Of a stretch of 64,000 nt of DNA, positions 1 to 64,000 are shown one piece after another (positions within the stretch are counted from its first letter, which is position 1; every line of letters begins with the position of its first letter). A program made the translations under genes and the position numbers. Below the pieces are notes generated by a model. It ran no database searches. It saw nothing but the letters and a program-made list of their open reading frames with translations, and had not been told where the DNA came from. Origin of the DNA: a virus; the IMG/VR virus record IMGVR_UViG_3300042541_001760, positions 53,689-117,688 of that record; one strand, 5' to 3'.

Positions 1-395
1 CCTGGTGTTGTTAGTAATCTTAATTTACCCATTAAAACATTACCCTCCCACCATACTTCAGTAATAAGGTGAGAAACTCTGTCTAAATCTATTAAAGAAG
101 ATTCGGGGTGATTTAATTCAGATAAAGATGTTCCTTTTTGAATTAATTTTTTATAATTCTCGGCTTCTCTTTTTAATATTTTTTCGGGGTATGATCTACC
201 ATTTCTGTTTGGCGTGTCGTATTTTTGTAATACGGCGTAGAACTCAAAAGGTTTACTATGATCTAGAAAACCTTTTGATTCTTTTAATATATCTTGGTTA
301 CCGAACTCTCTTGGTGATACATAACCTGCGTCATCCTCAATAAGAATACCTTTCTTACCTGATTCGTTACCTTTTAAAATTCTATATTCGCTCAT
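1..395 (-). CDS. Prohead core protease, T4 gp21-like (partial; runs off the window start)
   Basis: Minus-strand ORF with ATG at 393-395 (MSEYRILKGNESGKKG...) open to position 1. The translation contains RNGRSYPEKILKREAENY...SELNHPESSL...EVWWEGNVLMGKLRL. From memory this matches the conserved core of T4 gp21 (RLYPKRILEKAVKDY...GELNHP...DMWWKGNDVYGRARV). It lies downstream of the portal in transcription order, as in T4. The listed + ORF 128-343 is an antisense artefact. Confidence 0.8.
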   Translation of the reverse strand, partial: MSEYRILKGNESGKKGILIEDDAGYVSPREFGNQDILKESKGFLDHSKPFEFYAVLQKYDTPNRNGRSYPEKILKREAENYKKLIQKGTSLSELNHPESSLIDLDRVSHLITEVWWEGNVLMGKLRLLTTP

Positions 396-431
396 ATGTT
401 ATTTTAACAATAAATACCGCGAACTTTATAT

Positions 432-884
432 TTATGCCTCAACTAATTCAGATTTGTCTTTTTTACTAACGTGAAATTTAAAATACTCATTACCTTTAAA
501 CACATCATTGTGTATTGAGTTCACAATATCTTTAATGGATTTCTTAAGTTCGGGTGATTTAAAATCAATCTCATTTATTAAGAATAAATTTATCTCTAAA
601 TTCATAAAAGACCTTTTTTTGTATTGTATGCCACTTGTTCTTAGGTCTAAATCAACTATAAAATTCTCATCATATATTTCCCTGTTGATTATTTCATATA
701 TTGAGTGTTTTACCGCTCTTGACATATTTAGGACGATTCTTGTCCAATTTTCGTAATCATCACTTGGCTCAACCCAAGATTGTATATTAATGTAAAGTGA
801 TTTAAGTTCTTTTGAATCTACTGTCCCGTAATTAATTTTTGATGATTTGTAACCGACTAATTTTGAGGTTTTACCCTTCTTCAT
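432..884 (-). CDS. Hypothetical protein in the head-morphogenesis block, between portal and prohead protease
   Basis: 150-aa ORF on the same strand, tightly spaced with its neighbours. No recognisable motif. Its position corresponds to the T4 gp67/gp68 prohead-core region. Confidence 0.5.
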   Translation of the reverse strand: MKKGKTSKLVGYKSSKINYGTVDSKELKSLYINIQSWVEPSDDYENWTRIVLNMSRAVKHSIYEIINREIYDENFIVDLDLRTSGIQYKKRSFMNLEINLFLINEIDFKSPELKKSIKDIVNSIHNDVFKGNEYFKFHVSKKDKSELVEA

Positions 885-950
885 AATTCCATAATTGATA
901 TGTTTATTGTTTTAGGAATTATAGGTTAATATTATTATTTTGTCAAAAAA

Positions 951-1679
951 TTAAAGTTTATCAATTAATGAACGCAATTTAACTAATTCTAACCTATCTG
1001 GAGTTTTGATTTTAATATTGTCTATTGTTTCGTTAATGGTGGTTCTAACCGACTCATCACTCTCATTTACCGTTAATAATGCTAGTTTAACAATAGCGTC
1101 ATCTCTCAACTCGTTAAATTTCCTTTCTAATGTTGACTCATCCATTTTTAATAGACCTATAACCTCTTTTTGTTCCGATTCGGTAAGGTTACTAATATAT
1201 TCCGAATATGACTTATTCGCGATACTCAGCATTGAGTTTATTGGTATGTTAATGTTTGTATTATTTTCACAAGAAGGTTCTTTTTGTAAATTTTCTACAA
1301 CGATTTTTTTGTTTTTAATTTTATTCTCTAAATTTAAAACGTCATTTGATCTACCCAATAAATTATCAATATGTTCGTATTGATTATCTACTTTTATTTT
1401 AGACACCCACCCCATAATGGATTTAATGTCCTTGTCTTGAACTCTATTAATTATATTCTCATAAAGTGTAATGGATTCAAATACGAATTCTTTTGCGATA
1501 CTCTCATTCAAACCCTTATTAGAACTTAGTTCATCATATAGATAAAATAACTTAGAGATATTTTTATTACTAAGAACCAATTTATTGAATGTTTTTATTT
1601 CATTCTTAAATGTGTTATTACTATATGACTCCAATAATAGAGTTTCAATTTTCGTTTTTAATATACCAAATTTTACCAT
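951..1679 (-). CDS. Hypothetical protein, possible prohead core/scaffold component
   Basis: 242-aa ORF immediately downstream of the portal gene. Charged and predicted helical. A TATATAAATAT box sits 14 nt upstream of the start (plus coords 1693-1702). Confidence 0.5.
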   Translation of the reverse strand: MVKFGILKTKIETLLLESYSNNTFKNEIKTFNKLVLSNKNISKLFYLYDELSSNKGLNESIAKEFVFESITLYENIINRVQDKDIKSIMGWVSKIKVDNQYEHIDNLLGRSNDVLNLENKIKNKKIVVENLQKEPSCENNTNINIPINSMLSIANKSYSEYISNLTESEQKEVIGLLKMDESTLERKFNELRDDAIVKLALLTVNESDESVRTTINETIDNIKIKTPDRLELVKLRSLIDKL

Positions 1680-1705
1680 CTCTTTAAATGTTTTTTATAT
1701 AAATA

Positions 1706-3568
1706 TCAATCATTTAACAATCTGTTCAATTCATTCTCCATTTCACCTAAAGAATTCTTTGCCCTAGACAAATTTATATACTCACTTTCAGATACTAAAC
1801 TACTATTTTCTAATAATATATTCGCACTATCTCTATTTGAAGATTCGGGTGTTACTCCCGCTTCTCCACCCGGAGTTGGTCCTGGTGGTGGTGGTGCGAT
1901 ACCTCCACCTTCTTCTCCACCCATTGGTGGTGGTGGTTCCATTCCTCCCATATCACCACCCATATCTCCGCCAGGTGGTGGAGGTGGTACTGCGGCGGAC
2001 GCTGAGGTTGTTCCCGTTTGTTGTCCGTATAATTTATCAATATTATCAAATATACCTGTATGAACAATAATTGTTGGTGTATTTGTAAGTTCGGCCGCGA
2101 CTGCTTTCTCAATTCTTTGTTGTTGTAAATCCAATCTAATCTCTTCGTCAGAGAATCCTAAGATATGTTTCTTAGCCCAAGATTGTGATACAGGGGCGAT
2201 ACCCTCAATTCCTGCAACCGCATCCTTATATAATAATATCTTCTCTTTCCAAACATCAATTTTTAACAAATCAGCCTGTGTTGATGGATTAGATAATGCT
2301 AACGTAAAGTTAGATAACTCGTCTTCAAAACCTAAAAGAAATAAATGGATAATGGCTATTTTATTCATCTCAGCCAACATACTCTTTTGAATACGATTAA
2401 TAGTTCTCGCAAAACGAATATCCATCAATGATAGATTTTTACCATCTCCAACAACCTCCTCAAAACCTAAGAACGCTTTTGGGACTCTCAATGCGGTTAA
2501 TAGTTTCTTTTGAATATACTCAATATCGGCGATTTCCGATAAGTTAGTCGCTCCGGGAAGTGTTGTAATAGGGTCAGGAGCGGCAGCATCTCTAACAGGT
2601 ATGAAGTAATCTTGGTCAACCGCCATTTGGTTAAATCTCATATCAACATTACCTGTGTTATTATCTACAACTTGAGAACGCTTGAACTTGTTTGCCATAC
2701 GTTGTACATACGGTTCAACATCCTTATCATCCATATTACCTACGAATATCTTGAACATTCTTCTTTCGGGGGCTCTTGATGTTCTGTAAATTAACATCGC
2801 ATCCTCAGACAATAATAACTGTTTCCAAATTCTCCTCGCCTTTTCCAACATAGATGTACCATAAGGTAACTTTCTATCATCCCCCAATAATCTAAAGTGG
2901 GCAATTTCCCAAGAATTAAATTCCATATCCTTGGCTTTCCATTTAAATCTCAATCCTGTATTTCTTGGGTCTTGTTCGGTATTTGTAGTTTTTGATGCCA
3001 TACCCATCTCCAATCTTTCAATCTCAATGTTTGGTAACTGCATACAACCAACAACCCCTCTTTCAGTATCCAATTTTAGATAAACAAAATTATCACCATA
3101 TTTACAAGCATTTCTTGTCCACATTGGTAAGTTTGTATTAATATCCAAATTGTTATTAAACAAATCCGATAATATTGATTTTATTCTCTGTGATTCAGAA
3201 TAAATCTGTAACATATCACCATTTTGGTCAACCGTGGTGGATTCCTCACCATAGATATCCAACGCTGCGGATATTTCGGGTGTGTACTCCATAGATTCAA
3301 AATCATAGAATGATGCTAATCTTGTTGGTTCGTAATATGTTGCTTGGGTATATAAATTATTCTCAATCTTAGTCCATTGATTGGATAAGTAGAATGTTTG
3401 TTGAGCTTGGAGTTTTTCCTTCTCGTATTGTTGTTTACTGTTTGTTTTTAGTAATTCTGTCTTATCGTATTTGTAGGTCGGATAATCTTGACCTAATAAT
3501 GAGTAAGGACCGAAGGCTTGGGTTAATCTTTGCCAAACGGTCAAATTTTGATTATTGTTATTTTCCAT
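1706..3568 (-). CDS. Portal vertex protein, T4 gp20-like, with Pro/Gly/Met/Asp-rich C-terminal tail
   Basis: 620-aa protein. IYRTSRAPERRMFKIFVGNM and TTLPGATNLSEIADIEYIQKKLLTALRVP align with T4 gp20 segments [20 protein letters not shown] and [29 protein letters not shown]. The gene directly follows the large terminase. The C-terminal low-complexity tail (PPPPPGGDMGGDMGGMEPPPPMGGEEGGG...) is unusual. Confidence 0.9.
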   Translation of the reverse strand: MENNNNQNLTVWQRLTQAFGPYSLLGQDYPTYKYDKTELLKTNSKQQYEKEKLQAQQTFYLSNQWTKIENNLYTQATYYEPTRLASFYDFESMEYTPEISAALDIYGEESTTVDQNGDMLQIYSESQRIKSILSDLFNNNLDINTNLPMWTRNACKYGDNFVYLKLDTERGVVGCMQLPNIEIERLEMGMASKTTNTEQDPRNTGLRFKWKAKDMEFNSWEIAHFRLLGDDRKLPYGTSMLEKARRIWKQLLLSEDAMLIYRTSRAPERRMFKIFVGNMDDKDVEPYVQRMANKFKRSQVVDNNTGNVDMRFNQMAVDQDYFIPVRDAAAPDPITTLPGATNLSEIADIEYIQKKLLTALRVPKAFLGFEEVVGDGKNLSLMDIRFARTINRIQKSMLAEMNKIAIIHLFLLGFEDELSNFTLALSNPSTQADLLKIDVWKEKILLYKDAVAGIEGIAPVSQSWAKKHILGFSDEEIRLDLQQQRIEKAVAAELTNTPTIIVHTGIFDNIDKLYGQQTGTTSASAAVPPPPPGGDMGGDMGGMEPPPPMGGEEGGGIAPPPPGPTPGGEAGVTPESSNRDSANILLENSSLVSESEYINLSRAKNSLGEMENELNRLLND

Positions 3569-3631
3569 ATAATAAATTTAACTATATCCATAAATAGTTA
3601 AACACTAGTATTTTGGATATTTCGATAAATA

Positions 3632-5404
3632 TCATCGTTTGTTACCAAATAACCAACCATAGTCAATATAGTCCTGTCTTGATGCTCCTTGTTGTCTTGG
3701 GTCTTGGTATCTTTGTTGTATATTGGGCGATCCAGGATTAAACGAAATTGACTTGGCTGGAGACTCATCAACGTTAACCGTCCAAGATTCCAACATCGCT
3801 TTTGTATGTTCTGTAACCTTTCCTAATTGACTAAATGAAGATTCACCAACATAAATTGCCATCGCAATGGACATAAGTAAATCATCGTGTTGACCCTTTT
3901 GATGATCAGGTCTACCACTAATATAAACAAAAGTATTCATCTCGTTTAATAGACGATTACTATGAATAATAAAATTATGTCTTACCGCCTCCTCAAACGC
4001 CGCAATTATCTGAACTCTCTTATTATTGAAGTTAATACCCGGTATCTTCTCATTTTGCTTTGGGTCGTATTTCCATTTGTTTTGATAATCAACACCATCA
4101 ACATATAAATCCCTATAACCCAACTCCTGCATTTTTCTAGACGTAGATACTCCCATTCCTCCTGTTATATCAACAACAACAAAACAAGAATACATATTAG
4201 CCCATTTAAAGGCAATATCCGCCATAATGTCTGGTGGTACCTTACCAACATATTCGGCAACTTGTTCTCTCTCATCAAAATCTATAATTTGGAATGTTGA
4301 GTAATCCTCACTATCTCCTCTTGATACGTCAACCCCCATAATGTATTTGTGACCAATTACAGGTTCTTTCCATATCCATAAAGAGTTTGCCATCATCTTA
4401 TTTGTCGGCTCTGAAATGGTATTTTCACGAATCTTGGTAAGTGTCTTTGAATCAAACACGTTATCACCAGATCCAAGGAAGTTACACTCCAATTCCTGAG
4501 AAACTTTTCTCTTGTCGTATTTTAACTTCTTTACCATTCCCTCAAACCAAGAAGAACAAGGTTTAAATCCGTCTTTAAAATAAGGTTTTAGTTTTTCGTG
4601 GTCACCACTATTTGGGTGATAATGTTCTATTTTTACTACTGCATCTGATGGGTATTGTTCCTTATTTAACAAATAGTGAATAATATCATCCGTTTTAACC
4701 AAGAACATATCTTTGGTATATCTTGGATCTCTATACCAAAACATTTCAGATATTTTAAAATCATTAAACCCTCTTAACGCCTGGTCATAGATTTCGTAAT
4801 AAATGGGGTCATACCCGTTTGGTGTTGAAATTACAATAACTTTACCACCCGTAGATAGTGAAGCCATACAGGCTGACCAGAAATCCGCATCCGCTTCAAT
4901 GTAAGCAGCCTCATCAAATATTAGTATTGTTGGTGTATAACCACGTAAAGCATCCTTAGATGTTGCTACCGCCTTTACTTCACAACCATTTGTTAATTTG
5001 TAATGTCTTTGTGAGTTCTTTTCTTTAGCAAATCCAATATCAACCCAAGACGGCCATTGTTCAATAAACCCTCTGACTTTATTAGCCATCTCTTGGGCGG
5101 TATCCAATTTATTGGCGATAATTAGAATCTTCTCAGGTGTTTGTTTTTTCGCGAAGGCTATTTTCTTAGACGCCCAAGCGGCGGTTACGGTGGATACGCC
5201 CGCCTGTCTATACTTTAGGGCGATATTCTCGTTATTATTCTCATAATCGTCAAGTAAGGATATTTGGTCGGGAAACAATTCTAAAGGAACAAATCTAGAT
5301 ACCGTATTATCATACGTCTGTAAATACGTTTTAAGTGCATAAGGGGTATCCCTCATACACTTAACATATTCTATTAAAACTTGTTCCTTTGTTATATTTT
5401 GCAT
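3632..5404 (-). CDS. Terminase large subunit (TerL), T4 gp17-like
   Basis: 590-aa protein. N-terminal ATPase with Walker-B-like ILIFDEAAYIE and the adenine-binding/coupling region VIVISTPNG. C-terminal RNaseH-like nuclease with acidic motifs MGVDVSRGDSEDYSTFQIIDFDE. Adjacent to the portal gene. Confidence 0.9.
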   Translation of the reverse strand: MQNITKEQVLIEYVKCMRDTPYALKTYLQTYDNTVSRFVPLELFPDQISLLDDYENNNENIALKYRQAGVSTVTAAWASKKIAFAKKQTPEKILIIANKLDTAQEMANKVRGFIEQWPSWVDIGFAKEKNSQRHYKLTNGCEVKAVATSKDALRGYTPTILIFDEAAYIEADADFWSACMASLSTGGKVIVISTPNGYDPIYYEIYDQALRGFNDFKISEMFWYRDPRYTKDMFLVKTDDIIHYLLNKEQYPSDAVVKIEHYHPNSGDHEKLKPYFKDGFKPCSSWFEGMVKKLKYDKRKVSQELECNFLGSGDNVFDSKTLTKIRENTISEPTNKMMANSLWIWKEPVIGHKYIMGVDVSRGDSEDYSTFQIIDFDEREQVAEYVGKVPPDIMADIAFKWANMYSCFVVVDITGGMGVSTSRKMQELGYRDLYVDGVDYQNKWKYDPKQNEKIPGINFNNKRVQIIAAFEEAVRHNFIIHSNRLLNEMNTFVYISGRPDHQKGQHDDLLMSIAMAIYVGESSFSQLGKVTEHTKAMLESWTVNVDESPAKSISFNPGSPNIQQRYQDPRQQGASRQDYIDYGWLFGNKR

Positions 5405-5407
5405 AAA

Positions 5408-6661
5408 TTAGATTCCAAGATCACTCAAAGAAGGACCTTCGTAATCTTCATCCTCATCATTATCTCCGAATTGAGAATCAAAATCTTGTTTCTTTAATTC
5501 CTCAATTATTTCATCAACCATTCTTTGTAATACCTGTTTTCCTTTAGGATTATCAGATAAAATGAATTTAGATAATTTAAAGAATTGTTCCGGTGATAAA
5601 GATGAAAATCTCATAAACAGATAATGCTGAATATGACGTTTGTCCTCCTCAAAAATTTCATCGGGATACGCCGCCAAGAATTTCTCCCAAAAAATAGGAC
5701 CTAATCTTAAATCCCATATCTCTGCGGGTAATGTATCTTCACTCGCAATAACCATTTCGGCTTGACGAGGGTCATCAGGTAATCCGTGAGTTCCGAAAAT
5801 CTCATATACGCCTTTAACCAATTCGTGAATTAACACGGGGAAAGAAGCCCCTCTTGCGATTACTGTTGGTGGGTCTGTTTCCGTATCAACTTCTGATTGA
5901 CCTACTTGACCTTCACCCGATGCTGCCATACTTGACACCATTTGTTCAGGATAAATCCAATATAGATGGTCTAACAATGCTTGTGACATACCATAAATCC
6001 TAACAAGTTCAGGATTAATATTCTCAAGTTCATCAGCAACCAATTCAAACATATAATGTCCTTTTTTAGCCGCTCCACCAATTAATGCGTTAATAAATCT
6101 ACGCTTGGCTTTCTCTTGATTAAATTTCTCAAAAGAATCCATAAAAGCCTCCAACTCATCCTGATGTTCATCAGCTGATGCGAATGCGTCTTTTACTTCT
6201 TCTGCCGTAGGTTCTTCGGATTCACCTCTCATACCTTCAGCCGATGACATACCCCCGTGAATAAGTTTTGCGTCAAACTGCATTGCCCCTTCGGGAATTG
6301 ACATTTCTTTTTTAACTAACTCAACCGCTAAATTCTCAAGATATTCTTTGTTACGACTTTCAATCTGACCAATTTTACCGAACAACTGCATTGCCGATGA
6401 CATAAGTGACATCATAACTTGTTGAGGACCACCTTGTATCTTGGTAGTATCACCCAAATATCTTCTAACGTTATTAACAGAATTTTTAAATCTTTCAGAT
6501 GAAATAACCTCAACGAAATCTCTATCCATTTTAGGTAATCCAGGATGTTCAGCATAAGGAGTCGTTTTAGATGTAATTTTACGCTCAATACTTGGATCCA
6601 TTCTTTCAGGTCCTTCGTAATCTATTGGTGCTTCGCTGATATTTTTTCTATTCTTTGCCAT
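5408..6661 (-). CDS. Hypothetical protein immediately upstream of TerL (too large for a typical small terminase subunit)
   Basis: 417-aa ORF ending 4 nt before TerL. Acidic, with no motif I can name. Confidence 0.55.
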   Translation of the reverse strand: MAKNRKNISEAPIDYEGPERMDPSIERKITSKTTPYAEHPGLPKMDRDFVEVISSERFKNSVNNVRRYLGDTTKIQGGPQQVMMSLMSSAMQLFGKIGQIESRNKEYLENLAVELVKKEMSIPEGAMQFDAKLIHGGMSSAEGMRGESEEPTAEEVKDAFASADEHQDELEAFMDSFEKFNQEKAKRRFINALIGGAAKKGHYMFELVADELENINPELVRIYGMSQALLDHLYWIYPEQMVSSMAASGEGQVGQSEVDTETDPPTVIARGASFPVLIHELVKGVYEIFGTHGLPDDPRQAEMVIASEDTLPAEIWDLRLGPIFWEKFLAAYPDEIFEEDKRHIQHYLFMRFSSLSPEQFFKLSKFILSDNPKGKQVLQRMVDEIIEELKKQDFDSQFGDNDEDEDYEGPSLSDLGI

Positions 6662-6678
6662 TTGAAATATAATTTTAC

Positions 6679-7470
6679 TTAAATATTAATTCCTAATTCA
6701 CCCCAACTTAACCAAGATGGTACCGATTTTTTACCCGCTTTAGGTGCTGGTTTAACTCCGGGTTTAGGTTTATATGGTGTTGAAGGTGTTTTTGTTTTTT
6801 CCTTTTCTTTTGGTGGTGCGATGGTTGGACTACTTTGTTCTTTAGTTTCCACCTTAGCCTTAGGTGCGGGTTTAACTCCCGGTTTTGGACTATATGGTGT
6901 TGAAGGTTTTTTAGTTGTTTCTCCCGGCTTTACCGTAGGTACTTTTGGTTTAACTGGAGTTTGAGTTTCAGATTCTTTAATCATATCTAAAAATTCTTTT
7001 TTACTAATTTTTGGTTGAATATTTCTTTCCAACAAAGATACGATTTTATTTTCTAAAAACAACTCGGACGGGTCTCTTCCTTCTTTTACGGATTTTTTAA
7101 CATCCATAACACATCTTTCGTATTTCTTCTTGTCTTTTCTACCTACAGTGGAAGTACAAATAGCCCAAGGATTGTATTTTTTGGATTTACCCTTACCCTC
7201 TTTCATTTCACTTTCCTTTGGGGTAGCCATAACTTCCCCTGTTGTGGTTTTAGTAACATTATATCCTTTTGGGTTTGGGGGTAAAGATCCACCACCTGTT
7301 CCTATTTTAAGGGATGTTTTTGTAACGGGGGTAACTTGTTCCTTAGATTCTTCTTTACCCTCGTTCAATTTCTTATAAAGTTTAACCAATTGTGATTCAG
7401 TTAAACTTGCTAATGTTTCGGCTTTAAATCCCATATCCATTAATTTAAATGCTGCGTTATCAGTTTTCAT
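6679..7470 (-). CDS. Lys/Pro-rich repeat protein (possible basic internal/DNA-binding protein)
   Basis: 263 aa. Internal direct repeat STPYSPKPGVKPAPKAKVETKEQ / STPYKPKPGVKPAPKAGKK. Very basic. The N-terminus contains LTE. Confidence 0.55.
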   Translation of the reverse strand: MKTDNAAFKLMDMGFKAETLASLTESQLVKLYKKLNEGKEESKEQVTPVTKTSLKIGTGGGSLPPNPKGYNVTKTTTGEVMATPKESEMKEGKGKSKKYNPWAICTSTVGRKDKKKYERCVMDVKKSVKEGRDPSELFLENKIVSLLERNIQPKISKKEFLDMIKESETQTPVKPKVPTVKPGETTKKPSTPYSPKPGVKPAPKAKVETKEQSSPTIAPPKEKEKTKTPSTPYKPKPGVKPAPKAGKKSVPSWLSWGELGINI

Positions 7471-7870
7471 AAACTACTTTTTTTTCAAATTCTAAAACTA
7501 TATCTCTTTCATATAGTTTTTCTTTTATTGTTTTTTCATCCTCACCAAATCTAAAAACCAATCTTTTTTCAGTTTCAAAATTGGTATCAGAATCTTCGGA
7601 TTCCCAACCCAACGCAATTACATCATCAAGAGAATCTATCATAGAAAAAAAGTCAGAATCCTGAATTAGGGATAACTTAATATCCACACTTTTTAGAGTT
7701 CCGACTTTCTGTATAAATTCTATATCGGGAGCGGATGGATTACCGTTAGACGGTTTTGACTCCCATCCCTCTCCCCATATATCGGTTATTGTATCTGAAA
7801 AGATAAATTCATATATATTATCACCTTTATAATTAGGTCCTAAACCATTTATATAAATTAGATAACTCAT
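7460..7870 (-). CDS. Hypothetical protein
   Basis: 136-aa ORF overlapping both neighbours by 4-11 nt (translational coupling). Confidence 0.5.
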   Translation of the reverse strand: MSYLIYINGLGPNYKGDNIYEFIFSDTITDIWGEGWESKPSNGNPSAPDIEFIQKVGTLKSVDIKLSLIQDSDFFSMIDSLDDVIALGWESEDSDTNFETEKRLVFRFGEDEKTIKEKLYERDIVLEFEKKVVYEN

Positions 7871-9294
7871 AGAATCGCTCCGTCAGGTGTGATTTTAAAT
7901 TGTTTACCATTAACCTCAAAAACCAAATTTCTCTTATTAGTTTTACCGATTAATTCGGCTTTAGAATATCTTGTTATAAATTTCTCAGAAGTTACTTCTT
8001 GGTCAATTGATTCTGACAATCTCTTAACTTCTTTCATTTGTTTAACCTTATGAGTTTTTTTCTCAACAAATTTTCTAACTCCTCTTTCTTCGTTTAATCT
8101 TTTTTCGTTAGGTGATTCTTGAAAATATTTTGATAAAATCTTATCAACTTTTGATTCTGAGAAAATTTCATCAAAAATTTTACCCATTCCATCAGCGTGA
8201 TTATCTTCTAACATATCACCCATTTTACTTTTAATGAGTTCGCTATGTTTATTAGTAACTGCTTTGTTAAAGTCCATTTCCTCCATTGGGGATTTTGGGT
8301 GTCTTCTTCTTTTAGGTTCATCACTAAATCCTAAATCATAATCTCCGTCCATAGTTCCTTCCCATTCTTCGGACATTTCACCTTCAGGTAATTCTTCATC
8401 GCCCATTTCAGGTTCTTCCGGCATATCCATACCCGCATCATCCATTTCAGGTTCTTCCGGTATATCCATATCCTCATCACCCATATCTTCATTATCCTCA
8501 AATCTGGTCATAATCTCCTCAACATCCTCATCGGATAATTGACTTAAATCAAGAGCTGACAATATTGAGTTAATAACATATTTTGTGTCATCAGATGAAA
8601 TTGGTTCTTCACCTTGATTAAGTTTTCTAATTTTTTGACCTAACTTACCTGTTAGTTTTTGGATTGATTTAAAGGTAACCATACCTTCTTCACCTTCAGG
8701 TTCTCCGCCCATATCCATTCCTTCGTCACCCATATCCATACCTTCATCACCCATTTCAGGATCTTCCGGCATACCCATTCCTTCATCACCCATAGATGGG
8801 TCTTCAGGCATATCCATACCTGCGTCAGGCATAGGTGGCATATCAGTTGGTGCGGGTACGGGAGCTGGTGCGGGGGCAGGTGCTGGCATCGGCGGTGCTT
8901 CTACAGGTGCGGGTTTAGGAGTTTTTAATGTGAATTTTTTTTGTTCACCAAATAATGAAATATTTTCTTCATTACCAACCAAAGTATTAACTTCTTTTGT
9001 AATTAAGTTTAATCTCTTTAATGCTTGGGAATAAGAAGGGTAATACTTTCTATTCTGCATTGGTTCAAGATAATCCATATCGGATTCATTAATTGATTTT
9101 TTAATGACATATCCGTTCTTATCTCTTTCAATTTTGTATGTATTACCATCGGCTAACATTATTCCATATTCCGTGGATCTTACTTCATTAACAGGATTTG
9201 GAATGTTTTCCTTATAACGAGAAATTTCAATGATACGGTTTATTTTTTCCATACCTTCTAATCTTTCACTTCCTATTGGTTTTAATTTTCCCAT
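7867..9294 (-). CDS. Acidic Met/Gly/Asp/Glu repeat protein with poly(Pro-Ala) stretch
   Basis: 475 aa. Repeats PEDPEMGDEGMDMGDEGMDMGG and PMPAPAPAPAPVPAP. The same GDMGG/MGDEG repeat style occurs in the portal C-terminal tail. Confidence 0.55.
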   Translation of the reverse strand: MGKLKPIGSERLEGMEKINRIIEISRYKENIPNPVNEVRSTEYGIMLADGNTYKIERDKNGYVIKKSINESDMDYLEPMQNRKYYPSYSQALKRLNLITKEVNTLVGNEENISLFGEQKKFTLKTPKPAPVEAPPMPAPAPAPAPVPAPTDMPPMPDAGMDMPEDPSMGDEGMGMPEDPEMGDEGMDMGDEGMDMGGEPEGEEGMVTFKSIQKLTGKLGQKIRKLNQGEEPISSDDTKYVINSILSALDLSQLSDEDVEEIMTRFEDNEDMGDEDMDIPEEPEMDDAGMDMPEEPEMGDEELPEGEMSEEWEGTMDGDYDLGFSDEPKRRRHPKSPMEEMDFNKAVTNKHSELIKSKMGDMLEDNHADGMGKIFDEIFSESKVDKILSKYFQESPNEKRLNEERGVRKFVEKKTHKVKQMKEVKRLSESIDQEVTSEKFITRYSKAELIGKTNKRNLVFEVNGKQFKITPDGAIL

Positions 9295-9311
9295 TTTATT
9301 TTTTTTTATAT

Positions 9312-9500
9312 TTAATTGTTTAATCCGTTAAATCCCCCAAGAGTAACCGCACTACATTGATTAATAGTACCACCAGTAACGTTTGAGTATACGGGTGTTG
9401 GTGTACCAAAGGTAACTACAGAACCTACGGTATTTCCGGAAGCTGCAACATATCCGGTTATTCTTGTTGTGTAATATGAGGTACAGGCAGTTGTTGGCAT
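9312..9500 (-). CDS. Small Gly/Thr-rich ORF (62 aa), possibly real
   Basis: It fills the gap between two genes. A TATAAATATAT box sits 17 nt upstream of its start (plus coords 9517-9527). Low complexity makes coding uncertain. Confidence 0.3.
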   Translation of the reverse strand: MPTTACTSYYTTRITGYVAASGNTVGSVVTFGTPTPVYSNVTGGTINQCSAVTLGGFNGLNN

Positions 9501-9575
9501 ATCTTTATTTTTTCTTTATAAATATATCAATATTAATAATAGTTTATGTGTAATTAATATTATTATCAAAATGAT

Positions 9576-11903
9576 TTAGATTTTGTTAGCAAATTCCTTA
9601 TAGAAATTTTTAAATATTTCTGAGTGGTCGTAACTATCCTTATCCGTACAAATAACTTTTCCTTTGTAGTTAGAATCGTCTTTATGGGTGCAGTACCATT
9701 TTAATACCTCCCTTGGGACATACCCTGGTGGTTTATTTCCCCAATTTTTCCAATTACATGTCATGTAAGTATTACTACCAAAATCTAAATTAATATATGG
9801 TGATTCTCCTTGTCCCTGACCTTCAGGTGAAGGGTCAATTAAACCCACAAATTTCATATTACTTCTTGGACCTACATAATCCCACATTTTCATACCTCCT
9901 TTAGAAAACCCGGCAATTGAGGTTACGGTCGCATTGTAATTATCTTTCACGTGCTTTATAGCCTCTTCAACAGAGGTTCCCCAATGAGTTATCACTACCA
10001 AAACTTTACCTTTAATTGGGTCAACTCCCGATCCGTAAAAACTTTCATTTAATGAAATCTGACCATTTTGATTAGAATGTAATCCCGCAAATAAAACGTG
10101 TGCTTCACCACCCTTAAAATTATCAGGTTTATAAACTAAGTAATTCTTAGACTTTCTTTTTTCGGTTGGTTGATTTTTATCTCCGATTGTGGATTCTTTA
10201 GATTTTACAGGTTTATTTTCTATCTTATCTATGTAAGGTTCTATATCTTCTGATTGGATATTTTTTTCTTTTAATTTTCCTAATAGAACTTTAACCATTT
10301 CAGGTGTCGCAACTGAATTTACTAAATATTCACCATTATATTTACCAATATATTTTTTATCAATTATAGTTTCAGGGTCAACGGCTACCCCATTTAATAT
10401 TACCTCAAAATGTAAGTGTGGATATGTGGAATTTCCTTTTTTTGATTTTTCATCTTTCTCCCCATTACAACCCCCCTCTTTACCACCGTTACATCCACCG
10501 GTTTTACCAATAATTTGACCTTGTGTTACCGTATCACCTTTTGAAACATCTATTTCATTACAATGACAATATTTTGTTTGATAACCGTCTGAGTGTTGTA
10601 TTAAAATATAACCTCCGCATTTACCAACACCAAAGGATGACCCTACCACTTTTCCGTCGGCGGGTGATTTTATCGTAGTATTTCTATCACTACGTAAATC
10701 AACACCATTATGTGGTCTACCTCCACGAGGTCCAAACTTTGAAATCACCACTAATGTACCATCCAATGGAGGTAAAATTTTTGATTGATTGTCAGTTTCA
10801 TCAGTTGATTCAGCTTTTTCAACTGCTTCTATATTCTCCTTCTTGAATTTTTCAACTTGTCCAGAGGTTTCAGGTCCATATAAACCATCAACACCGTGAT
10901 TTGGTAACTTATAACCTAATAGTTCCAACCCTATTTGTATCGACTCAACATTTTCTTGAAATGAATACTCACCTCTTTTTTGTTGGGATACAGGTTCTTG
11001 GATTGAATCTAAAGTTTTATAGAATTCGGAAACATCGTCACTAACTATGTCTGCTTTCTTTGGGTTATCAACCTTAACTTCACCTTCTTTATTTTTTTTA
11101 CCCGAAAATAAATTAGATAAAAAATCTCTTATTTTTCCTTTATTTTTTTCTTGTTCACCAATTAATTTTTGCTCCAATGACAATTCCCTATCGACCTTTT
11201 CTTTTTCAAAGTTGAATAGTTTTTCAATATACCCATTTCGTCTAAGGTATTTAAATACCAAATTTTCGTAGGATAATTCTCCACCACCCTCTAATCCGGA
11301 TTGTCTATATTTTTTAAGTTTATCTTTGAAACCGCCTAATAACTTTAAAGCAGCCTCTAAGTCCTTACCTTTAGCCGAATCAATAACCTCATCAATTTTT
11401 TCAGTCCATTGGTCAACTTTTGACATAAGAACTTCTTTATCGGCTTTAAAATCACCTTTTTTAGGTGGTGTTAACCATTTGTTATATATAACGGAATATA
11501 CCCCTGTTGAGAAGTGGGGTTCATTACTGTCCTGTAGATATAACTCAACGTCATAACCATAAATCTTTATATTATGGTCAGAGTTAAATAATGTTTTTTT
11601 TAATTTAAAAAGTTCTTTATAAAGGTCTAATTGTTCTTTTGGGAATTGTTCAAAATCCACAATTACGTGTAAATCAAAATCAGAGTATTTTGACCAATTA
11701 TAGTTAGCCATAGAACCTGTCATATGAACATCGGACACGATAATATCAATACCTAAAAATTCTATGAATTCATAAGCAATTTCTAATAACTTTTCTCTAA
11801 TTTCAGGTTTAAGTTTTGTCGACTTATTGTCCTTAACCCACACCTTTGGATTTAGTCCTTTTTTTAAATCAAAGCTTGATAAAATTTCACTATCCTTTTT
11901 CAT
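9576..11903 (-). CDS. Multi-domain cell-wall hydrolase: N-terminal minimal nucleotidyltransferase fold, PG-binding domain, M23 peptidase, C-terminal alpha/beta-hydrolase (GXSXG)
   Basis: 775 aa. Pol-beta-type nucleotidyltransferase signature TGSMANYNWSKYSDFDLHV (GS-x10-DxD). PG_binding_1-like IQIGLELLGYKLPNHGVDGLYGPETSGQVEKFKKEN. M23 motifs HNGVDL (HxxxD) and HLHFEV (HxH). C-terminal GFSKGG nucleophile elbow. Confidence 0.85.
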   Translation of the reverse strand: MKKDSEILSSFDLKKGLNPKVWVKDNKSTKLKPEIREKLLEIAYEFIEFLGIDIIVSDVHMTGSMANYNWSKYSDFDLHVIVDFEQFPKEQLDLYKELFKLKKTLFNSDHNIKIYGYDVELYLQDSNEPHFSTGVYSVIYNKWLTPPKKGDFKADKEVLMSKVDQWTEKIDEVIDSAKGKDLEAALKLLGGFKDKLKKYRQSGLEGGGELSYENLVFKYLRRNGYIEKLFNFEKEKVDRELSLEQKLIGEQEKNKGKIRDFLSNLFSGKKNKEGEVKVDNPKKADIVSDDVSEFYKTLDSIQEPVSQQKRGEYSFQENVESIQIGLELLGYKLPNHGVDGLYGPETSGQVEKFKKENIEAVEKAESTDETDNQSKILPPLDGTLVVISKFGPRGGRPHNGVDLRSDRNTTIKSPADGKVVGSSFGVGKCGGYILIQHSDGYQTKYCHCNEIDVSKGDTVTQGQIIGKTGGCNGGKEGGCNGEKDEKSKKGNSTYPHLHFEVILNGVAVDPETIIDKKYIGKYNGEYLVNSVATPEMVKVLLGKLKEKNIQSEDIEPYIDKIENKPVKSKESTIGDKNQPTEKRKSKNYLVYKPDNFKGGEAHVLFAGLHSNQNGQISLNESFYGSGVDPIKGKVLVVITHWGTSVEEAIKHVKDNYNATVTSIAGFSKGGMKMWDYVGPRSNMKFVGLIDPSPEGQGQGESPYINLDFGSNTYMTCNWKNWGNKPPGYVPREVLKWYCTHKDDSNYKGKVICTDKDSYDHSEIFKNFYKEFANKI

Positions 11904-11935
11904 TAACTAATAAATACTACAAAACATGTATTTAG

Positions 11936-12178
11936 TTAAAGTTTTTTATATGGGTGAACTTTTGCAATTTTTGAACTGAAGAATTTACCTTGAGATTCCG
12001 ACATTCTAAATTGAGTATATAATTGATGGGGTACATCTTGATACTCATATTTTAAACCATTATTAAACTCAACTAATAGATCCTTTGTTTCGGTATCATA
12101 TTCTGTGTGTTTAATATTTGACGAAGTAATATCATTAATTATTTTTGTTCCTATAATTTCTTCTTTTGTGATTGCCAT
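11936..12178 (-). CDS. KTSC-domain protein
   Basis: 80 aa. LLVEFNNGLKYEYQDVPHQLYTQFRMSESQGKFFSSKIA matches the KTSC domain pattern (F.nG..Y.Y..VP...Y......S.G.yF...I). Confidence 0.6.
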   Translation of the reverse strand: MAITKEEIIGTKIINDITSSNIKHTEYDTETKDLLVEFNNGLKYEYQDVPHQLYTQFRMSESQGKFFSSKIAKVHPYKKL

Positions 12179-12210
12179 AATTTTTTATTTAAAAAATAAA
12201 TACTAGTATA

Positions 12211-12242
12211 AAAAAGAAAACCCCTCTTTTGGGGAGGGGTTA
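12211..12242 (-). terminator. Rho-independent terminator (minus strand)
   Basis: CCCCTC-TTTT-GGGGAGGGG hairpin. On the minus strand it is followed by TTTTCTTTTT. Lies between two minus-strand genes. Confidence 0.55.
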
Positions 12243-12269
12243 TCAATTTACTTTTAGTAACAATAAAGT

Positions 12270-12659
12270 TTAAGACCAAGAAGCGTCTCCAATATCACCT
12301 TGATACTTTCTAAATTCTCTATCGTGGTCAAATCCAGATTCACCACCACTCTTTTGTGGTCTTCTAGTTTTGATTGTTAAAGGTTTTCCTGTTTTTTCTT
12401 TATATGTGTTAAACATTGCCTTACCCATATCACCACCTAAAGCTCTTCTTTTTGGATGTTTTTCGTGAAATGATTCATAGTCATTAAATTCCTCTGAATC
12501 AAAATCATCATCATTTATATCATCGTCAGAGAATTGGTCGGTATCCATATCAACCCATTTTTCATCACCACCAAATGAACCATATCTTTCACCTTCGCTG
12601 ATTATTCTTTTTACTAACCTAACTAAATCACTTTCTGTTAATCTTACAATTTTTTTCAT
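12270..12659 (-). CDS. Hypothetical protein with leader type b (MKKIVRLTESDLVRLVKRIISEGE)
   Basis: 129 aa. The N-terminal 25 residues are near-identical in pattern to the N-terminus of ORF 51238-51753 (MKVIKLTESDIKKIVKRVISEEE). Confidence 0.5.
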   Translation of the reverse strand: MKKIVRLTESDLVRLVKRIISEGERYGSFGGDEKWVDMDTDQFSDDDINDDDFDSEEFNDYESFHEKHPKRRALGGDMGKAMFNTYKEKTGKPLTIKTRRPQKSGGESGFDHDREFRKYQGDIGDASWS

Positions 12660-12705
12660 AATATAATTTTTATTATAAATATATTACGACTTGTAAAAAA
12701 AATAT

Positions 12706-13077
12706 TTAAAGCAAAGATATCTTTTTCTTTCTCTCAATCTTTTTTTCATTAGGGATAAACACGCTTAATAACCCATCCTCAATAGTTGCTTCAAGTTTAG
12801 AGGTGTCAATATTTAATCCCAAATCATAAGAGAAGTGAACACTCTTAGTTTTATCACCACTTGATGATTTAATTACACGACTACCATCAATGGTTAAAAT
12901 TGTGTCATCAACATCAACTTTTAAATTTGACTTATTAAAGCCAGGGACGCTGAATACATAATAAGCCCCATCTTCGGTTTTATGAACATCATAGTCACTG
13001 ACATAATTTCTTCTGAATTTAGCATCAGTAAAGTCGTTTAGGATTGTGTCGAAAATTGATAAATTTCCTGTTTTCAT
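12706..13077 (-). CDS. Small heat-shock protein, Hsp20/alpha-crystallin family
   Basis: 123 aa. ACD-like core YYVFSVPGFNKSNLKVDVDDTILTIDG...ATIEDGLLSVFIPNEKK. Confidence 0.75.
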   Translation of the reverse strand: MKTGNLSIFDTILNDFTDAKFRRNYVSDYDVHKTEDGAYYVFSVPGFNKSNLKVDVDDTILTIDGSRVIKSSSGDKTKSVHFSYDLGLNIDTSKLEATIEDGLLSVFIPNEKKIERKKKISLL

Positions 13078-13206
13078 AGTTTTTTAAATTTTTATGTTTA
13101 TTATTTGATTGTGAATTATTCAACTGGTGTGCCAAATAAAATATACGACATTTTGTCAGTTAGTATATGACAATTTGTCACTATTGAACTATTGAGTATA
13201 ATTTCA

Positions 13207-13216
13207 TATATTTATT
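13207..13216 (+). promoter_or_regulatory. Putative Bacteroidetes-type -7 promoter box (TATATTTATT) for the ClpC-like gene
   Basis: TAnnTTT(A/G) motif 14 nt upstream of ATG 13231. The same box recurs before most genes in the window. Confidence 0.35.
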
Positions 13217-13230
13217 AAAAAAATAAGATT

Positions 13231-15273
13231 ATGAATGAGATAATGGACGGTGATGGACCTTCATCAAGAAAAAAAGGCGACAACGATAGTGGTACTCCTG
13301 TACTGGATAACTTCAGTAAAGATTTAAATAAATTGGCTGAGGAAGGTAAATTAGATTCAGTTATTGGTAGAGATAAAGAGATATTAAGAATTGCTCAGAT
13401 ATTATCAAGAAGAAAGAAAAATAATCCTATTATTATTGGAGAACCGGGTTGTGGTAAGACCGCAATTGTTGAGGGATTGGCAATGAAAATCCAACAAGGT
13501 GAATGTCCGAGAAATTTAGCGGATAAGAGAATTGTCCTGTTAGATATGACATCCATTGTTGCGGGAACAAAATACAGAGGTCAGTTTGAGGAAAGAATGA
13601 AAGTGATTATTGAAGAATTACAATCACATCCCAACATTATTATCTTCATAGATGAGATTCACACCATTGTAGGTGCAGGTAATTCATCAGGATCATTGGA
13701 CGCTTCAAACATATTCAAACCAGCATTGGCAAGAGGTGAGATTCAATGTATCGGAGCTACAACACTTGATGAATACCGTAAAAACTTTGAGAAAGACGGA
13801 GCGTTGGAAAGAAGATTCCAAAAAGTGGTGGTTGACCCTTCAACGAAAGAAGAAACTCTACAAATTCTAAAAAACTCAAAAGACAAATACGAGAGTTACC
13901 ATAAAGTTATTTTTAGTGACGAAGTATTAATCACTTGTGTTGATTTGGCGGACAGATATATTACCGATAGAGAGTTTCCCGATAAGGCTTTTGATATTAT
14001 AGATGAAGTTGGGGCAAGAAGTCAGGTGGATATTAAAATGCCTGAAGTTATTGAGAAATTGAAATTGGACGCAATTGATATCAAACAACAAAAGATTGAT
14101 GTTGTAAAGAAACAGAATTACGAACAAGCGGCAGAACTTAGAGATAAGGAGAAAAAAATTCTGAATAAACTTCACGTAGAAAAAATGAAGTTTGAAGAAG
14201 AAATGAATATCAATAAGAAAGAAGTTGAGATTGAATTGGTTTATGAAGTTGTATCCAATATGACAAAAATTCCTGTTGGAAAACTTAACATTGACGATTC
14301 AAAATCATTGGTTGATTTGGAGGTTAATATCGGATCGAAAGTTATTGGTCAATCTGAAGCGGTTTCAAAAATATCAAAAGCAATTAGAAGAAATAGATTA
14401 GGTATTAAAGACCCAAATAGACCCATAGGATCGTTTATCTTCTTAGGATCCACAGGTGTGGGTAAAACACACTTAGCCAAGCAATTGGCGAAAGAGATAT
14501 TCGGTAGTGAAGATTCTTTAATTAGAGTTGATATGTCCGAATATCAAGAAAAACACTCAATCTCTCGTTTAATCGGATCTCCTCCGGGATATGTTGGTTA
14601 TGATGAAGGTGGTCAATTAACTGAACAAGTTAAAAACAAACCATACTCCGTTATTTTATTTGATGAAATTGAAAAGGCAAATAAAGACATATTCTCAACT
14701 TTACTACAGGTATTGGATGATGGTCACCTTACAGATGGATTGGGAAGAAAAATCAATTTCAAAAATTGTCTTATCATTATGACATCAAATATTGGTGTTA
14801 AAAAATTACAAGATTTTGGGGCTGGTGTTGGATTCCAAACTAAGTCCTATGTTGAAGAAGAACAAAAACGAGACATCCTTAAAAAGGAACTTCAAAAATT
14901 CTTCGCACCTGAATTCCTAAACAGAATTGATGATGTGATAATCTTTAACACCCTAAAACAAGAACAAATTAACGAAATCGTTAAGATTGAACTTAATAAG
15001 TTATCATCAAGATTGACTAAAATCAAATACCAATTCAAATTTGAATCTTCGGTAACTGATATGATATCAAAAGTTGGTTTTGATGAAATGTATGGGGCTA
15101 GACCTTTAAAGAGGGCTATCCAAGATAAAATTGAGGATTATATTTCCGAGGAAGTTCTTAGAGGTGAACTTAAAACCGAAACACCTTATGTGGTTACGGC
15201 AGAGAATGACGTTATTATTATAACGGAAGAGAAAAAAGGAAAGAAGGGTAAAACAAAAAAGGAGGTTGAATAA
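13231..15273 (+). CDS. ClpC/ClpB-like double AAA+ chaperone ATPase lacking the N-domain
   Basis: 680 aa. D1 Walker A GEPGCGKTAIVEGLA and Walker B IIFIDEIHTIVGAG. Short UVR-like middle motif KQNYEQAAELRDKEKKI. D2 FLGSTGVGKTHLAKQLA...RVDMSEYQEKHSISRLIGSPPGYVGYDEGGQLTE...LFDEIEKA...LQVLDDGHLTDGLGR. Confidence 0.9.
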   Translation: MNEIMDGDGPSSRKKGDNDSGTPVLDNFSKDLNKLAEEGKLDSVIGRDKEILRIAQILSRRKKNNPIIIGEPGCGKTAIVEGLAMKIQQGECPRNLADKRIVLLDMTSIVAGTKYRGQFEERMKVIIEELQSHPNIIIFIDEIHTIVGAGNSSGSLDASNIFKPALARGEIQCIGATTLDEYRKNFEKDGALERRFQKVVVDPSTKEETLQILKNSKDKYESYHKVIFSDEVLITCVDLADRYITDREFPDKAFDIIDEVGARSQVDIKMPEVIEKLKLDAIDIKQQKIDVVKKQNYEQAAELRDKEKKILNKLHVEKMKFEEEMNINKKEVEIELVYEVVSNMTKIPVGKLNIDDSKSLVDLEVNIGSKVIGQSEAVSKISKAIRRNRLGIKDPNRPIGSFIFLGSTGVGKTHLAKQLAKEIFGSEDSLIRVDMSEYQEKHSISRLIGSPPGYVGYDEGGQLTEQVKNKPYSVILFDEIEKANKDIFSTLLQVLDDGHLTDGLGRKINFKNCLIIMTSNIGVKKLQDFGAGVGFQTKSYVEEEQKRDILKKELQKFFAPEFLNRIDDVIIFNTLKQEQINEIVKIELNKLSSRLTKIKYQFKFESSVTDMISKVGFDEMYGARPLKRAIQDKIEDYISEEVLRGELKTETPYVVTAENDVIIITEEKKGKKGKTKKEVE

Positions 15274-15287
15274 CCTCCTTTTTTTAA
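15255..15287. terminator. Bidirectional rho-independent terminator between convergent genes
   Basis: GGAGGTT-GAAT-AACCTCC hairpin flanked by an A-run upstream and TTTTTTT downstream. Confidence 0.55.
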
Positions 15288-16117
15288 AATGGACTATAAA
15301 TTTTATTAGGTTTCTCCTCTTTAAATTGGTGTTTGGTGTAACCCAATGATTCTATCATTTTTTTACCAACTTTGATACCATTGTAGACATCCTCAACCAC
15401 CACATATTCATTTGCGGTGTGGTAATCGTAGTACCCAATGGAGATATTGATACAAGAAAAATCAAAAGATTCTTTAAGAGCGTAAACATCGGTATAAGGG
15501 TGTGAGAAATATTTTAGTTTATCAGGAAAACTTTCAGTTAGAACTTTATCACATTCTTTAAAAAAGTCAGTCCGTCTGTCAAATAATGTTGTTCCCCAAC
15601 ATCTTTCAGTAACCATCCAATTTTCGGGGGCGTCGAACTGAATTGCGTAACCAACATTTGTAAAGAATGATTTGTCGGCTTTACGAGACCCGTGACATCC
15701 TGTTTCTTCAGATACAAAGAACGCCGCCTTTAAGTTGGGTAACTCTTTTAGTAATTCTAAACAAGCATAGACACCACACTTGTCATCACCTCCAATACCT
15801 GTAGGGTTTCCTTCGTTATTATACGCTTTTAGGGATAACTTAATTTCACCTTGAGCGTTTTCAAGTTGTTCTTCAACGACATTGATTGAGTCCATATTAT
15901 GAACCGTATCAGTGTGTGATACAACACAAGGGAACATAAACCCATTAGGTAAATCACCGGTTTGTTTGGTGGCATAAACATTAAGATGTTCATCCACCGT
16001 ATGGTCAATGTTGTTTTCCGTTAACCAATCAATAAGAAATTGAACCATCTGTTCTTCCTTATAAGTTTTACTTGGTACTGACAATACGTCTTTTAGTAAT
16101 TGATAATTTCTTTCCAT
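15284..16117 (-). CDS. M20/M28/M42-type metallopeptidase
   Basis: 277 aa. Metal-ligand motifs HTDTV, GGDDKCG and the catalytic Glu-Glu SEETGCHGS. Confidence 0.55.
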   Translation of the reverse strand: MERNYQLLKDVLSVPSKTYKEEQMVQFLIDWLTENNIDHTVDEHLNVYATKQTGDLPNGFMFPCVVSHTDTVHNMDSINVVEEQLENAQGEIKLSLKAYNNEGNPTGIGGDDKCGVYACLELLKELPNLKAAFFVSEETGCHGSRKADKSFFTNVGYAIQFDAPENWMVTERCWGTTLFDRRTDFFKECDKVLTESFPDKLKYFSHPYTDVYALKESFDFSCINISIGYYDYHTANEYVVVEDVYNGIKVGKKMIESLGYTKHQFKEEKPNKIYSPF

Positions 16118-16153
16118 ATGACAAATATATGAAAAAGTTTTGATATATAAAAT

Positions 16154-16600
16154 TTAATCTTTTGATTTGATTTTAAATTTTATATTTTCCACATCATTTT
16201 TACTTGAAACCCAATGAACGTCAGATGGAATTTTTTCTAAGAGATTTGAATAATTTTTTAGTAAGGTATTAAAGTGTTTTTTATTAAACCATTTAGACCT
16301 TTTAATAATTATTTTAACTACATTTTTATCCTTATCTAATAATATTGCCGATCCGGGCGCCATTATACTAACCTCATTCTTGAAAGTATCAAAGTCAAAA
16401 TGTTTTCTCATGCCGTCAAAATCGTCATCATCATCTTGCGACATTAAATTTTTACCCATGTCTTTTGTATAATCGTCACCTTGATAAAACATTGAGTCCA
16501 TAGGAGATTCTAAAATAATGGTATTATAACCTCTTTTTTTATGCATTTCTAATATTCTACCTCTCTCAGATGAATTAATATTGTTGAATAAATTTTTCAT
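16154..16600 (-). CDS. Hypothetical protein
   Basis: 148-aa ORF. A TATAAATAT box sits at 16614-16622, 14 nt upstream of its start. Confidence 0.5.
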   Translation of the reverse strand: MKNLFNNINSSERGRILEMHKKRGYNTIILESPMDSMFYQGDDYTKDMGKNLMSQDDDDDFDGMRKHFDFDTFKNEVSIMAPGSAILLDKDKNVVKIIIKRSKWFNKKHFNTLLKNYSNLLEKIPSDVHWVSSKNDVENIKFKIKSKD

Positions 16601-16621
16601 ACTGTTTTTTGTTTATAAATA

Positions 16622-17986
16622 TCACTCATCTTTAAATAACTCAGGATGATATATTAAAGTATAAAAATCTTCTAATGTCTTGTCAGTATATTTTATATTA
16701 CAACCTCCGGAAACACAACCTGTTCTAATATTTAATAAATTTGTTTTAGGATCAATTGTGACAATCTCAAACCATCTAGTTTTGTCCTTTGGAAATGCAT
16801 ATCGTTTAGTATAAACATATTTCTTATTTATCTCACGAACTATTTCCTTAAATTCCACCATATTTAAAAAATTATCCGAGTCCTCCAATTCGTCAATTAT
16901 TTTATCTAAGGAATAACTAACTAACCTGTTAAAACTTTCACCATCAAAATGTTCATAACCCTCAACTTCATACGCATACTCATAAAAATCCTGAACCTCA
17001 ATTGAGTGACCAAGTTCCTTTAAGACCTCCTCCAATGTCATATTGGTTCCATATCTTTCAAATAACTTAATTAATATTCTAACTGTGGTTATGTATTTAT
17101 AAAAACAACTTAATTTCATTAAACCATAAGGTCTAAAAATATCACATAATTCATCTTTTATTTCCTCCCTTTGAGCGGCGTTTTTGCCGTTATTTGTTTC
17201 AGAGTTATATTCGTTATATATATCTTGAGATATTTTTGGGAAAAATTCATCCATTGCTACTGCAATTTTGGCATTTGTCTCACTCTCACCATCCATAGTT
17301 AAATTAGGTGCGATATATTTTAAAATATCATTAACTTTTTGTTTGTTTTCATCATTAAAGTCATATAACACATATCCCTCCTTCCATTGATAATCATCAT
17401 CCCAATCAACAAAATCATATCCATTACCGTAATGGTCAAAAATCGCATTTACATACCATTTACCTTGGTCACCCAAATCAAATAATTCAAAATACTCAGA
17501 ATCATTTCTAAACGTTAATGTTATCTTAGATTTTTCAGGTTTGTTTTTATCAAAAAATAATTTATATATCATAGGATCTAACTGACCCAAAACATAATCA
17601 TCTTTCGGTTCAATACCCATAGCAATTGCCTTTAATGCTCTATATGTGCTAGTACCAAACGGGTTAATAATCGTCATTAATTTACTCTCCAATGAGGGAA
17701 ACATCTCAACTAAACTTTCAAACTCTAAATAATTTTGGTCATTATCCATTATTGACATAGACCCATAATTAGGATTGAATAGACTAGCTGAATTTTCCCT
17801 GTTTTCTTTATCTATAATAAAATATAAATCACCATTTCTATAAACACTACCCCAATTACTACCGGCAAATCTATCACCACCAAAATACTTAGCGGAAATA
17901 GGACCATTTGCCATTACTATAAGATACTTTGAATTCTCAAGAATGATTTCCGATTCGGTGTAAGCGTCATTTTCTAATTCGTCCAT
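16622..17986 (-). CDS. Hypothetical protein
   Basis: 454-aa ORF. Acidic and Tyr/Phe-rich. No motif recognised. Confidence 0.55.
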   Translation of the reverse strand: MDELENDAYTESEIILENSKYLIVMANGPISAKYFGGDRFAGSNWGSVYRNGDLYFIIDKENRENSASLFNPNYGSMSIMDNDQNYLEFESLVEMFPSLESKLMTIINPFGTSTYRALKAIAMGIEPKDDYVLGQLDPMIYKLFFDKNKPEKSKITLTFRNDSEYFELFDLGDQGKWYVNAIFDHYGNGYDFVDWDDDYQWKEGYVLYDFNDENKQKVNDILKYIAPNLTMDGESETNAKIAVAMDEFFPKISQDIYNEYNSETNNGKNAAQREEIKDELCDIFRPYGLMKLSCFYKYITTVRILIKLFERYGTNMTLEEVLKELGHSIEVQDFYEYAYEVEGYEHFDGESFNRLVSYSLDKIIDELEDSDNFLNMVEFKEIVREINKKYVYTKRYAFPKDKTRWFEIVTIDPKTNLLNIRTGCVSGGCNIKYTDKTLEDFYTLIYHPELFKDE

Positions 17987-18075
17987 ATAACTTTTTTACA
18001 TAAATATCCGATTTATTTTGTTTTTTCAAATATCTATTGTATATTTGTAATCAGAGACAAGTTCTTTAAAATATT

Positions 18076-18468
18076 GGGTCCAAAATTGGTATCGACTGGC
18101 ATAGTTGGATATTAAGAGCATACCGAGGCTGAGTTAACCTTGTAAAACTGACTTAAACCGATATACGGCAACGTAATCAACAAACTTTCGGCAGTCGGAC
18201 TTGTTCGCACTTCTGAAACCGTAGCAGTAGCCTAAGGCGAATCTACAACGGGTCGGCGTACATACAACCTAGGAACAGAAGTACTTGCAAAAGGTGTGGT
18301 TTCTATCTAAAAAGAAACATGTGGAGGATTAGTTCTCAGTAAACCGAACCACTTTAAAAATAAGGGAATTGTGAAGTTTCGGATTGGTTAGAAAACCAAT
18401 GTCCTATGTATGTAGAACTTAGTAATCAATATGAACAACACGAGGGTTCGAATCCCTCTGGATCCACC
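18076..18468 (+). ncRNA. ssrA: tmRNA (transfer-messenger RNA)
   Basis: The 5' end GGGTCCAAAATTGGTATCGACTGG resembles the E. coli tmRNA 5' end GGGGCUGAUUCUGGAUUCGACGGG. GCATACCGAGG matches the conserved GCAUGCCGAGG. The 3' end carries the T-arm GAGGGTTCGAATCCCTC and the acceptor strand TGGATCC-A-CC, which pairs with the 5' GGGTCCA. That pairing includes a G3:U70 wobble, the alanine identity element. An internal tag frame ends ...SETVAVA-TAA at 18233-18235. The element lies in a 500-nt ORF-free gap and is followed by a T-run. Confidence 0.7.
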
Positions 18469-18503
18469 TCTAAACCTCATCAGAAATGGTGGGGTTTTTT
18501 TAT

Positions 18504-18845
18504 TTAATAAAGATTAGTTATCCAGTTATATCTTGACTCAATCTTAGGTAAGTATCTATCTAATAAAAAATTATATATTTCATCAGACGGAAATTCGTCT
18601 TGACCCCAATTTGATAAATCTCCGTGATACTCGTCAATAATACCATTTATTATACGTCTTTTAAAATCATCAAATTCCATCCTATTACCATCTCTAAGTT
18701 CTCTTAAAAAAATATCAGTAACGTAATTTAAATTATCTAGTATGTCACTATCTAATGAACTAATATCAACTCTTCTACGTAGAAAAGAAGATTCATTAAT
18801 CCCCATCACTTCCTGTATCCTCTGTATATTTTCTTGTAGATTCAT
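18504..18845 (-). CDS. Leader-family protein (MNLQENIQRIQEVMG N-terminus)
   Basis: 113 aa. Conserved N-terminal 15-mer shared with 20289, 20605, 21462 and 22235. A TATAAATAT box abuts the start codon. Confidence 0.6.
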   Translation of the reverse strand: MNLQENIQRIQEVMGINESSFLRRRVDISSLDSDILDNLNYVTDIFLRELRDGNRMEFDDFKRRIINGIIDEYHGDLSNWGQDEFPSDEIYNFLLDRYLPKIESRYNWITNLY

Positions 18846-18860
18846 AACATATAAATATTA

Positions 18861-19580
18861 TCACACATTGATAATTTTCCATTTCCCTTTGAAGTCCTCA
18901 ACCAAACAAGTTGAATTCTCGCAAAAGTCGCCTGAGTTCATATAATCATCGGTTAATTTTGGGTAATGGATATGTCCACATACGGTAACATCATACCCCT
19001 TTTCTTTTGTTAGTGATTTTGCGTTATCTTCAAAATCAGATACAAAATTAATTACACCTTTAACGCTTTGTTTTACCACATTAGCCAATGAATGGTATGG
19101 TAAATTAAACCATCTCCTTATGTAGTTATATAGGGTGTTGAATCTAATAACAAAATCATACGACCACCCACCGATAACCGCCAACCATCTGGCTTCCATA
19201 ATAACAAAATCCAATACATCCCCGTGATAACAATAATAACTACGACCATCGGCTCCGATATGGACATATTTTCTTACAATCTCTATATTATTTAATGTGA
19301 ATGGTATGAACTCCTTTAGAAAGTCATCGTGATTTCCTCTAATATAAATTACCTTAGTTCCCTTCTCACTTCTTTTCATAAACTTACGAAATATCTTGGA
19401 GCAGTTGTTATTCCATTTTCCCCCACTTTTTAACGCCCATCCATCAATAATATCACCATTTAAAATTAATGTTTCAGATTCGTTCTCTTCCAAAAACTTT
19501 ATAATTTTATTGGTTTGTGATTGTCTTGAACCAAGATGTAGATCACTCATTATTATCGTTCTCCACTTTTTCATTTCCAA
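18861..19580 (-). CDS. Calcineurin-like metallophosphoesterase, LpxH-like (UDP-2,3-diacylglucosamine diphosphatase family)
   Basis: 239 aa. Motifs SDLHLG, LNGDIIDGW, IRGNHDDFL and YHGDVLDF parallel the LpxH motifs DLHL / GDLFEAWIGDD / HGNRDFL / HGDTLCTDD. Confidence 0.65.
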   Translation of the reverse strand: MEMKKWRTIIMSDLHLGSRQSQTNKIIKFLEENESETLILNGDIIDGWALKSGGKWNNNCSKIFRKFMKRSEKGTKVIYIRGNHDDFLKEFIPFTLNNIEIVRKYVHIGADGRSYYCYHGDVLDFVIMEARWLAVIGGWSYDFVIRFNTLYNYIRRWFNLPYHSLANVVKQSVKGVINFVSDFEDNAKSLTKEKGYDVTVCGHIHYPKLTDDYMNSGDFCENSTCLVEDFKGKWKIINV

Positions 19581-20317
19581 TATCCTTTATCGTTTTTGAA
19601 GTATGATTTGTTATTGTGGTTGAAGAATGAGTTAATCATTAATTTTATCATATACATAACACCTTTATTTTTAAATCTTCTTGGTGGTGTATATACTATA
19701 TTATTTATTCTACCGAACTTATTAGGTTTAATTTGTTTTGATAAAATATAATCCTCGGCGACTTTTACGTCCTCATCAAACCCCCCTATTAACTTAAATG
19801 TTTCGGATCTAATCAACATAAAACCACCAAGACAAAATGGTGTAATCCATTTTGAAAGTGATTGTATTACATCAAATGACTTGTATATGTAATTGTATTC
19901 ACCATTGTCAGTCCTGAACTTCGTGGTTACCAAATCTAAGTTATTTTTATGTATTTTTTTTATTGATTGTGTTAGTATTTTTGCATCCAATAGAAACACA
20001 TCAGAATCCATAAATAATACATAGGGGGTTTTTACTATTTTGAATCCTTTATTTCTGGCTATCCCCGGTAATCCACCATCAATTATTATTAAATCAAATA
20101 GGTCTTTATTATGTGTTAATCTATTAATTAATGATTCATAGGTAACCGAATCGTTTGATGAATCACAAACTATAACATTTACTCCGGTTACGTTCCTCTG
20201 ATAATTTAATAAATCTAATGTTTTTAAAATAACATCTTTTTCATTTTTACAAGGAATTACTATTGTGATTAAATTTTTTAAATCCATATTAATCAATTCC
20301 CAATTTTTCCTTAACAT
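19571..20317 (-). CDS. Glycosyltransferase family 2
   Basis: 248 aa. ITIVIPCKNE...VIVCDSSNDS...IIIDGGLPGIARNKG...LFMDSDVFL (GT-A fold with DXD). Overlaps the downstream gene by 10 nt. Confidence 0.75.
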   Translation of the reverse strand: MLRKNWELINMDLKNLITIVIPCKNEKDVILKTLDLLNYQRNVTGVNVIVCDSSNDSVTYESLINRLTHNKDLFDLIIIDGGLPGIARNKGFKIVKTPYVLFMDSDVFLLDAKILTQSIKKIHKNNLDLVTTKFRTDNGEYNYIYKSFDVIQSLSKWITPFCLGGFMLIRSETFKLIGGFDEDVKVAEDYILSKQIKPNKFGRINNIVYTPPRRFKNKGVMYMIKLMINSFFNHNNKSYFKNDKGYWK

Positions 20318-20594
20318 ATTTAATCATAGGTTTTTCATACATTAAATATGAATCCCAATATTGTTGTTCCGTTCCTGTATCATTAATATCGCTAAAATTT
20401 TTTGTGGCTATGAATTGTCTTACCGTATCATAAATTGCGGTGCTCAAACTTTCACCCTCCTCTATTTGGTCTTTAATATCTTTAATCAGGTCATCTAGTT
20501 CGTCAATATCAAATCTCCTCTTGAACCACGGACTAAGATTTTCATTAAGACCCATCATTTCCTGTATCCTTTGTATGTTTTCTTGTAGATTCAT
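20289..20594 (-). CDS. Leader-family protein (MNLQENIQRIQEMMG)
   Basis: 101 aa. Conserved leader followed by an acidic body. Confidence 0.55.
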   Translation of the reverse strand: MNLQENIQRIQEMMGLNENLSPWFKRRFDIDELDDLIKDIKDQIEEGESLSTAIYDTVRQFIATKNFSDINDTGTEQQYWDSYLMYEKPMIKYVKEKLGID

Positions 20595-20604
20595 ACGTTA
20601 TAAC

Positions 20605-21459
20605 CTAAGCAAAATTATTTAATGATGAAGAATCATTATTTTTATTCATAGCAACAGTATTCATTAAATCAATAAAATTATTCATCTTTTCTTGGTTAGT
20701 TCCTTTTAAAGATTTAAAAATGTCTTGATAATGTACGTTTTTTAATATAGTTGGATTTTTAATCATTTTATTATAATCATCTTTAGTAAATTGTTTTTTC
20801 CCCGCATCGTATATACCTTGTTGATTTAGTAAATACCTAATTGGTTGGATTCTATTAATAAATTCACTTGGGGTTGATTCATAATCAAAAACCTTATCAC
20901 CGATTTTATAATTGGGGTATTTTTTATCACCTCCTTGGGTATACTTATAAATTTTTTCTTTTGTTGATTGTGGTATTCTTGAACCTCCGTCATCAACCAG
21001 GTGACCAAATTCATGAGCCGGTATAGTTTCATATCCGGTAACTGGATTCCAATTTTTTGGATTATACTCTTTTTCAAAATACACATGACCTTTCTTATCA
21101 TAACCTTTTGCATCAGGAGTCCATTTATTTTTTTTCCATTTTTTATCTAAATAATCATAATACTCACCCTCATAATTTTTAGGTATCATTAACCCTGATA
21201 CATATCCCGGTTCTTTTGAGATAGCTCTTACGAAGTGTGTTTGGTCTTTAACATTATCCAAATTTTTTAATCTCTCTTTTCTTTCTTTTTCTATAAAATC
21301 TTGAGGTTTATTAGGAAATTCTTTTTTTAATCTTTCTAAGTACATTGTCGAATTTAAATATGATTTCCACCACTGTAGTTGTTTGTCGAATTCACTGGTG
21401 GTTTGCTCATTTAAGCCCATTACTTCTTTAATTCTTTGTATGTTTTCTTGTAGGTTCAT
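20605..21459 (-). CDS. Leader-family protein with HExxH zinc-metallopeptidase motif
   Basis: 284 aa. MNLQENIQRIKEVMG leader. C-terminal AHEFGHLVDDGG (HExxH). Confidence 0.6.
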   Translation of the reverse strand: MNLQENIQRIKEVMGLNEQTTSEFDKQLQWWKSYLNSTMYLERLKKEFPNKPQDFIEKERKERLKNLDNVKDQTHFVRAISKEPGYVSGLMIPKNYEGEYYDYLDKKWKKNKWTPDAKGYDKKGHVYFEKEYNPKNWNPVTGYETIPAHEFGHLVDDGGSRIPQSTKEKIYKYTQGGDKKYPNYKIGDKVFDYESTPSEFINRIQPIRYLLNQQGIYDAGKKQFTKDDYNKMIKNPTILKNVHYQDIFKSLKGTNQEKMNNFIDLMNTVAMNKNNDSSSLNNFA

Positions 21460-21461
21460 AA

Positions 21462-22238
21462 CTATTTTTTAGGAGTTGGGATTTTAGTGTCTTTTATAAA
21501 TTTTCCATACGCATTTTTATATGACTTTTGCGTTTCATCATTTACGTTTTTGGTGTATTGCCAATTCCAATATAAATCTTTGTTTGGTTTGAATCCATAA
21601 AATTTATGAACTTCCTTTTGGGTTGCAGTTACATTCTCACCATTCCAATTCTGACCGACACAAATAAAACCTGTCTCAATATCTTTAATAATGTTTGATT
21701 CACCCAATGTTGTATGTCTATTTTCTAACCAATTCAATCTCTCAATTAAGTTTTGGTAATACATATTGGTCTGACCCCATCTTATAGAACTGAAAAATAA
21801 AACAACATCCGATTCAAATAACTCTTTGGATATCTTCCATAATTCGTCTGAGGGTTCATTTATATTAACCCAACATCTATGATCACCTGACGGGTTTTTA
21901 TCTTTGTCTTTAAGTTTGGCTTTTAATAATCCACAAGAGTTTCCGTCTTTTCTTGATACATTACCTTCACAGGGTAAAATTTTAAGTTCTGGTACATCTA
22001 TCAATACTGACTTATCACCTAATTGGTCTTTTAAATACATCGCAATCATTTTTGATTTTGGTATATCAATATTCTTATCATCCCAATTATATCTGTTTGA
22101 GCAACTTAATAATAAAACTTTTTTTTTCTTTTTTAGAATATCTAATGTTTTCTCAATTGATTTCCATGCGTCCGATTGAACCATTTCTTCCGAAATCATC
22201 ATCTCTCTTATTCTATCTATATTTTCTTGTAGGTTCAT
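21462..22238 (-). CDS. Leader-family protein (MNLQENIDRIREMM), possibly flavodoxin-like body
   Basis: 258 aa. Leader present. The body (VLLLSCSNRYNWDD...DVVLFFSSIRWGQTN) is of unknown fold. Confidence 0.55.
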   Translation of the reverse strand: MNLQENIDRIREMMISEEMVQSDAWKSIEKTLDILKKKKKVLLLSCSNRYNWDDKNIDIPKSKMIAMYLKDQLGDKSVLIDVPELKILPCEGNVSRKDGNSCGLLKAKLKDKDKNPSGDHRCWVNINEPSDELWKISKELFESDVVLFFSSIRWGQTNMYYQNLIERLNWLENRHTTLGESNIIKDIETGFICVGQNWNGENVTATQKEVHKFYGFKPNKDLYWNWQYTKNVNDETQKSYKNAYGKFIKDTKIPTPKK

Positions 22239-22756
22239 TTCTTTGTCTTTTTTACGCAGTTAGGGTATCTTTTACCAAACATTGTCTTCATTCCTTTTTG
22301 GGTGTATCCTGCCCAACATTTCTCTGTGAGTTCCCCTTCTTTCATTTCAGACATTTCATCAATTTCCTCCGAATAATCCTCATTCTTTAAACAATGATAT
22401 TCGTCACCAACATTTTGGAATAATTTACCTTTAAATTTGTCCGCATATTTCTCATTTAGATATTCTATTAGTAAATTATTAAATTCATCCAAATTTAATA
22501 ATACCGAATCTGAGTAAGCCCTAAGTTTCCTATAAGGACCGCACTCTGTTACCCATAAAACACCCCAATCATTTCTATGGAATACGTCTTTATCTTTTTT
22601 ATTATACCATTTACCATATACGTAATTCTTATCACCATATTCAACTTTTAAATCTAATTCGTTAAATACTCTATCAAAGCGACTAAACAGAAAACTTCTA
22701 ATTTTTTCTTCTTTGGTTTCCCTCAATACTCTTCTTATGGTTTCTTGTAGATTCAT
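22235..22756 (-). CDS. Leader-family protein (start moved to internal Met giving MNLQETIRRVLRE)
   Basis: The track ORF starts at 22780 (MFMLYLLHM...). The conserved leader and the nucleotide repeat begin at the Met at 22756. Overlaps the upstream gene by 4 nt. Confidence 0.5.
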   Translation of the reverse strand: MNLQETIRRVLRETKEEKIRSFLFSRFDRVFNELDLKVEYGDKNYVYGKWYNKKDKDVFHRNDWGVLWVTECGPYRKLRAYSDSVLLNLDEFNNLLIEYLNEKYADKFKGKLFQNVGDEYHCLKNEDYSEEIDEMSEMKEGELTEKCWAGYTQKGMKTMFGKRYPNCVKKTKK

Positions 22757-22779
22757 ATGTAATAAATATAACATAAACA

Positions 22780-22840
22780 AAAAAAGGTCGTCACAGGGAC
22801 AACCTTTAAGGGTATTGGTTTTGGTGAATTGGATTTTTTT
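22780..22840. repeat. Conserved intergenic stem-loop element, copy A
   Basis: AAAAAAGGTCGTCACAGGGACAACCTTTAAGGGTATTGGTTTTGGTGAATTGGATTTTTTT. Near-identical in layout to copy B at 24330-24390, with compensatory changes in the stem. Confidence 0.5.
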
Positions 22841-22850
22841 GTTTTCTATT

Positions 22851-22862
22851 AGTATTTATATG
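22851..22862 (+). promoter_or_regulatory. Putative -7 promoter box (AGTATTTATATG)
   Basis: 15 nt upstream of ATG 22877. Confidence 0.35.
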
Positions 22863-22876
22863 TTATATTTAATTTT

Positions 22877-24331
22877 ATGAAAATATTAGTATCGGAAAGT
22901 CAATACAAAAGATTAGTTGAGAGTTTATTAGATGAATCCATTTTAATTATAGGTGATAGTCATAGCGTAGATGCAGGATTCACTTACTCAAGTTTATTAA
23001 AGAAAAAATTTTCGGATGTAAAAATATCAGCATCGGTTGGCCAAGGAACATCTTGGATGAAATCAGAATTAGCTAGAGAGTTAACCAAAAAACATTACGA
23101 TAAAGTTATAATTTGGGGTGGGAACAACGATATTGGTTCAACCTCCTCTATATCTGGAGCAATATCAAACATACAACAAATGGTTAATATGGTTAACTCA
23201 CAAGACGGTCAATCATATGTAATCATTGGTTTTGACCAAGAAGTTTTTACCAAAAAAGTAAAAAATAAAATGAGAGAAAGATATATAGATTTGCAAAAAC
23301 AGTTATCTAGTGAGATAAGTAATGCCGTAATAATTCCTGCCTTTGATATTGATAACTCTTACACATCAGATAATGTACACGGAAATAAGAGTGCTCACGA
23401 AAAAGTTTTTAGAACCGTTACGGAGTATCTACAAAAAACAACACAAAAAGAAAAACAAAAAGATGAAAGTAAAAATTCTGAAACGTTAATGTCAAGATTA
23501 GAAGATTATTTGGATTCTGGTTTAGAATTAGTTGCAAGAAAACGAGGTTCAATGGTTTATGAAAAAGAAGTTGAGGATATACAAACCGCTCTCCAATTTT
23601 TAGGGTTTTCTTTACCTAAGTGGGGTGTAGATGGAAAATTTGGGCCAGAAACAAAAAAAGCAACTGAAAACTTCCAAGAAGAAAATGATTTGGAAGTGAC
23701 AGGAATTTTTTCAATCAAAGATTTTGAAAAACTTATTGATGTTTTGGAATCAAAGGGTGTTACTGATGAAGATTTCATGAATGTTCAGAAAAACAAAACA
23801 GAAGAGTTATCATCAGATTTTGAATCGACGGATTTTGAAACAATTGAAAATTCTGGAATTCAAGTTAGTAAATACCCAAATGATATCGAAAATAGATTAC
23901 AGGATATTTTAGGTAAAGAAAAATTCAATATATTTGTTTCCAAGTGTCGAGGAATTGGGTTAGACCCTTTGATTGCAATTAGACAACTTTATACAGAATC
24001 TGTCGGTTTTAGTCCTGACGTTTTGACTTGTAAAAGAAAATCACCTGCGGGAGCCATGGGAATTGCTCAATTTATGCCGGGTACTTGGCCAAGTTATGGT
24101 AAAGGTAGTCCATGCAATGTCGATGACGCATTGGACGCTTATATTAGGTTTATGGATTATTTACTAAAAAGATATGAAGGTCGAGTAGATCTGGCAGTTG
24201 CGTCATATAATAGTGGTCCAAACTTAAATATATATAAGAAAACATATAACTCAAATACACCTTTCGCATCACTTAAAGGTAAAATACCAGGAGAAACATA
24301 TAAATACGCATCCACAATTCTACAAGCATAA
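22877..24331 (+). CDS. Three-domain lysin: SGNH/GDSL esterase, PG-binding domain, lytic transglycosylase (SLT)
   Basis: 484 aa. SGNH blocks IIGDSHS (I), IIWGGNNDIG (III) and DNVHGN (V). PG_binding_1-like IQTALQFLGFSLPKWGVDGKFGPETKKATENFQEEN. SLT motifs LYTESVGF (catalytic Glu), AMGIAQFMPGTW and VASYNSGP. The N-terminus MKILVSESQYKRLVESLLDES is leader type b. Confidence 0.85.
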   Translation: MKILVSESQYKRLVESLLDESILIIGDSHSVDAGFTYSSLLKKKFSDVKISASVGQGTSWMKSELARELTKKHYDKVIIWGGNNDIGSTSSISGAISNIQQMVNMVNSQDGQSYVIIGFDQEVFTKKVKNKMRERYIDLQKQLSSEISNAVIIPAFDIDNSYTSDNVHGNKSAHEKVFRTVTEYLQKTTQKEKQKDESKNSETLMSRLEDYLDSGLELVARKRGSMVYEKEVEDIQTALQFLGFSLPKWGVDGKFGPETKKATENFQEENDLEVTGIFSIKDFEKLIDVLESKGVTDEDFMNVQKNKTEELSSDFESTDFETIENSGIQVSKYPNDIENRLQDILGKEKFNIFVSKCRGIGLDPLIAIRQLYTESVGFSPDVLTCKRKSPAGAMGIAQFMPGTWPSYGKGSPCNVDDALDAYIRFMDYLLKRYEGRVDLAVASYNSGPNLNIYKKTYNSNTPFASLKGKIPGETYKYASTILQA

Positions 24332-24390
24332 AAAAAGGGTTATCACCGAAGTAACAACCCTTTAAGGCTATTGGTTTTGGTGGATGGGTT
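24330..24390. repeat. Conserved intergenic stem-loop element, copy B (probable bidirectional terminator)
   Basis: AAAAAAGGGTTATCACCGAAGTAACAACCCTTTAAGGCTATTGGTTTTGGTGGATGGGTTT. The stem AAGGGTT/AACCCTT replaces AAAGGT/ACCTTT of copy A. Lies directly after the lysin stop codon. Confidence 0.5.
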
Positions 24391-24702
24391 TCCAATAAAC
24401 CCAAGTGTAATGTTAGTGACACATCACTCTCGATACGTTCGACCACGAGACGGATATTTTAATCGGTTAACTAAAACCAATGATTCTGTCCTTTTTGTTA
24501 ACTCTAAAGGACAACGTGAGTAACATATCATCTCACGTATTAAAGAGTAACGATTTTTTTGTTTTACGGGTATGGGGTGTAAAACTATTTAAACCATCGA
24601 AAAAAATAAAAGACCCCACAGAATAAATTTATTTAATCTTTTAATTTAACCTCCTAAAGAGACGGCTTTATTCTATATTCCGTCAAAAAAACGAGTCACT
24701 TG

Positions 24703-24777
24703 TTGCGGGAGCAGGAATCGAACCTGCGTGGTTGAGCTTATGAGACTCAGCTGGATCCGTCTCCAGTCTACCCCGCC
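24703..24777 (-). tRNA. tRNA-Met (CAT), initiator-like acceptor stem
   Basis: Reverse complement GGCGGGG-TA...CTCATAA...GCAGG-TTCGATT-CCTGC-TCCCGCA-A. The acceptor closely resembles E. coli tRNA-fMet (CGCGGGG/CCCCGCAA), including a 1:72 mismatch. Anticodon loop CTCATAA. The D-arm is irregular, so the call needs tRNAscan. Confidence 0.55.
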
Positions 24778-25794
24778 TTGGCTTACGTTGAGATTACACG
24801 TTTTAGTAGAAATCTTTGATGGGATTATTGTTTCCCCACGTATCCACCATCTTTTGAATGGTAATTTCCAGTGATGGTCTTTTAGGTGTACCACTCCTTG
24901 AATTTCTAACTACTCTCCTACTAATCCGTTCTCTTCAAACTTGCGGTCTGATTAGGTCTTCGACAACCTAGAGATTTTTCATAAGAATACATTCTGACTT
25001 GCGGTCTTCGTGTGCAATGGACATCCCATTACTATGTAATCACCTTTCGTTAGAAACTGATAGACACTTTTGCTTTCTTTTTAAATTTTTAGTAAAAAAA
25101 TCGAGTTATGTGTTGTGGATGTATCAAAGTAGTGGTCTACCGTAAGCTTCGTCGTCTTTTGAACAACAAAATACTAAACTACTTCGTGAAGTGTCCCCAC
25201 CTCCATACTTTAAGATAACTTCGTAACAAGATTTTGGTAAATCTTTGATAAGGACAGTAGCGACACCACTCGTTCTCTATCTTACCTTTCGGTTTTAAGT
25301 TATCTTTCATATTGGAACACGCAATTGTATCGTTGGAGCGATAGTTCTCGCAATATTCCTATGGGTTATTCTTATTGGTGTTCCCACCTCAACTTGACAA
25401 TCCACATTGCCTTGTCACCCAACCACTTTCTCTAAAGCGTCGCCCTCAATACTGAAGGTCAGGTGATATCCCACTTGTGTACTCAAGTTCAGTTACCTGA
25501 ACCGCAAACTCACTTACACTTGTGAATCCACTTTATCCTACTTTCGTAGTTTATTTAACGACCATACACGGCCGACTATCTTTATGTTTTACCGAAATAA
25601 AACAATGGATAATATTTTTTATGTCAAAGAACAATAATCATTTTTACTAATTAGAACTATGCTACTGACGGCTTAATTAGGGGTTCTCACCGCTCTAAAA
25701 TGTCAGGTTCACACCAGACCTCCTTTTCTAATTGTTTGACAAAGGTAGTAAATAAATTTCATTTGTCAAGCAATTTTTTAATTTTTTTTCGTCA

Positions 25795-25845
25795 CCCCCA
25801 CCCTATTAAACCTAAACTTTATAACTTAAATACTGATAGGGTGGG
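25795..25845. other. Perfect 11-bp stem-loop (CCCCACCCTAT ... ATAGGGTGGGG) with 29-nt loop
   Basis: Seen directly in the sequence at the edge of the ORF-free region. Preceded by a T-run. Confidence 0.5.
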
Positions 25846-26087
25846 GTAACTCTCAAATCTTTTACAAATGTAGGAAGAATTTTCGTTACTTCCAAATTTA
25901 TTTTATGATTTTTTATGATATTTTTAAAGAACTGATTTGAATCAAATGTCTGTCTCAAATCCTCTACAAATGTAGTAATAAGTTTTTGAATTACCAAACC
26001 ATAACCGGAAATTATTTTTAGAATTGACTTTATGGTTTATTACATCTATATTCTGGTACGTTAATAAACCATTAAAACTAATTAAAA

Positions 26088-26270
26088 ATGAAAAATGTAT
26101 TTTATGTATTTGCTTTAGCATCTTCTCTATTCTTCTCTTCTTGTGGTGGATCCACAGAAGAACAACCTGTAGCATCTGATTCAACGATGGTTGATTCTTG
26201 CTCAGTTGACACTTGTAAAGTTGATACTTGTAAGGTAGGTAGTGTTAAAGTGGATACTATTAAAAAGTAA
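26088..26270 (+). CDS. Small putative lipoprotein with VDTCK tandem repeats
   Basis: 60 aa. Signal peptide with Cys (LFFSSCGG). Repeats VDSCSVDTCKVDTCKV. Confidence 0.35.
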   Translation: MKNVFYVFALASSLFFSSCGGSTEEQPVASDSTMVDSCSVDTCKVDTCKVGSVKVDTIKK

Positions 26271-26358
26271 CCATATACTATCTAAGAGATTAGCCCTGTT
26301 CTTTTTAAGGATGGGGTTTTTTATTTACATAATGTAGTATTTATTTAAAACACGAATT

Positions 26359-27102
26359 ATGAATTTAATAAGAATAGCGCAAAAACTAAGTAGGTTCTTT
26401 ACTCGCCAAAACAGAGCGAGTGATGTTTTAAGTGAATTAATAAGAGACAAAAAACATAGGGAATTTTTTAATGCGGTAAAACCTTTAGATGGGATTAAAT
26501 TAGCATTCCTTATAAATGGTGTTAATAAGGGGTTAGATTTAGAATCAATGTTAGTAGAGATTGAAAATAACCTAATTTCATTCACAGTAGTGGAGTTTGA
26601 AGATGTCGCATCAATGGTTACTTGTAATGAGTGTAATGGTAATGAGACGATTAGTTGCGATTATTGTGGTGGTGATGGTTATATTAGCAGTGATGATGAT
26701 GATGAAGACGATGAAGAGTGTGACCATTGTGGTGGTGACGGATATGAACTATGTGACCATTGCGATGGAAACGGAGAAATTGAGGATGATACAACAACCG
26801 ATTATACAATTTCAACTTATGTCACTTTTGATAGTAAATTAAGTGAGGACGCTGAATTACTTTATAGTGATGATATGGAAGTAACTAAAGACACGTTAAA
26901 CCTTAATTTTATGAACCCAAAATTAATTTATTTGGGTATGGAGCGACGTAGTGGTGAAAACGATAATATAGATGAAGATTATTGGGGTAATTCTTATGTC
27001 AATGACATTGACCGTGAAAACGACCCCAATACCTATTTTAGATCTAACTCAATAACAATTAATAGAAATATTTCTAATTTATCTCACACATTTAGAGGTT
27101 AG
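26359..27102 (+). CDS. DnaJ-type zinc-finger (4x CxxCxGxG) acidic protein
   Basis: 247 aa. Repeats CNECNGNE, CDYCGGDG, CDHCGGDG and CDHCDGNG separated by acidic runs. A GTATTTATTT box sits 13 nt upstream of the start. Confidence 0.55.
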   Translation: MNLIRIAQKLSRFFTRQNRASDVLSELIRDKKHREFFNAVKPLDGIKLAFLINGVNKGLDLESMLVEIENNLISFTVVEFEDVASMVTCNECNGNETISCDYCGGDGYISSDDDDEDDEECDHCGGDGYELCDHCDGNGEIEDDTTTDYTISTYVTFDSKLSEDAELLYSDDMEVTKDTLNLNFMNPKLIYLGMERRSGENDNIDEDYWGNSYVNDIDRENDPNTYFRSNSITINRNISNLSHTFRG

Positions 27103-27431
27103 AATTTATTTCTATGAATATCATTCTCAAGTCTAAGTCGGTCATTTTCTTTCTGAAGATAATCAACTTGGATGTGTAGTTTAGCAACCTCAGCGGTTAG
27201 TTCCGTAATTGTAATTCTCATTAACTCCTTATCTTTTGAGGACTCCTCCAACAAAGTTTCTAACTTAACAACTCTTTCTCTAAGATCGTCGCGATACATC
27301 ATATCATCTCTATGACCTATCATTTCCTTCTTAGTTTGTATTGCTAATTTTCTCTCCCAGAATTTCCATGCCGCGGTAGAGGTTAGTACAGTGATAAGTG
27401 TTATTACGATTGTATATACCTGTTGTTCCAT
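27099..27431 (-). CDS. N-terminal TM helix plus coiled-coil protein (i-spanin-like topology)
   Basis: 110 aa. The TM segment VYTIVITLITVLTSTAAW is followed by a heptad-rich coiled coil. Confidence 0.4.
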   Translation of the reverse strand: MEQQVYTIVITLITVLTSTAAWKFWERKLAIQTKKEMIGHRDDMMYRDDLRERVVKLETLLEESSKDKELMRITITELTAEVAKLHIQVDYLQKENDRLRLENDIHRNKF

Positions 27432-27489
27432 AGCTATTTACTTTTACAAATAAATATCTACAATTACTCGTTTTTTTTAGTTTTGTAAG

Positions 27490-27810
27490 TTATTGTTTAA
27501 ATATGTTTACAAAACCTGTGATGGTTAGTGTTACACCAGCAACAAACATAATATTATTTGGTGTATTTAAAAAAATGTTAGGTTTAACGTAGGTTGAAGT
27601 GTATGAATTTTTAAAAGATGAGTAACTACTTACCCACTCTCCATCCGCCCTATTTTGGAGAATGGCGGCAGTTAATAAACTACCACCACTAACCGTTAGT
27701 ACCAAAGACACATTTTTGTTTTTTGAAACAGTCATATGTTGAGCCTCTGTGTTACCACAAAGACCCAACACTAACAACAAGACAAAAATAACTATTTTAA
27801 AGTTTTTCAT
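27490..27810 (-). CDS. Signal-peptide protein (possible lipoprotein/o-spanin-like)
   Basis: 106 aa. N-terminus MKNFKIVIFVLLLVLGLCGN with a Cys after the hydrophobic core. Confidence 0.4.
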   Translation of the reverse strand: MKNFKIVIFVLLLVLGLCGNTEAQHMTVSKNKNVSLVLTVSGGSLLTAAILQNRADGEWVSSYSSFKNSYTSTYVKPNIFLNTPNNIMFVAGVTLTITGFVNIFKQ

Positions 27811-28858
27811 ATTTCGGTTTGATTAATTTCCATATTATGGATGAATAATCTTTCTTGTCCCACATTGAGAACATAACCGAATGTAGTTCTTTCTTTATAT
27901 ATTTTTGAACGAACTCAGCAAATTCTTTCTTTGTGGGTTCAGGATAAACATCACCATACTTACCATATCTAAATCCGTCGTGATTTTTACCGCAATACTC
28001 AGATATTTGGAAATGATTGTATTTCAAATCTCTAGCATACACTTTTATCTTATGGAAAAACTCATCAGGGACATCTTTAAGTATTTCATTTATGTCATCA
28101 CCTGAACTCAATACATCCCAAACAGATGTGGTGGATACATTGGTCATTATTTTATGTAAACGAAGATACTCAGCACCTTTTATCTTCATTCGGTTACCAT
28201 TAGAGAATTTAACAACGAATCCCTCCTCATTACTATTTATCAAATCCTTCAAAGTGGAGTAATCACTGATGCCGTCATATTTTTTAACCAGTTTGAAACC
28301 TATATTGGATATTAGATTTTTATGTCTTATATCCTCGTCATCACCATCGTGTAATTTAACCTCATACCCTGTCTTGGTATTTATCATACCCAATAACACC
28401 AAATCTTCAAATGGGTATTTTACCACTATACGATTCTGGTTATATATGATTTCAAAAAGGTAAGTATAATCTTTATGAAGTTTATCAAAATCGTAGTTAA
28501 ACATCATCTCATACCCTTTAACCGCTTGATCGGAAGTAAATGACCCACGAGTTGCCATTATCCAACCACCTTCATAATAGAAGAATATACCCAAAGACCC
28601 ATCCATCTTTTCATAAACATCAAAATCTGAAGTTGGGGTATGTTTACCCTCATCCATATTAAAGAATTTCTTGAATGGTCTGGCAACGATATTTCCCTTA
28701 TCGTCAGTAACAAGACCGCGAGTTTGTAGGGTAACATCATTCCATAAACCTTCATATTGGACTTTCTCAGAATAGTTCCATATAGTCAAAGGGAGGGTTG
28801 GATGTACTTGTTTGTACACCAACCCGTCATCATAATATGTGTTAAGTTTATTCACCAT
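27797..28858 (-). CDS. ATP-dependent RNA ligase, T4 Rnl1-like
   Basis: 353 aa. Nucleotidyltransferase motif I EKMDGSLGIFF (KxDGS). Motif IV EEGFVVKF. Motif V lysines KIKGAEY. Confidence 0.75.
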   Translation of the reverse strand: MVNKLNTYYDDGLVYKQVHPTLPLTIWNYSEKVQYEGLWNDVTLQTRGLVTDDKGNIVARPFKKFFNMDEGKHTPTSDFDVYEKMDGSLGIFFYYEGGWIMATRGSFTSDQAVKGYEMMFNYDFDKLHKDYTYLFEIIYNQNRIVVKYPFEDLVLLGMINTKTGYEVKLHDGDDEDIRHKNLISNIGFKLVKKYDGISDYSTLKDLINSNEEGFVVKFSNGNRMKIKGAEYLRLHKIMTNVSTTSVWDVLSSGDDINEILKDVPDEFFHKIKVYARDLKYNHFQISEYCGKNHDGFRYGKYGDVYPEPTKKEFAEFVQKYIKKELHSVMFSMWDKKDYSSIIWKLIKPKYEKL

Positions 28859-29057
28859 CTGATTCTTTATTTTTAATTGCCTCGTCTAATGTGTTATTAA
28901 TATGTCGGTATAAAACAACCAAGGTGTTAATTATAATTAATCCAATCCACCAATCAATATCATTAACACCATCAGGAAAAAAATTAGTCAAAATAAGACC
29001 TAAAGTCGCCCCGAAAGCAAAATTAAACGCAAATCTAACGAACGACGGATTATTCAT
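28848..29057 (-). CDS. Small two-TM membrane protein (holin-like topology)
   Basis: 69 aa with two hydrophobic segments. Overlaps the ligase gene by 11 nt. Confidence 0.4.
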   Translation of the reverse strand: MNNPSFVRFAFNFAFGATLGLILTNFFPDGVNDIDWWIGLIIINTLVVLYRHINNTLDEAIKNKESDGE

Positions 29058-29070
29058 ATTTTTTATTTAG

Positions 29071-29144
29071 TGGGCCATCTTGGACTCGAACCAAGGACTT
29101 GCGGATTATGAGTCCGATACTCTAACCAACTGAGTTAAAAGCCC
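29071..29144 (-). tRNA. tRNA-Met (CAT) (elongator or Ile-lysidine type not distinguishable by eye)
   Basis: Reverse complement GGGCTTT-TA-ACTC-AGTTGGTTA-GAGT-A-TCGGA-CTCATAA-TCCGC-AAGTC-CTTGG-TTCGAGT-CCAAG-ATGGCCC-A. Good cloverleaf. One mismatch in the acceptor stem and one in the anticodon stem. Confidence 0.7.
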
Positions 29145-29323
29145 TAATTATTTTACAAATATACAATTTTATTTTTAATCCTCCAAATCCAAATCGTCAA
29201 ATCTATTATTTTTTTGTGGTTTAGATTTGGAGGTTTTAACCTTTTTACTTTGATTGTTACTTTTTGACTTAGGTTGGTCGTTCTTCTGACTACGATATGT
29301 CTTGCCCATTTTTAATTTAATTA

Positions 29324-29998
29324 TTATCCTACGATTCCTTTAATATCATCTGTGTGGTGGTCAAATCCCATTTCAGAACTGATTGGTTGTTTATCCAACA
29401 TAGGAACAACCTCAGTCATTAGGTTATATGGTCTGAATTCAGGGTGACCATCCATTCCAACATCCATTCTCTTACCATTACCAAATCGTTTATCTGTCGG
29501 CAAGTGACAATGCCCGTGAAGGTGACCAATACCCTTGTTTAATCCATCCCAAGATGAAATTGGGTAGTGCATAATGACAAATTTATTTGAACCCATTATT
29601 AGTTCAGTATATTGGTCAACACTTTTAAATAGACCCCTAACTCCGTCTTTATTGTTACTGATATGGTGGTCGTGATTACCAAGAGTTAGGTGAATGTTTT
29701 TACACACAAGTCGATCCCAAAATTTACGAATGTTCTCAAAACCACCAAAACTCCAATCACCAAGGTGAATTAGAATATCATCCTGACCCACAACCTCATT
29801 GATATTACGAACAATAGTGTCATTCATTTCATCAAGAGATGAAAAATCACGAGTTTGGTCAACAGGAATAGTTCCATCAGCCAATCTCCAATCTGTAACA
29901 CCCCTACAAATATTTTTATGACCGAAGTGAGTGTCGGAAGTAATCCAAACATTTGGAAAACGACCTTTACTATCTGCGGTTATTTTAATTGGTTTCAT
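29324..29998 (-). CDS. Calcineurin-like metallophosphoesterase (candidate 2',3'-phosphatase of an RNA-repair set)
   Basis: 224 aa. Full motif set SDTHFGH, HLGDWSFGG, LGNHDHH, HGHCHLP. Confidence 0.75.
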   Translation of the reverse strand: MKPIKITADSKGRFPNVWITSDTHFGHKNICRGVTDWRLADGTIPVDQTRDFSSLDEMNDTIVRNINEVVGQDDILIHLGDWSFGGFENIRKFWDRLVCKNIHLTLGNHDHHISNNKDGVRGLFKSVDQYTELIMGSNKFVIMHYPISSWDGLNKGIGHLHGHCHLPTDKRFGNGKRMDVGMDGHPEFRPYNLMTEVVPMLDKQPISSEMGFDHHTDDIKGIVG

Positions 29999-30276
29999 AG
30001 TTTTGTTTTTTCGTGTGATATGTACTTGTATTTCTTAACACTTTTTGAAATTAATGTTCCATTCTTCCTAACAAGATCCCAATCTTCATTTATATAAATG
30101 TAATCATAATAGACGACATTTATGGTATCTCTTTTTTTATCTAAATGGATTATTTCAAGTTTATCCGAATAAATGGCTTTATTACCTGTCATATTAGGAT
30201 TACAGGTTTGTATTGTTATGAAGAATGTCAATAACAATCCTGTTAAGAAAATGTATTTTAAAAATTTAGAAGACAT
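29995..30276 (-). CDS. Putative lipoprotein
   Basis: 93 aa. Signal peptide ending FFITIQTCN. Confidence 0.4.
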   Translation of the reverse strand: MSSKFLKYIFLTGLLLTFFITIQTCNPNMTGNKAIYSDKLEIIHLDKKRDTINVVYYDYIYINEDWDLVRKNGTLISKSVKKYKYISHEKTKL

Positions 30277-30478
30277 ATGCGATTAATTGGAATACTGCGA
30301 TTATGGTTAATAGTAATGAAGTGCCAAATAAAAACATTTGAATTAGAATTGACATTGATGAGTATTTACCGTTTCTTGGGGATATGAAGTTTCTTAGCAT
30401 TTTTAGTTTATTTTAGTTTGTCAAAGGTAATATAAATAATCGGTTAAAACAAATTTTTTGTGGATGGAGTAGGAAACA

Positions 30479-30781
30479 TTATCCCCATCCCCTATTAAAA
30501 CCAACCTTTTCTTCATCACGACCAATTGACTGAGTAATTAACATATGTTTTGTAACATCTTCAGGACTCAACCAACCAACAACATCGTTATTATCTGAAG
30601 TCCATATCTCAAAGGTATTGACACCATCACCATATAAACCCTGAGACCCACCAACAACGGATATTGAATGTCCGTTTGGAAAATCCAATGTCGCTTGAAC
30701 TCCACCCCTACTATTTGGGTGGGGATTAAAGACCAAATCATCAAATGTTTTTACTTTAAATTTTTCAAAAAAATCTTTCAT
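30479..30781 (-). CDS. Hypothetical protein
   Basis: 100-aa ORF. Confidence 0.45.
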   Translation of the reverse strand: MKDFFEKFKVKTFDDLVFNPHPNSRGGVQATLDFPNGHSISVVGGSQGLYGDGVNTFEIWTSDNNDVVGWLSPEDVTKHMLITQSIGRDEEKVGFNRGWG

Positions 30782-30957
30782 AATATAGTTTTTAAATTGT
30801 TAGTATCCCTTTATTTGTTGGATTTTAGTACCAACACCCAATCTCGTAACTACTGATGCGGATAATTCACCCGTTACCGTTTGATTGGACTGAGTGGCTT
30901 CACTAGTAACGTCAACCAAATTATCTGTTGTTAACGTTTAACCCCCACTCTTGTTGT

Positions 30958-31037
30958 GATCAGGACAGGATTCGAACCTGCTTTAGGGCTTACGACCTAT
31001 GATAATCTATTTACGACAACAACCATGTCGCCACCTG
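30958..31037 (-). tRNA. Aberrant tRNA-like element / possible tRNA pseudogene
   Basis: The reverse complement has acceptor GGTCAGG...CCTGATC-A and a canonical T-arm GCAGG-TTCGAAT-CCTGT. I could not fold a canonical anticodon arm from the intervening 31 nt. Confidence 0.3.
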
Positions 31038-31260
31038 ACCATTTCCCCACCTTGAGATTATTGGTGAGTAGTTATTTCGGTTTTTTCTTCTGTTCCAAAA
31101 CCTGTGAGGCGTCCCTCGTGAAAACAGTCAATCCTTACTTGGAAGCTAGCGGATAAGCTAACTTTGACTCCAATGAGTAGTCAATTAAAGCTGATACTAC
31201 CAAACACTTACCTATTGTTTAAGTCTTAAGTTAAAGACTCTGAGTATCTCTTACTCATTG

Positions 31261-31348
31261 TGGGTAGAGAGGGACTCGAACCCCCGATGTTTTGTCATAT
31301 GACCTTTGATCTACAATCAAAGCCGTTCGCCGCTACGGTAACCTACCC
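31261..31348 (-). tRNA. tRNA-Tyr (GTA), type II with long variable arm
   Basis: Reverse complement GGGTAGG...TTTGA-TTGTAGA-TCAAA-(variable arm GGTCATATGAC...)-GGGGG-TTCGAGT-CCCTC-TCTACCC-A. Anticodon loop TTGTAGA. Confidence 0.65.
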
Positions 31349-31460
31349 GACGTTAAAAAATAGGAAAATAGAAGATGGGCGAGTGGACATCTATTTTTAT
31401 GATTAGCATTACTTGGATTCACCTCCACCAATAATGGTATTCCCTAATCAACCTATCAAG

Positions 31461-31532
31461 AGGGTGGTGAGGGATTCAAACCCCCGTTGTTCTCCTTTGC
31501 AGGGAGATGCCTAATCGCTCGACCAACCACCC
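31461..31532 (-). tRNA. tRNA-Cys (GCA)
   Basis: Reverse complement GGGTGGT-TG-GTCGAGCGATTAGGCA-TCTCC-CTGCAAA-GGAGA-ACAAC-GGGGG-TTTGAAT-CCCTC-ACCACCC-T. Perfect 7-bp acceptor stem. Confidence 0.7.
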
Positions 31533-31573
31533 TTTTAAACACCCCCAACATTAAGTCAGGGGTGTTGATTTTT

Positions 31574-32401
31574 TTAATTAATGTTATACATCATATTTGA
31601 CCCATTACCTGTCATTACACTTGGTAATGTTCCGTTCCACTTATCAAGATACATTTTCTTAAGTAGTTCAGGTGTCAAGTTACGTTGTTGTAGTTCATAA
31701 GCCTTAGCCTCTGATTGCGCCCGAATTACCATTTGTGCGGAGTCACCTCTTGCCACTGCGATTTTTTGGTTAGCCTGAGCAACTGAGATTTTAACCTTAT
31801 TTTCCTCAGTTTGTGCGTTCTGAACCGCCCGATTCTTTAGAGTAATTGACTCAACCAATGCCGGTGGTGGTGTCAGATTACTTGTTAATTGAGCCAATAG
31901 GAATCCTTTTGGTTTAACTTGAGCAATGAATCTCTGTCGTACTGTATTCTCAAAAAGTTGTCGATTCATTAGTAAACTATCGGGAGTAAAATCCCCCGCA
32001 GTTGAACGAAACGCTTCTAACATACAGGTCTTTAAGAATCCATCCTCAATTTCGGGTAGGTCTCGTCGGAACGTCTCAAAGATAGAACTTACCGAATCTG
32101 AAATTACACTATAGTTGATGGCGGGAATTGCAGTAAAGATAGTTCCACCCTTCATAGTTACCTCAATGGTGTCATACTCCTTGTGTTGTACATAAGTCGG
32201 CCACTCATATACTTGACTCATCCACGGAATATAGAATTGCCATCCCGTTACTAATTCTGTTTTACTAACACCTTTTTCAGATGCGGTGTTGTTTACTTTA
32301 ATACCTACGTGACCTGCGTCAATTCGCTCACAAGAAGCGGGAATAAACATTAAAAAGGATCCGAGGACTACGAACAATGCAATTATTTTAATTTTTGACA
32401 T
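31574..32401 (-). CDS. SPFH/band-7 (HflC/prohibitin-like) membrane protein
   Basis: 275 aa. N-terminal TM segment followed by ERIDAGHVGIKV...LVTGWQFYIPW... A C-terminal Ala/Gln-rich helix ISVAQANQKIAVARGDSAQMVIRAQSEAKAYELQ is typical of HflC/HflK. Confidence 0.8.
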   Translation of the reverse strand: MSKIKIIALFVVLGSFLMFIPASCERIDAGHVGIKVNNTASEKGVSKTELVTGWQFYIPWMSQVYEWPTYVQHKEYDTIEVTMKGGTIFTAIPAINYSVISDSVSSIFETFRRDLPEIEDGFLKTCMLEAFRSTAGDFTPDSLLMNRQLFENTVRQRFIAQVKPKGFLLAQLTSNLTPPPALVESITLKNRAVQNAQTEENKVKISVAQANQKIAVARGDSAQMVIRAQSEAKAYELQQRNLTPELLKKMYLDKWNGTLPSVMTGNGSNMMYNIN

Positions 32402-32627
32402 TTTGGTTTGGTTTGTTTTTATTGATTAGTGAAGTTAGAAAATTTACTGTTTGATAAAATGCGAATCCGATTATACATAACCCTATGATTACTGTGGGGG
32501 TATCAGGTTGGGTACATAGGTATACTCCCGATATGGCAATCAAACCTAATAGGATTAATTTTGAAATTGTGTCCCATAAGGGATCATTAATTAGTTTCAT
32601 ATAAATTGGTTTTAGATTGTTTGACAA
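32388..32627 (-). CDS. Small two-TM membrane protein, translationally coupled to the SPFH gene (possible holin or NfeD-like partner)
   Basis: 79 aa with two hydrophobic helices. 14-nt overlap with the SPFH gene. Confidence 0.45.
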   Translation of the reverse strand: MSNNLKPIYMKLINDPLWDTISKLILLGLIAISGVYLCTQPDTPTVIIGLCIIGFAFYQTVNFLTSLINKNKPNQNVKN

Positions 32628-32661
32628 AGATACAAAATTAATTCAATAAACCAAAATTATT

Positions 32662-32895
32662 TTAATAATCCTTATCGTCGTCGTATGATTTAATATTTGC
32701 GAGTTCAATATTTAACCTCTTAACCTCATCGTTTAATAGTTTAATATCTTCCAATCTTTCTTTCAAAACAGAAAATGAATAATTAATTATTTCTTTTTCT
32801 GAATCTGTTAAATCTTCTTTTTTTATTAAGAGATAATTTAACACACCGTCAGTATATTCTTCTTTGGGGGTTTTGAATAAACTATCTTTCATCAT
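32662..32895 (-). CDS. Hypothetical protein
   Basis: 77-aa ORF, coiled-coil-like. Confidence 0.4.
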   Translation of the reverse strand: MMKDSLFKTPKEEYTDGVLNYLLIKKEDLTDSEKEIINYSFSVLKERLEDIKLLNDEVKRLNIELANIKSYDDDKDY

Positions 32896-32898
32896 ATT

Positions 32899-33132
32899 TT
32901 AAAAAATTGAATGGTCTCCGTGACTATTATCCCATTCATCAGGAATATAAGGATTGGTGTTAATAGGTTCGGGTTGGATTGTGTCAGAAATAACACATAA
33001 TAGATCCAATCCCTCTGACTGAGCGGAATCCGATTGGTAAATACTTTCACCATATGGATATTTGCTAAAGTAAGCATCAAGAAGATTTACAACTTCCGTT
33101 ATTTTTTGGTTGTTCCAATTAATATTATACAT
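32899..33132 (-). CDS. Hypothetical protein
   Basis: 77-aa ORF. The overlapping 62-aa ORF 32892-33080 in another frame is probably spurious. Confidence 0.4.
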   Translation of the reverse strand: MYNINWNNQKITEVVNLLDAYFSKYPYGESIYQSDSAQSEGLDLLCVISDTIQPEPINTNPYIPDEWDNSHGDHSIF

Positions 33133-33151
33133 TGTTATGGGGTTTTTTAAG

Positions 33152-33235
33152 AGCCGAGGGCCGGATTCGAACCGGCGAGGACTTAATGTCTCCTGATTAC
33201 AAATCAGGTGTAATCAACCACTATACGACCTCGGC
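33152..33235 (-). tRNA. Type II tRNA (long variable arm) with anomalous anticodon loop TTTGTAA
   Basis: Reverse complement GCCGAGG-TC-GTA-TAGTGGTTGAT-TAC-A-CCTGA-TTTGTAA-TCAGG-(AGACATTAAGTCCTC)-GCCGG-TTCGAAT-CCGGC-CCTCGGC-T. Perfect acceptor stem and a type II D-arm. Standard numbering gives anticodon UGU (Thr), which does not fit a Leu/Ser/Tyr-type body. Confidence 0.55.
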
Positions 33236-33245
33236 TTATTTTTAG

Positions 33246-33319
33246 TGATCCCGATTGGATTCGAACCAATGACCTACGCATTAGAAGTGCGTTGCTCTAT
33301 CCTGCTGAGCTACGGAACC
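33246..33319 (-). tRNA. tRNA-Arg (TCT)
   Basis: Reverse complement GGTTCCG-TA-GCTC-AGCAGGATA-GAGC-A-ACGCA-CTTCTAA-TGCGT-AGGTC-ATTGG-TTCGAAT-CCAAT-CGGGATC-A. Confidence 0.7.
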
Positions 33320-33326
33320 ATATTAT

Positions 33327-33494
33327 TTAAATCTTTCTCACTTCATACTTATAACCACTATCAGAATTTTTCTCCATAATATCTCTCATCTTATCCGCTT
33401 CCTCAAAAGTATCAAATTCTAAGACCTCATTATGGGTATCAATTATAATAACCGGCATTTCAACACCTTTATTGTTTTTAATGAATTTTAAAAT
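33327..33494 (-). CDS. Small ORF (55 aa) between tRNA genes, not in the supplied track
   Basis: ATG at 33492-33494 (MYVILKFIKNNKGVEMPVIIIDTHNEVLEFDTFEEADKMRDIMEKNSDSGYKYEVRKI). Below the 60-aa threshold of the track. Confidence 0.3.
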   Translation of the reverse strand: MLKFIKNNKGVEMPVIIIDTHNEVLEFDTFEEADKMRDIMEKNSDSGYKYEVRKI

Positions 33495-33587
33495 TACGTA
33501 CATACTCCACTATTAATTATCGTTTTATTTTGTTTTACAAAGGTAATATAAATTTATCAAAACTACAACATCTTTATATTTTTTTTG

Positions 33588-33662
33588 TACTCCCGACGGG
33601 GGTCGAACCCGCAATTTCCACCTTGAAAGAGTGGCGGCTTAAACCAATTCGCCTACAGGAGC
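33588..33662 (-). tRNA. tRNA-Glu (TTC)
   Basis: Reverse complement GCTCCTG-TA-...-CCACT-CTTTCAA-GGTGG-AAATT-GCGGG-TTCGACC-CCCGT-CGGGAGT-A. Anticodon loop CTTTCAA as in E. coli tRNA-Glu. The acceptor has G:U pairs. Confidence 0.6.
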
Positions 33663-33895
33663 ATTTGTGAGTACAAAGATACAAAAACATTTCAAAGAAC
33701 AAAACTTATTTAAAACAAAAAACCCACCTCTTTTTGGGAGATGGGTTTGAATATTTTGATTTACCACAATATTACAACATCTCCCTTCGGCTTAATCTCT
33801 CCTCCGTTCTATACGTTGTATTATATGTTTGGTTTAAATTTTTCATATGACAAATGTAGTAATAATAATATATAAGTATATAAGTTTTTAAAAAA

Positions 33896-34414
33896 TTATT
33901 TTAACATCTTAAAAACCTTGATGAAGTATAAAGGATCCTTCATTTCATACCTATATACGTTATCCGTAACCAAGTTCTCAATTACTATTGTCTTAGTGGG
34001 ATATGTAGATATCAGTTTAGTTTGGTATGGTGTTAACCTAAACCAAGCATCAATTTTACAACTCATTCTATTACGAATATTGTAAGTTGAGAATGAGTCA
34101 ACAGAGGTAACAAATGTAAGCTTACCAGAGTCACTACAATAGTGCTTATCTTTGTAAGTAACCTTAAATTCTTGAATAAACTGATACTCTTTACTCATAT
34201 CAGCATTATCAATAACAGGTTGTACGACAATTAACGAATCCTTATGAATATAAGGAGCAGGTTGCTCACCATATGGTTTAATGTCCTTATTCTCATATGT
34301 TTTTATAAATTCACAATGAGAGCAAGGTTCATTTTGACCAATTGGAGCAAAGGACAGAAAAAGCATAAGAATCAACGAGGTAATTATGGATAGTTTCATA
34401 ACAATAAATATCAA
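33896..34414 (-). CDS. Secreted hypothetical protein
   Basis: 172 aa with an N-terminal signal peptide (MIFIVMKLSIITSLILMLFLSFA). Confidence 0.5.
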   Translation of the reverse strand: MIFIVMKLSIITSLILMLFLSFAPIGQNEPCSHCEFIKTYENKDIKPYGEQPAPYIHKDSLIVVQPVIDNADMSKEYQFIQEFKVTYKDKHYCSDSGKLTFVTSVDSFSTYNIRNRMSCKIDAWFRLTPYQTKLISTYPTKTIVIENLVTDNVYRYEMKDPLYFIKVFKMLK

Positions 34415-34547
34415 GAAAACTTGATTATTTAAAAAAAAATATTAAATAATCTTTACATTTATTACACTACTCGTATTATATTAGATAATTTAATTTTAAG
34501 TAAACCCTTATTTTTAGTTATGGTTAGGATATTACTAAATTGTTTAC

Positions 34548-34555
34548 TATATTTG
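34548..34555 (+). promoter_or_regulatory. Bacteroidetes -7 promoter consensus TATATTTG
   Basis: Exact TAnnTTTG, 38 nt upstream of ATG 34593. Confidence 0.4.
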
Positions 34556-34592
34556 CGTTAATTAATATAAAATAAAAACATAATAGAATGAA

Positions 34593-35090
34593 ATGGAAAG
34601 GGTTTTAGTATTAAATTCGGATTATACCCCTCTGAACGTAACTACTATGATCAGAGGATTCAATTTGGTTAATAAAGGTAAGGCGGAGATTCTAAAGGCA
34701 GGAGATAAACCCATATTAACAGGAGAACAAACATTTACAAGACCCTTAATTATAAGGTTATTTACTTATATTAAATACAGAGTTAAAAATCTTAAAGTTA
34801 GTAGAAGTCGTTTATATAAAAGAGATGGTCATAAATGTTCATACTGTGGGTCACCAAAGAATTTAACAATAGACCACGTAATACCAAAATCTAAAGGCGG
34901 AACAAATAGATGGACTAATTTAATTACCTGTTGCGGGTCTTGTAACAGGAAAAAAGGTAACAAAACACCCGAAGAAGCGGGAATGACATTAAACATAATA
35001 CCATATGAGCCTTCATTATTTTCGGAGGTGTTTCACAATTCAATTGAAGCGGTATGGAACGAATTTCAAAAAACAATGGGTTTCAAATGA
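34593..35090 (+). CDS. HNH endonuclease
   Basis: 165 aa. CSYCGSPKNLTIDHVIPKSKGGTNRWTNLITCCGSCNRKKGN (HNH with zinc-binding Cys pairs). Confidence 0.85.
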   Translation: MERVLVLNSDYTPLNVTTMIRGFNLVNKGKAEILKAGDKPILTGEQTFTRPLIIRLFTYIKYRVKNLKVSRSRLYKRDGHKCSYCGSPKNLTIDHVIPKSKGGTNRWTNLITCCGSCNRKKGNKTPEEAGMTLNIIPYEPSLFSEVFHNSIEAVWNEFQKTMGFK

Positions 35091-37630
35091 AAAAACTACT
35101 TATATCACTTAATTTAATATTACTTTCGTTTGTTGGGTTCTCCCAAAATGATTGTATGGGATTTCAAAGTTCGATTGTTAATCCCTTACCTGTTGGTGGG
35201 GGTTATGCTCCCGGAACTGTGGTTCAATATTGTGTTACATACAATAATTGGAATACTAATTTAGGTGCTAATTGGTGTGAAGGATTTAACATTACAATCG
35301 GACCTGGTTGGGTACCGGGTTCAATAACTTCAGTAACCCTACCAAATAACTTAAATGGTGGAAATGGTCAATGGTTGTGGGTTCCGGGGACATTTAATGG
35401 AGATCCAGGTTCATCAGGTGGTGCGGGAAATAACTTTGGACCGGGGTTCTTTTTTGATGAAGATAGTGATGGTATAACTAATAATGATTGGGGTGATTTT
35501 GGAACAGGTCCTTGGACTTTTTGTTTTAGTGTTACGGCAGGCGCGGTGGCAGGAACATCATTATCTTTACAGGTCTCACCCGTTAGTGATGGGTATGCCG
35601 GAAGTTGGGGTAACGCAGGGTGTAACGGAGAATATCAATATCAATTATCACCCGGTAGTACGGTATTAGGTTGTATTGTTCCACCTCTTGTAACACAATC
35701 ATCAGTTACCGACGCTACTTGTAGTGGATTCGCTGATGGATCCTTTAATGTTGTGGGGTCAAATGGGGTCTCTCCTTACACTTATTATGTAAATGGTGTC
35801 GTAACACCAATGCCTGTAAATAATGTCCTTGCGGGGGTTTATGTGGTGTCTTGTGAAGATGATAATGGGTGTGTTAGTTTACCAATCAATGTTACCGTGG
35901 GTGAAAACACAACGGTGGTTAATAATACCTCACAATTACAAGATAATGTTTGTTTTGGGGAATCCAATGGTAGTTTTACAATAAGTTCTGTTAATGGTTT
36001 ATTACCTTACACATATACCTTAAACGGTGGTTCAAATAACACGGGAACATTCACGAACTTAACCGCAGGAAATTATGTTGTAAATGTTTCGGATGATAAT
36101 GGTTGTAATACCAATCACAATGTAACTATAACCGAACCAACCCAACTAACAAACACGATACCCGTTATAACTGACATTGATTGTTTCGGAAATACTAATG
36201 GAACAATATCGGTTACCGCAAATAACGGAACACCACCTTATATATACACCTTAAATGGGGTAACAAATAACACAGGTAGTTTTACAAACTTGGGTGCGGG
36301 TACTTACTCTATGGATATCACCGACGATAACGGTTGTCAGATAATCATCCCAAGTATTGTTGTGTCAGGTCCGGCTCAACCATTACAAGGTAATCTATCT
36401 ACGGTACAACCAACTTGTTTTGGGTATTCAGATGGGTCAATATCGTCAGTTGTTATTGGTGGAACTCCTCCATATACTTATCTTTGGAATAACTTACAAA
36501 TAACGTCACTAATAACCAATTTATCTTCGGGGTGGTACCAAGTTGTGGTAACTGACGATAATCTTTGTCAGACAACATTAACTCATCAATTGGGTCAGCC
36601 TATGAGGATTGATTTAACTGGTATTAATTCAGAGGTTATTTGTTTTGGTGAGGATGTTTACATATCGGTTAGTCAGATAAATGCCGTTACACCATATAAT
36701 ATTGTTTGGGCTAATTCAGTAAACGCAACAACTAACAATAATGATATTTGGGTTGTTCCCCCATCCGATGTAACTTATACATCAACACTAACTGATAATA
36801 ATGGTTGTATGGCAACACATAATTTTAATGTTACTGTAAATCCATTACCTGACCCATCCTTCACCCAAAGTGATATAACAGGATGTAATCCCAAGTGTAT
36901 TGATTTCTCAATTATAAACCCTAACCCTAATTATATTTACGATTGGACTATGGGTACTGGATCTGATCGTAGTGGTGACATCATTAAATATTGTTATCCT
37001 ATGGATGGTACCTATGATGTCAGAGTAATTGCCACCACAAATTTGGGATGTAAGGATACCTTATTTAAACCTAATCATATTATAATTAATCTGTCACCTG
37101 TTGCTCAATTTTCAATATCACCTGAGAGTGTAACTGACATTATGTCACCTTATTTTGAATTTGGTAACCTATCTAAGGACGCGATGTCATATTTTTGGAG
37201 TTTTGACGATTCTCAGACATCAATAGATGAAAATACCGAACATACTTATATTTCTCCTGGTGAGTATTGCGTTAAATTAATTGCCACCACAACTTTTAGT
37301 TCGGGAATACCAACTTGTGTTGATTCTATTATTAATTGTGTCACCATTAATCCATTATCAGTTTTATATATACCAAATGCGTTTACACCAAATGGTGATA
37401 ATACCAATGATTACTTTTATGTTAGTTCGTCAAGGATATATGATTATCATTTAACAATTTATAATAAGTGGGGTACTAAAATATTCCAAACATACGATTT
37501 GGATGCCACTTGGGACGGTACTTATGGTACAAGTATTGTAGAGGATGGTGTGTATTCTTATTTTGTGAGTTATAGGGATGTGGAAATGAGAAAATACGCA
37601 AAAAACGGTACGTTAACTGTATTAAAATAA
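35087..37630 (+). CDS. Secreted cell-surface adhesin-like protein: signal peptide, 4x SprB-type repeats, 2x PKD domains, type-B T9SS C-terminal domain (CHU_C)
   Basis: Start placed at MKKLLISLNLILLSFVGFSQ (signal peptide). The track ORF begins 11 codons earlier. Four repeats of the form NG..PYTYTLNG...TGTFTNL.AGNY...DDNGC. PKD-like segments YDWTMGTGSDRSGDIIKYCYPMDGTYDVRVIATT and FWSFDDSQTS...HTYISPGEYCVKLIATT. The C-terminus IPNAFTPNGDNTNDYFYV is the gliding-motility-associated/T9SS type-B CTD signature. Confidence 0.8.
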   Translation: MKKLLISLNLILLSFVGFSQNDCMGFQSSIVNPLPVGGGYAPGTVVQYCVTYNNWNTNLGANWCEGFNITIGPGWVPGSITSVTLPNNLNGGNGQWLWVPGTFNGDPGSSGGAGNNFGPGFFFDEDSDGITNNDWGDFGTGPWTFCFSVTAGAVAGTSLSLQVSPVSDGYAGSWGNAGCNGEYQYQLSPGSTVLGCIVPPLVTQSSVTDATCSGFADGSFNVVGSNGVSPYTYYVNGVVTPMPVNNVLAGVYVVSCEDDNGCVSLPINVTVGENTTVVNNTSQLQDNVCFGESNGSFTISSVNGLLPYTYTLNGGSNNTGTFTNLTAGNYVVNVSDDNGCNTNHNVTITEPTQLTNTIPVITDIDCFGNTNGTISVTANNGTPPYIYTLNGVTNNTGSFTNLGAGTYSMDITDDNGCQIIIPSIVVSGPAQPLQGNLSTVQPTCFGYSDGSISSVVIGGTPPYTYLWNNLQITSLITNLSSGWYQVVVTDDNLCQTTLTHQLGQPMRIDLTGINSEVICFGEDVYISVSQINAVTPYNIVWANSVNATTNNNDIWVVPPSDVTYTSTLTDNNGCMATHNFNVTVNPLPDPSFTQSDITGCNPKCIDFSIINPNPNYIYDWTMGTGSDRSGDIIKYCYPMDGTYDVRVIATTNLGCKDTLFKPNHIIINLSPVAQFSISPESVTDIMSPYFEFGNLSKDAMSYFWSFDDSQTSIDENTEHTYISPGEYCVKLIATTTFSSGIPTCVDSIINCVTINPLSVLYIPNAFTPNGDNTNDYFYVSSSRIYDYHLTIYNKWGTKIFQTYDLDATWDGTYGTSIVEDGVYSYFVSYRDVEMRKYAKNGTLTVLK

Positions 37631-37723
37631 AAGGGTATCTCTCGATACCCTTTTATTAGATTTGGAACACCCCCCTTTCTTAGATGTTTATACTAAACAG
37701 ACCTCAAGTCCGAAAAGTCACAT

Positions 37724-38329
37724 TTACGATAAAGCCTTTGACTTCATCTCGGAAAATTTCTTCTCCATTTTTGATCCGATTTTGTCCAATAAAGGACAAA
37801 TCATTGTTTTTAAATCTGATTTAAAAGACCTTTCAAAATTATTTATATAAATCTCATCTGATAGCCCCATATTACTAATAACTTGTTTTGATAAAACTTC
37901 ACAGAAATGATTACAATCTGAAAATAATTTTGCAGTTTCTTCAGGACTTACTTCGTCTGTAATTTTTTTAATTGAACTACTTAAAATTGAATCCGATTTT
38001 AATTTTAATTTCTCAATCAAGAAATCCGCTGAAGCCGTTCTAAAAGCGTTTGTTATTTGAGTTCCTCCACCATCTTTAAATAAAGTATTAAAAAGGTCTA
38101 ATAGACTCTCATTAATTAATTCATTATTGTGGTTTAAAGTTCTTAATTTAACAGATTCTTTAATCACGCTAGAATATAATTTAATCATTTCATTTTTAGT
38201 TTTAACGTTAGACGACTCCAATATAATGTTAAATCTATTTTTGATTATATTAGACTCTTGTATTAAACTACTTTTAGTTTCTTTAACCTCTAAAAGATTT
38301 TTTCTTATTGTCTTACTTAAATTTCTCAT
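37724..38329 (-). CDS. Hypothetical protein
   Basis: 201-aa ORF. A TATATAAATAC box lies just upstream of the start. Confidence 0.5.
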   Translation of the reverse strand: MRNLSKTIRKNLLEVKETKSSLIQESNIIKNRFNIILESSNVKTKNEMIKLYSSVIKESVKLRTLNHNNELINESLLDLFNTLFKDGGGTQITNAFRTASADFLIEKLKLKSDSILSSSIKKITDEVSPEETAKLFSDCNHFCEVLSKQVISNMGLSDEIYINNFERSFKSDLKTMICPLLDKIGSKMEKKFSEMKSKALS

Positions 38330-38350
38330 ATCTTTATATAAATACTTTTA

Positions 38351-40126
38351 TTAATCTCTAAATCCGTATATACCCACACGTTTTTTTCTTGATGCCCATA
38401 TATTGTCAAGACTATTATCGGTTGCGAAATGGAATTTATGTTGGGTTTTACAACGAGTTATGTATTGCTTAGCAATATCTATCGACACTTCACTTTGAAC
38501 AGGATATTTTTTATCTGAAGCGTTTTTATACATATTAATTAATTCTCTACAAGTTTTCTTAACCGTAATTGGATTTTTAAGTTCATTGTAATTTTTCTCT
38601 ATATAACTGTTAAACTCCTGTGCCGTGCCGGTGAAGGTTGCCTTAACCGACATACAATAAGGTGTTGTAAATATGGTTGAGTGTTTTTCGTGAAGTTTTA
38701 CAAAAAATAAAATATCATTGGTTTGTGATGTATTACACGGAACTGCGATATATCCTTTATCGGTATATTGTGTAATTATTTGTTTTTGTTGTGGTTTTTC
38801 AATAGTCACTTCACTTGTTTGCTTATAAACAAAGTCTTTTTTAGGTTCAGTAAATAAGGAAGGATTACCATATATTTTATCACTATTTAAATCTATAACG
38901 TCATATTTACCTAGATTCACCTCAATAGTATCTGCGGTTAAAGAAAGACCGTGAGTAGTTACTAATTTATCTTTATATTCTGTTTTTTTAGTATCCAATT
39001 CAGAGTCTTGTATCTTTTTTAACTCGGCATCCTTAGTTTGTATAGCCGTAAGGTACGGTTCTCTAGTTTTAACAATTTGTTCTTTAATTGACGGTCTACC
39101 CGTTTTATTCATTATATCTAACCATCTCTTAATTGATTCATTTAATGAATCTTCAATATTTAATGAATACTCCCCTTTAAACTCAGGGGTACTAAAAGTA
39201 CCATCTGTATATTCTAAATACATAGGTTCATTACCATTTTTAGGTGGGAAAAATCTAAATCCTCGTCCGTCTATTATTTTTTCATAAACTGTTAATGGAA
39301 ATCCACCAATCGGATATTCTTTCATTTCACCTTCACTAAAAGATGCTTTATTTTTGTCCATCCAATTATTTCTTTCCTCATTTGGATTTTTTTCTTGAAC
39401 GATTACCTCACCACTTATAAATAAATTTATTAACTTTTTACCATTGATTTTGTGTTCTGCTGCGGTTTTTATATGAACACTATTACATTTACCTTTTGTA
39501 CTCAATTTTTTGTCGTCTATGTCAACAGGTAAACCTGGTATGTTCGCGGCTATTTCAGGATAATTCTCATTAACCCAAAGTCTGAATTCGTTAGCCTGTT
39601 TTTTATCTTTGAATGGTTTACAATCTACGGGAGTTGGGTTATCTAAATCTACCCATTTTTCAGTATCACTTCTCCATTCTTCATTATCACTAACCGTATG
39701 ACACACCAAAACACCACCTTCACAACGCCAAGTACCAATAAAATCTGTATTACCACTAATTTCATAATAAACGAATCTACCAGTAGGTTGGAAATAATAC
39801 TCTGACTCAACAGGGGTTTCCATATAAAATTTAACTTGGTATTCCTCCGACCCTGTAGAATTTGATAAAGTTTTACCTTTATCCTTTACGTATTTATTTA
39901 AACATGAAGCACCATCTGCGGTTAACCATTCCGGTAAACTCGTTGATGGTGTCGGTGCGGTTTTTCTTTTTTTATAGAACTTATCATCATCACATTTTTT
40001 TACAATCCAAGTTTTACCTCCTTGGGTATATTCTTCTCCGTCTGTTTTTTTGGTAGGTGGAGCTAGTATCCAACCCTCAGATTTTGGGCAATTAGTTGAG
40101 TCTTCCAACAATAATTTATTTCTCAT
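38351..40126 (-). CDS. Hypothetical protein
   Basis: 591-aa ORF. Cys/Trp-containing, no known motif. A TATATATAAATATC box lies upstream. Confidence 0.55.
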   Translation of the reverse strand: MRNKLLLEDSTNCPKSEGWILAPPTKKTDGEEYTQGGKTWIVKKCDDDKFYKKRKTAPTPSTSLPEWLTADGASCLNKYVKDKGKTLSNSTGSEEYQVKFYMETPVESEYYFQPTGRFVYYEISGNTDFIGTWRCEGGVLVCHTVSDNEEWRSDTEKWVDLDNPTPVDCKPFKDKKQANEFRLWVNENYPEIAANIPGLPVDIDDKKLSTKGKCNSVHIKTAAEHKINGKKLINLFISGEVIVQEKNPNEERNNWMDKNKASFSEGEMKEYPIGGFPLTVYEKIIDGRGFRFFPPKNGNEPMYLEYTDGTFSTPEFKGEYSLNIEDSLNESIKRWLDIMNKTGRPSIKEQIVKTREPYLTAIQTKDAELKKIQDSELDTKKTEYKDKLVTTHGLSLTADTIEVNLGKYDVIDLNSDKIYGNPSLFTEPKKDFVYKQTSEVTIEKPQQKQIITQYTDKGYIAVPCNTSQTNDILFFVKLHEKHSTIFTTPYCMSVKATFTGTAQEFNSYIEKNYNELKNPITVKKTCRELINMYKNASDKKYPVQSEVSIDIAKQYITRCKTQHKFHFATDNSLDNIWASRKKRVGIYGFRD

Positions 40127-40160
40127 ATTTCTTATATATAAATATCACTAATTAATTTTA

Positions 40161-42350
40161 TTATTTCATTATATCCCATATATTATCTTTATATTGATAA
40201 CCATGACCATCAGAATCCTCACCATATGGTATATTGTCATAAACCTGATGAGTCCCCTCCTCATATGTTTTACCTATAGTTGATAAATATGATTTGAAAT
40301 CGTCTACGTCACCTGGTTTTTTAGGAATTGTAGGTGTTGTTTGATTATTCGATTCTTCCTCTTTTTTCACCCACCTAAGATTCTCATATTTATATACAAC
40401 TCCTTCACTATCCATCGCGTAAGGGGGATTGCCATTCATCATTGGGAAATATGAGTCTTCTCCATAACTTCTTGGAGGATCCATACTTGCTAAGTAATCA
40501 AAGAATTCTTTTAATATCTTTTCGTTAACCTTCATTTCAGCTTCGGTCCAATTTTCACTCCAAGATTTTCTCATTGATTCGTTAGCCTTTGAAAGTTTTT
40601 CAGCGGCCTCTTTTAATTTCTCCTCTCCCTGAGCAATCATCTCGTCAATTTGTTTTTCAAAAGTGGATTTTTTATTCAAATCTAGATTATCTATTACTCC
40701 CACAACTAAATTTGAAATATCACCTATCATACCTGGGCTTAATTTCCAAATTTCCGTTGCGTTCTTTGCCTTTGTATTTTCGTCAGACACATCAGGTAAG
40801 TTTTCTGACCCAAACGGATTAATTTGTCTCCACCAACCACCGAAAAAACCGCCAGTTTCTTGAGGTATATTTGATGGAGAATAATCCATTGAGTAATCCG
40901 CAACAAGTCTGTATAATCTACTATTATTAATTTTTTTACAAGCTTCTGAATTAGTATCATTCGATTTAATACACGCTTGAACATCAGGATTCATCCACAC
41001 ATAAGCGGCTGCATTTTTTACCGTTATAAGAAAACCTACATAAACGTGCCACTTAAAGAAATTCGTAATTAAATCTCTATAATATACTGTTTTAGCTCCC
41101 CTTAATCCATATTTAATAATAATATCTTTATAATATTCATTTGTCATAGTTGGAAATCCACGTCTACTACCCGTTTGAATATTCTTCAAAAAACTTGTTT
41201 TTGCTTCTGGAACCGTTAATATTTTTTTTCGCGAAACCCAATTAACGATTTTATAACTTCGTATAATATCTGATTCAAACATGAGTTTCAGATCTGTTGT
41301 TAAAGATCCCCAAAATCTTTTAAAGACTGGCATGTACTCAGCGACTTTACCAAAAGTTTTATAAAATTCCCATTCACTATCACCTGATTTAATTGATTGC
41401 CAAGCATCCCTCCAATCTTTATTGACTTTTGCAACATCATCAAAATATTTTCTGATATAAACAAAATAATTGGTGCTATTTCTATATAACCATTCCAATT
41501 CTTTCTTTAATCTATCTTCTAGTTTGGCTTGAAGTTCTACTTCTTTACCTTCTTTTTTATATGACTCTAATTGTTTGGCTATTCGTTGTATTTTTTGAAT
41601 TTTAGATTTTTTTGGCGCCCACATGTTCTTTAATTTATCAAAAAAATCATCTAAAAAGTTAGGGTCTAATAATTTGGGTAAATTACTTGGTAAAGGAACA
41701 CTATCCCAATTCGAAATATCCCAAATTTTCTTATACTCCGTTTCGGGTATATTATCAACAACATCATCAATAACCGTTTCAGGTACCACATCATCTACCA
41801 CATCATCCGCAGGTTTTGGTTTAGGTTCTATAACATCATCTGCATCTTTTCTTATTTTATCTAATTTAGTACGTAAAGAATCTCTCAATTTTTTTTTAGC
41901 TAATTCATCCATAATATCATCGCCTGTGTTTGGTGGAAAATCATCCGCCATCATTTTCAATATCGATTCATCATCGGATCCTCTATCAATAGCAGCTCTC
42001 ATAAAATCATCTGTATCCTTAGCCACCGCAATATCATCAATTTGTTTTCGTACTTGGTCTGTGAATTTACTACGCATCAGAATATCTATCTCATTTCTCA
42101 TTAAAACATCCGACTTTTTCCAAAAATCGTCTATTATCTCCGCTTTCGCTTTTGGGGTACTAGCATTTTCTAATTTATTAACAAATTCTTCTGCGGCTTG
42201 TTTTACACCCCTTTTTTCTCCCGCTACGATTATCCCTTGTATAAAATCATCTATAAAACTTTGTTCCATCAATAGGTTTTTTTTCACACCCATAATTTCC
42301 CTTATTCTATTTAATTCCTCATTTAGATATTTTTTTTGATTTTTCATCAT
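40161..42350 (-). CDS. Large leader-family protein (N-terminus ...YLNEELNRIREIMG)
   Basis: 729 aa. The N-terminal segment matches the MNLQENIQRIQEVMG leader pattern. The body is acidic and helical. The antisense ORF 41623-42339 is a low-complexity artefact. Confidence 0.55.
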   Translation of the reverse strand: MMKNQKKYLNEELNRIREIMGVKKNLLMEQSFIDDFIQGIIVAGEKRGVKQAAEEFVNKLENASTPKAKAEIIDDFWKKSDVLMRNEIDILMRSKFTDQVRKQIDDIAVAKDTDDFMRAAIDRGSDDESILKMMADDFPPNTGDDIMDELAKKKLRDSLRTKLDKIRKDADDVIEPKPKPADDVVDDVVPETVIDDVVDNIPETEYKKIWDISNWDSVPLPSNLPKLLDPNFLDDFFDKLKNMWAPKKSKIQKIQRIAKQLESYKKEGKEVELQAKLEDRLKKELEWLYRNSTNYFVYIRKYFDDVAKVNKDWRDAWQSIKSGDSEWEFYKTFGKVAEYMPVFKRFWGSLTTDLKLMFESDIIRSYKIVNWVSRKKILTVPEAKTSFLKNIQTGSRRGFPTMTNEYYKDIIIKYGLRGAKTVYYRDLITNFFKWHVYVGFLITVKNAAAYVWMNPDVQACIKSNDTNSEACKKINNSRLYRLVADYSMDYSPSNIPQETGGFFGGWWRQINPFGSENLPDVSDENTKAKNATEIWKLSPGMIGDISNLVVGVIDNLDLNKKSTFEKQIDEMIAQGEEKLKEAAEKLSKANESMRKSWSENWTEAEMKVNEKILKEFFDYLASMDPPRSYGEDSYFPMMNGNPPYAMDSEGVVYKYENLRWVKKEEESNNQTTPTIPKKPGDVDDFKSYLSTIGKTYEEGTHQVYDNIPYGEDSDGHGYQYKDNIWDIMK

Positions 42351-43767
42351 ATAGTTTTTTTAATTTTTTAATTGTTTCGGAACCCACAATTCCGTCAAAT
42401 TTTATTAAATCATTATCCACTTGGAAATCTATTACGGCATCAAACGTGGATTGACCGAAATCTCCGTCTACGCCATCGCTGTTTTTTCCTGAAGTCCCTA
42501 AATTATAATCTAACGCCACTAACATTTTTTGTATTTCTTTAACAAGATTATTTTTTTGATTTTTTTGTAAAGTATATTTTCCGTCAATTATCCCTTGTAA
42601 TGTCATAGGTTCTGATTTTTTTAAATCAGTGCCAGAAACTCCAAATTTACTCTCCAATCTTTTCAAATACTCAGAATAATCACTTTTTATTTCTAAATCA
42701 AAACCTTTCTCTTCCGCATGTGCGAATAATTCTTCATCAGTCATGTTTTCTTTTAGAAGATACTCTTTGATTTCTTTTTGTCCTTCCTCATTAACATTAC
42801 CATCTTTATCAAATAATTTTTGATATATTGCCCATAAACCCTCTTTAAGTTGGTCGTCCAATGTTCCCGCATATAACGAATCCATTATTTTGGAAAAGGA
42901 TGCCTTATCTCTCATTTTTTTTCTGTAGGATTCTGGCGTTGTGTATAATGTCCAAAATTTGTCAACTGTAATTGTGACACCCAAAACTTTTATGACAGTA
43001 GAACCTGTCCATTTAAATAATTTCATTAAAAATCCTAAAATGGAGCTCAAACTCAATCCCATAAGTTTAGCTCTAAATACAATAAGAGCATTTTTAGTGA
43101 ATTTTTTTAATAAAGTAGGTGCCATTTCCTCAACACCATCCCTAAATGCTAAAAGTAATCTTTCTTGTGCCTCAGTTAAACCTTGTTTCCCTGACTTGTA
43201 TGATTTTATCCATTTAGTTAAAGTTTCTGGGGAGGCCTTCTCAAGTAATTTAATAACATCATCACCGTACTTCAAAAACTTAGGTGATTTTTTTAGAATT
43301 GTTACTAATTCACCTCCAGGTATTAATTGTAAAGCCAACATCATAGTTCCCATGTAAGGGTCCTTCTCCCCGAAGTAAACAATAGCATCCGCAACCCCTA
43401 CGGCCAATGATGCCGAAATCATAACACCACCAATAACTTGTGTAAACCCTAATGGAATTAGACTTATCAAACCCCCACCAACAAGTAAACCTAATTCTAT
43501 GTACGAAGAAGTTTCATGATCCCAACCTTGTGCCGTTGTTGGATCTGAATAATTACCTTTTTTTCCTCTTTCTTGTGTCTGAATAACATATTGACTATTT
43601 GGACCAACCCAATCTGATTTTGATCCACAACATTTTTCAGAATATTTACCATCAGGACACTTACAACCTAATTCACTATCCTCACTTATATAGTTCTCCA
43701 AAAGTGTTTTATTTGAGTTATACCCAATTAGGAATTTTATTCTATTAAAATTTTCTTGATCTTCCAT
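42319..43767 (-). CDS. Leader-family membrane protein with C-terminal PG-binding domain
   Basis: 482 aa. N-terminus MEDQENFNRIKFLIG. Hydrophobic segments LGLLVGGGLISLIPLGFTQVIGGVMISASLAVGVADAIVYF. C-terminal PG_binding_1-like IQKMLVALDYNLGTSGKNSDGVDGDFGQSTFDAVIDFQ. Confidence 0.6.
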   Translation of the reverse strand: MEDQENFNRIKFLIGYNSNKTLLENYISEDSELGCKCPDGKYSEKCCGSKSDWVGPNSQYVIQTQERGKKGNYSDPTTAQGWDHETSSYIELGLLVGGGLISLIPLGFTQVIGGVMISASLAVGVADAIVYFGEKDPYMGTMMLALQLIPGGELVTILKKSPKFLKYGDDVIKLLEKASPETLTKWIKSYKSGKQGLTEAQERLLLAFRDGVEEMAPTLLKKFTKNALIVFRAKLMGLSLSSILGFLMKLFKWTGSTVIKVLGVTITVDKFWTLYTTPESYRKKMRDKASFSKIMDSLYAGTLDDQLKEGLWAIYQKLFDKDGNVNEEGQKEIKEYLLKENMTDEELFAHAEEKGFDLEIKSDYSEYLKRLESKFGVSGTDLKKSEPMTLQGIIDGKYTLQKNQKNNLVKEIQKMLVALDYNLGTSGKNSDGVDGDFGQSTFDAVIDFQVDNDLIKFDGIVGSETIKKLKKLYDEKSKKISK

Positions 43768-43835
43768 ATTTTTAAAAAAAATATTATTTAAATAAATAGT
43801 TTAATAAAGTAAAAAACATTACCTTTGTAAAAAAA

Positions 43836-44159
43836 ATGAAAGATATGTTGGACAATTTAGTTATCATAAATAGCGATAAATCGATTAAGCAAATTTGCGA
43901 GTCTGAAAAAGTATCAGATGTTGAGATTTTCTACATGACCGATAACACATCATTTGTGTCATCAGAGTTTGAGACTTTTGATTCGTACCTCAAAAGAAAT
44001 GCTGATGTTTATTTTAATATGAATATCAATCTCAAAGAAAATTATTTGGTTTTTTTAGGGGAACAGAGAAAAAAATATTTAATGGACGTAAAAAGTAAAT
44101 CGAAAACTAAATCGGTCAATATTTTTGGTTGGACTATATCGTTCTCTAAATCAAAGTAA
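43836..44159 (+). CDS. Hypothetical protein
   Basis: 107-aa ORF. Confidence 0.4.
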   Translation: MKDMLDNLVIINSDKSIKQICESEKVSDVEIFYMTDNTSFVSSEFETFDSYLKRNADVYFNMNINLKENYLVFLGEQRKKYLMDVKSKSKTKSVNIFGWTISFSKSK

Positions 44160-44456
44160 CGTATTCCCCTTCCCCCTCTTTATTGTGTAAAGAGTTGACC
44201 ATTTTGATTTAGGATCAATCGTATTTGCTACACCCCTTGTTAATCCTGTCTCCCACTTTGTAACGGCAGGATATCCTTTACCTCCTCCACCACCTGCGTC
44301 ACCACCTGCGGCTTCCTGTTCACCCAATTCTGAATCTACCCCATCATTGGTGTTACTTCTCATTAGAGAGATTAATTCGTCAATGTCAAATGTCATATGA
44401 ATAAATATTAGGATAATTGAAATAGTTATTATATATTTGTAATTATGAAAACTCAT
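44151..44456 (-). CDS. Hypothetical Gly-rich protein
   Basis: 101-aa ORF. The coding status of this locus is uncertain because the + ORFs 43836 and 44445 flank it. Confidence 0.35.
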   Translation of the reverse strand: MSFHNYKYIITISIILIFIHMTFDIDELISLMRSNTNDGVDSELGEQEAAGGDAGGGGGKGYPAVTKWETGLTRGVANTIDPKSKWSTLYTIKRGKGNTLL

Positions 44457-44720
44457 CCACTATATCAAAGTCCAAGATACGATGATAATGAAAATATCCG
44501 TAAAAAAGGATATAATGAGCGTTGTATTAGTTGTAATAAACCAATGAGACAACAAGATATTAAGTATTATGTTCATATGACAACTGATTGGGTTGCCATT
44601 GATAGTGAGAACTTATCTTTGATATCTAAATTGGGTTATTCCTCACAGGGGTATTTCCCAATCGGGGGAGAATGTCGTAAGAATATGCCACCAGAATTTA
44701 TATTCAAGAGAATGAAATGA
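44445..44720 (+). CDS. Hypothetical protein
   Basis: 91-aa ORF preceded by TATATTTG (44432-44439). Confidence 0.45.
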   Translation: MKTHPLYQSPRYDDNENIRKKGYNERCISCNKPMRQQDIKYYVHMTTDWVAIDSENLSLISKLGYSSQGYFPIGGECRKNMPPEFIFKRMK

Positions 44721-44923
44721 AAAAATATAGATTCTTTTTTCATTATAGACACCAAACAAAGTCAATGTCAATACATTATAGGGGTAAGTGTGTTCCTGTT
44801 AAAGAAGTTATCTGTAATGCTCCGTGTGAGACCAAATGGAATAAGACACAACCTGTGTTGGTAATGCAGGGTTACTCGTCTAATGTTGAATTTATTGAGG
44901 ATAAAGTAATAATTAACGAATAA
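44717..44923 (+). CDS. Hypothetical protein
   Basis: 68-aa ORF overlapping the upstream gene by 4 nt. Confidence 0.35.
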   Translation: MKKYRFFFHYRHQTKSMSIHYRGKCVPVKEVICNAPCETKWNKTQPVLVMQGYSSNVEFIEDKVIINE

Positions 44924-44927
44924 AACT

Positions 44928-45434
44928 ATGAAAAATATAATATTACCCCTATTTTGTTGTCTATTATTATGTTCTTGTTTAGAATATGGTCAACCCCCAT
45001 CTCTTAATCTCCAAGGAGAATATGTTATTGATATGATAACAGTTTCAAAGATAGATAATACTGTTGAGTTAGGTGATTCTGTGTATTATCCTGGTACAAC
45101 ATACATTAACCCCAACGATACATACCCAATGGACACAATTCGTTTGGGTATTACCAAGTGGCATTTTGATTACAATGTGTTGTCTATGTCACCCATTGAA
45201 AATGGTACAGGTGGATATACTTGGCAAAGACAATATTATTATGATGTGATTAACTATAACTCTGATTGGGATATGGGTAACATATCATTCAATTGTGAGG
45301 GATCAAGACGAGTATTTAAAATTGTTAATAAGGCGACAGAGAGTTTGACATTACGATCTTCGGGTCAATGGATTTATGGTAATCACGGACCTAATGTGTC
45401 GATTACTTTAAAATTTACAAGAATAGGTCCTTGA
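44928..45434 (+). CDS. Putative lipoprotein
   Basis: 168 aa. The signal peptide ends LFCCLLLCSCLEYG. Confidence 0.5.
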   Translation: MKNIILPLFCCLLLCSCLEYGQPPSLNLQGEYVIDMITVSKIDNTVELGDSVYYPGTTYINPNDTYPMDTIRLGITKWHFDYNVLSMSPIENGTGGYTWQRQYYYDVINYNSDWDMGNISFNCEGSRRVFKIVNKATESLTLRSSGQWIYGNHGPNVSITLKFTRIGP

Positions 45435-45500
45435 TTTTTTAAAAAAGTTTTGCCATTTAAAAACTAATTTGTATATTTGTAAATATAAAAACTAAACACT

Positions 45501-46013
45501 ATGAAAACTCTATTATCATTCATTTTTATTTTTTTTGTTGGTATTTCTTTCTCACAAGATGTTAAACTTATTGAGTTGGAGGTTAATAAATTGTACGAAC
45601 AATATTCTAAAAAGAGAAATCACGTAATTAAAACGAGATTGGAACTTGATACTCTTGCTTTTTGCCAGTTAAGGTATTTAGAAACATTAACTGATGTAAA
45701 TGATATAACTCACAAAAATCCTGACCCTAAATTTAAAACTTTTAATACGAGAGTTAATAATTATTTCATAAATCTTATGGGTGAATATTTTGCTGAAGTT
45801 ATCTCAGGGTCTTGGAAAAGTAACGGTAATTATATTGACGAAAAAAGTGTCGCTCAAGTGTTATTTAACGCCTTACTTGGATCTCCCGCACATAAAAAAA
45901 TATTGGATAGTAGAAAATTTATAAATTACACATTTAAATCATGTAGACTTGAGAATGGTGGTTTTATTTTAATTGGTGTTTTCTCAAGTAATGAACTATT
46001 CTTTTGGAGATAA
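45501..46013 (+). CDS. Secreted hypothetical protein
   Basis: 170 aa. Signal peptide MKTLLSFIFIFFVGISFSQ. TATATTTG box at 45473-45480. Confidence 0.5.
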   Translation: MKTLLSFIFIFFVGISFSQDVKLIELEVNKLYEQYSKKRNHVIKTRLELDTLAFCQLRYLETLTDVNDITHKNPDPKFKTFNTRVNNYFINLMGEYFAEVISGSWKSNGNYIDEKSVAQVLFNALLGSPAHKKILDSRKFINYTFKSCRLENGGFILIGVFSSNELFFWR

Positions 46014-46023
46014 CATTATTTTA

Positions 46024-47202
46024 CTATCGTAGACCCCCCTCTTTATTGACACGGAATACAGGACATGACATCATAATGTTTTTAGCTTCACCCCTAATTG
46101 GTTTATGTACAGTTGTGCTTGACCCACCACCTCTTTTATTTTTTCCATTAGGAACATATTCTCCAACATTACCTTTAAATTCGGCAATATATCTTGTAGT
46201 AACATTAGTATTTGGAACTGCCGGAACTTTTTCTTCCGATGGTTGAGTAATTTCATTAAATCCAACCCTCACTCTTGGTATTGAGTATTTGTATTTATCG
46301 TAATCTTCAGGTCTTGGGTGTGGTTCACCGCATTGATTTCTTTGTTTTTCATCACTTGATGGTGGTTCCATCTTTTCTTGACCTTTAAGGATGAAAGCCG
46401 TCCCAATGGGTGGATTAGGTCCTGATGTTCCATCATCATGATCACCTTTAGGGTTCTGAATTATGTTCTCGGATCCTTTACACCATTTATTAAACCCATT
46501 GGCGTTAAGTTGTTCTAATATATATGTTTTAACGGCATTGTTCCTTTCGGTGGATAATTGTAAAAATGATTTATCTTTCGCGGATTCCGTATTTCTATAT
46601 CTACTTGCGGAACTATCAACCTGTAATAAGTCAATACAAGCATCTCTATTACCTTTTCCTTCTACAAAAGGTTGTATCATATTAATTGTTATATCTCTTT
46701 TACCTGGTTCGGTTAACTCAGACAAATTATTTACAAAATAGAAATTAGTTAGATTCTCTTTTTTAAAGGTAATTTCCATCCCAGGATTTAATTCTTCAAG
46801 AGGTTTATCTTTATCCTCATCAGAATCTATTTTATCTCTAAAAGTTATAACCTCTATCCATGTATTCTTTCTAGTATACTCAATAGTGTTAGCGGCGAAT
46901 ATCTGTTCCTTTTGACAAATTATTTCCCAAGTCTCCCTAGATGAAGTGTCTTCTTTTGGTATTTTACCATCCACTAATTTTTTATTCGCTAGTGTTTCTT
47001 TATAAAACTCACCTCCAACGTAGTTTGTATTATTTTTCGCCCTCTCATTTGTTGTGAAAAAATTAAAACCGACCGATCGATCATCTGATTTATGAGTTGT
47101 GTTATAAGCAATCTTTGTATTTTGCTCAATAATTAACCTTTTTTCTTTATATAGGTTTAATATTTGATGTCTTTCCTGTTCTGTTACTATAAATTTTTTC
47201 AT
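46024..47202 (-). CDS. Hypothetical protein
   Basis: 392-aa ORF. The overlapping small ORFs 46004-46246 (+) and 46071-46265 (-) are treated as spurious. Confidence 0.55.
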   Translation of the reverse strand: MKKFIVTEQERHQILNLYKEKRLIIEQNTKIAYNTTHKSDDRSVGFNFFTTNERAKNNTNYVGGEFYKETLANKKLVDGKIPKEDTSSRETWEIICQKEQIFAANTIEYTRKNTWIEVITFRDKIDSDEDKDKPLEELNPGMEITFKKENLTNFYFVNNLSELTEPGKRDITINMIQPFVEGKGNRDACIDLLQVDSSASRYRNTESAKDKSFLQLSTERNNAVKTYILEQLNANGFNKWCKGSENIIQNPKGDHDDGTSGPNPPIGTAFILKGQEKMEPPSSDEKQRNQCGEPHPRPEDYDKYKYSIPRVRVGFNEITQPSEEKVPAVPNTNVTTRYIAEFKGNVGEYVPNGKNKRGGGSSTTVHKPIRGEAKNIMMSCPVFRVNKEGGLR

Positions 47203-47522
47203 TAGAATAATTCGCTTTTTGGTAATTTATCTTGGTATATTGTATAATACTCATTTAAAAATGATAACAATTCTTGATGATCAATATAATCAATATCGTC
47301 AGATAGGAAACTCTCAAAGAAGTCATCATCATTGTCATCACTAAATTCATCCAAGAACTCTGAATCGGATTTTATTATATCATAACCAAATGCGGAAATC
47401 TCAACAATGGGAATCTCGTCATTTCTAAGTTGATTATCCTCATCGTCTAATGTCCTAAAACTAACTTCTAATGTTTCCGCCGCATTATTAACGTAGTACG
47501 ACACAATTTCCCTAATCTCCAT
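47202..47522 (-). CDS. Small acidic protein
   Basis: 106-aa ORF, strongly acidic. Confidence 0.45.
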   Translation of the reverse strand: MEIREIVSYYVNNAAETLEVSFRTLDDEDNQLRNDEIPIVEISAFGYDIIKSDSEFLDEFSDDNDDDFFESFLSDDIDYIDHQELLSFLNEYYTIYQDKLPKSELF

Positions 47523-47523
47523 A

Positions 47524-48060
47524 TTAATTGTATTTATTAACCCTTCTGAACCAATCTAATGACTCATTTACGTTATCTTTAATGTCCCCAACGGAATCTT
47601 CATCCTCAACATCATCAAGGAATTTAACATCAATCTCAAATTTTGGATCTTCGTCACCTTCATCTTCAAATGACTCATCATCTTCATATAAATCATAAGA
47701 ACCGCCACACCATTCACACTGTTCGTCGGTAAATTCATCATATCCAAGACCATTACAATGAGTGCATAAATCTTCACCATCTTCGTCACCCATTGTTCCG
47801 TATTCTAAATCATCCTCACCATCACCAATCATATCTAATGGTAGATCCATACTTTCGTTGATGCCCATATTTGTGTATTTCTTGACCTCACCCCTATTAT
47901 TAACGGTAATACCATTTTTATCGTTGGCTAAATCCTGAACATACAAAGGTTGTTCCTTATTAGTTCCGTAATTGGTAACATAACCATCATAAAGGTGTTT
48001 ATGTTTGTCAAGGATGTTGTTTCTTTCTTCCTCTGTAATGTTAAAAAAGTATGCTGCCAT
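47524..48060 (-). CDS. DnaJ-type zinc-finger (2x CxxCxGxG) acidic protein, paralogue of 26359-27102
   Basis: 178 aa. CTHCNGLGYDEFTDEQCEWCGGSYD. TATAAATATAT box at 48077-48087. Confidence 0.5.
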   Translation of the reverse strand: MAAYFFNITEEERNNILDKHKHLYDGYVTNYGTNKEQPLYVQDLANDKNGITVNNRGEVKKYTNMGINESMDLPLDMIGDGEDDLEYGTMGDEDGEDLCTHCNGLGYDEFTDEQCEWCGGSYDLYEDDESFEDEGDEDPKFEIDVKFLDDVEDEDSVGDIKDNVNESLDWFRRVNKYN

Positions 48061-48121
48061 ATCGTTATATTTTACTTATAAATATATTGATTAGTTAAAA
48101 TAATAGTTATATGATTAAAAT

Positions 48122-48373
48122 ATGAAATTTAATTTTGAAGACTTCCCAGAAGATGCCATCGTATTGGACGGATTGGATGAAGCAATAATAGGTATCACCG
48201 AGGAATTCGGAGGTAATGGTAGAGTATTATATTCAAGAGAAAAAATACTTGATATACTACAAAAGAGGGATGGTATGACGGAAGAAGAATCCGTTGAGTT
48301 TTACTATTTTAATATAGTTGGGTTATATGCCTCTGAAAGTAATCCTATTTTTTTGGTTACAGATAAATTTTAA
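48122..48373 (+). CDS. Hypothetical protein
   Basis: 83-aa ORF. Confidence 0.4.
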   Translation: MKFNFEDFPEDAIVLDGLDEAIIGITEEFGGNGRVLYSREKILDILQKRDGMTEEESVEFYYFNIVGLYASESNPIFLVTDKF

Positions 48374-48953
48374 CAATTAAACTAACTATTTTTGATGAGT
48401 ATCGGTTAACCATACTTGATATTCTACTGATGTCGTAATCACCATTTTTCTTATCCATTATTTTCATTACCCCACTTATCAAATTGTTTTTAACCTCATC
48501 AGCCATTTCCAAAACATCGTCAAAATGTTCATTGGTTTCTTTGTAATGGAATTCGTGTGCGATTCTTTCTTTACCCAGATAAAAATATTGTGAGGACTGT
48601 AACATATTTGTAATCCCCGATTTTTGTAATGCCTTATAATACTTCCATAATAGGTTCATATTAAAATTCTCAAATATCTCCCTATTGTCGTGTATTACCT
48701 TAGCATCCATCTCAGTGATATTACCTCTTTTTTTAGCCTTTCTATCTTCAAGGTCTTTTAATAACATATACTTATCTTCGTTGGCTAACAGGGCTAATTT
48801 GGATCCGTTATCCCAATCCATACTATATTGTATTTGGTCAATCACAAAACTTTTTCTTGTAACCGTTCCTTTTATACCGGCAATTAAATCTTCACCGGAC
48901 ATTGCCAATAACACGATTCTATCACCAACTTCTAACTCAGGGTTCATTTTCAT
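48357..48953 (-). CDS. Hypothetical protein
   Basis: 198-aa ORF. AATAAATATAAG box at 48969-48980. Confidence 0.5.
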   Translation of the reverse strand: MKMNPELEVGDRIVLLAMSGEDLIAGIKGTVTRKSFVIDQIQYSMDWDNGSKLALLANEDKYMLLKDLEDRKAKKRGNITEMDAKVIHDNREIFENFNMNLLWKYYKALQKSGITNMLQSSQYFYLGKERIAHEFHYKETNEHFDDVLEMADEVKNNLISGVMKIMDKKNGDYDISRISSMVNRYSSKIVSLIVKIYL

Positions 48954-48997
48954 AATATTTTTTTTAACAATAAATATAAGCGTAGTATTTATATATT

Positions 48998-49627
48998 ATG
49001 AATTTTAACATTTTAATTAGCGAAAGTCAAAGAAAAAAGCTTATTATTGAAAGTGTTGGTGATAATTTAGGTAAAGACACCAAAAAATTATTTGACCTAA
49101 CCAAGAACGTAATAAATCAATCTTCAGAACAACTGGGGATGAATTTACAATTTATGTTAACTTGGGGAGCGTCAATTGGGGGTCTAATGGGGCCTTTAAG
49201 TGATTACATTGAGGGTAGGTCCCCTTCCATTACTGATATGGATAAAAGTTTGATTTTAGTTGGTGTCATATCTGTTTTATATTATGACAACAAAGAAGCA
49301 ATTGAAAAAATTCTAAGAAAGATTAAAGAAAATGGGTTATCTGATGATTTTTTGGATACTCTAAGAAAAGGTAAGGAAATTAAAAAGACGTTCTTGGATT
49401 TCTTATCGTCATTGAATATATCGGCTCATAAGATGACAAACATTATGAGTTATACTTTCATAATACCACTATTACCGATGTTATATACCATTTCACAATC
49501 GGGAGATGTATCACCTGAAGATATTGAAAGTATTGTAAGGAGAATTGCCGGATTCGGTATGTTAACCATTTCAGGTATTACCTTGAAGGAGTTAATCAGT
49601 AAGGTTATTCGGAGGTTTAGTGATTAA
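48998..49627 (+). CDS. Hypothetical membrane-associated protein with leader type b (MNFNILISESQRKKLIIESVGD)
   Basis: 209 aa. Its N-terminus parallels MKILVSESQYKRLVESLLDES of the lysin at 22877. Confidence 0.5.
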   Translation: MNFNILISESQRKKLIIESVGDNLGKDTKKLFDLTKNVINQSSEQLGMNLQFMLTWGASIGGLMGPLSDYIEGRSPSITDMDKSLILVGVISVLYYDNKEAIEKILRKIKENGLSDDFLDTLRKGKEIKKTFLDFLSSLNISAHKMTNIMSYTFIIPLLPMLYTISQSGDVSPEDIESIVRRIAGFGMLTISGITLKELISKVIRRFSD

Positions 49628-50027
49628 TATTATTTATGGTTTCATAAATATATGAAACATTAATTTTCAGTTCATCGTTAGCGGCACTAAAATTTAGATA
49701 AGGTACCATTGGACCCATTAAAGTATAATCTCTAGGACCAGGATTACCAACAAAATTATATTCATTATTGAGACCTAACTTATCAAAAAAACTTTCCACT
49801 TTATAGGTAAGTTGACGTGATGTACTACATATATCATCCAAGTCCCCCTCAGAATAAACAGATAAATAAAAATCAAAATTAATCTCCTCAACAGAACCTT
49901 TAAGGATAAAAGGAGTGATATCAATTTTTAATTCATCCCCCTCATATCCGAGTTCGTTTAACAACATATATTTTATATTCTGAGTTCTTTTTTTTATGAA
50001 CTCCGGATTAGACACATCATTTTTCAT
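49617..50027 (-). CDS. Hypothetical protein
   Basis: 136-aa ORF. Confidence 0.45.
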   Translation of the reverse strand: MKNDVSNPEFIKKRTQNIKYMLLNELGYEGDELKIDITPFILKGSVEEINFDFYLSVYSEGDLDDICSTSRQLTYKVESFFDKLGLNNEYNFVGNPGPRDYTLMGPMVPYLNFSAANDELKINVSYIYETINNINH

Positions 50028-50030
50028 TAT

Positions 50031-50372
50031 CTATATATTAATTTGATTTAGTTTTGCTCTATGCCCTAAATTTAACATTTCAAAAAATTCATCAACTTTA
50101 TTGGTTATTCCACGCTCAAATAAGTAAGTTTTGTCATATAATTTGTTAAATATTGGTGCTAACATGCCGCTATACGACAAAACATCAATATCAAATACAA
50201 TATAATCAGTCCAAGTACCAACTAATATCATTTCTTTAGTTCCAACAATTCTTAGTTTAAATTTTATTTCAATCTCAATCTCATCAAAATTGACAACAGG
50301 TCCGGCATAAGTAAGAACTTTCTTATCTAACCTATCATTTATTTTTTGTATGAATTCCTCAGATATCTTCAT
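50031..50372 (-). CDS. Hypothetical protein
   Basis: 113-aa ORF. Confidence 0.45.
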   Translation of the reverse strand: MKISEEFIQKINDRLDKKVLTYAGPVVNFDEIEIEIKFKLRIVGTKEMILVGTWTDYIVFDIDVLSYSGMLAPIFNKLYDKTYLFERGITNKVDEFFEMLNLGHRAKLNQINI

Positions 50373-50797
50373 CCCTTATTAATTTTTTTTGTGGAGATTA
50401 TCTCAACACCCTTACCTTTATTTTTAAGAGTTATCTCTTTTTCATTTGGATATAAGATATTATTTTCAAGGGTTTCCATAACATCCACCATTGATTTTTT
50501 TGCCTTTACCGTAACCAAATAATATTCCTCTCCACTTCCTGTAACATAATCGTGGGACGATAATAGGTTTTTCCTGTCGGTAGAGTAGTGGGATCCTAAT
50601 TCCTCTTTATTGATATCGTCTTTTGAGTCAACGGATAATATGCGATATAGTTTTAGTTCTTCGGGTAACTCTTTAACATAACTAACAATATCCCCCAATT
50701 CAGATTTAGCATCCTCACCGGTAATGTCCATTGTTTTAAGCAACGACATTAAACGCTTCTTATTTATTGTTTCATTTAGTAACCCTAATAACTTCAT
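50369..50797 (-). CDS. Hypothetical protein
   Basis: 142-aa ORF overlapping the downstream gene by 4 nt. Confidence 0.45.
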   Translation of the reverse strand: MKLLGLLNETINKKRLMSLLKTMDITGEDAKSELGDIVSYVKELPEELKLYRILSVDSKDDINKEELGSHYSTDRKNLLSSHDYVTGSGEEYYLVTVKAKKSMVDVMETLENNILYPNEKEITLKNKGKGVEIISTKKINKG

Positions 50798-51150
50798 ACT
50801 AATAAATACATACTATGTCTTCTTCGTGAATAATTTCTCTTCAAAAATCTCAAAATAAAACTCATCCATACAAAAATAGAGTCGTTTTGCTTTTTTGTCT
50901 TTAACTAAATTACCCATCTCAACTAGTTTAGGTTGATTGGAAAGTGGAACTGATATCGTCTTGCTTTTTGCCATAATAGCAAAGATACGAAAAATTATCT
51001 TCCCTGCCCTTTATATTTTTTAGGTTTTTCCGCTTTAGGTCCAAATTTCTTTTTGAATTTACCTGTTCTTTTTCTTCCGAAAGAAACTTTAGTGGAAGAT
51101 GATGATGTTTTTGATGCCATATGATATAAGTTTATAGTAAATAAATATAC

Positions 51151-51188
51151 CAAAAACAAAAAGGGGCCGTAGCGAATGGCCCCTTTTA
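51151..51188 (-). terminator. Rho-independent terminator (minus strand)
   Basis: GGGGCC-GTAGCGAAT-GGCCCC hairpin. On the minus strand it is followed by TTTTTGTTTTTGG. Confidence 0.5.
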
Positions 51189-51237
51189 ACTTTCCGTCAC
51201 TACAACGGTCCTAAAGTCCCCACAAGTAATCGGGGAG

Positions 51238-51753
51238 TTATTTTCCTTTGATTAGCATTAAACAACGCTTCAAATATTCCTTCGTTCTTGGTGATGGAGT
51301 GTAATCATCATTCTTAGTTTGTAATGATAATACTTTCTCAATGTCTTTTACTAGTTCATCCCCGTGTTCATTCTCTTTATACAACTCAATAATCTTCTCC
51401 ATCGCTTGATTACACTCACCTGAAGTTTCATCAAAATAATTTCTTGTTTTGAATTTGTTCAAATGGTGAAGTAGGTCGTAAGATAAATGTTCACCCTTAT
51501 CTTTGATGTCATTATTCAATCTAATAGTTTTAAGAAGGTCTAGTGTATCAACAATACCATTTATACCACCAGATCTCTTGGTAATTGATGGTGCGTATGT
51601 CTTGAAACTATCAGAGTCACCAACAATCTCATCCAAAGACGCAGTATTTGTTGTTAAACATCTTTGTTTTTTCTCCTCAACTTGTTCTTCTTCGGAGATT
51701 ACTCTCTTAACTATTTTTTTAATATCGCTTTCAGTTAATTTTATAACTTTCAT
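51238..51753 (-). CDS. Hypothetical protein with leader type b (MKVIKLTESDIKKIVKRVISEEE)
   Basis: 171 aa. Its N-terminus parallels the N-terminus of 12270-12659. Confidence 0.5.
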   Translation of the reverse strand: MKVIKLTESDIKKIVKRVISEEEQVEEKKQRCLTTNTASLDEIVGDSDSFKTYAPSITKRSGGINGIVDTLDLLKTIRLNNDIKDKGEHLSYDLLHHLNKFKTRNYFDETSGECNQAMEKIIELYKENEHGDELVKDIEKVLSLQTKNDDYTPSPRTKEYLKRCLMLIKGK

Positions 51754-51794
51754 AATTTATCCTTTTAGAATAAATACTTCAAAAGCAATAAAAA

Positions 51795-52013
51795 TTATTT
51801 ATTATCATCGTTTTCTTCCACGACAAGTTTATCCGAGTGAATATGAACCCAGATATCCCAAATAAAGAAATAAAGGAACCATTGAATTTTTGATAATTCA
51901 AATTCGGTTGGGTTACTTAAATTCATAAATAAATAATATAAAACGTACCCACCCGCAACTATTTTTGATAATCCTAATATTATCCCAAATATTTTTTTTA
52001 GAATCTCGTTCAT
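51795..52013 (-). CDS. Small two-TM membrane protein
   Basis: 72 aa with two hydrophobic segments. Confidence 0.35.
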   Translation of the reverse strand: MNEILKKIFGIILGLSKIVAGGYVLYYLFMNLSNPTEFELSKIQWFLYFFIWDIWVHIHSDKLVVEENDDNK

Positions 52014-52438
52014 AATTTTACTGTAAATCTATTTTTCATCATTTCTAATTTATCATCAGGAACTCCGTGTTCGTTTTTACCTCCGTGACGATTTTCTGTA
52101 ATAATGGAAGTCACGCGATAACCTAGTTCTTCTGCCATCTTATAATAATCGTCCATCTCCCATTCTTGTGTAAATGTGTTGGATACCACAACAGGTGAAT
52201 GTTCGTATTTCATAAGATGCGCAACTTCTGCCTTACACCAAGAGTGAGCGTCTTTTATTTTTGAGGGGTCAAAATTATAGTTACCCTCTCTATCAACAAA
52301 AAACATATCAGCTTCCTTATGACAATAATCCTTATCAACCAATAATTTAGCCAATGTTGATTTACCTGACCCAGGTAGTCCACGAAGTAATATCAGATTT
52401 TTTTCCATATCACAAATGTAGTGTTTTTTTAAACACAA
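52010..52438 (-). CDS. P-loop kinase, polynucleotide-kinase-like (kinase domain only)
   Basis: 142 aa. Walker A LRGLPGSGKSTLAKLL resembles the T4 Pnk N-terminal GCPGSGKST. No phosphatase domain is attached. Confidence 0.6.
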   Translation of the reverse strand: MCLKKHYICDMEKNLILLRGLPGSGKSTLAKLLVDKDYCHKEADMFFVDREGNYNFDPSKIKDAHSWCKAEVAHLMKYEHSPVVVSNTFTQEWEMDDYYKMAEELGYRVTSIITENRHGGKNEHGVPDDKLEMMKNRFTVKL

Positions 52439-52444
52439 AACAAA

Positions 52445-52454
52445 GTATATTTAT
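52445..52454 (+). promoter_or_regulatory. Putative -7 promoter box (GTATATTTAT)
   Basis: 7 nt upstream of ATG 52461. Confidence 0.3.
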
Positions 52455-52460
52455 AAAAAT

Positions 52461-53450
52461 ATGTTAATACGACTATTGTTTTTATTTTTGTTATTTTCAG
52501 GAACATTACTTGGTCAATGTATACCAATAGACGCCGGTTCTGATTTTGTTTTAAATTGTAGTAACCCTTGTACGACTTTGGTTGGTAATTACACTCAAAC
52601 ATTAGAAACAACATCTTATTTAATTTCATCAATCCCATATAACCCTAATCCTTATACTGTTGGGACTTTATATACAATACCAATTGACGATAGATGGTCT
52701 GGCGTGATAAACCTACCGTTCCCTTTTTGTTTTTTTGGTAATACATATAACCAATTTGTTTTGGGAACAAATGGTATCATCTCGTTTAATCTATCATACG
52801 CAAATCTATATTGCCCTTGGCCGTTCACTAACACCATCCCAACGAATTGGGCGACCCCCGCACCAGGTTTTCCAAGATCAATGATTGGTCTGTATCACGA
52901 TATTGACCCATCAGTTGCGTCAGACCCAACCGAACCTTGTCAACCAAATTGCGGTGAAGTTAGATATGGAGTTTATGGGAATTATCCTTGTAGAAAATTC
53001 ATAATATCATTTAATAATATACCACATTATAATTGTAATTTAAACCGATCTAAATTCCAATTAGTATTGTGTGAACTGACCAATGTTATTGAAATTCATG
53101 TAGAAAAAAAGCAAACCTGTGGGTCTTGGAATGGGGGTAGGGCATGTTTGGGAATTCAAAATGGACTTGGTACAATAGGATACGCCCCACCAGGGAGAAA
53201 TACAGGAAATTACACCATATTTATACCTGAGGCGTGGAGATTTAGTCCTAACGGATCGGTATCGTCATTTCCTAAATGGGTAGACCCAAATGGATTAGTT
53301 GTCTCAAATACTAACACATTAACCGATTGTTTTAATTCGGGTCAATATTCATTTATGGTTAATTACAATTGCCCACAAAATCTAACATTGGTTGATAATG
53401 TTAATGTGAATATTATTAATAACATAAATGTGGAATTATATACTGACTGA
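52461..53450 (+). CDS. Secreted hypothetical protein
   Basis: 329 aa. Signal peptide MLIRLLFLFLLFSGTLLGQ. Cys-rich. Confidence 0.5.
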   Translation: MLIRLLFLFLLFSGTLLGQCIPIDAGSDFVLNCSNPCTTLVGNYTQTLETTSYLISSIPYNPNPYTVGTLYTIPIDDRWSGVINLPFPFCFFGNTYNQFVLGTNGIISFNLSYANLYCPWPFTNTIPTNWATPAPGFPRSMIGLYHDIDPSVASDPTEPCQPNCGEVRYGVYGNYPCRKFIISFNNIPHYNCNLNRSKFQLVLCELTNVIEIHVEKKQTCGSWNGGRACLGIQNGLGTIGYAPPGRNTGNYTIFIPEAWRFSPNGSVSSFPKWVDPNGLVVSNTNTLTDCFNSGQYSFMVNYNCPQNLTLVDNVNVNIINNINVELYTD

Positions 53451-53473
53451 TATTTATTATAAAAATTAAAAAT

Positions 53474-53845
53474 ATGAATTTAGATAATCTAATACGAAGA
53501 ATTCTTAAGGAAGAATTTGAAAGTGATTACTTACCGAACTTAACCGGTGTTGTAATTGAAGAGGATGAGTATGGTTCTGTGGAGTTAATTATGATTAATG
53601 AAGCCAAATACCATAATAAGACGGTAACCTTAAATAAACCTTTCTACACCCCTGGCGGACCTAAAAAGCGTTCAGTTTATGTTAAAAACGCAAAGGGTAA
53701 TGTGGTTAAAGTTAATTTTGGGGATCCGAATATGAGAATAAAAAAATCAAGTCCGTCACATCGTAAATCATTCAGGGCTAGACATAATTGTCAAAATCCC
53801 GGACCAAAGACTTCTGCCAAATACTGGAGCTGCAGGGCTTGGTAA
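53474..53845 (+). CDS. Hypothetical protein with leader-like N-terminus (MNLDNLIRRILKEEF)
   Basis: 123 aa. Basic, Cys-containing C-terminus. Confidence 0.5.
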   Translation: MNLDNLIRRILKEEFESDYLPNLTGVVIEEDEYGSVELIMINEAKYHNKTVTLNKPFYTPGGPKKRSVYVKNAKGNVVKVNFGDPNMRIKKSSPSHRKSFRARHNCQNPGPKTSAKYWSCRAW

Positions 53846-53876
53846 ACAAAAAAGGGACTTAATGTCCCTTTTTAAT
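53846..53876. terminator. Bidirectional rho-independent terminator
   Basis: AAGGGAC-TTAAT-GTCCCTT hairpin flanked by A and T runs, between convergent genes. Confidence 0.55.
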
Positions 53877-54967
53877 TAATATCCACCGTCTTGTCTTGGG
53901 TCTTCACTTAATGTCCGAACCCAATCACTAATCTCGGCCGTAATAGTTGTTGTGATATCACCTGTTGTAGTAATAGTCACATTTGGATTATCATTAATCA
54001 AAGTAAGTCCTTGACCCTGACCTACAATTCTATTATTCTCATACTCTCTTTCGTCATACACAGGAATAAGTTCATTTTCATAACGATTAGCTCTAATTAC
54101 ATCTGAGTATTTATCTTCTTCCGCCTTTCTTGTTTCGGGATCCAAATATTCTAAATTATCCTTGGTGTCTTTTATCTCCTCTCTAATAACATCCAAAATT
54201 TCACTGGTTAATTCAGTCATCAAAGAATCAATACGACTATCCTTTTCATTCCAAAAAGTTATTTCTTTCTCATAGATATAATAATGTATTGCTACCTTAT
54301 AACCCGTGTTTTTATTAATTGCGTAAATTAGAATAGACCCCTTAGCATACTTAAAGAAATATTGTGGGTCATTTTCCATTGTCGTACACCACTTTGTCCC
54401 CGCTCCGTATTTTCTTGATGAACTAAAAGTTAAAGGTCTAATTATCAACCATCCGCTCTCATCGTTATCATATACCACCTTAACTTGTTTTTCCAAATTT
54501 TTATCCATAACCTTAAGTTCCGATACTGAAACCTCTCTCATTAACTCAGAAAAAGTTTTATAGGTTGTGATATCTTTATTAACAATTAAATTTCTTTCAT
54601 TATACTCAATAAAAGTTTTAAGTGTTTGGATATCGCTAGAAGATAACAATCTATCCATAAAAGATGAAACCACACTTAATTCTATCTTAGTTAAACTATA
54701 TACTTTTTTGGCGTCAAGACCGTAACCAACTAAACCTGTTCTAATATCCTCATAATAGTAATCAGAATATCTTTCCGTGTCGTTATTCTCATTCTTTAAA
54801 ATGTTCGTGAGTAACTCAATATATTTACTTTTTTCGTTGGGTAGTATAAAAGTGAAGACATCATAAACACTTAGGTTTAGGAATTTATTTTGTTTTTTTA
54901 GTTCGTCTATTTTTGACATATCGTTATTTGTTAAATCTGTTAAGAGCGTTTTCAGTAATGAATACAA
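53876..54967 (-). CDS. Hypothetical protein
   Basis: 363-aa ORF. Overlaps the upstream gene by 44 nt. Confidence 0.5.
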   Translation of the reverse strand: MYSLLKTLLTDLTNNDMSKIDELKKQNKFLNLSVYDVFTFILPNEKSKYIELLTNILKNENNDTERYSDYYYEDIRTGLVGYGLDAKKVYSLTKIELSVVSSFMDRLLSSSDIQTLKTFIEYNERNLIVNKDITTYKTFSELMREVSVSELKVMDKNLEKQVKVVYDNDESGWLIIRPLTFSSSRKYGAGTKWCTTMENDPQYFFKYAKGSILIYAINKNTGYKVAIHYYIYEKEITFWNEKDSRIDSLMTELTSEILDVIREEIKDTKDNLEYLDPETRKAEEDKYSDVIRANRYENELIPVYDEREYENNRIVGQGQGLTLINDNPNVTITTTGDITTTITAEISDWVRTLSEDPRQDGGY

Positions 54968-55970
54968 ATTTTGATTCTTTAAAGTTTTCTAAATTTATTG
55001 AATTGGTGTAGGACATTGCCGAACTAAGGTAATCATTGAAATTAATCACCCACTGACTCACGGAATATTCTACTTTATTAAATTTAGTAATTCCTTCTGA
55101 GGTTTTCAATACCTTACGACCCCATTTTTTCTGAACATCTTTTGTACTCATACCTCTGAATGATTTATAGAGATGTTTTTTTAGAAATGGAACATTTTTC
55201 CAAATATATTCAGCATTTTTTTGCGAAATTTTAATCTTCTTAAATAATAGATTATCTCCGCAAGAATCCAACGACTTATTTAATATTCCACCCAACATAA
55301 CATAGTCAGCACCCAAGGCTAACGCCTTAATGATATCATCATAGTTTCTAAAACCACCATCGGCGACGATTTTACTTTTATACTTACCTCTTTTTTTAAT
55401 TTCATAACATTCGTTAATTAACGATGCCATAGGGTAATGAACTCCGGTATTTGCTGAGGTTAAACAACCCGATCCACCACCAATTCCGACACGAATAAAA
55501 TCAACACCAAGTTCGGCGTATTGTCTATAAGTTTCAGGGTTGGCAATATTACCTACCATTAATTTATGACCTAACCAATGCTTTTTTATTGACATAAATT
55601 TATCAACAAGATGGTATAGTTTTTTCATATGACCATTGGCAATATCTATTAAGATATTTAAATCAGGCATATTACCCATATAGTAATCTGTGGTATAATC
55701 ATCAATAAAGTTCTCAAAATCATCCAAAGACATTGATATGAAATGATTATTATTATGTTCATCAGGTTCAATACCTCTTGGAAAGCATGTTACCATACCA
55801 CAATTAGAAAAAACCTTACTATTTTCTAAACTAACCACGGTATCCATTGGTGATACCATAATCGGTAAGAAATGTTCGTCATTAAAGGTATCAACATCTC
55901 TTCTACTATCAATATCAGTTAATGTTTCGGGCACAAGGACAATATCCTTAAAATCAAATTTATTTATCAT
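54924..55970 (-). CDS. GMP reductase / IMP dehydrogenase family protein (no CBS insert)
   Basis: 348 aa. N-terminal FDFKDIVLVPE. Catalytic-loop region VGIGGGSGCLTSANTGV. Phosphate-binding IVADGGFRNYDDIIKALALGADYVMLGGIL. Confidence 0.85.
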   Translation of the reverse strand: MINKFDFKDIVLVPETLTDIDSRRDVDTFNDEHFLPIMVSPMDTVVSLENSKVFSNCGMVTCFPRGIEPDEHNNNHFISMSLDDFENFIDDYTTDYYMGNMPDLNILIDIANGHMKKLYHLVDKFMSIKKHWLGHKLMVGNIANPETYRQYAELGVDFIRVGIGGGSGCLTSANTGVHYPMASLINECYEIKKRGKYKSKIVADGGFRNYDDIIKALALGADYVMLGGILNKSLDSCGDNLLFKKIKISQKNAEYIWKNVPFLKKHLYKSFRGMSTKDVQKKWGRKVLKTSEGITKFNKVEYSVSQWVINFNDYLSSAMSYTNSINLENFKESKFVFITENALNRFNK

Positions 55971-55971
55971 A

Positions 55972-56430
55972 TTAGTTAGTTTTCAAATTTTCTTTTTCCT
56001 CAAAACTCAATAATCCTTTACCATATTTTTCAACCCTTTCTTGATATCGGGTTTTAATTCTGTTGGATATTGGTATTGGATTACCCTCATCATCAATTCT
56101 GACGAATTTAATGTGGGTATGGGTTACAACATCTTGTTCACCTGTATAAACATTGTGTTTTCTAACCTCAATATATAAAGTTACTGATGTTCTACCGAAT
56201 TCTTTAACGCTAGCATACGCTTTTAATAAGTTACCAATCTTAACAGGTTTCTTGAATAACAATTCATCTATTTTGATTGTGACCATTCTTGGGGTGTCAC
56301 ATATTTGACAAGCATAAACTGCGCCGGCTTCATCAATTAATGACATCATATCACCACCGAACATATTTCCGTGGATGCCGATCTCATTGGACATACAAAT
56401 TTTTGTGGTTATCAGTTCCATTTCCATCAA
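55972..56430 (-). CDS. Acyl-CoA thioesterase, hotdog fold (YciA-like)
   Basis: 152 aa. GNMFGGDMMSLIDEAGAVYA...VTIKIDELLFKKPVKIGNLL...RTSVTLYIEV. Confidence 0.65.
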   Translation of the reverse strand: MMEMELITTKICMSNEIGIHGNMFGGDMMSLIDEAGAVYACQICDTPRMVTIKIDELLFKKPVKIGNLLKAYASVKEFGRTSVTLYIEVRKHNVYTGEQDVVTHTHIKFVRIDDEGNPIPISNRIKTRYQERVEKYGKGLLSFEEKENLKTN

Positions 56431-56459
56431 ATTATACCATAAAAAATCATAAATATCAA

Positions 56460-57074
56460 TTAGGAGTTACCAAAAATGTTGGATGATAAATAACCATTTT
56501 TAATTAAGTGTTTATATATATCACCAACACCATAACTCTCAAGCGATCCGGCAATAATCCAACTGGTAACATCATTTATATTTGATTTATCTTTGGTGTT
56601 ATATATACGACAGAATTTGGATATACCATCGTGGGTAAATTCAATATTCCATTCAACTTCCGAATTAATTCTCTGAACCGTATCCGGCTCACCAAAAGTA
56701 TTCACTAAATCCTCAAAATTAATATCATCAATTGTGTTAATTTTGTGTGTCATACCCCAAGTACGAACTCCACACCTAAAATCATATAAGACATCAAAAA
56801 AACTATGGAACATTTCTAATGTGGGTTCTTTTGATTCGTTATAACAAGTCCAAAGGCAATCCTTAACACCATCAAAGATTATATCAGCATTCATTTCATT
56901 GAATACAAAAATATCACAATAGTGTTGTGTTTGTTTTCTTATATGGTAGGGGTTAAAATCCGCAACATCACAAGATTTAATTATGGACATAACACAGGTA
57001 TCTAATCTTGATTTTCTAGGCTTCCCCATAACTCTATTGAAATCATCTATTGATTCGTAAATATTCATACCCAT
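56460..57074 (-). CDS. Hypothetical protein
   Basis: 204-aa ORF. A TATAAATAC box abuts the start codon. Confidence 0.5.
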   Translation of the reverse strand: MGMNIYESIDDFNRVMGKPRKSRLDTCVMSIIKSCDVADFNPYHIRKQTQHYCDIFVFNEMNADIIFDGVKDCLWTCYNESKEPTLEMFHSFFDVLYDFRCGVRTWGMTHKINTIDDINFEDLVNTFGEPDTVQRINSEVEWNIEFTHDGISKFCRIYNTKDKSNINDVTSWIIAGSLESYGVGDIYKHLIKNGYLSSNIFGNS

Positions 57075-57100
57075 ATAAATACTATATAAAACAAAGTTAT

Positions 57101-57112
57101 TAATATTTATTT
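57101..57112 (+). promoter_or_regulatory. Putative -7 promoter box (TAATATTTATTT)
   Basis: 15 nt upstream of ATG 57127. Confidence 0.3.
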
Positions 57113-57126
57113 ATAAAATATAAATT

Positions 57127-57861
57127 ATGAGAAAAATATTTATTTCTGCGGGTCACTCCAACAAATCCGGAAAAGACCAAGGAGCTCAAGGTAATGGTTA
57201 TATTGAAGGTCAATTAGCCGTTGAGTTAAGAAACTTATTGGTTTCTGAATTAAAAAGTTTAGGTATTACCCCGGTTGGGGATGCTGATTCAAATGTCCTT
57301 AAAGATAGTATAACATTCTTTAAAAACCTTACGGCTAAAGATAGTATTGTCTTAGACATACATTGGAATGCAGGTCCACCATCAGCAACAGGTGTTGAGG
57401 TATTAATACCATCCGAAAATAGTTCTGTTGAACGGAATTTGGCAAAGGATTTAGCGGATGAGATATCAAACACATTATCAATCCCTTTAAGAGGATCTCA
57501 CGCAGGACTTGCCGGTGTTAAAACTGAAGCCGAATCACATCACGGAAGATTGGGATGGATGAGATTAACGGGTGAAAATGTATTACTTGAAATGTGTTTT
57601 ATATCAAGTAAATCTGATATGGAATCATATCAGAAGAACAAATCAACTATTGCTAAAAAGATTGCGAAAGTATTGTATGATTATGCTAATGATAATGGAA
57701 TACCACAAATCATAGGAACGACCAAAACTTATAAAGTTAAGAGTGGTGATACCTTATCAAAAATCGCAGTTGATAATAAGACATCGGTTAGTGAGATAAA
57801 GAGATTAAACAATTTAACATCAGACACTATAAAGATTAACCAAGTATTAATAGTTAACTAA
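57127..57861 (+). CDS. N-acetylmuramoyl-L-alanine amidase (Amidase_3-type) with C-terminal LysM: endolysin candidate
   Basis: 244 aa. FISAGHSNKSGKDQGAQG...DSIVLDIHWNAG...GVEVLI matches the AmiC-type zinc amidase layout. C-terminal LysM YKVKSGDTLSKIAVDNKTSVSEIKRLNNL. Confidence 0.85.
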   Translation: MRKIFISAGHSNKSGKDQGAQGNGYIEGQLAVELRNLLVSELKSLGITPVGDADSNVLKDSITFFKNLTAKDSIVLDIHWNAGPPSATGVEVLIPSENSSVERNLAKDLADEISNTLSIPLRGSHAGLAGVKTEAESHHGRLGWMRLTGENVLLEMCFISSKSDMESYQKNKSTIAKKIAKVLYDYANDNGIPQIIGTTKTYKVKSGDTLSKIAVDNKTSVSEIKRLNNLTSDTIKINQVLIVN

Positions 57862-57892
57862 CAAAAAACCCCCAATTAAGGGGGTTTTTTTA
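57862..57892. terminator. Bidirectional rho-independent terminator
   Basis: AACCCCC-AATTAA-GGGGGTTTTTTT between convergent genes. Confidence 0.6.
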
Positions 57893-58429
57893 TTTTCTAA
57901 CAAATTTTCTCATTATTTCCTCTTTCGTTAAGAAAGGTTTCGGAACTTCCTTCTCTATAATAGGTTGAGGTTGTTTTCTAACAGGTTGGGGTCTTGACTC
58001 ACTTACAACTCTAACAGGTTCAGTAGTCCTTTTTGTCTCAACAACCTTTTTAGGTTCTTCAACTCTCGTTAAAGTAATTTCATTCATAACAATTCTTGGT
58101 TTCTCAGAAACCTGTTGTTCTTGAACAACCACATTAACTTTCTTATCCGCTTGAACTGAGAATTCAGAATTCCAAGGTTCAAAATGAACATCATCAGCAA
58201 TTATTTCCAATTTCAATAATCCAATTGTTCCTTCACTTAAAATACCTTTCAATTTAGGTAATTCAAATTCACAAACACCATTATCAAATATTTTACCCTT
58301 AAAAAGATAAGACATTTGGTCATTCGTTTCCAAAATCACTCTCGCTTGTGATTTTTCTAATGAAGTTCCTTCAACTTGTATTGAACATTGGAACTTATTT
58401 AACTTGTCGGTATATAATTTGTAACTCAT
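57890..58429 (-). CDS. Hypothetical protein
   Basis: 179-aa ORF with a Pro/Gln-rich C-terminus. Confidence 0.45.
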   Translation of the reverse strand: MSYKLYTDKLNKFQCSIQVEGTSLEKSQARVILETNDQMSYLFKGKIFDNGVCEFELPKLKGILSEGTIGLLKLEIIADDVHFEPWNSEFSVQADKKVNVVVQEQQVSEKPRIVMNEITLTRVEEPKKVVETKRTTEPVRVVSESRPQPVRKQPQPIIEKEVPKPFLTKEEIMRKFVRK

Positions 58430-58430
58430 A

Positions 58431-58742
58431 TTAAAATATAATCTTAACTTTTATTTCTCTTAATTCTTTAATAAATAGTTCCATATCTTTAATTTTCACT
58501 TTGGTCTTTTGATTTTTTACTTTGTTACTTCTGATGGTCAATTCTTCACCAGATTCTTTTTCTAATTTAACCATTAGTCCGATAAGGATTTTTTTCTCAT
58601 CCTCGGACATTTTCTTACGTATTTTTCTTGGGCTTCCGATAGCACCTTGAATTTCAGCAATTAAACATCCTTCAACCCAAGTTATATTCGCATTGTCCCA
58701 ACTAAAATCTGCGTCATCCCACGCATAACATATTGTTGCCAT
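58431..58742 (-). CDS. Hypothetical protein
   Basis: 103-aa ORF. Confidence 0.45.
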   Translation of the reverse strand: MATICYAWDDADFSWDNANITWVEGCLIAEIQGAIGSPRKIRKKMSEDEKKILIGLMVKLEKESGEELTIRSNKVKNQKTKVKIKDMELFIKELREIKVKIIF

Positions 58743-58796
58743 ATCTATAATTATAAGTATTTATAAAGGGAACAAAATAGTTATAATTTTTAGTGT

Positions 58797-61700
58797 ATGC
58801 CAGATATCAAAGGTCAGTTAATAAAGGACTCATATAATTACGTATTACAATCTGACTTAATTTCAGGAATAATTTATAGAATTGGTGGCGATGCCCCCAA
58901 TAATCCTAAATTCATTTCGGGACTAACTGTTAATGCTAATTTTACCTATTCCGACGGATCTGAATTCCCTGGATATGTATTGACATGCGACTCCGCAGGA
59001 AATGCGGTTTGGGGTCCTGTATCGGGAGCAACATCAGGTGTTGTGGTAACGGGAGGAACATTTGATTATTCCGCAGGAACTTTAACACTTGGATTATCAA
59101 ATGGTGTTAACGTACCTATATCAGGTTTAGAAGATATATATGTCACAGGTGGTGTTGTTTCAGGAAATTCTATAGTTTTTAGTTATAATGACACCAATAC
59201 TTTTGAAGTAAGTGGGATAACGTCTTTTGATACCTTTACTTCCTATACCGCTAGTACGGAACAGATTTTAAATTCAAAAGTTGATATTAATCTTTTCAAT
59301 AGTGAAGTAGAAACTCTTGAGATTGAGATAGAAAATAGAGTTCAGATACCTACATTTACCGCTTATACCGCAACTACACAACCATTAATATTAAATTCGG
59401 TAACAGGTGGAACATATTCAGGTGGAACACTTTATTTAGTTAATAATTCAGGTACAACAATACCGATTAGTGGGTTTACAACAGGTGGAACATCAACAAC
59501 TGACACTTTTGTAACAGGATTTAGTCTAAACAATGAAATAATAACATTATCTCAAAATAGGATTGACCAATATTCTGCATTTAATATAAGTTTATCGGGT
59601 TATGTAACTAATAATATATTTAGTTCCTATACCGCATCCACACAATCCACTATAAATAATAAATTAGACATTAGTGGATTTACCGCTTATACCGCAACCA
59701 CTGAAACAACTATAAACAATAAATTAGATACAAGTGGATTTACCGCTTATACCGCAACTACACAACCATTAATATTAAATTCGGTAACGGGCGGTACATT
59801 TAGTGGGGGTACATTATATCTAATAAATAATTCAGGTACAACAATACCTATTAGTGGATTTACAACAGGCGGAACATCAACTACTGACACTTTTGTAACA
59901 GGATTCACATTAAGTGCTAATACAATAACTTTATCACAAAATAGAACTGATAGTTATTCGTCATTTACAATAAGTTTATCGGCATATACAGGTAGTTCGG
60001 TTTCAGGTGAATATCTTCCTTTAAGTGGGGGGACAGTAACAGGTCCAACTATATTCCAATCAGGATTAACTGCTAATACGATATCGGCAACAACCTATTA
60101 TAATTTACCAACTGATGTATTTGTTACAGGAGGAACTTACGCTAGTGGTAACGCAATATTCACAAATAACACCGGAGGGACATTTACCGTATCAGGATTT
60201 GCTATCGGTGGTGGTGGGGGTCAAACATTCTATTTAAATATTTCACAAGCAAAAGGTAGTAATAGATATCTAAGCATAACTGCTAGTACCGCCGCGGAAC
60301 AATCAACAGGTGTAACAATTGCTGATGGAGTAACAGGAACAATAGCCTCATTCCAAACAGACGAATTAGGAGTTACACTTATACCTGATGGTGTTTGGGC
60401 ATTTTATTTACACTCATATAAAAGTAATTCTAACGCATCTTTTAATATATTCGTTGAGGTATATAAGAGGACAAGTGGGGGAACTCAAACATTACTATTT
60501 ACGACTGACCCAGCACCTGTAACAACTAACTCACCTAACCCCTCAATGCAGTTAAGTGATAGTTATTTTAGTGGATGTCCATTAGTTGTTACAGATAGTA
60601 TAGTTGCGACTGTTAGAGCAACTAATACGAGTAATCAGTCACACGTAATAACATTATTTAGTGAGGGCTCACAACATTATTCATACGGAGTATCAAGCAT
60701 ACCAACACAACAAGGTTTAACTTGTGATACTTTAAGTGGATGTAGTATTATTCAAACCATTCAAGGGGAAATAACAACTATAAATGGTGATGTAGAAACT
60801 ATTTTTTCAAGTATAACCGGCACCCCACAACAAATAGCGTATTATAATGTTGATGGTAATTTAACGGGTGATACTAACTTTACAAGATTAGATGAAAGTG
60901 GTAATTATCAAACTATTATAGGAACTATTAATTCTTTAAACGTAAATGAATATCAACAAAGTAGTTATAATTATGATAGAGTAAGAAGTAGGATATATAA
61001 TGACGATATATCGTTAGTAGGTGTAACTAGATTAGAAAGTCAATCATTTCTTAGTAAAGTAGAAAACACGTCAGGTGGTACTATATCAAGTTTAGAAATT
61101 TTAGAGTCGTCAGGTAGTTTTACATATCAAGATAGTGGTGGAACGTATTGTGGATTTTTCTATAACTCAACTAATCCTGGTTGGAGTGTTGTTAGAACTG
61201 AAACGCAATATGATTACAATTTACCTCAATCGGCCTATGTTGCAGGTTCAGTTTTAACAGATGTTAGTGGAGATGGAAATTTAACTTGGGTTGTTCCGAC
61301 CAATACTTCATTTACAGGTGGTACCGTAAGTGGCGCAACTAGATTTACTAATGGATTAACGGCTAACACAATATCGGCAACGACATATCAAAATTTACCA
61401 GCAACCTTACCATTAACAGGGGGAACTATAACGGGTAATGTTGTTGTTGATAGTCCAACTACGGCTAATCAAAAAGCATTAACCGTATTTTCTGAAAATA
61501 CATCGGAGTCAATTGCGTTTTACGGTATTGCCGGACAAGGAACAAATGCTTACGGTGTTTATTGTGAAGTTTCACCGTCCCAAGAATTTTTTACAATTAC
61601 AAACGGTATCGGAGGTTATTTTAATGTAGGTAATTTGTTTGGTGAGGGAGAACCAACCAATAAATATTCTTTACAATTAATAGATGGAACTGAAGGTCTT

Positions 61701-62123
61701 AATAAAGTTTTAACCTCAGTTACAAGTGATGGTAAATCGAATTGGGCTGATACTTTAAATGTATCCGCAGTTACCGCCACAACAATTACTTCAAATTCGG
61801 TAAAAGTATTACCCGTCGCACTTACAGTAATATCAAATACCGCATCAACCGACGCATCTCTATCAAGTTTATTCACATTAACATTAACAGGTAATACAAC
61901 ACTCGCAACACCAACAAATGGTTTTTCAGGTCAGAGAATTGTGTATAGATTAAGACAAGATGGTACAGGAAGTAAACTTTTAACACTATCAAGTGGATTT
62001 AGAAGTGGTCCTGTAACCGTAACACTATCAACCGCCGCCAACACAACAGATTATTTGGGTGTTATTTATAATGAATTTGATAATGTGTGGGATGTGTTAG
62101 CATTAAACAAAGGATATAGTTAA
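58797..62123 (+). CDS. Tail fibre / receptor-binding structural protein with internal tandem duplications
   Basis: 1108 aa, Thr/Ser/Gly-rich. A ~75-aa unit (FTAYTATTQPLILNSVTGGT.SGGTLYL.NNSGTTIPISGFTTGGTSTTDTFVTGF...) is duplicated at about 59340-59560 and 59690-59920. A further repeat LSGGTVTGPT.F.SGLTANTISATTY.NLP occurs at about 60010 and 61310. Confidence 0.7.
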   Translation: MPDIKGQLIKDSYNYVLQSDLISGIIYRIGGDAPNNPKFISGLTVNANFTYSDGSEFPGYVLTCDSAGNAVWGPVSGATSGVVVTGGTFDYSAGTLTLGLSNGVNVPISGLEDIYVTGGVVSGNSIVFSYNDTNTFEVSGITSFDTFTSYTASTEQILNSKVDINLFNSEVETLEIEIENRVQIPTFTAYTATTQPLILNSVTGGTYSGGTLYLVNNSGTTIPISGFTTGGTSTTDTFVTGFSLNNEIITLSQNRIDQYSAFNISLSGYVTNNIFSSYTASTQSTINNKLDISGFTAYTATTETTINNKLDTSGFTAYTATTQPLILNSVTGGTFSGGTLYLINNSGTTIPISGFTTGGTSTTDTFVTGFTLSANTITLSQNRTDSYSSFTISLSAYTGSSVSGEYLPLSGGTVTGPTIFQSGLTANTISATTYYNLPTDVFVTGGTYASGNAIFTNNTGGTFTVSGFAIGGGGGQTFYLNISQAKGSNRYLSITASTAAEQSTGVTIADGVTGTIASFQTDELGVTLIPDGVWAFYLHSYKSNSNASFNIFVEVYKRTSGGTQTLLFTTDPAPVTTNSPNPSMQLSDSYFSGCPLVVTDSIVATVRATNTSNQSHVITLFSEGSQHYSYGVSSIPTQQGLTCDTLSGCSIIQTIQGEITTINGDVETIFSSITGTPQQIAYYNVDGNLTGDTNFTRLDESGNYQTIIGTINSLNVNEYQQSSYNYDRVRSRIYNDDISLVGVTRLESQSFLSKVENTSGGTISSLEILESSGSFTYQDSGGTYCGFFYNSTNPGWSVVRTETQYDYNLPQSAYVAGSVLTDVSGDGNLTWVVPTNTSFTGGTVSGATRFTNGLTANTISATTYQNLPATLPLTGGTITGNVVVDSPTTANQKALTVFSENTSESIAFYGIAGQGTNAYGVYCEVSPSQEFFTITNGIGGYFNVGNLFGEGEPTNKYSLQLIDGTEGLNKVLTSVTSDGKSNWADTLNVSAVTATTITSNSVKVLPVALTVISNTASTDASLSSLFTLTLTGNTTLATPTNGFSGQRIVYRLRQDGTGSKLLTLSSGFRSGPVTVTLSTAANTTDYLGVIYNEFDNVWDVLALNKGYS

Positions 62124-62125
62124 TT

Positions 62126-62371
62126 ATGACAGGATTTACATACGAATATACAAATGGTTATATAAATAGTAATACCGAAATTAGATTAATTAAAATCTAT
62201 AATGACGGAGTTTACTATTTTAAGGATTGGGTTGAATTGGATGGTTCATCATCAGAATTAGATTGGGAAAATAGAGCAAGTGAGATTATGGTACAAGTAG
62301 AACTATCTATGGATAATAATGTTCCGACACAAGACCAAATATACGATAGTCAGGAAGGAGAATTAGAGTAA
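62126..62371 (+). CDS. Small hypothetical protein (tail-fibre-associated, possible assembly chaperone)
   Basis: 81-aa ORF between two fibre genes. Its stop overlaps the next start (TAATG). Confidence 0.4.
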   Translation: MTGFTYEYTNGYINSNTEIRLIKIYNDGVYYFKDWVELDGSSSELDWENRASEIMVQVELSMDNNVPTQDQIYDSQEGELE

Positions 62372-64000
62372 TGGCAAAATTAGCGTCAATAACAAGTGGA
62401 AACTTTACAAGTTCCTCAACGTGGGGGGTGATTAATGAACAATCATTTCAATCGGGAACTAATACCTTTACCAGTTATTCAGTTACAACAACACCAACTT
62501 CTCTTGGTACTTTTTCACCGGCATCAACAGTTACCGCAACACATATTGGTTTTAGACTTGTAGGTACGGGTATTATAGGCACACTAACATTTGATATTTT
62601 TAATGTTACGTTAGGTGCTCAAGTTGCGGGAACGTCAGTTACTATTAATAAAAGTGCTTTAAATTTTAATTTGGGGTCCTTATCCAGTACTTGGTATTTG
62701 GTAAAAATTCCAACACCACCCTCTTTAGTATCAGGAACTAATTACGCGATTAGGGTGTCCCATACTGCGGGTTCAACAACATCAATAATGGCGTCAACTG
62801 CCACTGCCACCAATACATTTAGATTTATAGTAACATCAACAACACAAGCACCGGCATCGGCCGATGATTTATGGGTTGTTTCAGAATGGACTACAGGGTC
62901 AACGGTAAATGAGTTTACCGTAACTATGGATAACACAACATCCGCAACAACATTTGGTTCGGCAAACGCAAGTTACGGAGGTGTTAGTCTTAATACAAAC
63001 GCTTATTTGAATTACGGTACATCGGCATCCACAAATTATTACTTAAGATTAAATGGTTTTGTATGGTTATCCGCCGGTGCTAGTTTAAATATTGGAACAT
63101 CAGCAACTACCATACCGTCAACATCAACCGCAGTTTTAGAATTCAGTGGATCATCCCAAGGATTTGTTCAAAATAGTAACGCCGCTTCGGTTTCTTTCGG
63201 AACGTATATATCATCTATTGTAATAAGAGGAGACAACCCAACTAACCCTTACGCTCTTTTAGGTGCTGATGCCGCGGTTTCCGCAACTTCAATAACCACT
63301 AATATATCAACAGGGTGGAAAAGTGGTGACCAAATTGTTTTAGCGGGAACAGGTGCGGTAGCAACAGGTCAAGATTTGAGAACATTATCAACAGATGCCG
63401 TAGGAACTACACTTACCGTAACTTCGGGATTAACAAATGCACATGGAGGTTCAGGTGATGTTATTGGGGAGGTTATAAACCTTACTAGAAATGTAAAAAT
63501 TAGAAATTCAAACGCAAGTCAAGGCAGTTTGGCGGGTTTTTCTAGTAATTTAGTTGACATTCAAGGAACTGAAATTAGAAATATGGGGATTTTAACTTTG
63601 AGTGGAGCCGCAAGAAAAACATTTAAATATAATAGTTTTTATAATTCCACTCAAATGTCAGTAACTGCAACGGGTCCAATAAACATAGATTACAATTGTT
63701 TTTATAATTGCTCATATTTTCTGAGAGGTCCGGTAGGTTCTACGACAACTGCAAGTACCGTAAATTTCAATTATTTTATTTTAGCAACAGGAGGATCTTC
63801 AGGGTTAGAAGGTAATATTAATATTAACCCAAGATTTACAGATTTCATAGGTAATGTCGCTTCAGGATTGGCGGCTACAGTTAGTAGTGCTTTTGGTTCA
63901 ATCGTATTTTATAATCCAGGAACAACATTCTTGGATAAGTTATCTAACGGAGTAGTATCGGCATGTACGGTGCATTCCTCAAATGCCGGATTCGGAACAT
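62371..64000 (+). CDS. Second large Thr/Ser-rich structural (fibre/beta-helix-like) protein, partial at window end
   Basis: Frame 1 is open from ATG 62371 to the end of the window (about 543 codons, no stop). Composition is like the preceding fibre, with repeated ...NxS/T... beta-strand-like segments. The antisense ORF 62742-62936 is spurious. Confidence 0.6.
   Translation, partial: MAKLASITSGNFTSSSTWGVINEQSFQSGTNTFTSYSVTTTPTSLGTFSPASTVTATHIGFRLVGTGIIGTLTFDIFNVTLGAQVAGTSVTINKSALNFNLGSLSSTWYLVKIPTPPSLVSGTNYAIRVSHTAGSTTSIMASTATATNTFRFIVTSTTQAPASADDLWVVSEWTTGSTVNEFTVTMDNTTSATTFGSANASYGGVSLNTNAYLNYGTSASTNYYLRLNGFVWLSAGASLNIGTSATTIPSTSTAVLEFSGSSQGFVQNSNAASVSFGTYISSIVIRGDNPTNPYALLGADAAVSATSITTNISTGWKSGDQIVLAGTGAVATGQDLRTLSTDAVGTTLTVTSGLTNAHGGSGDVIGEVINLTRNVKIRNSNASQGSLAGFSSNLVDIQGTEIRNMGILTLSGAARKTFKYNSFYNSTQMSVTATGPINIDYNCFYNCSYFLRGPVGSTTTASTVNFNYFILATGGSSGLEGNININPRFTDFIGNVASGLAATVSSAFGSIVFYNPGTTFLDKLSNGVVSACTVHSSNAGFGT

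Follow-up and report, generated by a model that had tools for sequence, protein, structure and literature searches.

Among described proteins, the nearest parallels to the one considered here are the polyvalent proteins of phages and conjugative elements (Iyer, Burroughs, Anand, de Souza, and Aravind, 2017; PMC5512222). In the portions of that paper drawn on here, these combine disparate domains, among them pol-beta nucleotidyltransferases (NTases) with a predicted role in protein modification and peptidoglycan-cleaving domains that are predicted to help in breaching the wall; the effector domains also occur solo, and processing by peptidases is proposed. Their NTases are described there as minimal, ArdC-N-fused, and found mostly in Firmicute conjugative elements. 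The present protein likewise joins NTase, peptidoglycan-binding, metallopeptidase, and serine hydrolase domains in one jumbo-phage polypeptide, but its combination of M23, PG_binding_1, and alpha/beta-hydrolase domains is not described in these portions of PMC5512222, where the term "M23" does not occur. Its NTase is also unlike the polyvalent ones, belonging to a family of ~245 aa with a helical bundle that is restricted to large phages, and the zincin-like MPTase domain typical of polyvalent proteins was not found in it by Pfam or PHROG search.

T7 gp16 is a capsid-internal ejection protein with a wall hydrolase domain. The cyanopodophage A4 protein gp28 (PDB 9K2V; PMC12002296) is packaged in the capsid, combines an M23 domain with a lytic transglycosylase, and is presumed to break down the host's peptidoglycan on infection. 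Like gp28, the protein described here is a large phage protein with an M23 domain whose catalytic residues are conserved, but sequence similarity between the two is confined to that domain (E 0.044); gp28 and gp16 are parts of podophage ejectosomes, with long helical-bundle domains and without an NTase, PG_binding_1, or esterase. A literature search found no paper describing an NTase-endolysin fusion, and the "moraphage" paper (PMC12619734) does not mention one.

The window analyzed here is a stretch of 64,000 nt of viral DNA. The features referred to below are:

9576..11903, minus strand: whole gene (from the ORF list), NTase - PG_binding_1 - M23 - alpha/beta-hydrolase, 775 aa
11910..11919, minus strand: promoter-like motif TAGTATTTAT, 7 nt upstream of the ATG
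11169..11903, minus strand: predicted pol-beta-type NTase module, aa 1-245 (PHROG 36119, Pfam, AF2, DrrA profile match, Foldseek)
11712..11717, minus strand: G63-S64, hG[GS] motif, 98% conserved in 120 homologues (coordinates verified)
11673..11681, minus strand: D75-F76-D77, metal-binding DxD in strand beta-2, both Asp 99% conserved (coordinates verified)
11544..11546, minus strand: E120, candidate third carboxylate in strand beta-3, 99% conserved (coordinates verified)
11154..11183, minus strand: LSLEQKLIGE, aa 241-250, end of the NTase module, with [LI]xE at the aligned position in 80% of 120 homologues
10836..10955, minus strand: PG_binding_1, aa 317-356 (Pfam E 4.8e-5, 23.9 bits against a cut-off of 23)
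10374..10715, minus strand: M23 metalloendopeptidase, aa 397-510 (Pfam E 8.7e-25)
9579..10148, minus strand: alpha/beta-hydrolase (serine esterase-like), aa 586-775, no Pfam family
9903-9905, 9834-9836, and 9624-9626, minus strand: candidate triad S667, D690, and H760, respectively
7867-9294: acidic protein, neighbor of the NTase gene
22877-24331: SGNH-PGB-SLT protein, another candidate lysin
27797-28858: T4 Rnl1-type RNA ligase, 16 kb from the NTase gene

The gene begins with ATG and ends with a stop codon at 9576-9578. The original prediction had given the same coordinates and 775-aa size and named the same four domains, all of which hold. Chance motif matches can be excluded, since in 120 homologues the residues of the NTase signature are 98-99% conserved, and the hydrolase Ser and Asp are kept in 145/146 and 144/144 representatives, respectively. 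No signal peptide or TM segment was found in the 775-aa protein by hydrophobicity (maximum KD19 1.53). Public metagenomes contain this same 775-aa protein, letter for letter, on contigs of up to 261 kb; a megablast search of window positions 1-25000 against 50,697 phage genomes gave zero matches, so that there is no close cultured relative usable for annotation or proteomics.

The TAGTATTTAT motif has six exact copies in the window, each of them 0-25 nt before a start codon on its own strand; allowing one mismatch brings the count to 32, vs. 19.7 +/- 4.4 expected. The T4 late promoter TATAAATA was considered and rejected: its enrichment (24 matches vs. 15.4 expected) is not significant, with 3 of 100 shuffles reaching 24. 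Intergenic TATAAATA matches read mostly TATTTATA on the coding strand.

The N-terminal module consists of an NTase core (~aa 30-150) and a four-helix subdomain (aa 156-245), the latter with invariant basic residues (K195, R200, K218, R221, R222, and K228). The signature TGSMANYNWSKYSDFDLHV (aa 62-80) contains G63-S64, ten residues, and then D75-F76-D77. In the AF2 model (pLDDT 90, topology alpha-beta-alpha-beta-alpha-beta-beta-beta), T62-G63-S64 follows predicted strand 56-62, between beta-1 and alpha-2; D75-F-D77-L begins predicted strand 75-82; and E120 lies inside predicted strand 117-125. The original prediction had named the fold and the acidic residues as the points on which the NTase call could fail, and it failed on neither: in the AF2 prediction, aa 1-150 appear to follow the canonical topology of pol-beta NTases, the motifs being correctly placed, and the acidic residues are ~99% conserved in homologues (n = 120). 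Both results argue against the inactive scaffold that the original prediction had left as an option. Judging from its sequence, the module is apparently a phage-specific, catalytically competent pol-beta-type enzyme.

PHROG 36119 ("unknown function") matches aa 11-243 (E 1e-44). Pfam NTP_transf_2 (PF01909) matches aa 56-103 with E 5.4e-4 and 20.7 bits, just under its cut-off of 21, which four homologues exceed (22.5, 25.6, 25.9, and 26.6 bits); there is no NCBIfam model. Among PDB sequences the family profile matches the AMPylase DrrA (3NKU, E 2.9e-4), over only ~80 residues of the core; as the nearest relative by sequence among solved structures, DrrA makes it plausible that a host target is nucleotidylated. 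The alignment with DrrA/SidM (3NKU, 6YX5) runs from the helix before beta-1 via G-S-x10/11-D-x-D into helix alpha-3, with 26% identity over 100 columns (Foldseek), but leaves the helical subdomain unmatched, and DrrA itself is an effector that bacteria secrete and whose targets are eukaryotic Rab GTPases.

The best Foldseek matches to the NTase are AAD(9), ANT(6), AadA, CCA-adding enzyme, DrrA, MNT, and GlnE. Aminoglycoside/lincosamide NTases (AAD(9) 6XZ0, ANT(6) 8VXB, AadA, LinB, and ANT(4')) are similar in layout, with ~250 aa comprising an N-terminal pol-beta NTase and then an all-helical domain. The top ANT-type matches have E 1e-3 and probability 0.92, but TM-scores of only ~0.25, from which the arrangement of subdomains must differ; no significant sequence match to ANT enzymes was found with Pfam or with the family profile against PDB sequences. 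There is no reason to expect an antibiotic substrate for an NTase encoded in a phage head module. A LicD-type phosphotransferase or periplasmic NTase role was also considered and set aside: it has no supporting profile or structural match, and the periplasm is without nucleotide donors.

The PG_binding_1 (PF01471) match is marginal, covering just profile positions 3-40 of 57; precomputed Pfam annotation lists this domain for most family members. Peptidase_M23 (PF01551) scores 87.2 bits against a cut-off of 28.7, and the site is complete (HNGVD at 398-402, giving H398xxxD402; H447; and H496-L-H498; coordinates verified), unlike the degenerate M23 domains of EnvC/NlpD-type activators. A Gly/Cys-rich insertion precedes the HxH. 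Sequence matches to the M23 domain in the PDB are 9gy1, DipM, ShyA, LytM, and lysostaphin.

The C-terminal domain has an alpha/beta-hydrolase fold, a strand-helix nucleophile elbow (Sm-x-Nu-x-Sm), and candidate catalytic residues in the order Ser, Asp, His. It shares the fold, GxSxG elbow, and Ser-Asp-His order at canonical positions with FrmB/esterase D (7L0A), CE1 feruloyl/acetyl-xylan esterases, and Antigen 85, with only 12-15% identity to any solved esterase. No named Pfam family matches it (only DUF915, E 0.032, 14 bits against a cut-off of 22), nor does any NCBIfam model, and the domain alone has no match among INPHARED cultured phages. The family is small: an exhaustive HMMER search of 1.84 billion clusters gave only 151 representatives (a word-indexed search with the domain gave only three proteins). 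It is compact (~190 aa, no lid) and always C-terminal to peptidoglycan peptidases, recurring at the C-terminus of M23/VanY proteins that include giants of 1.8-2.2 k aa. It is described here as a compact, previously unclassified serine esterase family always joined to such peptidases. Like mycobacteriophage LysB, it is a phage esterase tied to cell-envelope breakdown, but the LysB target, mycolyl-arabinogalactan, does not exist in Bacteroidota. The family points to an ester-linked modification of the wall or envelope that phages must remove.

At least 687 metagenomic proteins carry the NTase at the extreme N-terminus, followed by variable wall hydrolases, and it is extreme N-terminal in 120/120 homologues. 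Cargo types behind it include M23, VanY, Amidase_2, GH19, glucosaminidase, Phage_lysozyme2, and a beta-lactamase-like domain, and the resulting proteins have 775-1141 aa and up to four catalytic domains. In other phage-like contigs, ART-like domains (sub-threshold PARP/Tpt1 Pfam matches) lie upstream of the NTase. The homologues are only 35-60% identical, yet the GS, DxD, and third carboxylate are 98-99% conserved, stand-alone forms included. Members are found in Lak megaphages, some cyanomyoviruses, and flavobacterial phages; a tblastn search of INPHARED phages with the whole protein gave matches to the NTase module or to M23 alone, never to a fusion. Two stand-alone homologues lie in quite different surroundings: that of the T4-like cyanophage DSL-LC02 is in the replication/early region beside DNA polymerase, outside the head module, and that of Maribacter phage Molly is among hypothetical genes, adjoining a NUDIX gene. 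One cyanophage homologue is annotated as "aminoglycoside nucleotidyltransferase."

In the window, the gene is four genes from TerL and five from the portal gene, on the same strand. The order ClpB(-), Hsp20, KTSC, NTase-X, an acidic ~470-aa protein, proteins of ~136, ~260, and ~415 aa, TerL, Portal_T4, proteins of ~241 and ~150 aa, and Peptidase_S77 is kept in the window and in five retrieved loci, of which four lie on contigs of 56-328 kb, and it is kept also around the stand-alone NTase (loci L010-L012). NTase-hydrolase genes have a fixed slot in phage contigs of 195-328 kb; with a T4-type portal and protease, the phage is probably a myovirus. Since in more distant relatives this slot is occupied by an ART-NTase fusion or by an NTase standing alone, it is the NTase that forms the core, with the wall hydrolases as variable accretions. 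The earlier framing, of a lysin that unexpectedly carries an NTase, is accordingly reversed: what is conserved, both in the phage-specific family and in its genomic slot, is the NTase core.

A possible cleavage site lies at the end of the NTase module, where LS[LI]xE and then a small residue are found in most homologues, and where sequence conservation stops right after the [LI]xE (120 homologues). The T4 gp21 protease prefers (L/I)xE, and relatives encode a T4-type S77 protease close by; as a hypothesis only, the boundary LS[LI]xE is a possible prohead-protease cleavage site. In the query clade the motif is shifted to I248-G249-E250 (LSLEQ...LIGE). The sole other conserved [LI]xE is at position 39, within the fold. 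[LI]xE is a frequent sequence in K/E-rich stretches. A T4-style N-terminal capsid-targeting sequence was considered and rejected: residues 2-9 are helical in the AF2 model at lower confidence (mean pLDDT 80 for residues 1-10), and [LI]xE next occurs at residue 35, which is already within the fold.

The reading preferred here, tentatively and at somewhat less than an even chance, is that a competent NTase with an accreted wall cassette serves T4-type Bacteroidota phages (195-328 kb) as a virion-delivered "polyvalent" entry protein. For packaging, ejection, proteolytic processing, and the NTase and esterase substrates, we infer the following course of events. The protein would be made late, together with the head and packaging genes, packaged, and released at infection; the S77 prohead protease may cut it after the LS[LI]xE that closes the NTase module. 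The wall cassette would attach to the sacculus and breach it locally: M23 would cleave peptide cross-links, and the esterase would strip an ester-linked substituent from the wall or envelope. The NTase would enter the cytoplasm, there to transfer NMP (probably AMP) to a host or phage target. The cytoplasm is the only compartment with NTPs. With its N-terminal NTase, and with neither signal peptide nor TM segment, the protein would have an NTP-using domain and periplasm-acting hydrolases at work in separate compartments.

Virion association and ejection are suggested by head/packaging synteny, the lack of an adjacent holin, and analogy. All domains have intact active-site motifs. One polypeptide laid out for two compartments is a signature of injected polyvalent proteins (PMC5512222, in the portions drawn on here); cargo is modular on a constant N-terminal module; and the slot by the head and packaging genes is fixed even where the NTase stands alone. 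The LS[LI]xE at the boundary and the nearby T4-type S77 protease of relatives fit with processing. Cyanophage A4 gp28 is a precedent for a capsid-internal M23 ejection protein, and PHROG 1067, "minor head protein," matches the M23 region. There is no holin-like neighbor, and a second candidate lysin is present (22877-24331). Finally, the esterase is found also on M23/VanY proteins of 1.8-2.2 k aa, which are too large for endolysins.

Several observations argue against virion delivery. No INPHARED cultured phage has the fusion or the esterase domain, and of the stand-alone homologues, that of DSL-LC02 is outside the head module and that of Molly is among hypothetical genes. To get through the wall, T4-type myoviruses normally use a baseplate-hub lysozyme, and a head-internal hydrolase that travels down the tail tube might not come into contact with peptidoglycan at all. 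The protein has no evident capsid-targeting sequence. The shift of LS[LI]xE in the query clade and the frequency of [LI]xE count against the processing step, and the lack of an adjacent holin is weak evidence, since lysis genes are often scattered in large phages.

The main alternative, though unlikely, is that the protein is a modular endolysin, or one of several, that would build up late in the cytoplasm and reach the wall through holin lesions, with the NTase acting in the producing cell before lysis; the NTase could be an independent late enzyme fused by chance, or an ATP-dependent safety catch until the cell is de-energized. Modular endolysins of large Gram-negative phages, such as KZ144 and EL188, classically pair PG_binding_1 with a catalytic domain and lack a signal peptide. 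The M23 and PGB regions are matched by several PHROG families labeled "endolysin," quick exchange of hydrolase types is typical of endolysins, and the position of the cyanophage stand-alone NTase among replication/early genes implies a function inside the infected cell. However, no small TM (holin-like) or spanin-like ORF is adjacent (coding strand, ~7-13 kb), the nearest small TM candidates being at 32388-32600 and 51795-52013. The gene is tied to the head/packaging module across large evolutionary distances, even without a hydrolase, and the same NTase is elsewhere fused to ART-like effector domains, which have no place in an endolysin. The phage already has other peptidoglycan hydrolases and its relatives encode extra M23 genes, and with 775-1141 aa and as many as four catalytic domains, the family's proteins would make very large endolysins.

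It is improbable that the NTase acts on nucleic acids rather than as a protein AMPylase, adding nucleotides to RNA or DNA ends, with the hydrolases merely co-delivered or co-expressed. Such an enzyme would, for example, mend tRNA 3' ends cut by host anticodon/CCA nucleases, or modify or protect packaged genome termini. Foldseek matches do include CCA-adding enzymes, poly(A) polymerases, and TUTases; there are weak Pfam matches to MTPAP-like poly(A)-polymerase palms; and the helical subdomain has its invariant basic residues. The slot adjoins TerL and the portal, some homologues are fused to (sub-threshold) Tpt1/KptA-like domains, and the phage encodes a T4 Rnl1-type RNA ligase (27797-28858), with jumbo-phage NTases used in RNA repair as precedent (PMC7824862). 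On the other side, the only significant solved sequence relative is a protein AMPylase (DrrA), and the best Foldseek matches are small-molecule ANTs. No match was found in Pfam or NCBIfam to the RlaP family that accompanies phage RNA ligases; the RNA ligase gene, present also in locus L007, is 16 kb off and unlinked to the NTase gene in the other fetched relatives; and both the Tpt1 and the PARP matches are under Pfam cut-offs.

A further possibility, quite improbable as formulated, is that the NTase is a virion-borne anti-defense enzyme, released by the prohead protease and injected with the DNA, which would AMPylate and neutralize a host immunity protein within seconds, before phage expression. 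MNT antitoxins AMPylate their HEPN-type toxins, and a HEPN-type RNase or another abortive-infection effector would be a candidate target; the hydrolase and ART accretions would be further entry and takeover tools on the same packaging module. If true, this would define new, widespread injected nucleotidylating effectors of giant phages, like T4 Alt but acting by NMP transfer.

Least probable, and very unlikely, is a silent NTase fold serving as a structural or packaging adaptor that would bring variable cargo into the particle (cf. MuF-toxin fusions) or as a nucleotide-sensing regulatory domain: a constant N-terminus with variable C-terminal cargo in a head slot resembles MuF-based delivery (as treated in the same portions of PMC5512222), the long four-helix extension dominates the structural matches, and the query's Pfam score is sub-threshold, but pseudo-enzymes normally lose the GS, DxD, and third carboxylate kept here at such low overall identity, and several homologues pass the curated Pfam threshold.

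Whatever its substrate, the NTase represents a large, phage-restricted, and uncharacterized family, with a conserved slot by the packaging genes and repeated capture of effector domains. Its cargo forms a natural library of wall-degrading cassettes (M23, VanY, amidase, GH19, and lysozyme) tuned to hosts that include marine Bacteroidota, which makes it interesting for the engineering of enzybiotics. If injected, as in the virion-delivery reading preferred here, the NTase would parallel T4 Alt, with nucleotidylation as its chemistry, and would offer a way into the first steps of host takeover by uncultured jumbo phages.

The gene at 9576-11903 (-) is a real open reading frame with an ATG start, encoding 775 aa, and the domain layout proposed for it in the original prediction could be placed residue by residue. 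The nucleotidyltransferase (NTase) signature lies at aa 62-80 (G63-S64, ten residues, D75-F-D77), the PG_binding_1 module at aa 317-356 (Pfam, 23.9 bits; cut-off 23), the M23 endopeptidase at aa 397-510 (Pfam Peptidase_M23, E 8.7e-25) with a complete site (H398xxxD402, H447, H496xH498), and the GFSKGG nucleophile elbow at aa 665-670. The Pfam NTP_transf_2 family matches aa 56-103 (E 5.4e-4; 20.7 bits, threshold 21), with weaker matches to Polbeta and MTPAP-like; four NTase homologues on other contigs score above the curated threshold (22.5-26.6 bits). No hydrophobic segment was found along the whole length (maximum 19-residue Kyte-Doolittle mean 1.53), so the protein has neither a signal peptide nor a membrane anchor.

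The NTase module (aa 1-245) corresponds to PHROG 36119 (“unknown function”; E 1e-44, aa 11-243). It stands at the extreme N-terminus in all of the 120 best metagenomic homologues, where G63, S64, D75, D77, and E120 are 98-99% conserved; K102, K103, K195, R200, E209, E213, N214, K218, R221, R222, and K228 of the helical half are likewise conserved. AF2, given a 30-sequence alignment, yields a confident model (pLDDT 90, pTM 0.79), with a helix (33-50), a strand (56-62) ending in GS, a strand (75-82) beginning with DxD, a helix (89-109), and a strand (117-125) carrying E120, followed by two further strands and four long helices. As modeled, this is a canonical pol-beta NTase core with every motif at its canonical place. 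Both checks attached to the original prediction, conservation of the acidic residues and structure prediction of the N-terminal region, thus favor an enzyme, and its alternative of an inactive scaffold is unlikely, given active-site residues this conserved and canonically placed. We conclude that aa 1-245 are a pol-beta-type NTase with an intact predicted active site.

The only significant relative of the NTase-family profile among all PDB sequences is the AMPylation domain of Legionella DrrA (3NKU; E 2.9e-4), with the GS...DxD motifs in register. Foldseek matches of the model in the PDB are nearly all NTases: AAD(9) is the best supported (E 1e-3, probability 0.92), and others include ANT(6), AadA, CCA-adding enzymes, LinB, MNT antitoxins, GlnE, TUTases, poly(A) polymerases, and DrrA (26% identity), with low TM-scores (~0.25). 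Deposited phage genomes contain the module solely as a stand-alone gene of ~240 aa, in Lak megaphages, uncultured phages of 630-640 kb, a subset of Synechococcus myoviruses (one copy annotated “aminoglycoside nucleotidyltransferase”), and Maribacter phage Molly.

A full-length search returned 687 matches, and the identical protein also occurs on a 261-kb metagenomic contig. Domain details come from the best 120 of the 687: all 120 begin with the NTase, PG_binding_1 usually comes next, and the hydrolases that follow vary from member to member (including M23, VanY, Phage_lysozyme2, Amidase_2, GH19, glucosaminidase, and a beta-lactamase-like domain), with lengths among the matches listed of 429 to 1141 aa and contigs up to 328 kb. 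The longest, P0020 (1141 aa; contigs up to 95 kb), joins the NTase to beta-lactamase-like (PF13354), M23, VanY, and Phage_lysozyme2 domains, four wall-active domains in a single protein. Many family proteins carry the JGI pipeline label “MepM/NlpD ... / predicted nucleotidyltransferase”; a literature search found no paper describing an NTase-hydrolase fusion.

The neighborhood of the gene in the window includes:

7867-9294 (-), acidic protein, 475 aa, with a PAPAPAPAP tract and (M/P)(G/E)DEGMD-type repeats
11936-12178 (-), KTSC-domain protein, 80 aa
12706-13077 (-), Hsp20 small heat-shock protein
13231-15273 (+), ClpB/ClpA-like double-AAA+ ATPase, 680 aa

The window shares a fixed gene order with relatives from contigs of 56, 195, 244, and 328 kb: ClpB-like ATPase (opposite strand), Hsp20, a 129-aa gene, KTSC, the NTase with its variable partners, a 62-aa ORF, the acidic protein (~470 aa), proteins of ~136, ~260, and ~415 aa, TerL, Portal_T4, proteins of ~241 and ~150 aa, and Peptidase_S77. 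Directly upstream of the NTase gene, the KTSC, Hsp20, and ClpB-like genes form a chaperone-like cluster that is conserved among the examined relatives; cyanophage DSL-LC02 has an Hsp20 gene three genes away from its stand-alone NTase. The acidic protein, two genes downstream with the 62-aa ORF between, is extremely acidic and has no match in Pfam or PHROG; the examined relatives keep it at this position, even where the NTase stands alone, and candidate roles are scaffold, internal head protein, or DNA mimic.

Among 185,579 species genomes scanned, only 16 NTase loci turned up, all on MAG or SAG contigs; those examined bear phage genes. At three of the 16 (L010, L011, and L012) the slot holds an NTase without a recognized hydrolase domain: 255 aa in L011 (248-kb contig), 263 aa in L012, and 427 aa in L010, whose C-terminal extension matches no assigned domain. 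All three are flanked by homologues of ClpB, KTSC, the acidic protein, and the ~136- and ~415-aa proteins; among them TerL was detected at L010 and L011, and portal and Hsp20 at L011 only. Elsewhere the NTase makes up the C-terminal portion of fusion proteins of 430-935 aa:

L018 3727-6531, with an ART-like N-terminal region
L021 4936-6753, with an ART-like N-terminal region
L019 5285-6577, with an N-terminal extension in which a Pfam search found nothing

The L018 and L021 N-terminal regions have PARP and Tpt1/KptA matches below the Pfam cut-off, and homologues of the acidic and ~415-aa proteins lie downstream of both NTase genes (TerL also in L018). The three contigs are gut- and rumen-derived and phage-like, and the three N-terminal regions share a “YHGT” motif; at a further locus, L017, the module is joined to DUF5661. 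The same slot without a hydrolase, together with the ART-like fusions, indicates that the NTase is the conserved occupant, hence that hydrolases or ART-like domains are accretions. Wall hydrolase genes are also gained and lost around the locus. In the close relatives L001 (3296-4921) and L002 (4314-5939), the 129-aa and KTSC genes are separated by an extra gene for a 541-aa PG_binding_1 and M23 protein, which the window lacks, and L005 and L007 have additional small M23 genes nearby.

The C-terminal module (aa 586-775) is common to the target and its closest relative, P0001, in which VanY and Phage_lysozyme2 domains are inserted ahead of it, and to ~15 more family members (~34% identity). HVLFxG, TH, GFSxGG, GLIDPS, and KWYC are invariant in the alignment, and the last loop bears a His. 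AF2 models the module confidently (pLDDT 89.6), with S667 at the strand-helix elbow, D690 after the next-but-one strand, and H760 in the loop preceding the last helix; in the model this is the canonical order for a candidate triad. Among 1.84 billion cluster representatives, searched exhaustively with HMMER, there are only 151 relatives, and nearly all of them match at or near the protein C-terminus; of those covering each site, 145 of 146 retain the Ser, 144 of 144 the Asp, and 56 of 60 the His. Distant members are joined to M23 or VanY domains, and some lie at the C-terminal end of proteins of 1.8-2.2 k-aa. The module falls outside every Pfam and NCBIfam family, and it was not found in deposited phage genomes. 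This small set of relatives, with its conserved triad, M23/VanY attachment, and lack of an existing family, marks a new, small serine esterase-like hydrolase subfamily dedicated to peptidoglycan-hydrolase proteins. As a low-confidence guess, it may strip an ester-linked wall substituent, e.g., O-acetyl groups.

Other genes in the window include:

15284-16117 (-), M20/M42-like peptidase
22877-24331 (+), GDSL/SGNH-like, PG_binding_1, and SLT (SGNH-PGB-SLT) protein, 484 aa
27797-28858 (-), T4 Rnl1-type RNA ligase
35054-37630 (+), protein with SprB repeats, PKD domains, and CHU_C, 858 aa
42319-43767 (-), 482-aa protein with a C-terminal PG_binding_1 and no recognized catalytic domain
54924-55970 (-), IMPDH/GMP-reductase-like protein

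In the SGNH-PGB-SLT protein, PG_binding_1 (E 7e-11) and an SLT lytic transglycosylase (E 2e-8) accompany a GDSL/SGNH-like esterase match that stays below the cut-off at 27.7 bits. It is the phage's second fusion of an esterase with PG-binding and wall-hydrolase modules, and could be its real endolysin or another virion lysin. CHU_C is a type-IX-secretion sorting domain, a Bacteroidota-specific export signal, here on a phage gene; the 858-aa protein and the relatives from Maribacter and Flavobacteriaceae together point to a Bacteroidota host, and the protein may be displayed on the surface of that host.

An NTP-dependent domain can only act in the cytoplasm and the hydrolases only in the wall. 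Two scenarios reconcile these different sites of action: a virion-delivered protein or a holin-dependent endolysin. Delivery is tentatively favored. The protein would be carried in the virion and delivered at infection as a polyvalent protein. Polyvalent proteins, as described by Iyer et al. (2017; PMC5512222), are predicted to be injected with the DNA and have domains including pol-beta NTases and peptidoglycan hydrolases; the target similarly unites the two. Cyanophage A4 gp28 is a precedent for a capsid-internal ejection protein bearing M23. Also in favor of delivery are the slot in the head module, an N-terminal module that stays constant while its cargo is swapped, the ART-like fusions, the other lysins encoded by the genome, and the lack of an adjacent holin (none was found beside the gene in the window). 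A further argument is the sequence LS[LI]xE, exactly at the end of the NTase module and conserved there in 80% of homologues: T4-type prohead proteases have a similar specificity, (L/I)xE, and one of them, S77, is encoded nearby in the relatives. The less probable of the two is an endolysin with an N-terminal enzyme active in the cell that makes it, despite the classic architecture of PG_binding_1 plus a catalytic domain and the location of the stand-alone NTase of a T4-like cyanophage in the replication/early region. Under either scenario, the DrrA relationship weakly favors protein AMPylation over nucleic-acid end modification.

Two apparent expression signals were found in the window:

11910-11919 (-), 12196-12205 (-), 22850-22859 (+), 26335-26344 (+), 48983-48992 (+), and 57075-57084 (-), exact copies of TAGTATTTAT
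about 12215-12245 (-), GC-rich hairpin (CCCCTCCCC aaaaga GGGG), then a T-run

All six exact copies lie 0-25 nt upstream of a same-strand ATG, and the genes behind them include the target, KTSC, and SGNH-PGB-SLT genes; one-mismatch copies precede starts at 18845 (-), 38329 (-), 51753 (-), and 58797 (+). Allowing one mismatch at most, the window has 32 matches (19.7 ± 4.4 expected), and TAGTATTTAT is probably a phage promoter element. The hairpin, between the 129-aa and KTSC genes with a copy of the motif directly after it, looks like an intrinsic terminator.

The superfamilies to which the target's parts belong (pol-beta NTase, M23, PG_binding_1, alpha/beta hydrolase) are known, as is the theme of one entry or lysis protein with disparate domains. 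New are this specific NTase family, widespread and uncharacterized; its place as the constant core of a giant-phage head-module slot; and the putative esterase subfamily, outside existing classification. The target overturns nothing, and is a solid lead for experiments.

What the first reader, a model, noticed from the sequence alone, without database searches (positions are those of the whole stretch)
12270..12659. A second leader type (M-K-x-I-x-L-T/S-E-S-D/Q ... R/K-hydrophobic-V/I-K/E-R/S-hydrophobic) on dispersed genes, including a multi-domain lysin
The N-termini MKKIVRLTESDLVRLVKRIISEGE (12270), MKVIKLTESDIKKIVKRVISEEE (51238), MKILVSESQYKRLVESLLDES (lysin 22877) and MNFNILISESQRKKLIIESVGD (48998) share an amphipathic pattern with LxE/IxE/VxE triplets. 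The pattern is distinct from the MNLQEN family but similarly placed at the extreme N-terminus. If it is also a targeting/propeptide signal, the SGNH-PG-binding-SLT lysin would be a virion-internal, ejected enzyme.
Basis: inference. Interest (0 to 1): 0.5.

Follow-up and report, generated by a model that had tools for sequence, protein, structure and literature searches.

The report
Portable N-terminal leader tags in a jumbo phage
Four scattered phage genes, including a cell-wall-degrading enzyme, start with a short, almost invariant 20-residue tag that occurs on thousands of otherwise unrelated proteins of uncultured T4-like phages, and it most likely acts as an address label and cleavable propeptide for loading proteins into the virus head.

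Summary
The gene at 12270-12659(-) and the gene at 51238 carry a 22-residue leader, MKK[IV][IV]RLTESDLxR[IL]VKR[VI]IxE (type B1). The lysin (22877) and the gene at 48998 carry a related leader, MKIIITESQYxxL..[LI]xE (type B2).

- **Spread:** a B1 profile finds 7,138 protein clusters (50% identity) in public metagenomes, nearly all at residue 1.
- **Cargo:** 174 B1 proteins from related viral contigs have cargo falling into 135 unrelated clusters.
- **Level of constraint:** synonymous codons vary freely, so selection acts on the peptide.
- **Databases:** the motif is absent from Pfam, PHROGs, 50,697 isolate phages and the searched literature.

The phage has a T4-type head module, including a Peptidase_S77 (gp21-type) prohead protease at window 3-395(-). 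Conservation of the leader stops at an invariant I-x-E, which fits the T4 protease motif. The leader genes share a TATTTAT upstream motif with head genes.

Best reading (about 0.45): a T4 capsid-targeting-sequence-like propeptide, which would make the SGNH/PG-binding/SLT lysin a virion-delivered enzyme. This is inferred, not shown. Rivals include a docking tag for another partner, such as the phage ClpC-like unfoldase.

The parts
12270..12659 (-). Gene for a 129-aa protein with a B1 leader. The cargo is acidic in the middle (DDDINDDDFDSEEF) and basic near the C-terminus (KTRRPQK).
   Evidence: ORF. There are 43 metagenomic homologues. Pairwise identity is 83% in the leader against 49% in the rest. 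No Pfam or PHROG hit.
12594..12659 (-). B1 leader coding part, residues 1-22: MKKIVRLTESDLVRLVKRIISE. It ends in I-S-E.
   Evidence: B1 HMM scores 57.6 bits at the initiator Met. AF2 models a helix at residues 9-22, at low confidence.
12675..12681 (-). TATTTAT promoter-like motif 22 nt upstream of the ATG, preceded by a T-run.
   Evidence: The same motif precedes the portal, protease and scaffold genes.
51238..51753 (-). Gene for a 171-aa protein with a B1 leader, MKVIKLTESDIKKIVKRVISE (coded at 51691-51753). TATTTAT lies at 51770-51776.
   Evidence: B1 HMM scores 25.5 bits, E 1.9e-7, at the N-terminus. Motif position. No Pfam or PHROG hit.
22877..24331 (+). Lysin with a B2 leader followed by SGNH/GDSL esterase, PG_binding_1 and SLT lytic transglycosylase domains.
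   Evidence: Pfam and PHROGs, including phrog_342 'internal virion protein with endolysin domain' (2.2e-13). There are 286 homologues; every full-length sequence listed among the best 120 keeps the leader.
22877..22936 (+). B2 leader coding part, residues 1-20: MKILVSESQYKRLVESLLDE. It contains V-S-E, L-V-E and L-D-E. SGNH strand beta-1 starts at residue 22. TATTTAT lies at 22853-22859.
   Evidence: B2 HMM scores 27.8 bits. AF2 pLDDT is 57-65 for residues 1-20 against 93-96 from residue 21, with a helix at 7-15 and a strand at 22-26. Motif position.
48998..49627 (+). Gene for a 209-aa protein with a B2 leader, MNFNILISESQRKKLIIE (coded at 48998-49051). The cargo has hydrophobic stretches. TATTTAT lies at 48986-48992.
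   Evidence: B2 HMM scores 26.3 bits. Sequence. Motif position.
3..395 (-). N-terminal 131 residues of a T4 gp21-type prohead core serine protease (Peptidase_S77), cut by the window edge. Its own N-terminus carries GILIE20. It is the candidate enzyme that would remove the leaders.
   Evidence: Pfam PF03420, E 2.6e-13, above the family cutoff. 42% identity to the Flavobacterium phage immuto protease. Full 243-aa gene seen in relatives L085 and L086.
1706..3568 (-). T4 gp20-type portal protein. With TerL (3632-5404) it forms part of the head module, which in close relatives continues protease, acidic scaffold, Gp23 major capsid protein.
57127..57861 (+). Leaderless Amidase_3 + LysM protein. It is the likely canonical endolysin, which leaves the leader-bearing lysin free for another role.
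   Evidence: Pfam. The N-terminus MRKIFISAGHS is hit by no leader HMM.
18504..22774 (-). Array of genes with type A (MNLQENIQRIxEVMG) and type D (MNLQETIRRVLRE) leaders: 18504-18845, 20289-20594, 20605-21459, 21462-22238 and 22235-22756. Two leaderless genes (18861-19574, 19571-20317) also lie within this span.
46024..48060 (-). Two genes with the type C leader (hhTEEERxxILxxH): 46024-47202 and 47524-48060. A third is at 16154-16600(-). Type D leaders also occur at 53474-53845(+) and 37724-38329(-).

Best explanation
The B-type leader is a portable N-terminal address tag and propeptide. It resembles in logic the capsid targeting sequence (CTS) of the T4 internal proteins. B1 is MKKIIRLTESDLxRIVKRVIxE and B2 is MKIIITESQYxxL..[LI]xE.

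Inferred mechanism:
1. A short extended stretch plus an N-capped amphipathic helix docks the newly made protein onto a conserved component of the T4-type prohead core (scaffold, core proteins or protease).
2. The cargo is thereby enclosed when the shell forms.
3. The Peptidase_S77 prohead protease then cuts after Glu at an [LI]-x-E site. Candidates are E22 at the end of B1 and/or E9 in L-T-E, and L-D-E20 in the lysin. Cutting releases the cargo inside the head for delivery into the next host.

On this reading the SGNH/PG-binding/SLT protein is a virion-delivered cell-wall enzyme. The 129-aa and 171-aa proteins are small ejected proteins of unknown activity.

Shown: the tag is real, modular, N-terminal, constrained at the peptide level, phage-restricted, and it co-exists with a T4-type protease and head module. 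Inferred: docking, packaging, cleavage and ejection.
For: 1. **Modularity.** The leader is nearly invariant on unrelated proteins.
   - 953 hits were found among 993 candidates in 5.8 billion proteins.
   - 7,138 representatives at 50% identity have E <= 1e-3, almost all at residues 1-23.
   - 174 unique proteins in related loci have cargo in 135 blastp clusters.
2. **Boundary.** Conservation stops exactly after E22, with I/V/L at position 20. All listed full-length lysin homologues, down to 36% identity, keep a leader ending in [LI]-x-E before SGNH strand beta-1.
3. **Add-on, not fold.** In the lysin model, pLDDT is 57-65 for residues 1-20 against 93-96 for the domain.
4. **Peptide-level constraint.** Synonymous codons vary: T8 uses ACA/ACT/ACC/ACG, S10 uses TCN and AGT, R14 and R18 use AGA/CGT/CGA.
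5. **T4-type head machinery.**
   - A Peptidase_S77 fragment lies at 3-395(-).
   - Close relatives carry portal, protease, acidic scaffold and Gp23 major capsid protein.
   - That capsid protein has I-N-E60|A about 30 residues before the PIVRRVF motif, where T4 gp23 is cut (the T4 site is from my own knowledge).
   - T4-family proteases cut after Glu, and propeptides often hold several sites (PMC5694885, PMC9026906).
6. **Shared upstream motif.** All four B genes have TATTTAT 12-24 nt before the ATG. So do the portal, the 242-aa core candidate, the protease, the scaffold-capsid operon, the amidase endolysin and a 1108-aa fibre-like gene.
7. **Cargo type.**
   - Only 4 of 100 B1 cargos have any Pfam domain: PG_binding_1 twice, GNAT once, and one weak Annexin or L21p-type hit. 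None is a replication or metabolic enzyme.
   - Cell-wall-directed cargo without a secretion signal needs a route to the wall.
   - A leaderless Amidase_3-LysM endolysin is present separately.
8. **Tandem modules.** Of 41 internal leader copies, 24 have [LIVM]-x-E within 15 residues upstream, against a 23% background. This is what a cleaved polyprotein would show.
9. **Precedent.** T4 IPI-III share a 10-19-residue CTS on divergent proteins. SPN3US gp53 and gp54 share identical cleavable N-termini.
Against: - No virion proteome, cleavage data or expression timing exists for this uncultured clade. No isolate phage carries the tag.
- The tag is far more conserved (22 nearly invariant residues) than the mutation-tolerant T4 CTS, and it shows no sequence similarity to it.
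- At least 14 of about 75 genes in this window carry one of five leader types. That would imply a very large packaged repertoire.
- TATTTAT also precedes the ClpC-like gene and others. It resembles the Bacteroidota host-type -7 box (own knowledge), so 'late promoter' is not established.
- Leaders are sparse right next to the head module, at 0.6 per locus of 15 kb or more.
- B1 variants occur on gut and rumen MAG contigs whose head type was not checked.
- [LIV]-x-E triplets are common in this E/I/L-rich proteome, at about 2 per 100 residues.
Confidence: 0.45

Rival explanations
1. The leader is a docking or recognition tag for a non-virion partner. One concrete candidate is the phage-encoded ClpC-like AAA+ unfoldase (13231-15273), with the adjacent Hsp20 and peptidase. 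The tag would then act as a degron or remodelling tag that times the activity of many small phage proteins. Another candidate is a conserved host protein.
For: - The 12270 gene sits in a conserved cluster: Hsp20 (12706), a ClpC-like ATPase (phrog_4871, 1e-239) and a peptidase (15284).
- Homologues of the ClpC-like ATPase and the peptidase each occur in 13 of the B1-selected loci; the Hsp20 gene has homologues in 4.
- By eye the ATPase lacks an N-domain and has a GAGVGFQ loop like the ClpP-docking loop of ClpC (own knowledge).
- Near-invariance of all helix faces argues for a specific protein partner.
- The cargo is 'dark matter', as early host-takeover proteins are.
Against: - The synteny is largely explained by orthology, because several loci were retrieved through similarity to the 12270 protein itself.
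- Most B1 genes are not near the Clp cluster.
- Known degrons are short and degenerate.
- A core, always-tagged cell-wall lysin and PG-binding cargos make little sense as degradation substrates.
- The enrichment of [LIVM]-x-E before internal copies is not predicted.
Confidence: 0.2
2. The leader is a generic amphipathic helix that binds the cytoplasmic membrane surface or drives self-association. It would concentrate these proteins at the membrane, where T4-type proheads and lysis machinery assemble, without packaging or cleavage.
For: - Hydrophobic moment is 0.66-0.70 at mean hydrophobicity of about -0.2 for B1 residues 8-22, with a net positive charge.
- AF2 predicts a helix at 9-22 in the 129-aa protein and 7-15 in the lysin.
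Against: - Membrane-targeting helices tolerate much sequence variation, whereas T8, E9, S10, D11, R14, K17, R18 and E22 are each conserved in roughly 70-98% of 174 proteins.
- The B2 helix of 48998 has a low moment of 0.14.
- Peripheral binding would not bring a lysin to the cell wall.
Confidence: 0.1
3. There is no address function. All these proteins descend from one fast-evolving paralogue family whose only conserved part is an N-terminal functional peptide, for example a small nucleic-acid- or protein-binding element that is itself the active part.
For: - Most cargos are small (median total length 132 aa) and have no recognisable domains.
- The whole leader-plus-domain unit can duplicate in tandem, as in P0295.
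Against: - The cargo includes clearly unrelated folds joined to the tag: SGNH-PGB-SLT, GNAT and PG_binding_1.
- The cargo falls into 135 unrelated clusters.
- Five leader classes share the same placement.
- The sharp conservation boundary at E22 is typical of a fused module.
Confidence: 0.1
4. The repeat is a DNA-level element: a promoter plus 5' coding cassette kept alike by recombination or gene conversion, or needed as an RNA signal. It is not a peptide signal.
For: A conserved upstream motif (ATATTTATA) and a T-run accompany many leader genes.
Against: - Codons for identical residues differ in about 39% of comparisons.
- Six-fold degenerate residues use both codon families: Ser uses TCN and AGT, Arg uses AGA and CGN, Leu uses TTA and CTN.
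- Conservation is therefore at the amino-acid level.
- The upstream motif also occurs before genes without a leader.
Confidence: 0.02

Closest known systems
Capsid targeting sequence (CTS) of T4 internal proteins IPI, IPII, IPIII, removed by the gp21 prohead protease
   Same: - A short N-terminal peptide (10-19 residues in T4, about 18-22 here) shared by otherwise divergent proteins.
- The phage has a gp21-family (Peptidase_S77) protease, an acidic scaffold, and gp20 and gp23 homologues.
- The conserved part ends in a hydrophobic-x-Glu site.
- The cargo genes are hypervariable between relatives (PMC9026906 section 2.6).
   Different: - No sequence similarity to MKTYQEFIAE.
- Much stronger conservation.
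- Thousands of cargo families rather than a handful.
- At least five leader classes in one genome.
- Internal tandem copies exist.
- Packaging and cleavage are untested.
Cleavable propeptides of head and ejection proteins in giant phages (phiKZ, 201phi2-1, SPN3US), for example the identical N-termini of SPN3US gp53 and gp54
   Same: - Jumbo-phage setting: the identical lysin sits on a 261-kb contig.
- Many head proteins are processed after Glu by a gp21-related protease.
- Diverged paralogues keep identical N-termini that hold several cleavage motifs (PMC5694885).
   Different: - Those propeptides are mostly over 100 residues, are shared only within paralogue pairs, and use A/S/G-x-E.
- Here one 22-residue tag is shared across unrelated proteins and across many genomes.
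Encapsulin cargo-loading peptides
   Same: A short conserved terminal peptide on diverse cargo binds the inside of an HK97-fold shell. This comparison rests on my own knowledge.
   Different: Usually C-terminal, not proteolytically removed, with few cargo types per system. No encapsulin is involved here.
N-terminal packing signals of payloads of contractile injection systems (PVC/eCIS)
   Same: An N-terminal leader on diverse effector cargos directs loading into a phage-tail-like particle. This comparison rests on my own knowledge.
   Different: Those signals are longer, disordered and poorly conserved, and they load the tail tube. Nothing here tells head from tail.
RiPP and bacteriocin leader peptides (for example prochlorosin precursors)
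   Same: The logic is the same: a conserved leader with a hypervariable remainder, and many copies per genome.
   Different: - Cargos here are 50-470-residue proteins including enzymes.
- There is no Gly-Gly or Gly-Ala site.
- No modifying enzyme or C39 peptidase turned up in the partial domain scans.

Membership tests
T4-type capsid targeting sequence / prohead-protease propeptide | Short peptide at the extreme N-terminus shared by otherwise unrelated or divergent proteins | tested here: met
T4-type capsid targeting sequence / prohead-protease propeptide | Phage encodes a gp21-family prohead protease and a scaffold core | tested here: met
   Peptidase_S77 at 3-395(-). A 243-aa protease, a 490-aa acidic scaffold and a Gp23 capsid protein in close relatives L085 and L086.
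T4-type capsid targeting sequence / prohead-protease propeptide | Leader ends at a protease site (hydrophobic-x-Glu) and is removed | tested here: inconclusive
   The sequence motif is present: I/V/L at position 20 and E at 22 in 168 of 174 B1 proteins, and [LI]-x-E before the SGNH domain in lysin homologues. Cleavage itself cannot be tested with these tools.
T4-type capsid targeting sequence / prohead-protease propeptide | Tagged proteins are packaged in the head and ejected | not testable with these tools
   No isolate or virion proteome exists for this clade.
T4-type capsid targeting sequence / prohead-protease propeptide | Sequence similarity to the T4 CTS (MKTYQEFIAE) | tested here: not met
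   Direct comparison shows only the shared Met-Lys start. Similarity is therefore one of logic, not of sequence family.
Sec, Tat or lipoprotein signal peptide | Uninterrupted hydrophobic core of about 7-15 residues after a basic N-region | tested here: not met
   A charged or polar residue occurs every 2-4 positions. The maximum 19-residue Kyte-Doolittle mean is 0.02.
RiPP / double-glycine bacteriocin leader | Leader ends in GG or GA and is followed by a short core peptide | tested here: not met
   Residues 23-24 are variable and polar with no GG. Median protein length is 132 aa, up to 490 aa, and enzymes are included.
Ribbon-helix-helix DNA-binding domain | N-terminal strand, helix A, and a conserved helix B | tested here: not met
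   A strand-plus-helix pattern is present, but conservation ends at residue 22 and downstream sequences are unrelated. No Pfam RHH hit.
Described protein families (Pfam, PHROGs, PDB sequences) | The leader matches an existing model or solved chain | tested here: not met
   No Pfam or PHROG family covers it. The best PDB profile hit has E 0.23. Motif strings are absent from 8 million papers.
Clp-type N-terminal degron | Tag is recognised by an AAA+ unfoldase and leads to degradation | not testable with these tools
   There is only synteny with a ClpC-like gene.

The most novel reading that the evidence does not exclude
Uncultured T4-like jumbo phages of Bacteroidota, and possibly other lineages including gut phages, use a previously undescribed system of at least five near-invariant N-terminal address tags (A, B1, B2, C, D). 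The tags would sort dozens of proteins per genome, over 7,000 protein families for B1 alone, into the virion for delivery into the host. They would therefore mark a huge, unexplored repertoire of injected phage effectors, and would offer a ready-made tag for loading foreign cargo.
Probability: 0.4. Interest if true: 0.85.

Novelty: new variant of a known kind. Interest (0 to 1): 0.66.

Why it matters
If the tag is a packaging signal, one 22-residue motif would identify thousands of candidate virion-delivered proteins directly from metagenomes. These could include anti-defence factors, cell-wall enzymes and host-takeover effectors, in a very abundant clade: at least 598 IMG/VR stretches carry the same protease at 79% identity or more.

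It would also extend the T4 capsid-targeting principle, so far studied in E. coli phages, to Bacteroidota jumbo phages. And it would provide a compact engineering handle for loading cargo into phage heads.

Even if the partner turns out to be something else, a peptide this conserved on such varied proteins points to an important, undescribed interaction hub in phage biology.

Tried and rejected
- Near-identity DNA search of the head region against 50,697 phage records found no match.
- tblastn of the 129-aa protein, the 23-residue consensus leader and the lysin against isolate phages found none, or only SLT-domain hits.
- An exact look-up of the portal protein found nothing on record.
- A 24-residue profile was too short for the homologue search. 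This was solved by padding the first row.
- The narrow B1 HMM did not detect the lysin or 48998. B2 therefore had to be established separately by iterative search and by lysin homologues.
- A PDB profile search gave only chance-level fragments.
- The AF2 model of the 129-aa protein was poor, at pLDDT 57. No fold search was run on it.
- Literature searches for the motif strings and for jumbo-phage propeptides found nothing on this tag.
- Cargo pI and hydrophobicity did not differ from the genome background.
- A weak leader-like internal stretch in the 263-aa protein at 6679-7470 (LTESQLVKLYKKL, E 0.06 and 0.008) was not taken as a member.
- The DNA-level repeat hypothesis was rejected on codon evidence.
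- Signal-peptide, RiPP-leader and ribbon-helix-helix readings were rejected on defining features.

Full report
**What the window is.** The window is a low-GC (about 33%) piece of an uncultured phage.
- It has a T4 gp20-type portal (1706-3568, -) and a large terminase (3632-5404, -).
- The nearest isolates are only 36-38% identical in the portal: Microcystis phage Mel-JY01 and Flavobacterium phage immuto. There is no near DNA match in 50,697 phage records.
- A protein with SprB repeats and a CHU_C type-IX secretion domain (35054-37630) points to a Bacteroidota host.
- A protein 100% identical to the window's lysin lies on a 261,052-bp contig, so this is probably a jumbo phage.

**The observation.** All four ORFs exist as stated, and the lysin architecture is confirmed: GDSL-like esterase, PG_binding_1 and SLT. 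I compared the first 28 residues of 75 genes pairwise. A score of 40 or more occurs in 16 of 2,775 N-terminal pairs, against 0.019% of pairs of internal segments.
- 12270 and 51238 score 75.
- The lysin and 48998 score 41.
- Cross-pairs score 31-33, which is not significant on its own.
- An HMM built from homologues of the 12270 leader hits only 12270 (58 bits) and 51238 (25.5 bits) in the six-frame translation.

B1 is M-K-K-I-V-R-L-T-E-S-D-L-x-R-L-V-K-R-I-I-x-E. B2 is M-K-I-I-I-T/S-E-S-Q-Y-x-x-L-...-[LI]-x-E.

**Evidence from elsewhere.**
- The 129-aa protein has 43 metagenomic homologues. Residues 1-22 are nearly invariant while the rest drifts or is replaced. Mean pairwise identity is 83% for the leader against 49% for the rest.
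- A leader-only profile recovered 953 proteins from 993 candidates in a 5.8-billion-protein database. Their downstream sequences are unrelated.
- An exhaustive HMMER search of 1.84 billion cluster representatives found 7,138 with E <= 1e-3, almost all matching at residues 1-23.
They lie on contigs of up to 322 kb.
- In 83 fetched loci I found 252 B1 hits. Of these, 240 begin with Met at profile position 1, with up to eight per 20 kb and a median protein length of 132 aa.
- These give 174 unique proteins whose cargo falls into 135 blastp clusters. Conservation stops right after E22.
- Fifty of 79 B1-selected loci share non-leader homologues with this window, so most belong to the same broad phage group.
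- Only 7 loci turned up in 185,579 species-representative genomes, all on MAG or single-cell contigs. The tag is therefore essentially phage-restricted. A variant, LTESDLHRIVKESV, occurs in gut and rumen bins.

**B2 is equally real.**
- An iterative search found 30 B2 leaders, all N-terminal, on diverse proteins in the same contigs as B1.
- Every full-length lysin homologue listed, down to 36% identity, keeps MKI[IV]ISE[ES]Q[LY]..L...[LI]xE in front of the first SGNH strand.
- Profile-profile alignment of B1 and B2 gives P = 9.5e-5 over 17 columns in register. An intermediate, MKIIITESQLRKLINGVINE, exists.
- The same genomes carry three further N-terminal classes: A (MNLQENIxRIKEMMG), C (MKKFIITEEEKxRILGMH) and D (MNLQExIRRVLREE).
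- In the window, 14 genes carry one of the five classes. Every hit starts at the initiator Met, and there is no internal hit at E <= 0.01.

**What kind of constraint.** Synonymous codons vary freely inside the leader, including switches between the TCN and AGT codons of serine and the AGA and CGN codons of arginine. Selection therefore acts on the peptide, not on DNA or RNA.

AF2 models the leader as a short extended piece plus a helix. The helix spans residues 9-22 in the 129-aa protein, at low confidence. In the lysin it spans residues 7-15, with pLDDT of 57-65 for residues 1-20 against 93-96 for the SGNH domain that starts at residue 21. The leader is thus an appended module. The B1 helix is amphipathic (moment 0.66-0.70). 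However, polar and charged positions are as conserved as hydrophobic ones, which suggests a specific protein partner.

**Context bearing on mechanism.**
- The first 395 bases of the window encode, on the minus strand, the N-terminal 131 residues of a Peptidase_S77 prohead protease, the T4 gp21 family (Pfam E 2.6e-13; 42% identity to the immuto protease).
- Close relatives that extend beyond the window edge show this order: portal, 80 aa, 242 aa, 150 aa, S77 protease (243 aa), DUF4494, a very acidic 490-aa scaffold, then a Gp23 major capsid protein.
- T4-family proteases cut after Glu. T4 propeptides of 10-19 residues target internal proteins to the core and are then removed (PMC9026906, PMC5694885).
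- B1 ends in I-x-E and also contains L-T-E. The lysin leader holds V-S-E, L-V-E and L-D-E20, just before the domain.
- The protease's own N-terminus has L-I-E20. T4 gp21 has LIE-9.
- The relatives' capsid protein has I-N-E60|A about 30 residues before PIVRRVF, where T4 gp23 is cut (the T4 position is from my own knowledge).
- A TATTTAT motif lies 12-24 nt upstream of all four B genes. It also precedes the portal, the 242-aa gene, the protease, the scaffold-capsid operon, the amidase endolysin and a 1108-aa fibre-like gene. It does not precede most recognisable metabolic genes. This suggests co-expression with morphogenesis genes, but the motif also precedes the ClpC-like gene, and its class is unproven.
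- Of 100 diverse B1 cargos, only four have a Pfam domain: PG_binding_1 twice, GNAT once, and one weak Annexin or L21p-type hit. PHROGs adds nothing beyond the same kinds of domain.
- A leaderless Amidase_3-LysM protein (57127-57861) is the obvious lysis endolysin. That leaves the leader-bearing esterase/transglycosylase free for an entry role. Its SLT part resembles 'internal virion protein with endolysin domain' (phrog_342).
- Some proteins carry two or three leader copies. Of 41 internal copies, 24 have [LIVM]-x-E within 15 residues upstream, against a 23% background. A cleaved polyprotein would look like this.

**Interpretation.** The best-supported mechanism is a T4 CTS-like address tag and propeptide. 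It would dock to the prohead core, be enclosed, be cut after Glu by the S77 protease, and the cargo would be delivered with the DNA. I put this at about 0.45, because packaging, cleavage and timing are all inferred.

Several points weigh against it:
- the near-invariance of the tag, which is unlike the T4 CTS;
- the large number of tagged genes;
- the ambiguity of the promoter motif;
- the unverified head type of the gut-derived variants.

The main rival is a docking tag for another conserved partner. The phage's N-domain-less ClpC-like unfoldase, next to Hsp20 and a peptidase, neighbours 12270, and this neighbourhood recurs. Much of that recurrence reflects orthology, however. Generic membrane binding, a single diverging paralogue family, and a DNA-level cassette are less likely, for the reasons given under the rival explanations.

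**Comparison with known systems, and novelty.** In logic this works like the T4 CTS and like giant-phage propeptides. For example, SPN3US gp53 and gp54 have identical cleavable N-termini. It is not a sequence member of either.

The tag matches no Pfam or PHROG model, no PDB chain, no isolate phage, and no text in about 8 million papers. I therefore class it as a new variant of a known kind. It stands out for its scale, its conservation and its multi-class organisation.

Noticed in passing
window 24785-25186 (-), next to tRNA-Met at 24702-24777: A full-length GOLLD RNA (Rfam RF02032, 306 bits, E 1e-86) lies in the ORF-poor stretch after the lysin gene. This fits a lake-derived phage.
   Followed up: no
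window 18076-18469 (+): A phage-encoded tmRNA (RF00023, 83 bits). ARAGORN did not report it, although it found seven tRNAs: Met x2, Tyr, Cys, Thr, Arg and Glu.
   Followed up: no
window 12706-16117: A proteostasis cluster sits next to the B1 gene: Hsp20, a 680-aa ClpC-like double AAA+ protein, and a peptidase (phrog_4191). By eye the ClpC-like protein lacks the N-domain and has a GAGVGFQ (ClpP-docking-like) loop. Homologues of the ATPase and peptidase each recur in 13 related loci; the Hsp20 recurs in 4.
   Followed up: partly
window-wide, e.g. 12675-12681(-), 22853-22859(+), 48986-48992(+), 51770-51776(-); also L085: TATTTAT (extended form ATATTTATAATAAAA) lies about 12-28 nt upstream of 31 gene starts, including the portal, protease, scaffold, amidase endolysin and fibre-like genes. 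It is often preceded by a T-run. It is a candidate phage (late?) promoter, and it resembles the Bacteroidota -7 box TAnnTTTG.
   Followed up: partly
window 16154-16600(-), 46024-47202(-), 47524-48060(-); 22235-22756(-), 37724-38329(-), 53474-53845(+): Two further N-terminal leader classes were not listed in the finding. C is hhTEEERxxILxxH, with 42 hits in 26 related loci. D is MNLQExIRRVLREE, with 32 hits in 13 loci. Nearly all hits (39 of 42 C, all 32 D) start at the initiator Met.
   Followed up: partly
proteins P0284, P0293, P0295, P0313 and others (metagenomic): Some proteins carry two or three B1 leader copies, with internal copies lacking a Met. Among these, 24 of 41 have [LIVM]-x-E just upstream, against a 23% background. 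These may be polyproteins or fused cassettes.
   Followed up: partly
window 9576-11903 (-): A 775-aa multidomain protein combines a nucleotidyltransferase-like N-terminus, PG_binding_1, an M23 peptidase and a C-terminal part of unknown function. It carries none of the leader classes and has homologues in 13 related loci.
   Followed up: no
window 6679-7470 (-), residues 24-35: An internal LTESQLVKLYKKL stretch in a 263-aa protein of the packaging/head region weakly resembles the B1 core (E 0.06 in the window scan and 0.008 in L085). It is not significant.
   Followed up: partly
L091-L093, L088-L089 (MAG contigs from gut, rumen and other sources): A B1 variant, MKKVIRLTESDLHRIVKESVKKVLxE, occurs on large contigs binned with Prevotellaceae, Bacteroidales and Bacilli MAGs. 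The tag therefore extends beyond the lake clade. The head type of those elements is unknown.
   Followed up: no
window 42319-43767 (-): A 482-aa protein has an A-like N-terminus (MEDQENFNRIKFLIG) and a C-terminal PG_binding_1 domain. It is a second leader-bearing, cell-wall-directed protein.
   Followed up: no

Follow-up and report, generated by a model that had tools for sequence, protein, structure and literature searches.

The window analysed here, a stretch of 64,000 nucleotides of viral DNA, encodes at positions 13231..15273 (+) a 680-aa ATPase that is, judged by its sequence, a ClpC orthologue and the phage's copy of a Bacteroidota clpC. The ORF call, domain searches and alignments indicate that the ~160-aa N-terminal domain of ClpC is truly absent from this protein, shed while everything else was kept. 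Because this ClpC-type ATPase begins directly at its first ring (D1), it must be regulated, and must choose its substrates, in another way than the host ClpC. The central reading of the original prediction, that without an N-domain the substrate or adaptor specificity would depart from that of host ClpC, therefore holds.

A ClpC orthologue in an uncultured jumbo phage

The window, 64 kb out of a genome that measures at least 261 kb, belongs to a tailed jumbo phage, with a portal protein, a terminase, seven tRNAs and a type IX secretion adhesin encoded in it. The phage is uncultured; its terminase is only ~27% identical to that of any isolate, and megablast gave no match to the region among deposited phages. 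Its gene order is that of the published freshwater bS21 phages of Bacteroidota (Chen et al. 2022; PMC9723584), for which the accessible parts of the report give contigs of up to 331 kb, a Bacteroidota host and a block of KTSC, M23/NTP_transf_2, terminase and portal genes conserved beside the bS21 gene. Contigs with homologues of our clp gene reach 330,803 bp. No bS21 gene was found within the 64-kb window, its expected position being at or beyond the window edge, and the ORF at 128-343, considered as a candidate, has no Pfam match and was set aside. A Bacteroidota host is also pointed to by the CHU_C type IX secretion signal in the window and by clp itself, the best 80 cellular matches of which are Bacteroidota ClpC, bar three contigs binned to other phyla.

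As far as the accessible parts of earlier reports go, the phage gene is already known: it has been annotated as ClpC/ClpA in the matching bS21-phage gene order, and the best matches given there for the bS21-phage Clp are Flavobacteriales ClpC (PMC9723584). The same parts mention a 'Clp protease / chaperone ATPase' and count 'an AAA ATPase', not further specified, with the highly transcribed genes (PMC9723584). ClpP, ClpS, ClpA and ClpX are reported from jumbo phages (PMC7824862), and a ClpA-like core gene together with a 'putative peptidase' from moraphages (PMC12619734). In their accessible parts, these three reports make no mention of a missing N-domain, a ClpP loop, recurrence, an operator or a lid-less peptidase partner.

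The three ORFs predicted earlier proved exact in position (12706-13077(-), 13231-15273(+) and 15284-16117(-)), and the domain search bore out a double-ring Clp ATPase starting at D1, with AAA (D1), AAA_lid_9, UVR, AAA_2 (D2) and ClpB_D2-small but no Clp_N. Residues 1-24 are a remnant of the N-D1 linker, followed by D1 (~residues 25-265, with Walker A at 70-77 and a KYR pore loop at 111-122), an M-domain of the ClpC type (~266-335, with tip residues Y297, R304 and D305) and D2 (~residues 366-650). The short UVR-like middle motif noticed from the DNA was recovered as UVR at residues 284-310 (5.8e-5). The Walker A/B motifs, pore loops, arginine fingers and sensors are intact in both rings and conserved in 79 copies from the phage's lineage, all 79 of which have Y or F at the M-domain tip. 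Per-domain conservation equals that of the bacterial set, and purifying selection is as strong as in the bacterial orthologues.

The closest solved structures are ClpC, matched at 716 bits in one continuous alignment; ClpB and Hsp104 align to the phage protein only as two separate stretches. ClpB and Hsp104 have a long four-helix M-domain, which in ClpB recruits DnaK, and no ClpP-docking loop. An identity as ClpB was rejected, as the NCBIfam ClpB score of 822 bits lies below the 1232-bit cut-off, the M-domain is short and a ClpP loop is present. The protein shows a uniform 55-60% identity to Bacteroidota ClpC over D1, M-domain and D2, and 30 lineage-specific fixed substitutions separate it from bacterial ClpC. 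It shares with Bacteroidota ClpC the Walker, pore-loop, arginine-finger and sensor motifs, the short UVR-like M-domain with its aromatic tip and the FG-x-G-[VI]-GF loop, but lacks the double-repeat Clp_N, is phage-encoded and has its own operator.

Alignments with the ClpC of S. aureus and of B. subtilis open at residue 12-15 of the phage protein and at residue 150-153 of ClpC. The complete bacterial homologues (79/79) are 840-878 aa long with an N-terminal extension of 158-194 aa; the phage homologues (83/83) are 650-719 aa long with stop codons upstream. Many of the 'phage' database matches to this ClpC are short bacterial contaminant records. Such records being common, one might suspect an artefact, be it a mis-called start, a truncated pseudogene, a mis-binned host contig or a recent host paralogue. 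We find this hardly credible, and the stops, the gene context, the orthologues and the identity refute it. Only four in-frame codons are open upstream of the clp ATG, and these upstream stops and the neighbour on the opposite strand rule out a longer ORF. Clp_N is absent from all six frames of the whole window and of the phage loci, so the concern raised earlier, that an N-domain had been missed through a mis-called start, failed both upstream and in trans. On contigs as long as 330 kb the gene is flanked by portal/terminase genes and tRNA genes, and ~680-aa orthologues with 70-100% identity and all motifs conserved are found in hundreds of viral contigs. A recent host acquisition, the other concern raised, also failed, because the identity to every cellular ClpC is just 55-60%, uniformly so across Bacteroidota ClpC, and the phage copies form a clade of their own.

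In a neighbour-joining tree the lineage copies make up one clade. ClpC copies of other huge phages, of 657-707 aa, are also N-less, so that the loss is seen in several unrelated large phages, and these copies are closer to bacterial ClpC than to the lineage clade. For this reason, the sequences suggest that clpC capture and N-domain loss were probably repeated more than once among phages; the number of independent captures is provisional, coming from a neighbour-joining tree and a bacterial sample picked by similarity to the query. Among 50%-identity representatives, ~10 of the best 150 clusters are N-less proteins of 660-676 aa, in a library that carries no genomic context. PDB 8XON, considered as a natural 696-aa N-less ClpC, was rejected as an engineered truncation.

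ClpP docking and the proposed function

Whether the protein carries an IGF/LGF ClpP loop had been posed as a question, and alignments and a motif census answer it positively. The ClpP-docking tripeptide of the D2 P-loop is V533-G534-F535 (context FGAGVGFQ), with codons at 14827..14835 (+), and [VI]GF is present in 79/79 lineage copies and in 3/3 huge-phage copies. We take the docking function of the tripeptide from published work, in which a VGF -> GGR mutation abolishes ClpP docking (PMC13125188) and an engineered deltaN ClpC1 caps ClpP1P2 via its LGF loops (PMC11005422). In agreement with the original prediction, no ClpP was found in the 64-kb window, whether the query was E. coli ClpP, which had been validated at 100% identity, or the ClpP of a Bacteroidota phage. 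A weak ClpP-like tblastn match at 40687-40839(+) (E = 0.024) was discarded because it falls in junk frames where the minus strand carries a solid ORF of 729 aa. When viral contigs were scanned with the ClpP of Lak phages, 55 loci came up, and the lineage of the window phage was not among them. On an unrelated 184-kb viral contig, an N-less ClpC, a thioredoxin and a ClpP form one co-directional array, and the accessible part of the bS21-phage report places clpC and clpP together on two scaffolds (PMC9723584). As no ClpP is encoded in the 64 kb seen, the partner would be the ClpP of the host; in some relatives the phage itself encodes a ClpP.

The N-domain of characterised ClpC keeps the inactive resting state stable, is where all known adaptors and phospho-arginine tags dock, and serves as a selectivity filter. 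Given these three roles, the N-less phage enzyme should escape host control and handle more or other substrates. By analogy, we propose that the phage ClpC is a derepressed, adaptor-independent unfoldase feeding host ClpP, to which we give an even chance; the regulatory model is drawn from ClpC of Firmicutes and Actinobacteria and is applied here to a Bacteroidota phage protein. Its hexamers would assemble and cap ClpP, which for the window phage would be that of the host. Outside host control, it would act on a broader or different set of substrates, and ClpP proteolysis would thereby be made to serve the phage.

The phage ClpC has the same architecture as the engineered deltaN-ClpC of S. aureus (EMBO J 2025, PMC12583610) and deltaN-ClpC1 of Streptomyces (8XON/8XOO, PMC11005422), starting as they do at the N-D1 linker and keeping the M-domain and P-loop; those are laboratory truncations, whereas the phage ClpC is a natural, long-lived gene family. 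Such constructs bind ClpP, with raised ATPase and relaxed selectivity (PMC12583610, PMC11005422). The S. aureus form has these properties as planar hexamers that bind ClpP constitutively, is proteolytically inactive on its own owing to obstructive assemblies from M-domain contacts, and additionally required F436A, in the M-domain, for proteolysis (PMC12583610). The phage ClpC has no equivalent change and keeps the corresponding aromatic residue, Y297, together with the R-D pair, so that it need not be constitutively active in any simple way. M-domain contacts at the retained tip, or a phage partner binding there, may still gate its activity.

The S. aureus construct also lends itself to another reading, since with its M-domain tip intact, as in the phage ClpC, it binds ClpP in unproductive assemblies (PMC12583610). 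The phage protein might accordingly be a decoy or competitor that occupies host ClpP or co-assembles with host ClpC without productive degradation, its targets being host ClpCP/ClpXP functions such as stress responses, phage-protein turnover and Clp-dependent defences. Phage tampering with ClpCP is precedented by SPO1 Gp53, a small adaptor-like protein that binds host ClpC and redirects B. subtilis ClpCP (PMC6873191). However, a pure decoy needs no Walker B motif, pore loops, arginine fingers or sensors, all of which are conserved as tightly as in bacteria, and 55-60% identity with 30 fixed substitutions makes mixed hexamers with host ClpC uncertain; we regard a decoy as quite improbable. Gp53 and the phage ClpC would both be interventions of a phage in host ClpC/ClpP, with the difference that here the phage supplies the unfoldase itself.

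The missing ClpP in the 64-kb window would equally suit a ClpP-independent chaperone or disaggregase, acting alone or with the Hsp20 holdase to unfold, disaggregate or remodel phage proteins while a very large virion is mass-produced and assembled. Here and at 12 other loci an Hsp20 gene lies divergent beside clp with a regulatory region common to both, the distance from the clp cluster to the terminase and portal genes is 8 kb, and a survey of jumbo phages suggests that phage ClpA and ClpX act in virion assembly or as translocases (PMC7824862). We nevertheless consider this reading unlikely. In a chaperone that works without ClpP the docking loop should disappear, and ClpB is without it, but the loop is kept in every lineage and huge-phage copy; the M-domain is of the short ClpC type and not the long DnaK-recruiting ClpB type; Hsp20 is missing from 67/80 loci; and in an unrelated phage an N-less ClpC stands in an array with ClpP. 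A natural Hsp100 without N-domain does exist in ClpB80/ClpB-deltaN of E. coli and M. tuberculosis, which arises from an internal start codon and is hexameric and active (PMC6168691). ClpB80 differs from the phage ClpC in its long M-domain, in the missing ClpP loop and in being produced together with the full-length protein; from the phage gene only the short form is made.

ClpC is held inactive by its N-domain, and removing or drugging this domain leads to uncontrolled proteolysis and bacterial death; cyclomarin-type antibiotics and BacPROTACs are based on such N-domain deregulation. For Bacteroidota ClpC, we know of no adaptor. Extending the proposal of an unfoldase that feeds host ClpP, we tentatively suggest, as possible rather than probable, that large Bacteroidota phages captured clpC repeatedly and each time dropped the N-domain as an adaptive route to a deregulated, host-ClpP-hijacking unfoldase, which might liquidate the host proteome while the lid-less exopeptidase encoded next to it completes the breakdown of peptides to amino acids. 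If the repeated loss is true, it would be the natural counterpart of ClpC-deregulating antibiotics and laboratory deltaN mutants. The phage genes would be ready-made natural deltaN-ClpC variants, active with the M-domain tip kept, unlike the S. aureus construct, useful for dissecting ClpC regulation and a first handle on Bacteroidota ClpC biology. Widespread freshwater jumbo phages would then manipulate host proteolysis by an unfoldase of their own and not by a small adaptor mimic.

The adjacent peptidase and Hsp20

Profile and fold searches indicate that the 277-aa product of the gene at 15284..16117 (-) is a lid-less clan-MH (PepT/M20B- and M42-like) di-metal exopeptidase with predicted activity. 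Of the M20/M28-type peptidase assigned earlier, the metallopeptidase part stood, carried by PHROG 4191 (7.8e-39) and the fold search; its Pfam M20/M42 matches clear the cut-offs by little (26.4/24.3 bits). The structure model (pLDDT 82.8) matches M42 and PepT structures with a Foldseek E of ~1e-10, and the catalytic-domain fold is common to the phage protein and PepT/M42 (TM 0.72 to PepT 3GB0). The phage protein and 3GB0 have in common the motifs H-x-D, DDK-G, EE-G, D and H-T-x-N-E, and the ligand or catalytic candidates H68, D70, D111, E137, E138, D162 and H233 are invariant in 27 sequences. The phage peptidase differs in lacking both the lid/dimerisation domain of PepT (~165 residues) and the PDZ-like domain of M42. 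In the PepT alignment, the PepT chain runs from residue 169 to 334 while the phage peptidase runs only from 164 to 221, and its family is uniformly 268-281 aa long, compared with 330-410 aa in solved relatives. Speculatively, the exopeptidase would trim the peptide products of ClpP to amino acids.

On the other side of clp, the gene at 12706..13077 (-) encodes a 123-aa Hsp20/alpha-crystallin small heat-shock protein (phrog_432), as had been predicted, with PF00011 at residues 33-120 (3e-12). It is very divergent from deposited phage Hsp20s, and its C-terminus (...KKISLL) contains an I-S-L that resembles the I/V-x-I/V anchoring motif and is not canonical. Where present, Hsp20 might use the operator region of clp and hold unfolded proteins, which is speculative. 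Downstream of it lies orf129 (12270..12659 (-)), an acidic protein with no family match, found in 6/80 related loci, and beyond this a context gene for an 80-aa KTSC-domain protein identified by domain search (11936..12178 (-)), which in most relatives (76/80 loci) directly faces clp, in divergent orientation, on the other side of the operator region.

The 'proteostasis cluster' of the original prediction stood as three adjacent genes and less well as a conserved or functional unit. The peptidase accompanies clp in 78 of the 80 related loci, and Hsp20 is accessory, occupying the same position divergent from clp in 13. The genes for the M23 protein, KTSC, clp, the peptidase and orf454 are collinear across the lineage, and with the whole region collinear, clp-peptidase adjacency alone says little on function; it may reflect mere general collinearity. 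Among 73 convergent loci, 36 have an insertion hotspot between clp and the peptidase.

Operator and candidate promoter and terminators around clp

A motif census revealed two palindromic operators of the form GACA-N3-TGTC upstream of clp, a distal one (GACATTTTGTCA) at 13147..13158 and a proximal one (GACAATTTGTCA) at 13169..13180, the right half of which is the -35 hexamer of the best promoter match. In the lineage, GACA-N3-TGTC occurs 68 times in 17.4 kb upstream of clp versus 8 times in 959 kb elsewhere; 48 of the 80 lineage loci have a site, and paired sites lie ~21, 31 or 42 bp apart. A general control element of host clpC was rejected, since the upstream regions of 79 bacterial clpC genes, 23.7 kb in all, contain 3 sites, at two loci only. 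The conserved operator offers an entry point to the regulation of phage clp. Bacteroidota primary sigma factors have a consensus other than the sigma-70-like one scored here, and the best sigma-70-like match, TTGTCA-16-TATAAT at 13175..13202 (+), is to be read as a consensus match only (11/12). No other gene in the first 22 kb is on the + strand, so clp should form a monocistronic unit. It would be self-contained, with its own promoter region, one or two operators and a bidirectional terminator at its end.

The terminator scan found none at either cluster edge. A terminator-like hairpin at 12219..12241 (-), with an 8-bp stem of which 5 pairs are G-C, followed by the T-run TTCTTTTTTA downstream of orf129, sits 465 nt outside the left edge and is probably the 3' end of an Hsp20-orf129 transcript. 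Bidirectional terminators had been predicted to bound the cluster; one candidate does exist, but it lies inside, between clp and the peptidase, so the bounding of the edges did not stand. This symmetric candidate intrinsic terminator, A6-GGAGGTT-GAAT-AACCTCC-T7 at 15255..15284 (dG -15.6 kcal/mol, z = -3.28), overlaps the last clp codons and the stop codon of the convergent peptidase gene, and 25 of 30 tight convergent junctions in relatives fold with z < -2.

A ClpC orthologue without its N-domain

The original prediction had described a cluster of Hsp20, a Clp ATPase and a metallopeptidase, and all three ORFs lie exactly at the predicted positions and strands: Hsp20 at 12706-13077 (minus; Pfam HSP20, 3e-12), the 680-aa ATPase at 13231-15273 (plus) and the 277-aa peptidase at 15284-16117 (minus; Pfam M20 and M42 marginal, PHROG 4191 'peptidase' at 7.8e-39). 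The ATPase, here called clp, matched Pfam AAA, AAA_lid_9, UVR, AAA_2 and ClpB_D2-small, consistent with the UVR-like middle motif ascribed to it, and Clp_N was not among its Pfam domains. Its best solved relatives were S. aureus and B. subtilis ClpC, which aligned continuously (716 bits) from query residue 12-15, equivalent to ClpC residue 150-153; ClpB/Hsp104 aligned in two pieces only, broken at the M-domain.

That the protein starts directly at D1 could reflect a mis-called start hiding a genuine N-domain, or the gene could be a recent acquisition with a near-identical host paralogue. Reconstruction of the ORF at each locus gave 79 complete bacterial and 83 phage genes. The bacterial products are 840-878 aa long and extend 158-194 residues beyond the phage start on the N-terminal side; the phage products measure 650-719 aa, and most of their genes have in-frame stops a few codons upstream. 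Searches of the window and the phage loci in six frames, by tblastn and by profile, detected no Bacteroidota N-domain. The 80 closest cellular homologues were Bacteroidota ClpC proteins (three come from MAG contigs that had been assigned to other phyla), and their identity was uniform at 55-60%. The upstream stops, the empty N-domain searches and this low identity rule out both alternatives, and the reading of the window ATPase as an N-domain-less ClpC is correct.

Both rings retain Walker A and B motifs, the pore loops KYR and GYVG, arginine fingers and sensor motifs, and each domain is as conserved in the phage clade as it is among the bacterial sequences. The ClpP-docking loop, which had been proposed as a check, is present as FGAGVGFQ with the tripeptide V533-G534-F535; [VI]GF occurs in 79/79 copies of the lineage (related uncultured large Bacteroidota phages) and also in bacterial orthologues. 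At the M-domain tip, every copy has Y or F in the position corresponding to S. aureus F436, with the R-D pair kept after it.

Recurrence of N-domain loss and coupling to ClpP

Neighbour-joining placed the 79 lineage ClpC sequences in one clade. N-less copies of 701 and 707 aa were found in two deposited huge phages of ~640 kb, at a distance of 0.20 to bacterial ClpC compared with 0.38 to the lineage clade, and at 30 positions that are fixed but differ between clade and bacteria the huge-phage copies have the bacterial residue. A third huge-phage copy (657 aa) stood apart from the others in the tree. A 184-kb viral contig (L184, IMGVR_UViG_3300033068_001847), from a phage unrelated to the window lineage, carries a co-directional array at 7066-10678 that encodes, in order, an N-less ClpC-like protein (655 aa, P-loop IGY), a 212-aa ORF, thioredoxin and ClpP (228 aa); it is a self-contained phage ClpCP module. 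In addition, among the 150 nearest representatives of clusters built at 50% identity, ~10 measure 660-676 aa and align from their own N-terminus. The proximity of the two huge-phage copies to bacterial ClpC, the L184 array and these short clusters together suggest that N-domain loss is recurrent in phage-borne ClpC, with the number of events being provisional.

As predicted, the window encodes no ClpP: neither an E. coli query, its sequence validated at 100% identity, nor a Bacteroidota-phage ClpP detected a gene in either the window or the 80 related IMG/VR loci. In the supplement of Chen et al. 2022 (PMC9723584), two scaffolds of the bS21 phages carry members of both the ClpC and the ClpP family, separated by 25-43 genes, so some relatives encode their own ClpP. 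In the window phage, ClpP is absent at syntenic distance within the 64 kb visible of at least 261 kb.

In S. aureus ClpC, the N-domain was shown to stabilise the inactive resting state; adaptors and phospho-arginine substrates dock on it, and it acts as a filter on the substrates that enter (Jenne et al. 2025, PMC12583610). The corresponding deltaN-ClpC assembles into planar hexamers, associates with ClpP and shows raised ATPase activity, and it becomes proteolytic only once M-domain contacts are broken too, at which point it is the most toxic mutant (PMC12583610). Engineered deltaN ClpC1 caps ClpP1P2 via its LGF loops (PMC11005422), and docking is lost on mutation of VGF to GGR (PMC13125188). 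By analogy, which transfers Firmicute and Actinobacterial biochemistry to an uncharacterised Bacteroidota system, we see an even chance that the phage enzyme would be a ClpP-coupled unfoldase escaping host adaptor and N-domain control. M-domain gating may remain, with the retained tip perhaps acting via a phage partner.

At the level of annotation, both the gene family and the phage lineage that carries it have been published before. The supplementary tables of PMC9723584 include the same Clp family, with best matches to Flavobacteriales ClpC, so the gene is already annotated as 'ClpC / chaperone ATPase'; in a related paper, the core genes of moraphages include a 'putative peptidase' and an ATPase resembling ClpA (PMC12619734). 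In the parts of the literature searched, we found no account of the absent N-domain, the kept ClpP loop, the apparent recurrence of truncation, the clp operator or the lid-less peptidase.

Gene neighbourhood, peptidase and putative operator

Over the 80 loci, the neighbours were the M23 protein in 74, KTSC in 76, the peptidase in 78, orf454 in 65 and Hsp20 in 13, the last always at the same position and divergent from clp. At the 79 loci with clp and peptidase both placed (L084 included), the two genes are convergent in 73 and co-directional in six, with gaps of 40-62 nt in the latter. Among the 73 convergent pairs, 33 have a gap of at most 60 nt and 36 have insertions of >400 nt. These 36 insertions mark the junction as a hotspot, and locus L004 (8040-9609) is among them; the L004 Clp protein is identical to that of the window, yet its gap is 732 nt compared with 10 nt. 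Collinearity extends over the entire block, so the proximity of these genes is weak evidence that they are functionally coupled.

Members of the peptidase family are uniform in length (268-281 aa), and their invariant residues H68, D70, D111, E137, E138, D162 and H233 align with PepT motifs, the alignment skipping the PepT lid of ~165 residues, which the window peptidase lacks. Its AlphaFold model (pLDDT 82.8, pTM 0.87) matches M42 TET aminopeptidases (E ~1e-10) and PepT (TM 0.72). The protein is a lid-less clan-MH exopeptidase. Since TET peptidases work downstream of the proteasome, it is plausible by analogy that it trims ClpP products.

The cluster had also been described as bounded by strong bidirectional terminators, which is only partly correct. 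One symmetric hairpin (A6-GGAGGTT-GAAT-AACCTCC-T7, 15255-15284; dG -15.6 kcal/mol, z = -3.3) is located inside the cluster, where clp and the peptidase gene converge with 10 bp between them, and 25/30 tight junctions of this kind fold significantly. A consensus scan found no terminators at the cluster edges; another hairpin (12219-12241, minus) lies outside the predicted interval, beyond orf129, a gene downstream of Hsp20.

The 153-bp Hsp20-clp intergenic region contains two palindromes, GACATTTTGTCA (13147-13158) and GACAATTTGTCA (13169-13180), and the right half of the latter, proximal one coincides with the -35 hexamer of the best promoter-like match. Across the lineage, GACA-N3-TGTC has 68 sites in the 17.4 kb directly upstream of clp versus 8 in the other 959 kb, those elsewhere being mostly within ORFs. 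It precedes clp in 48/80 loci and is paired in 19, with spacings that group at 20-22, 29-32 and 41-43 bp, that is, whole helical turns. These palindromes probably represent a conserved operator. Upstream regions of bacterial clpC hold 3 sites in 23.7 kb, in 2/79 loci only, which indicates that the motif is no general feature of bacterial clpC promoters. Two identical GACAATTTGTC sites lie 33 bp apart at -285 and -252 of clpC in Leadbetterella sp. DM7 (L161); this palindrome is the same as the phage operator, and bacterial clpC promoters otherwise lack it almost entirely. The clp gene is the sole plus-strand gene in the first 22 kb, and the putative operator and the terminator together would make it a separately regulated monocistronic unit.

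Phage genome and host

The window belongs to a tailed phage with a GC content of ~32%, carrying a portal gene (1706-3568), a large terminase (3632-5404) and seven tRNA genes (24702-33662, minus; two Met, Tyr, Cys, Thr, Arg and Glu) with small ORFs scattered between them. Deposited phages gave no nucleotide match to the window, and its terminase is only ~27% identical to those of cultured phages. An 858-aa ORF (35054-37630, plus) combines SprB repeats, PKD domains and a CHU_C type IX secretion C-terminal signal, a combination that is specific to Bacteroidota and marks the host phylum; the ORF encodes a secreted or gliding-motility adhesin of Bacteroidota style. The order KTSC, M23/NTP_transf_2, terminase, portal is that seen in the supplementary tables of Chen et al. 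2022, whose freshwater bS21 phages infect Bacteroidota and reach 331 kb (PMC9723584); contigs with close clp homologues reach 330,803 bp.

The M23 protein, beside KTSC in 74/80 loci, is a 775-aa multidomain protein (9576-11903, minus) with an N-terminal nucleotidyltransferase-like domain (phrog_36119), peptidoglycan-binding and M23 peptidase domains, and a long C-terminal region. Between it and the terminase block lies a 475-aa ORF (7867-9294, minus) with a long proline/alanine tract and repeated acidic M-G-D-E-G-M-D-M units; it had no family match and could serve as a scaffold-like or internal protein. Auxiliary genes (27797-28858, 31574-32401, 54924-55970 and 18861-20317, all minus) comprise T4-type RNA ligase, SPFH/Band 7, IMPDH/GMP-reductase-like, calcineurin-like metallophosphoesterase and family 2 glycosyltransferase functions. 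Four otherwise unrelated ORFs (18504-18845, 20289-20594, 20605-21459 and 21462-22238, all minus) share a near-identical 15-aa N-terminal leader, MNLQENIQRI[QKR]E[VM]MG. As it terminates in I-x-E, the T4-type prohead-protease cleavage consensus, the leader may direct packaged (ejected) proteins to the capsid or be their propeptide. A related motif, LNEELNRIREIMG, is found in a 729-aa ORF (40161-42350, minus).
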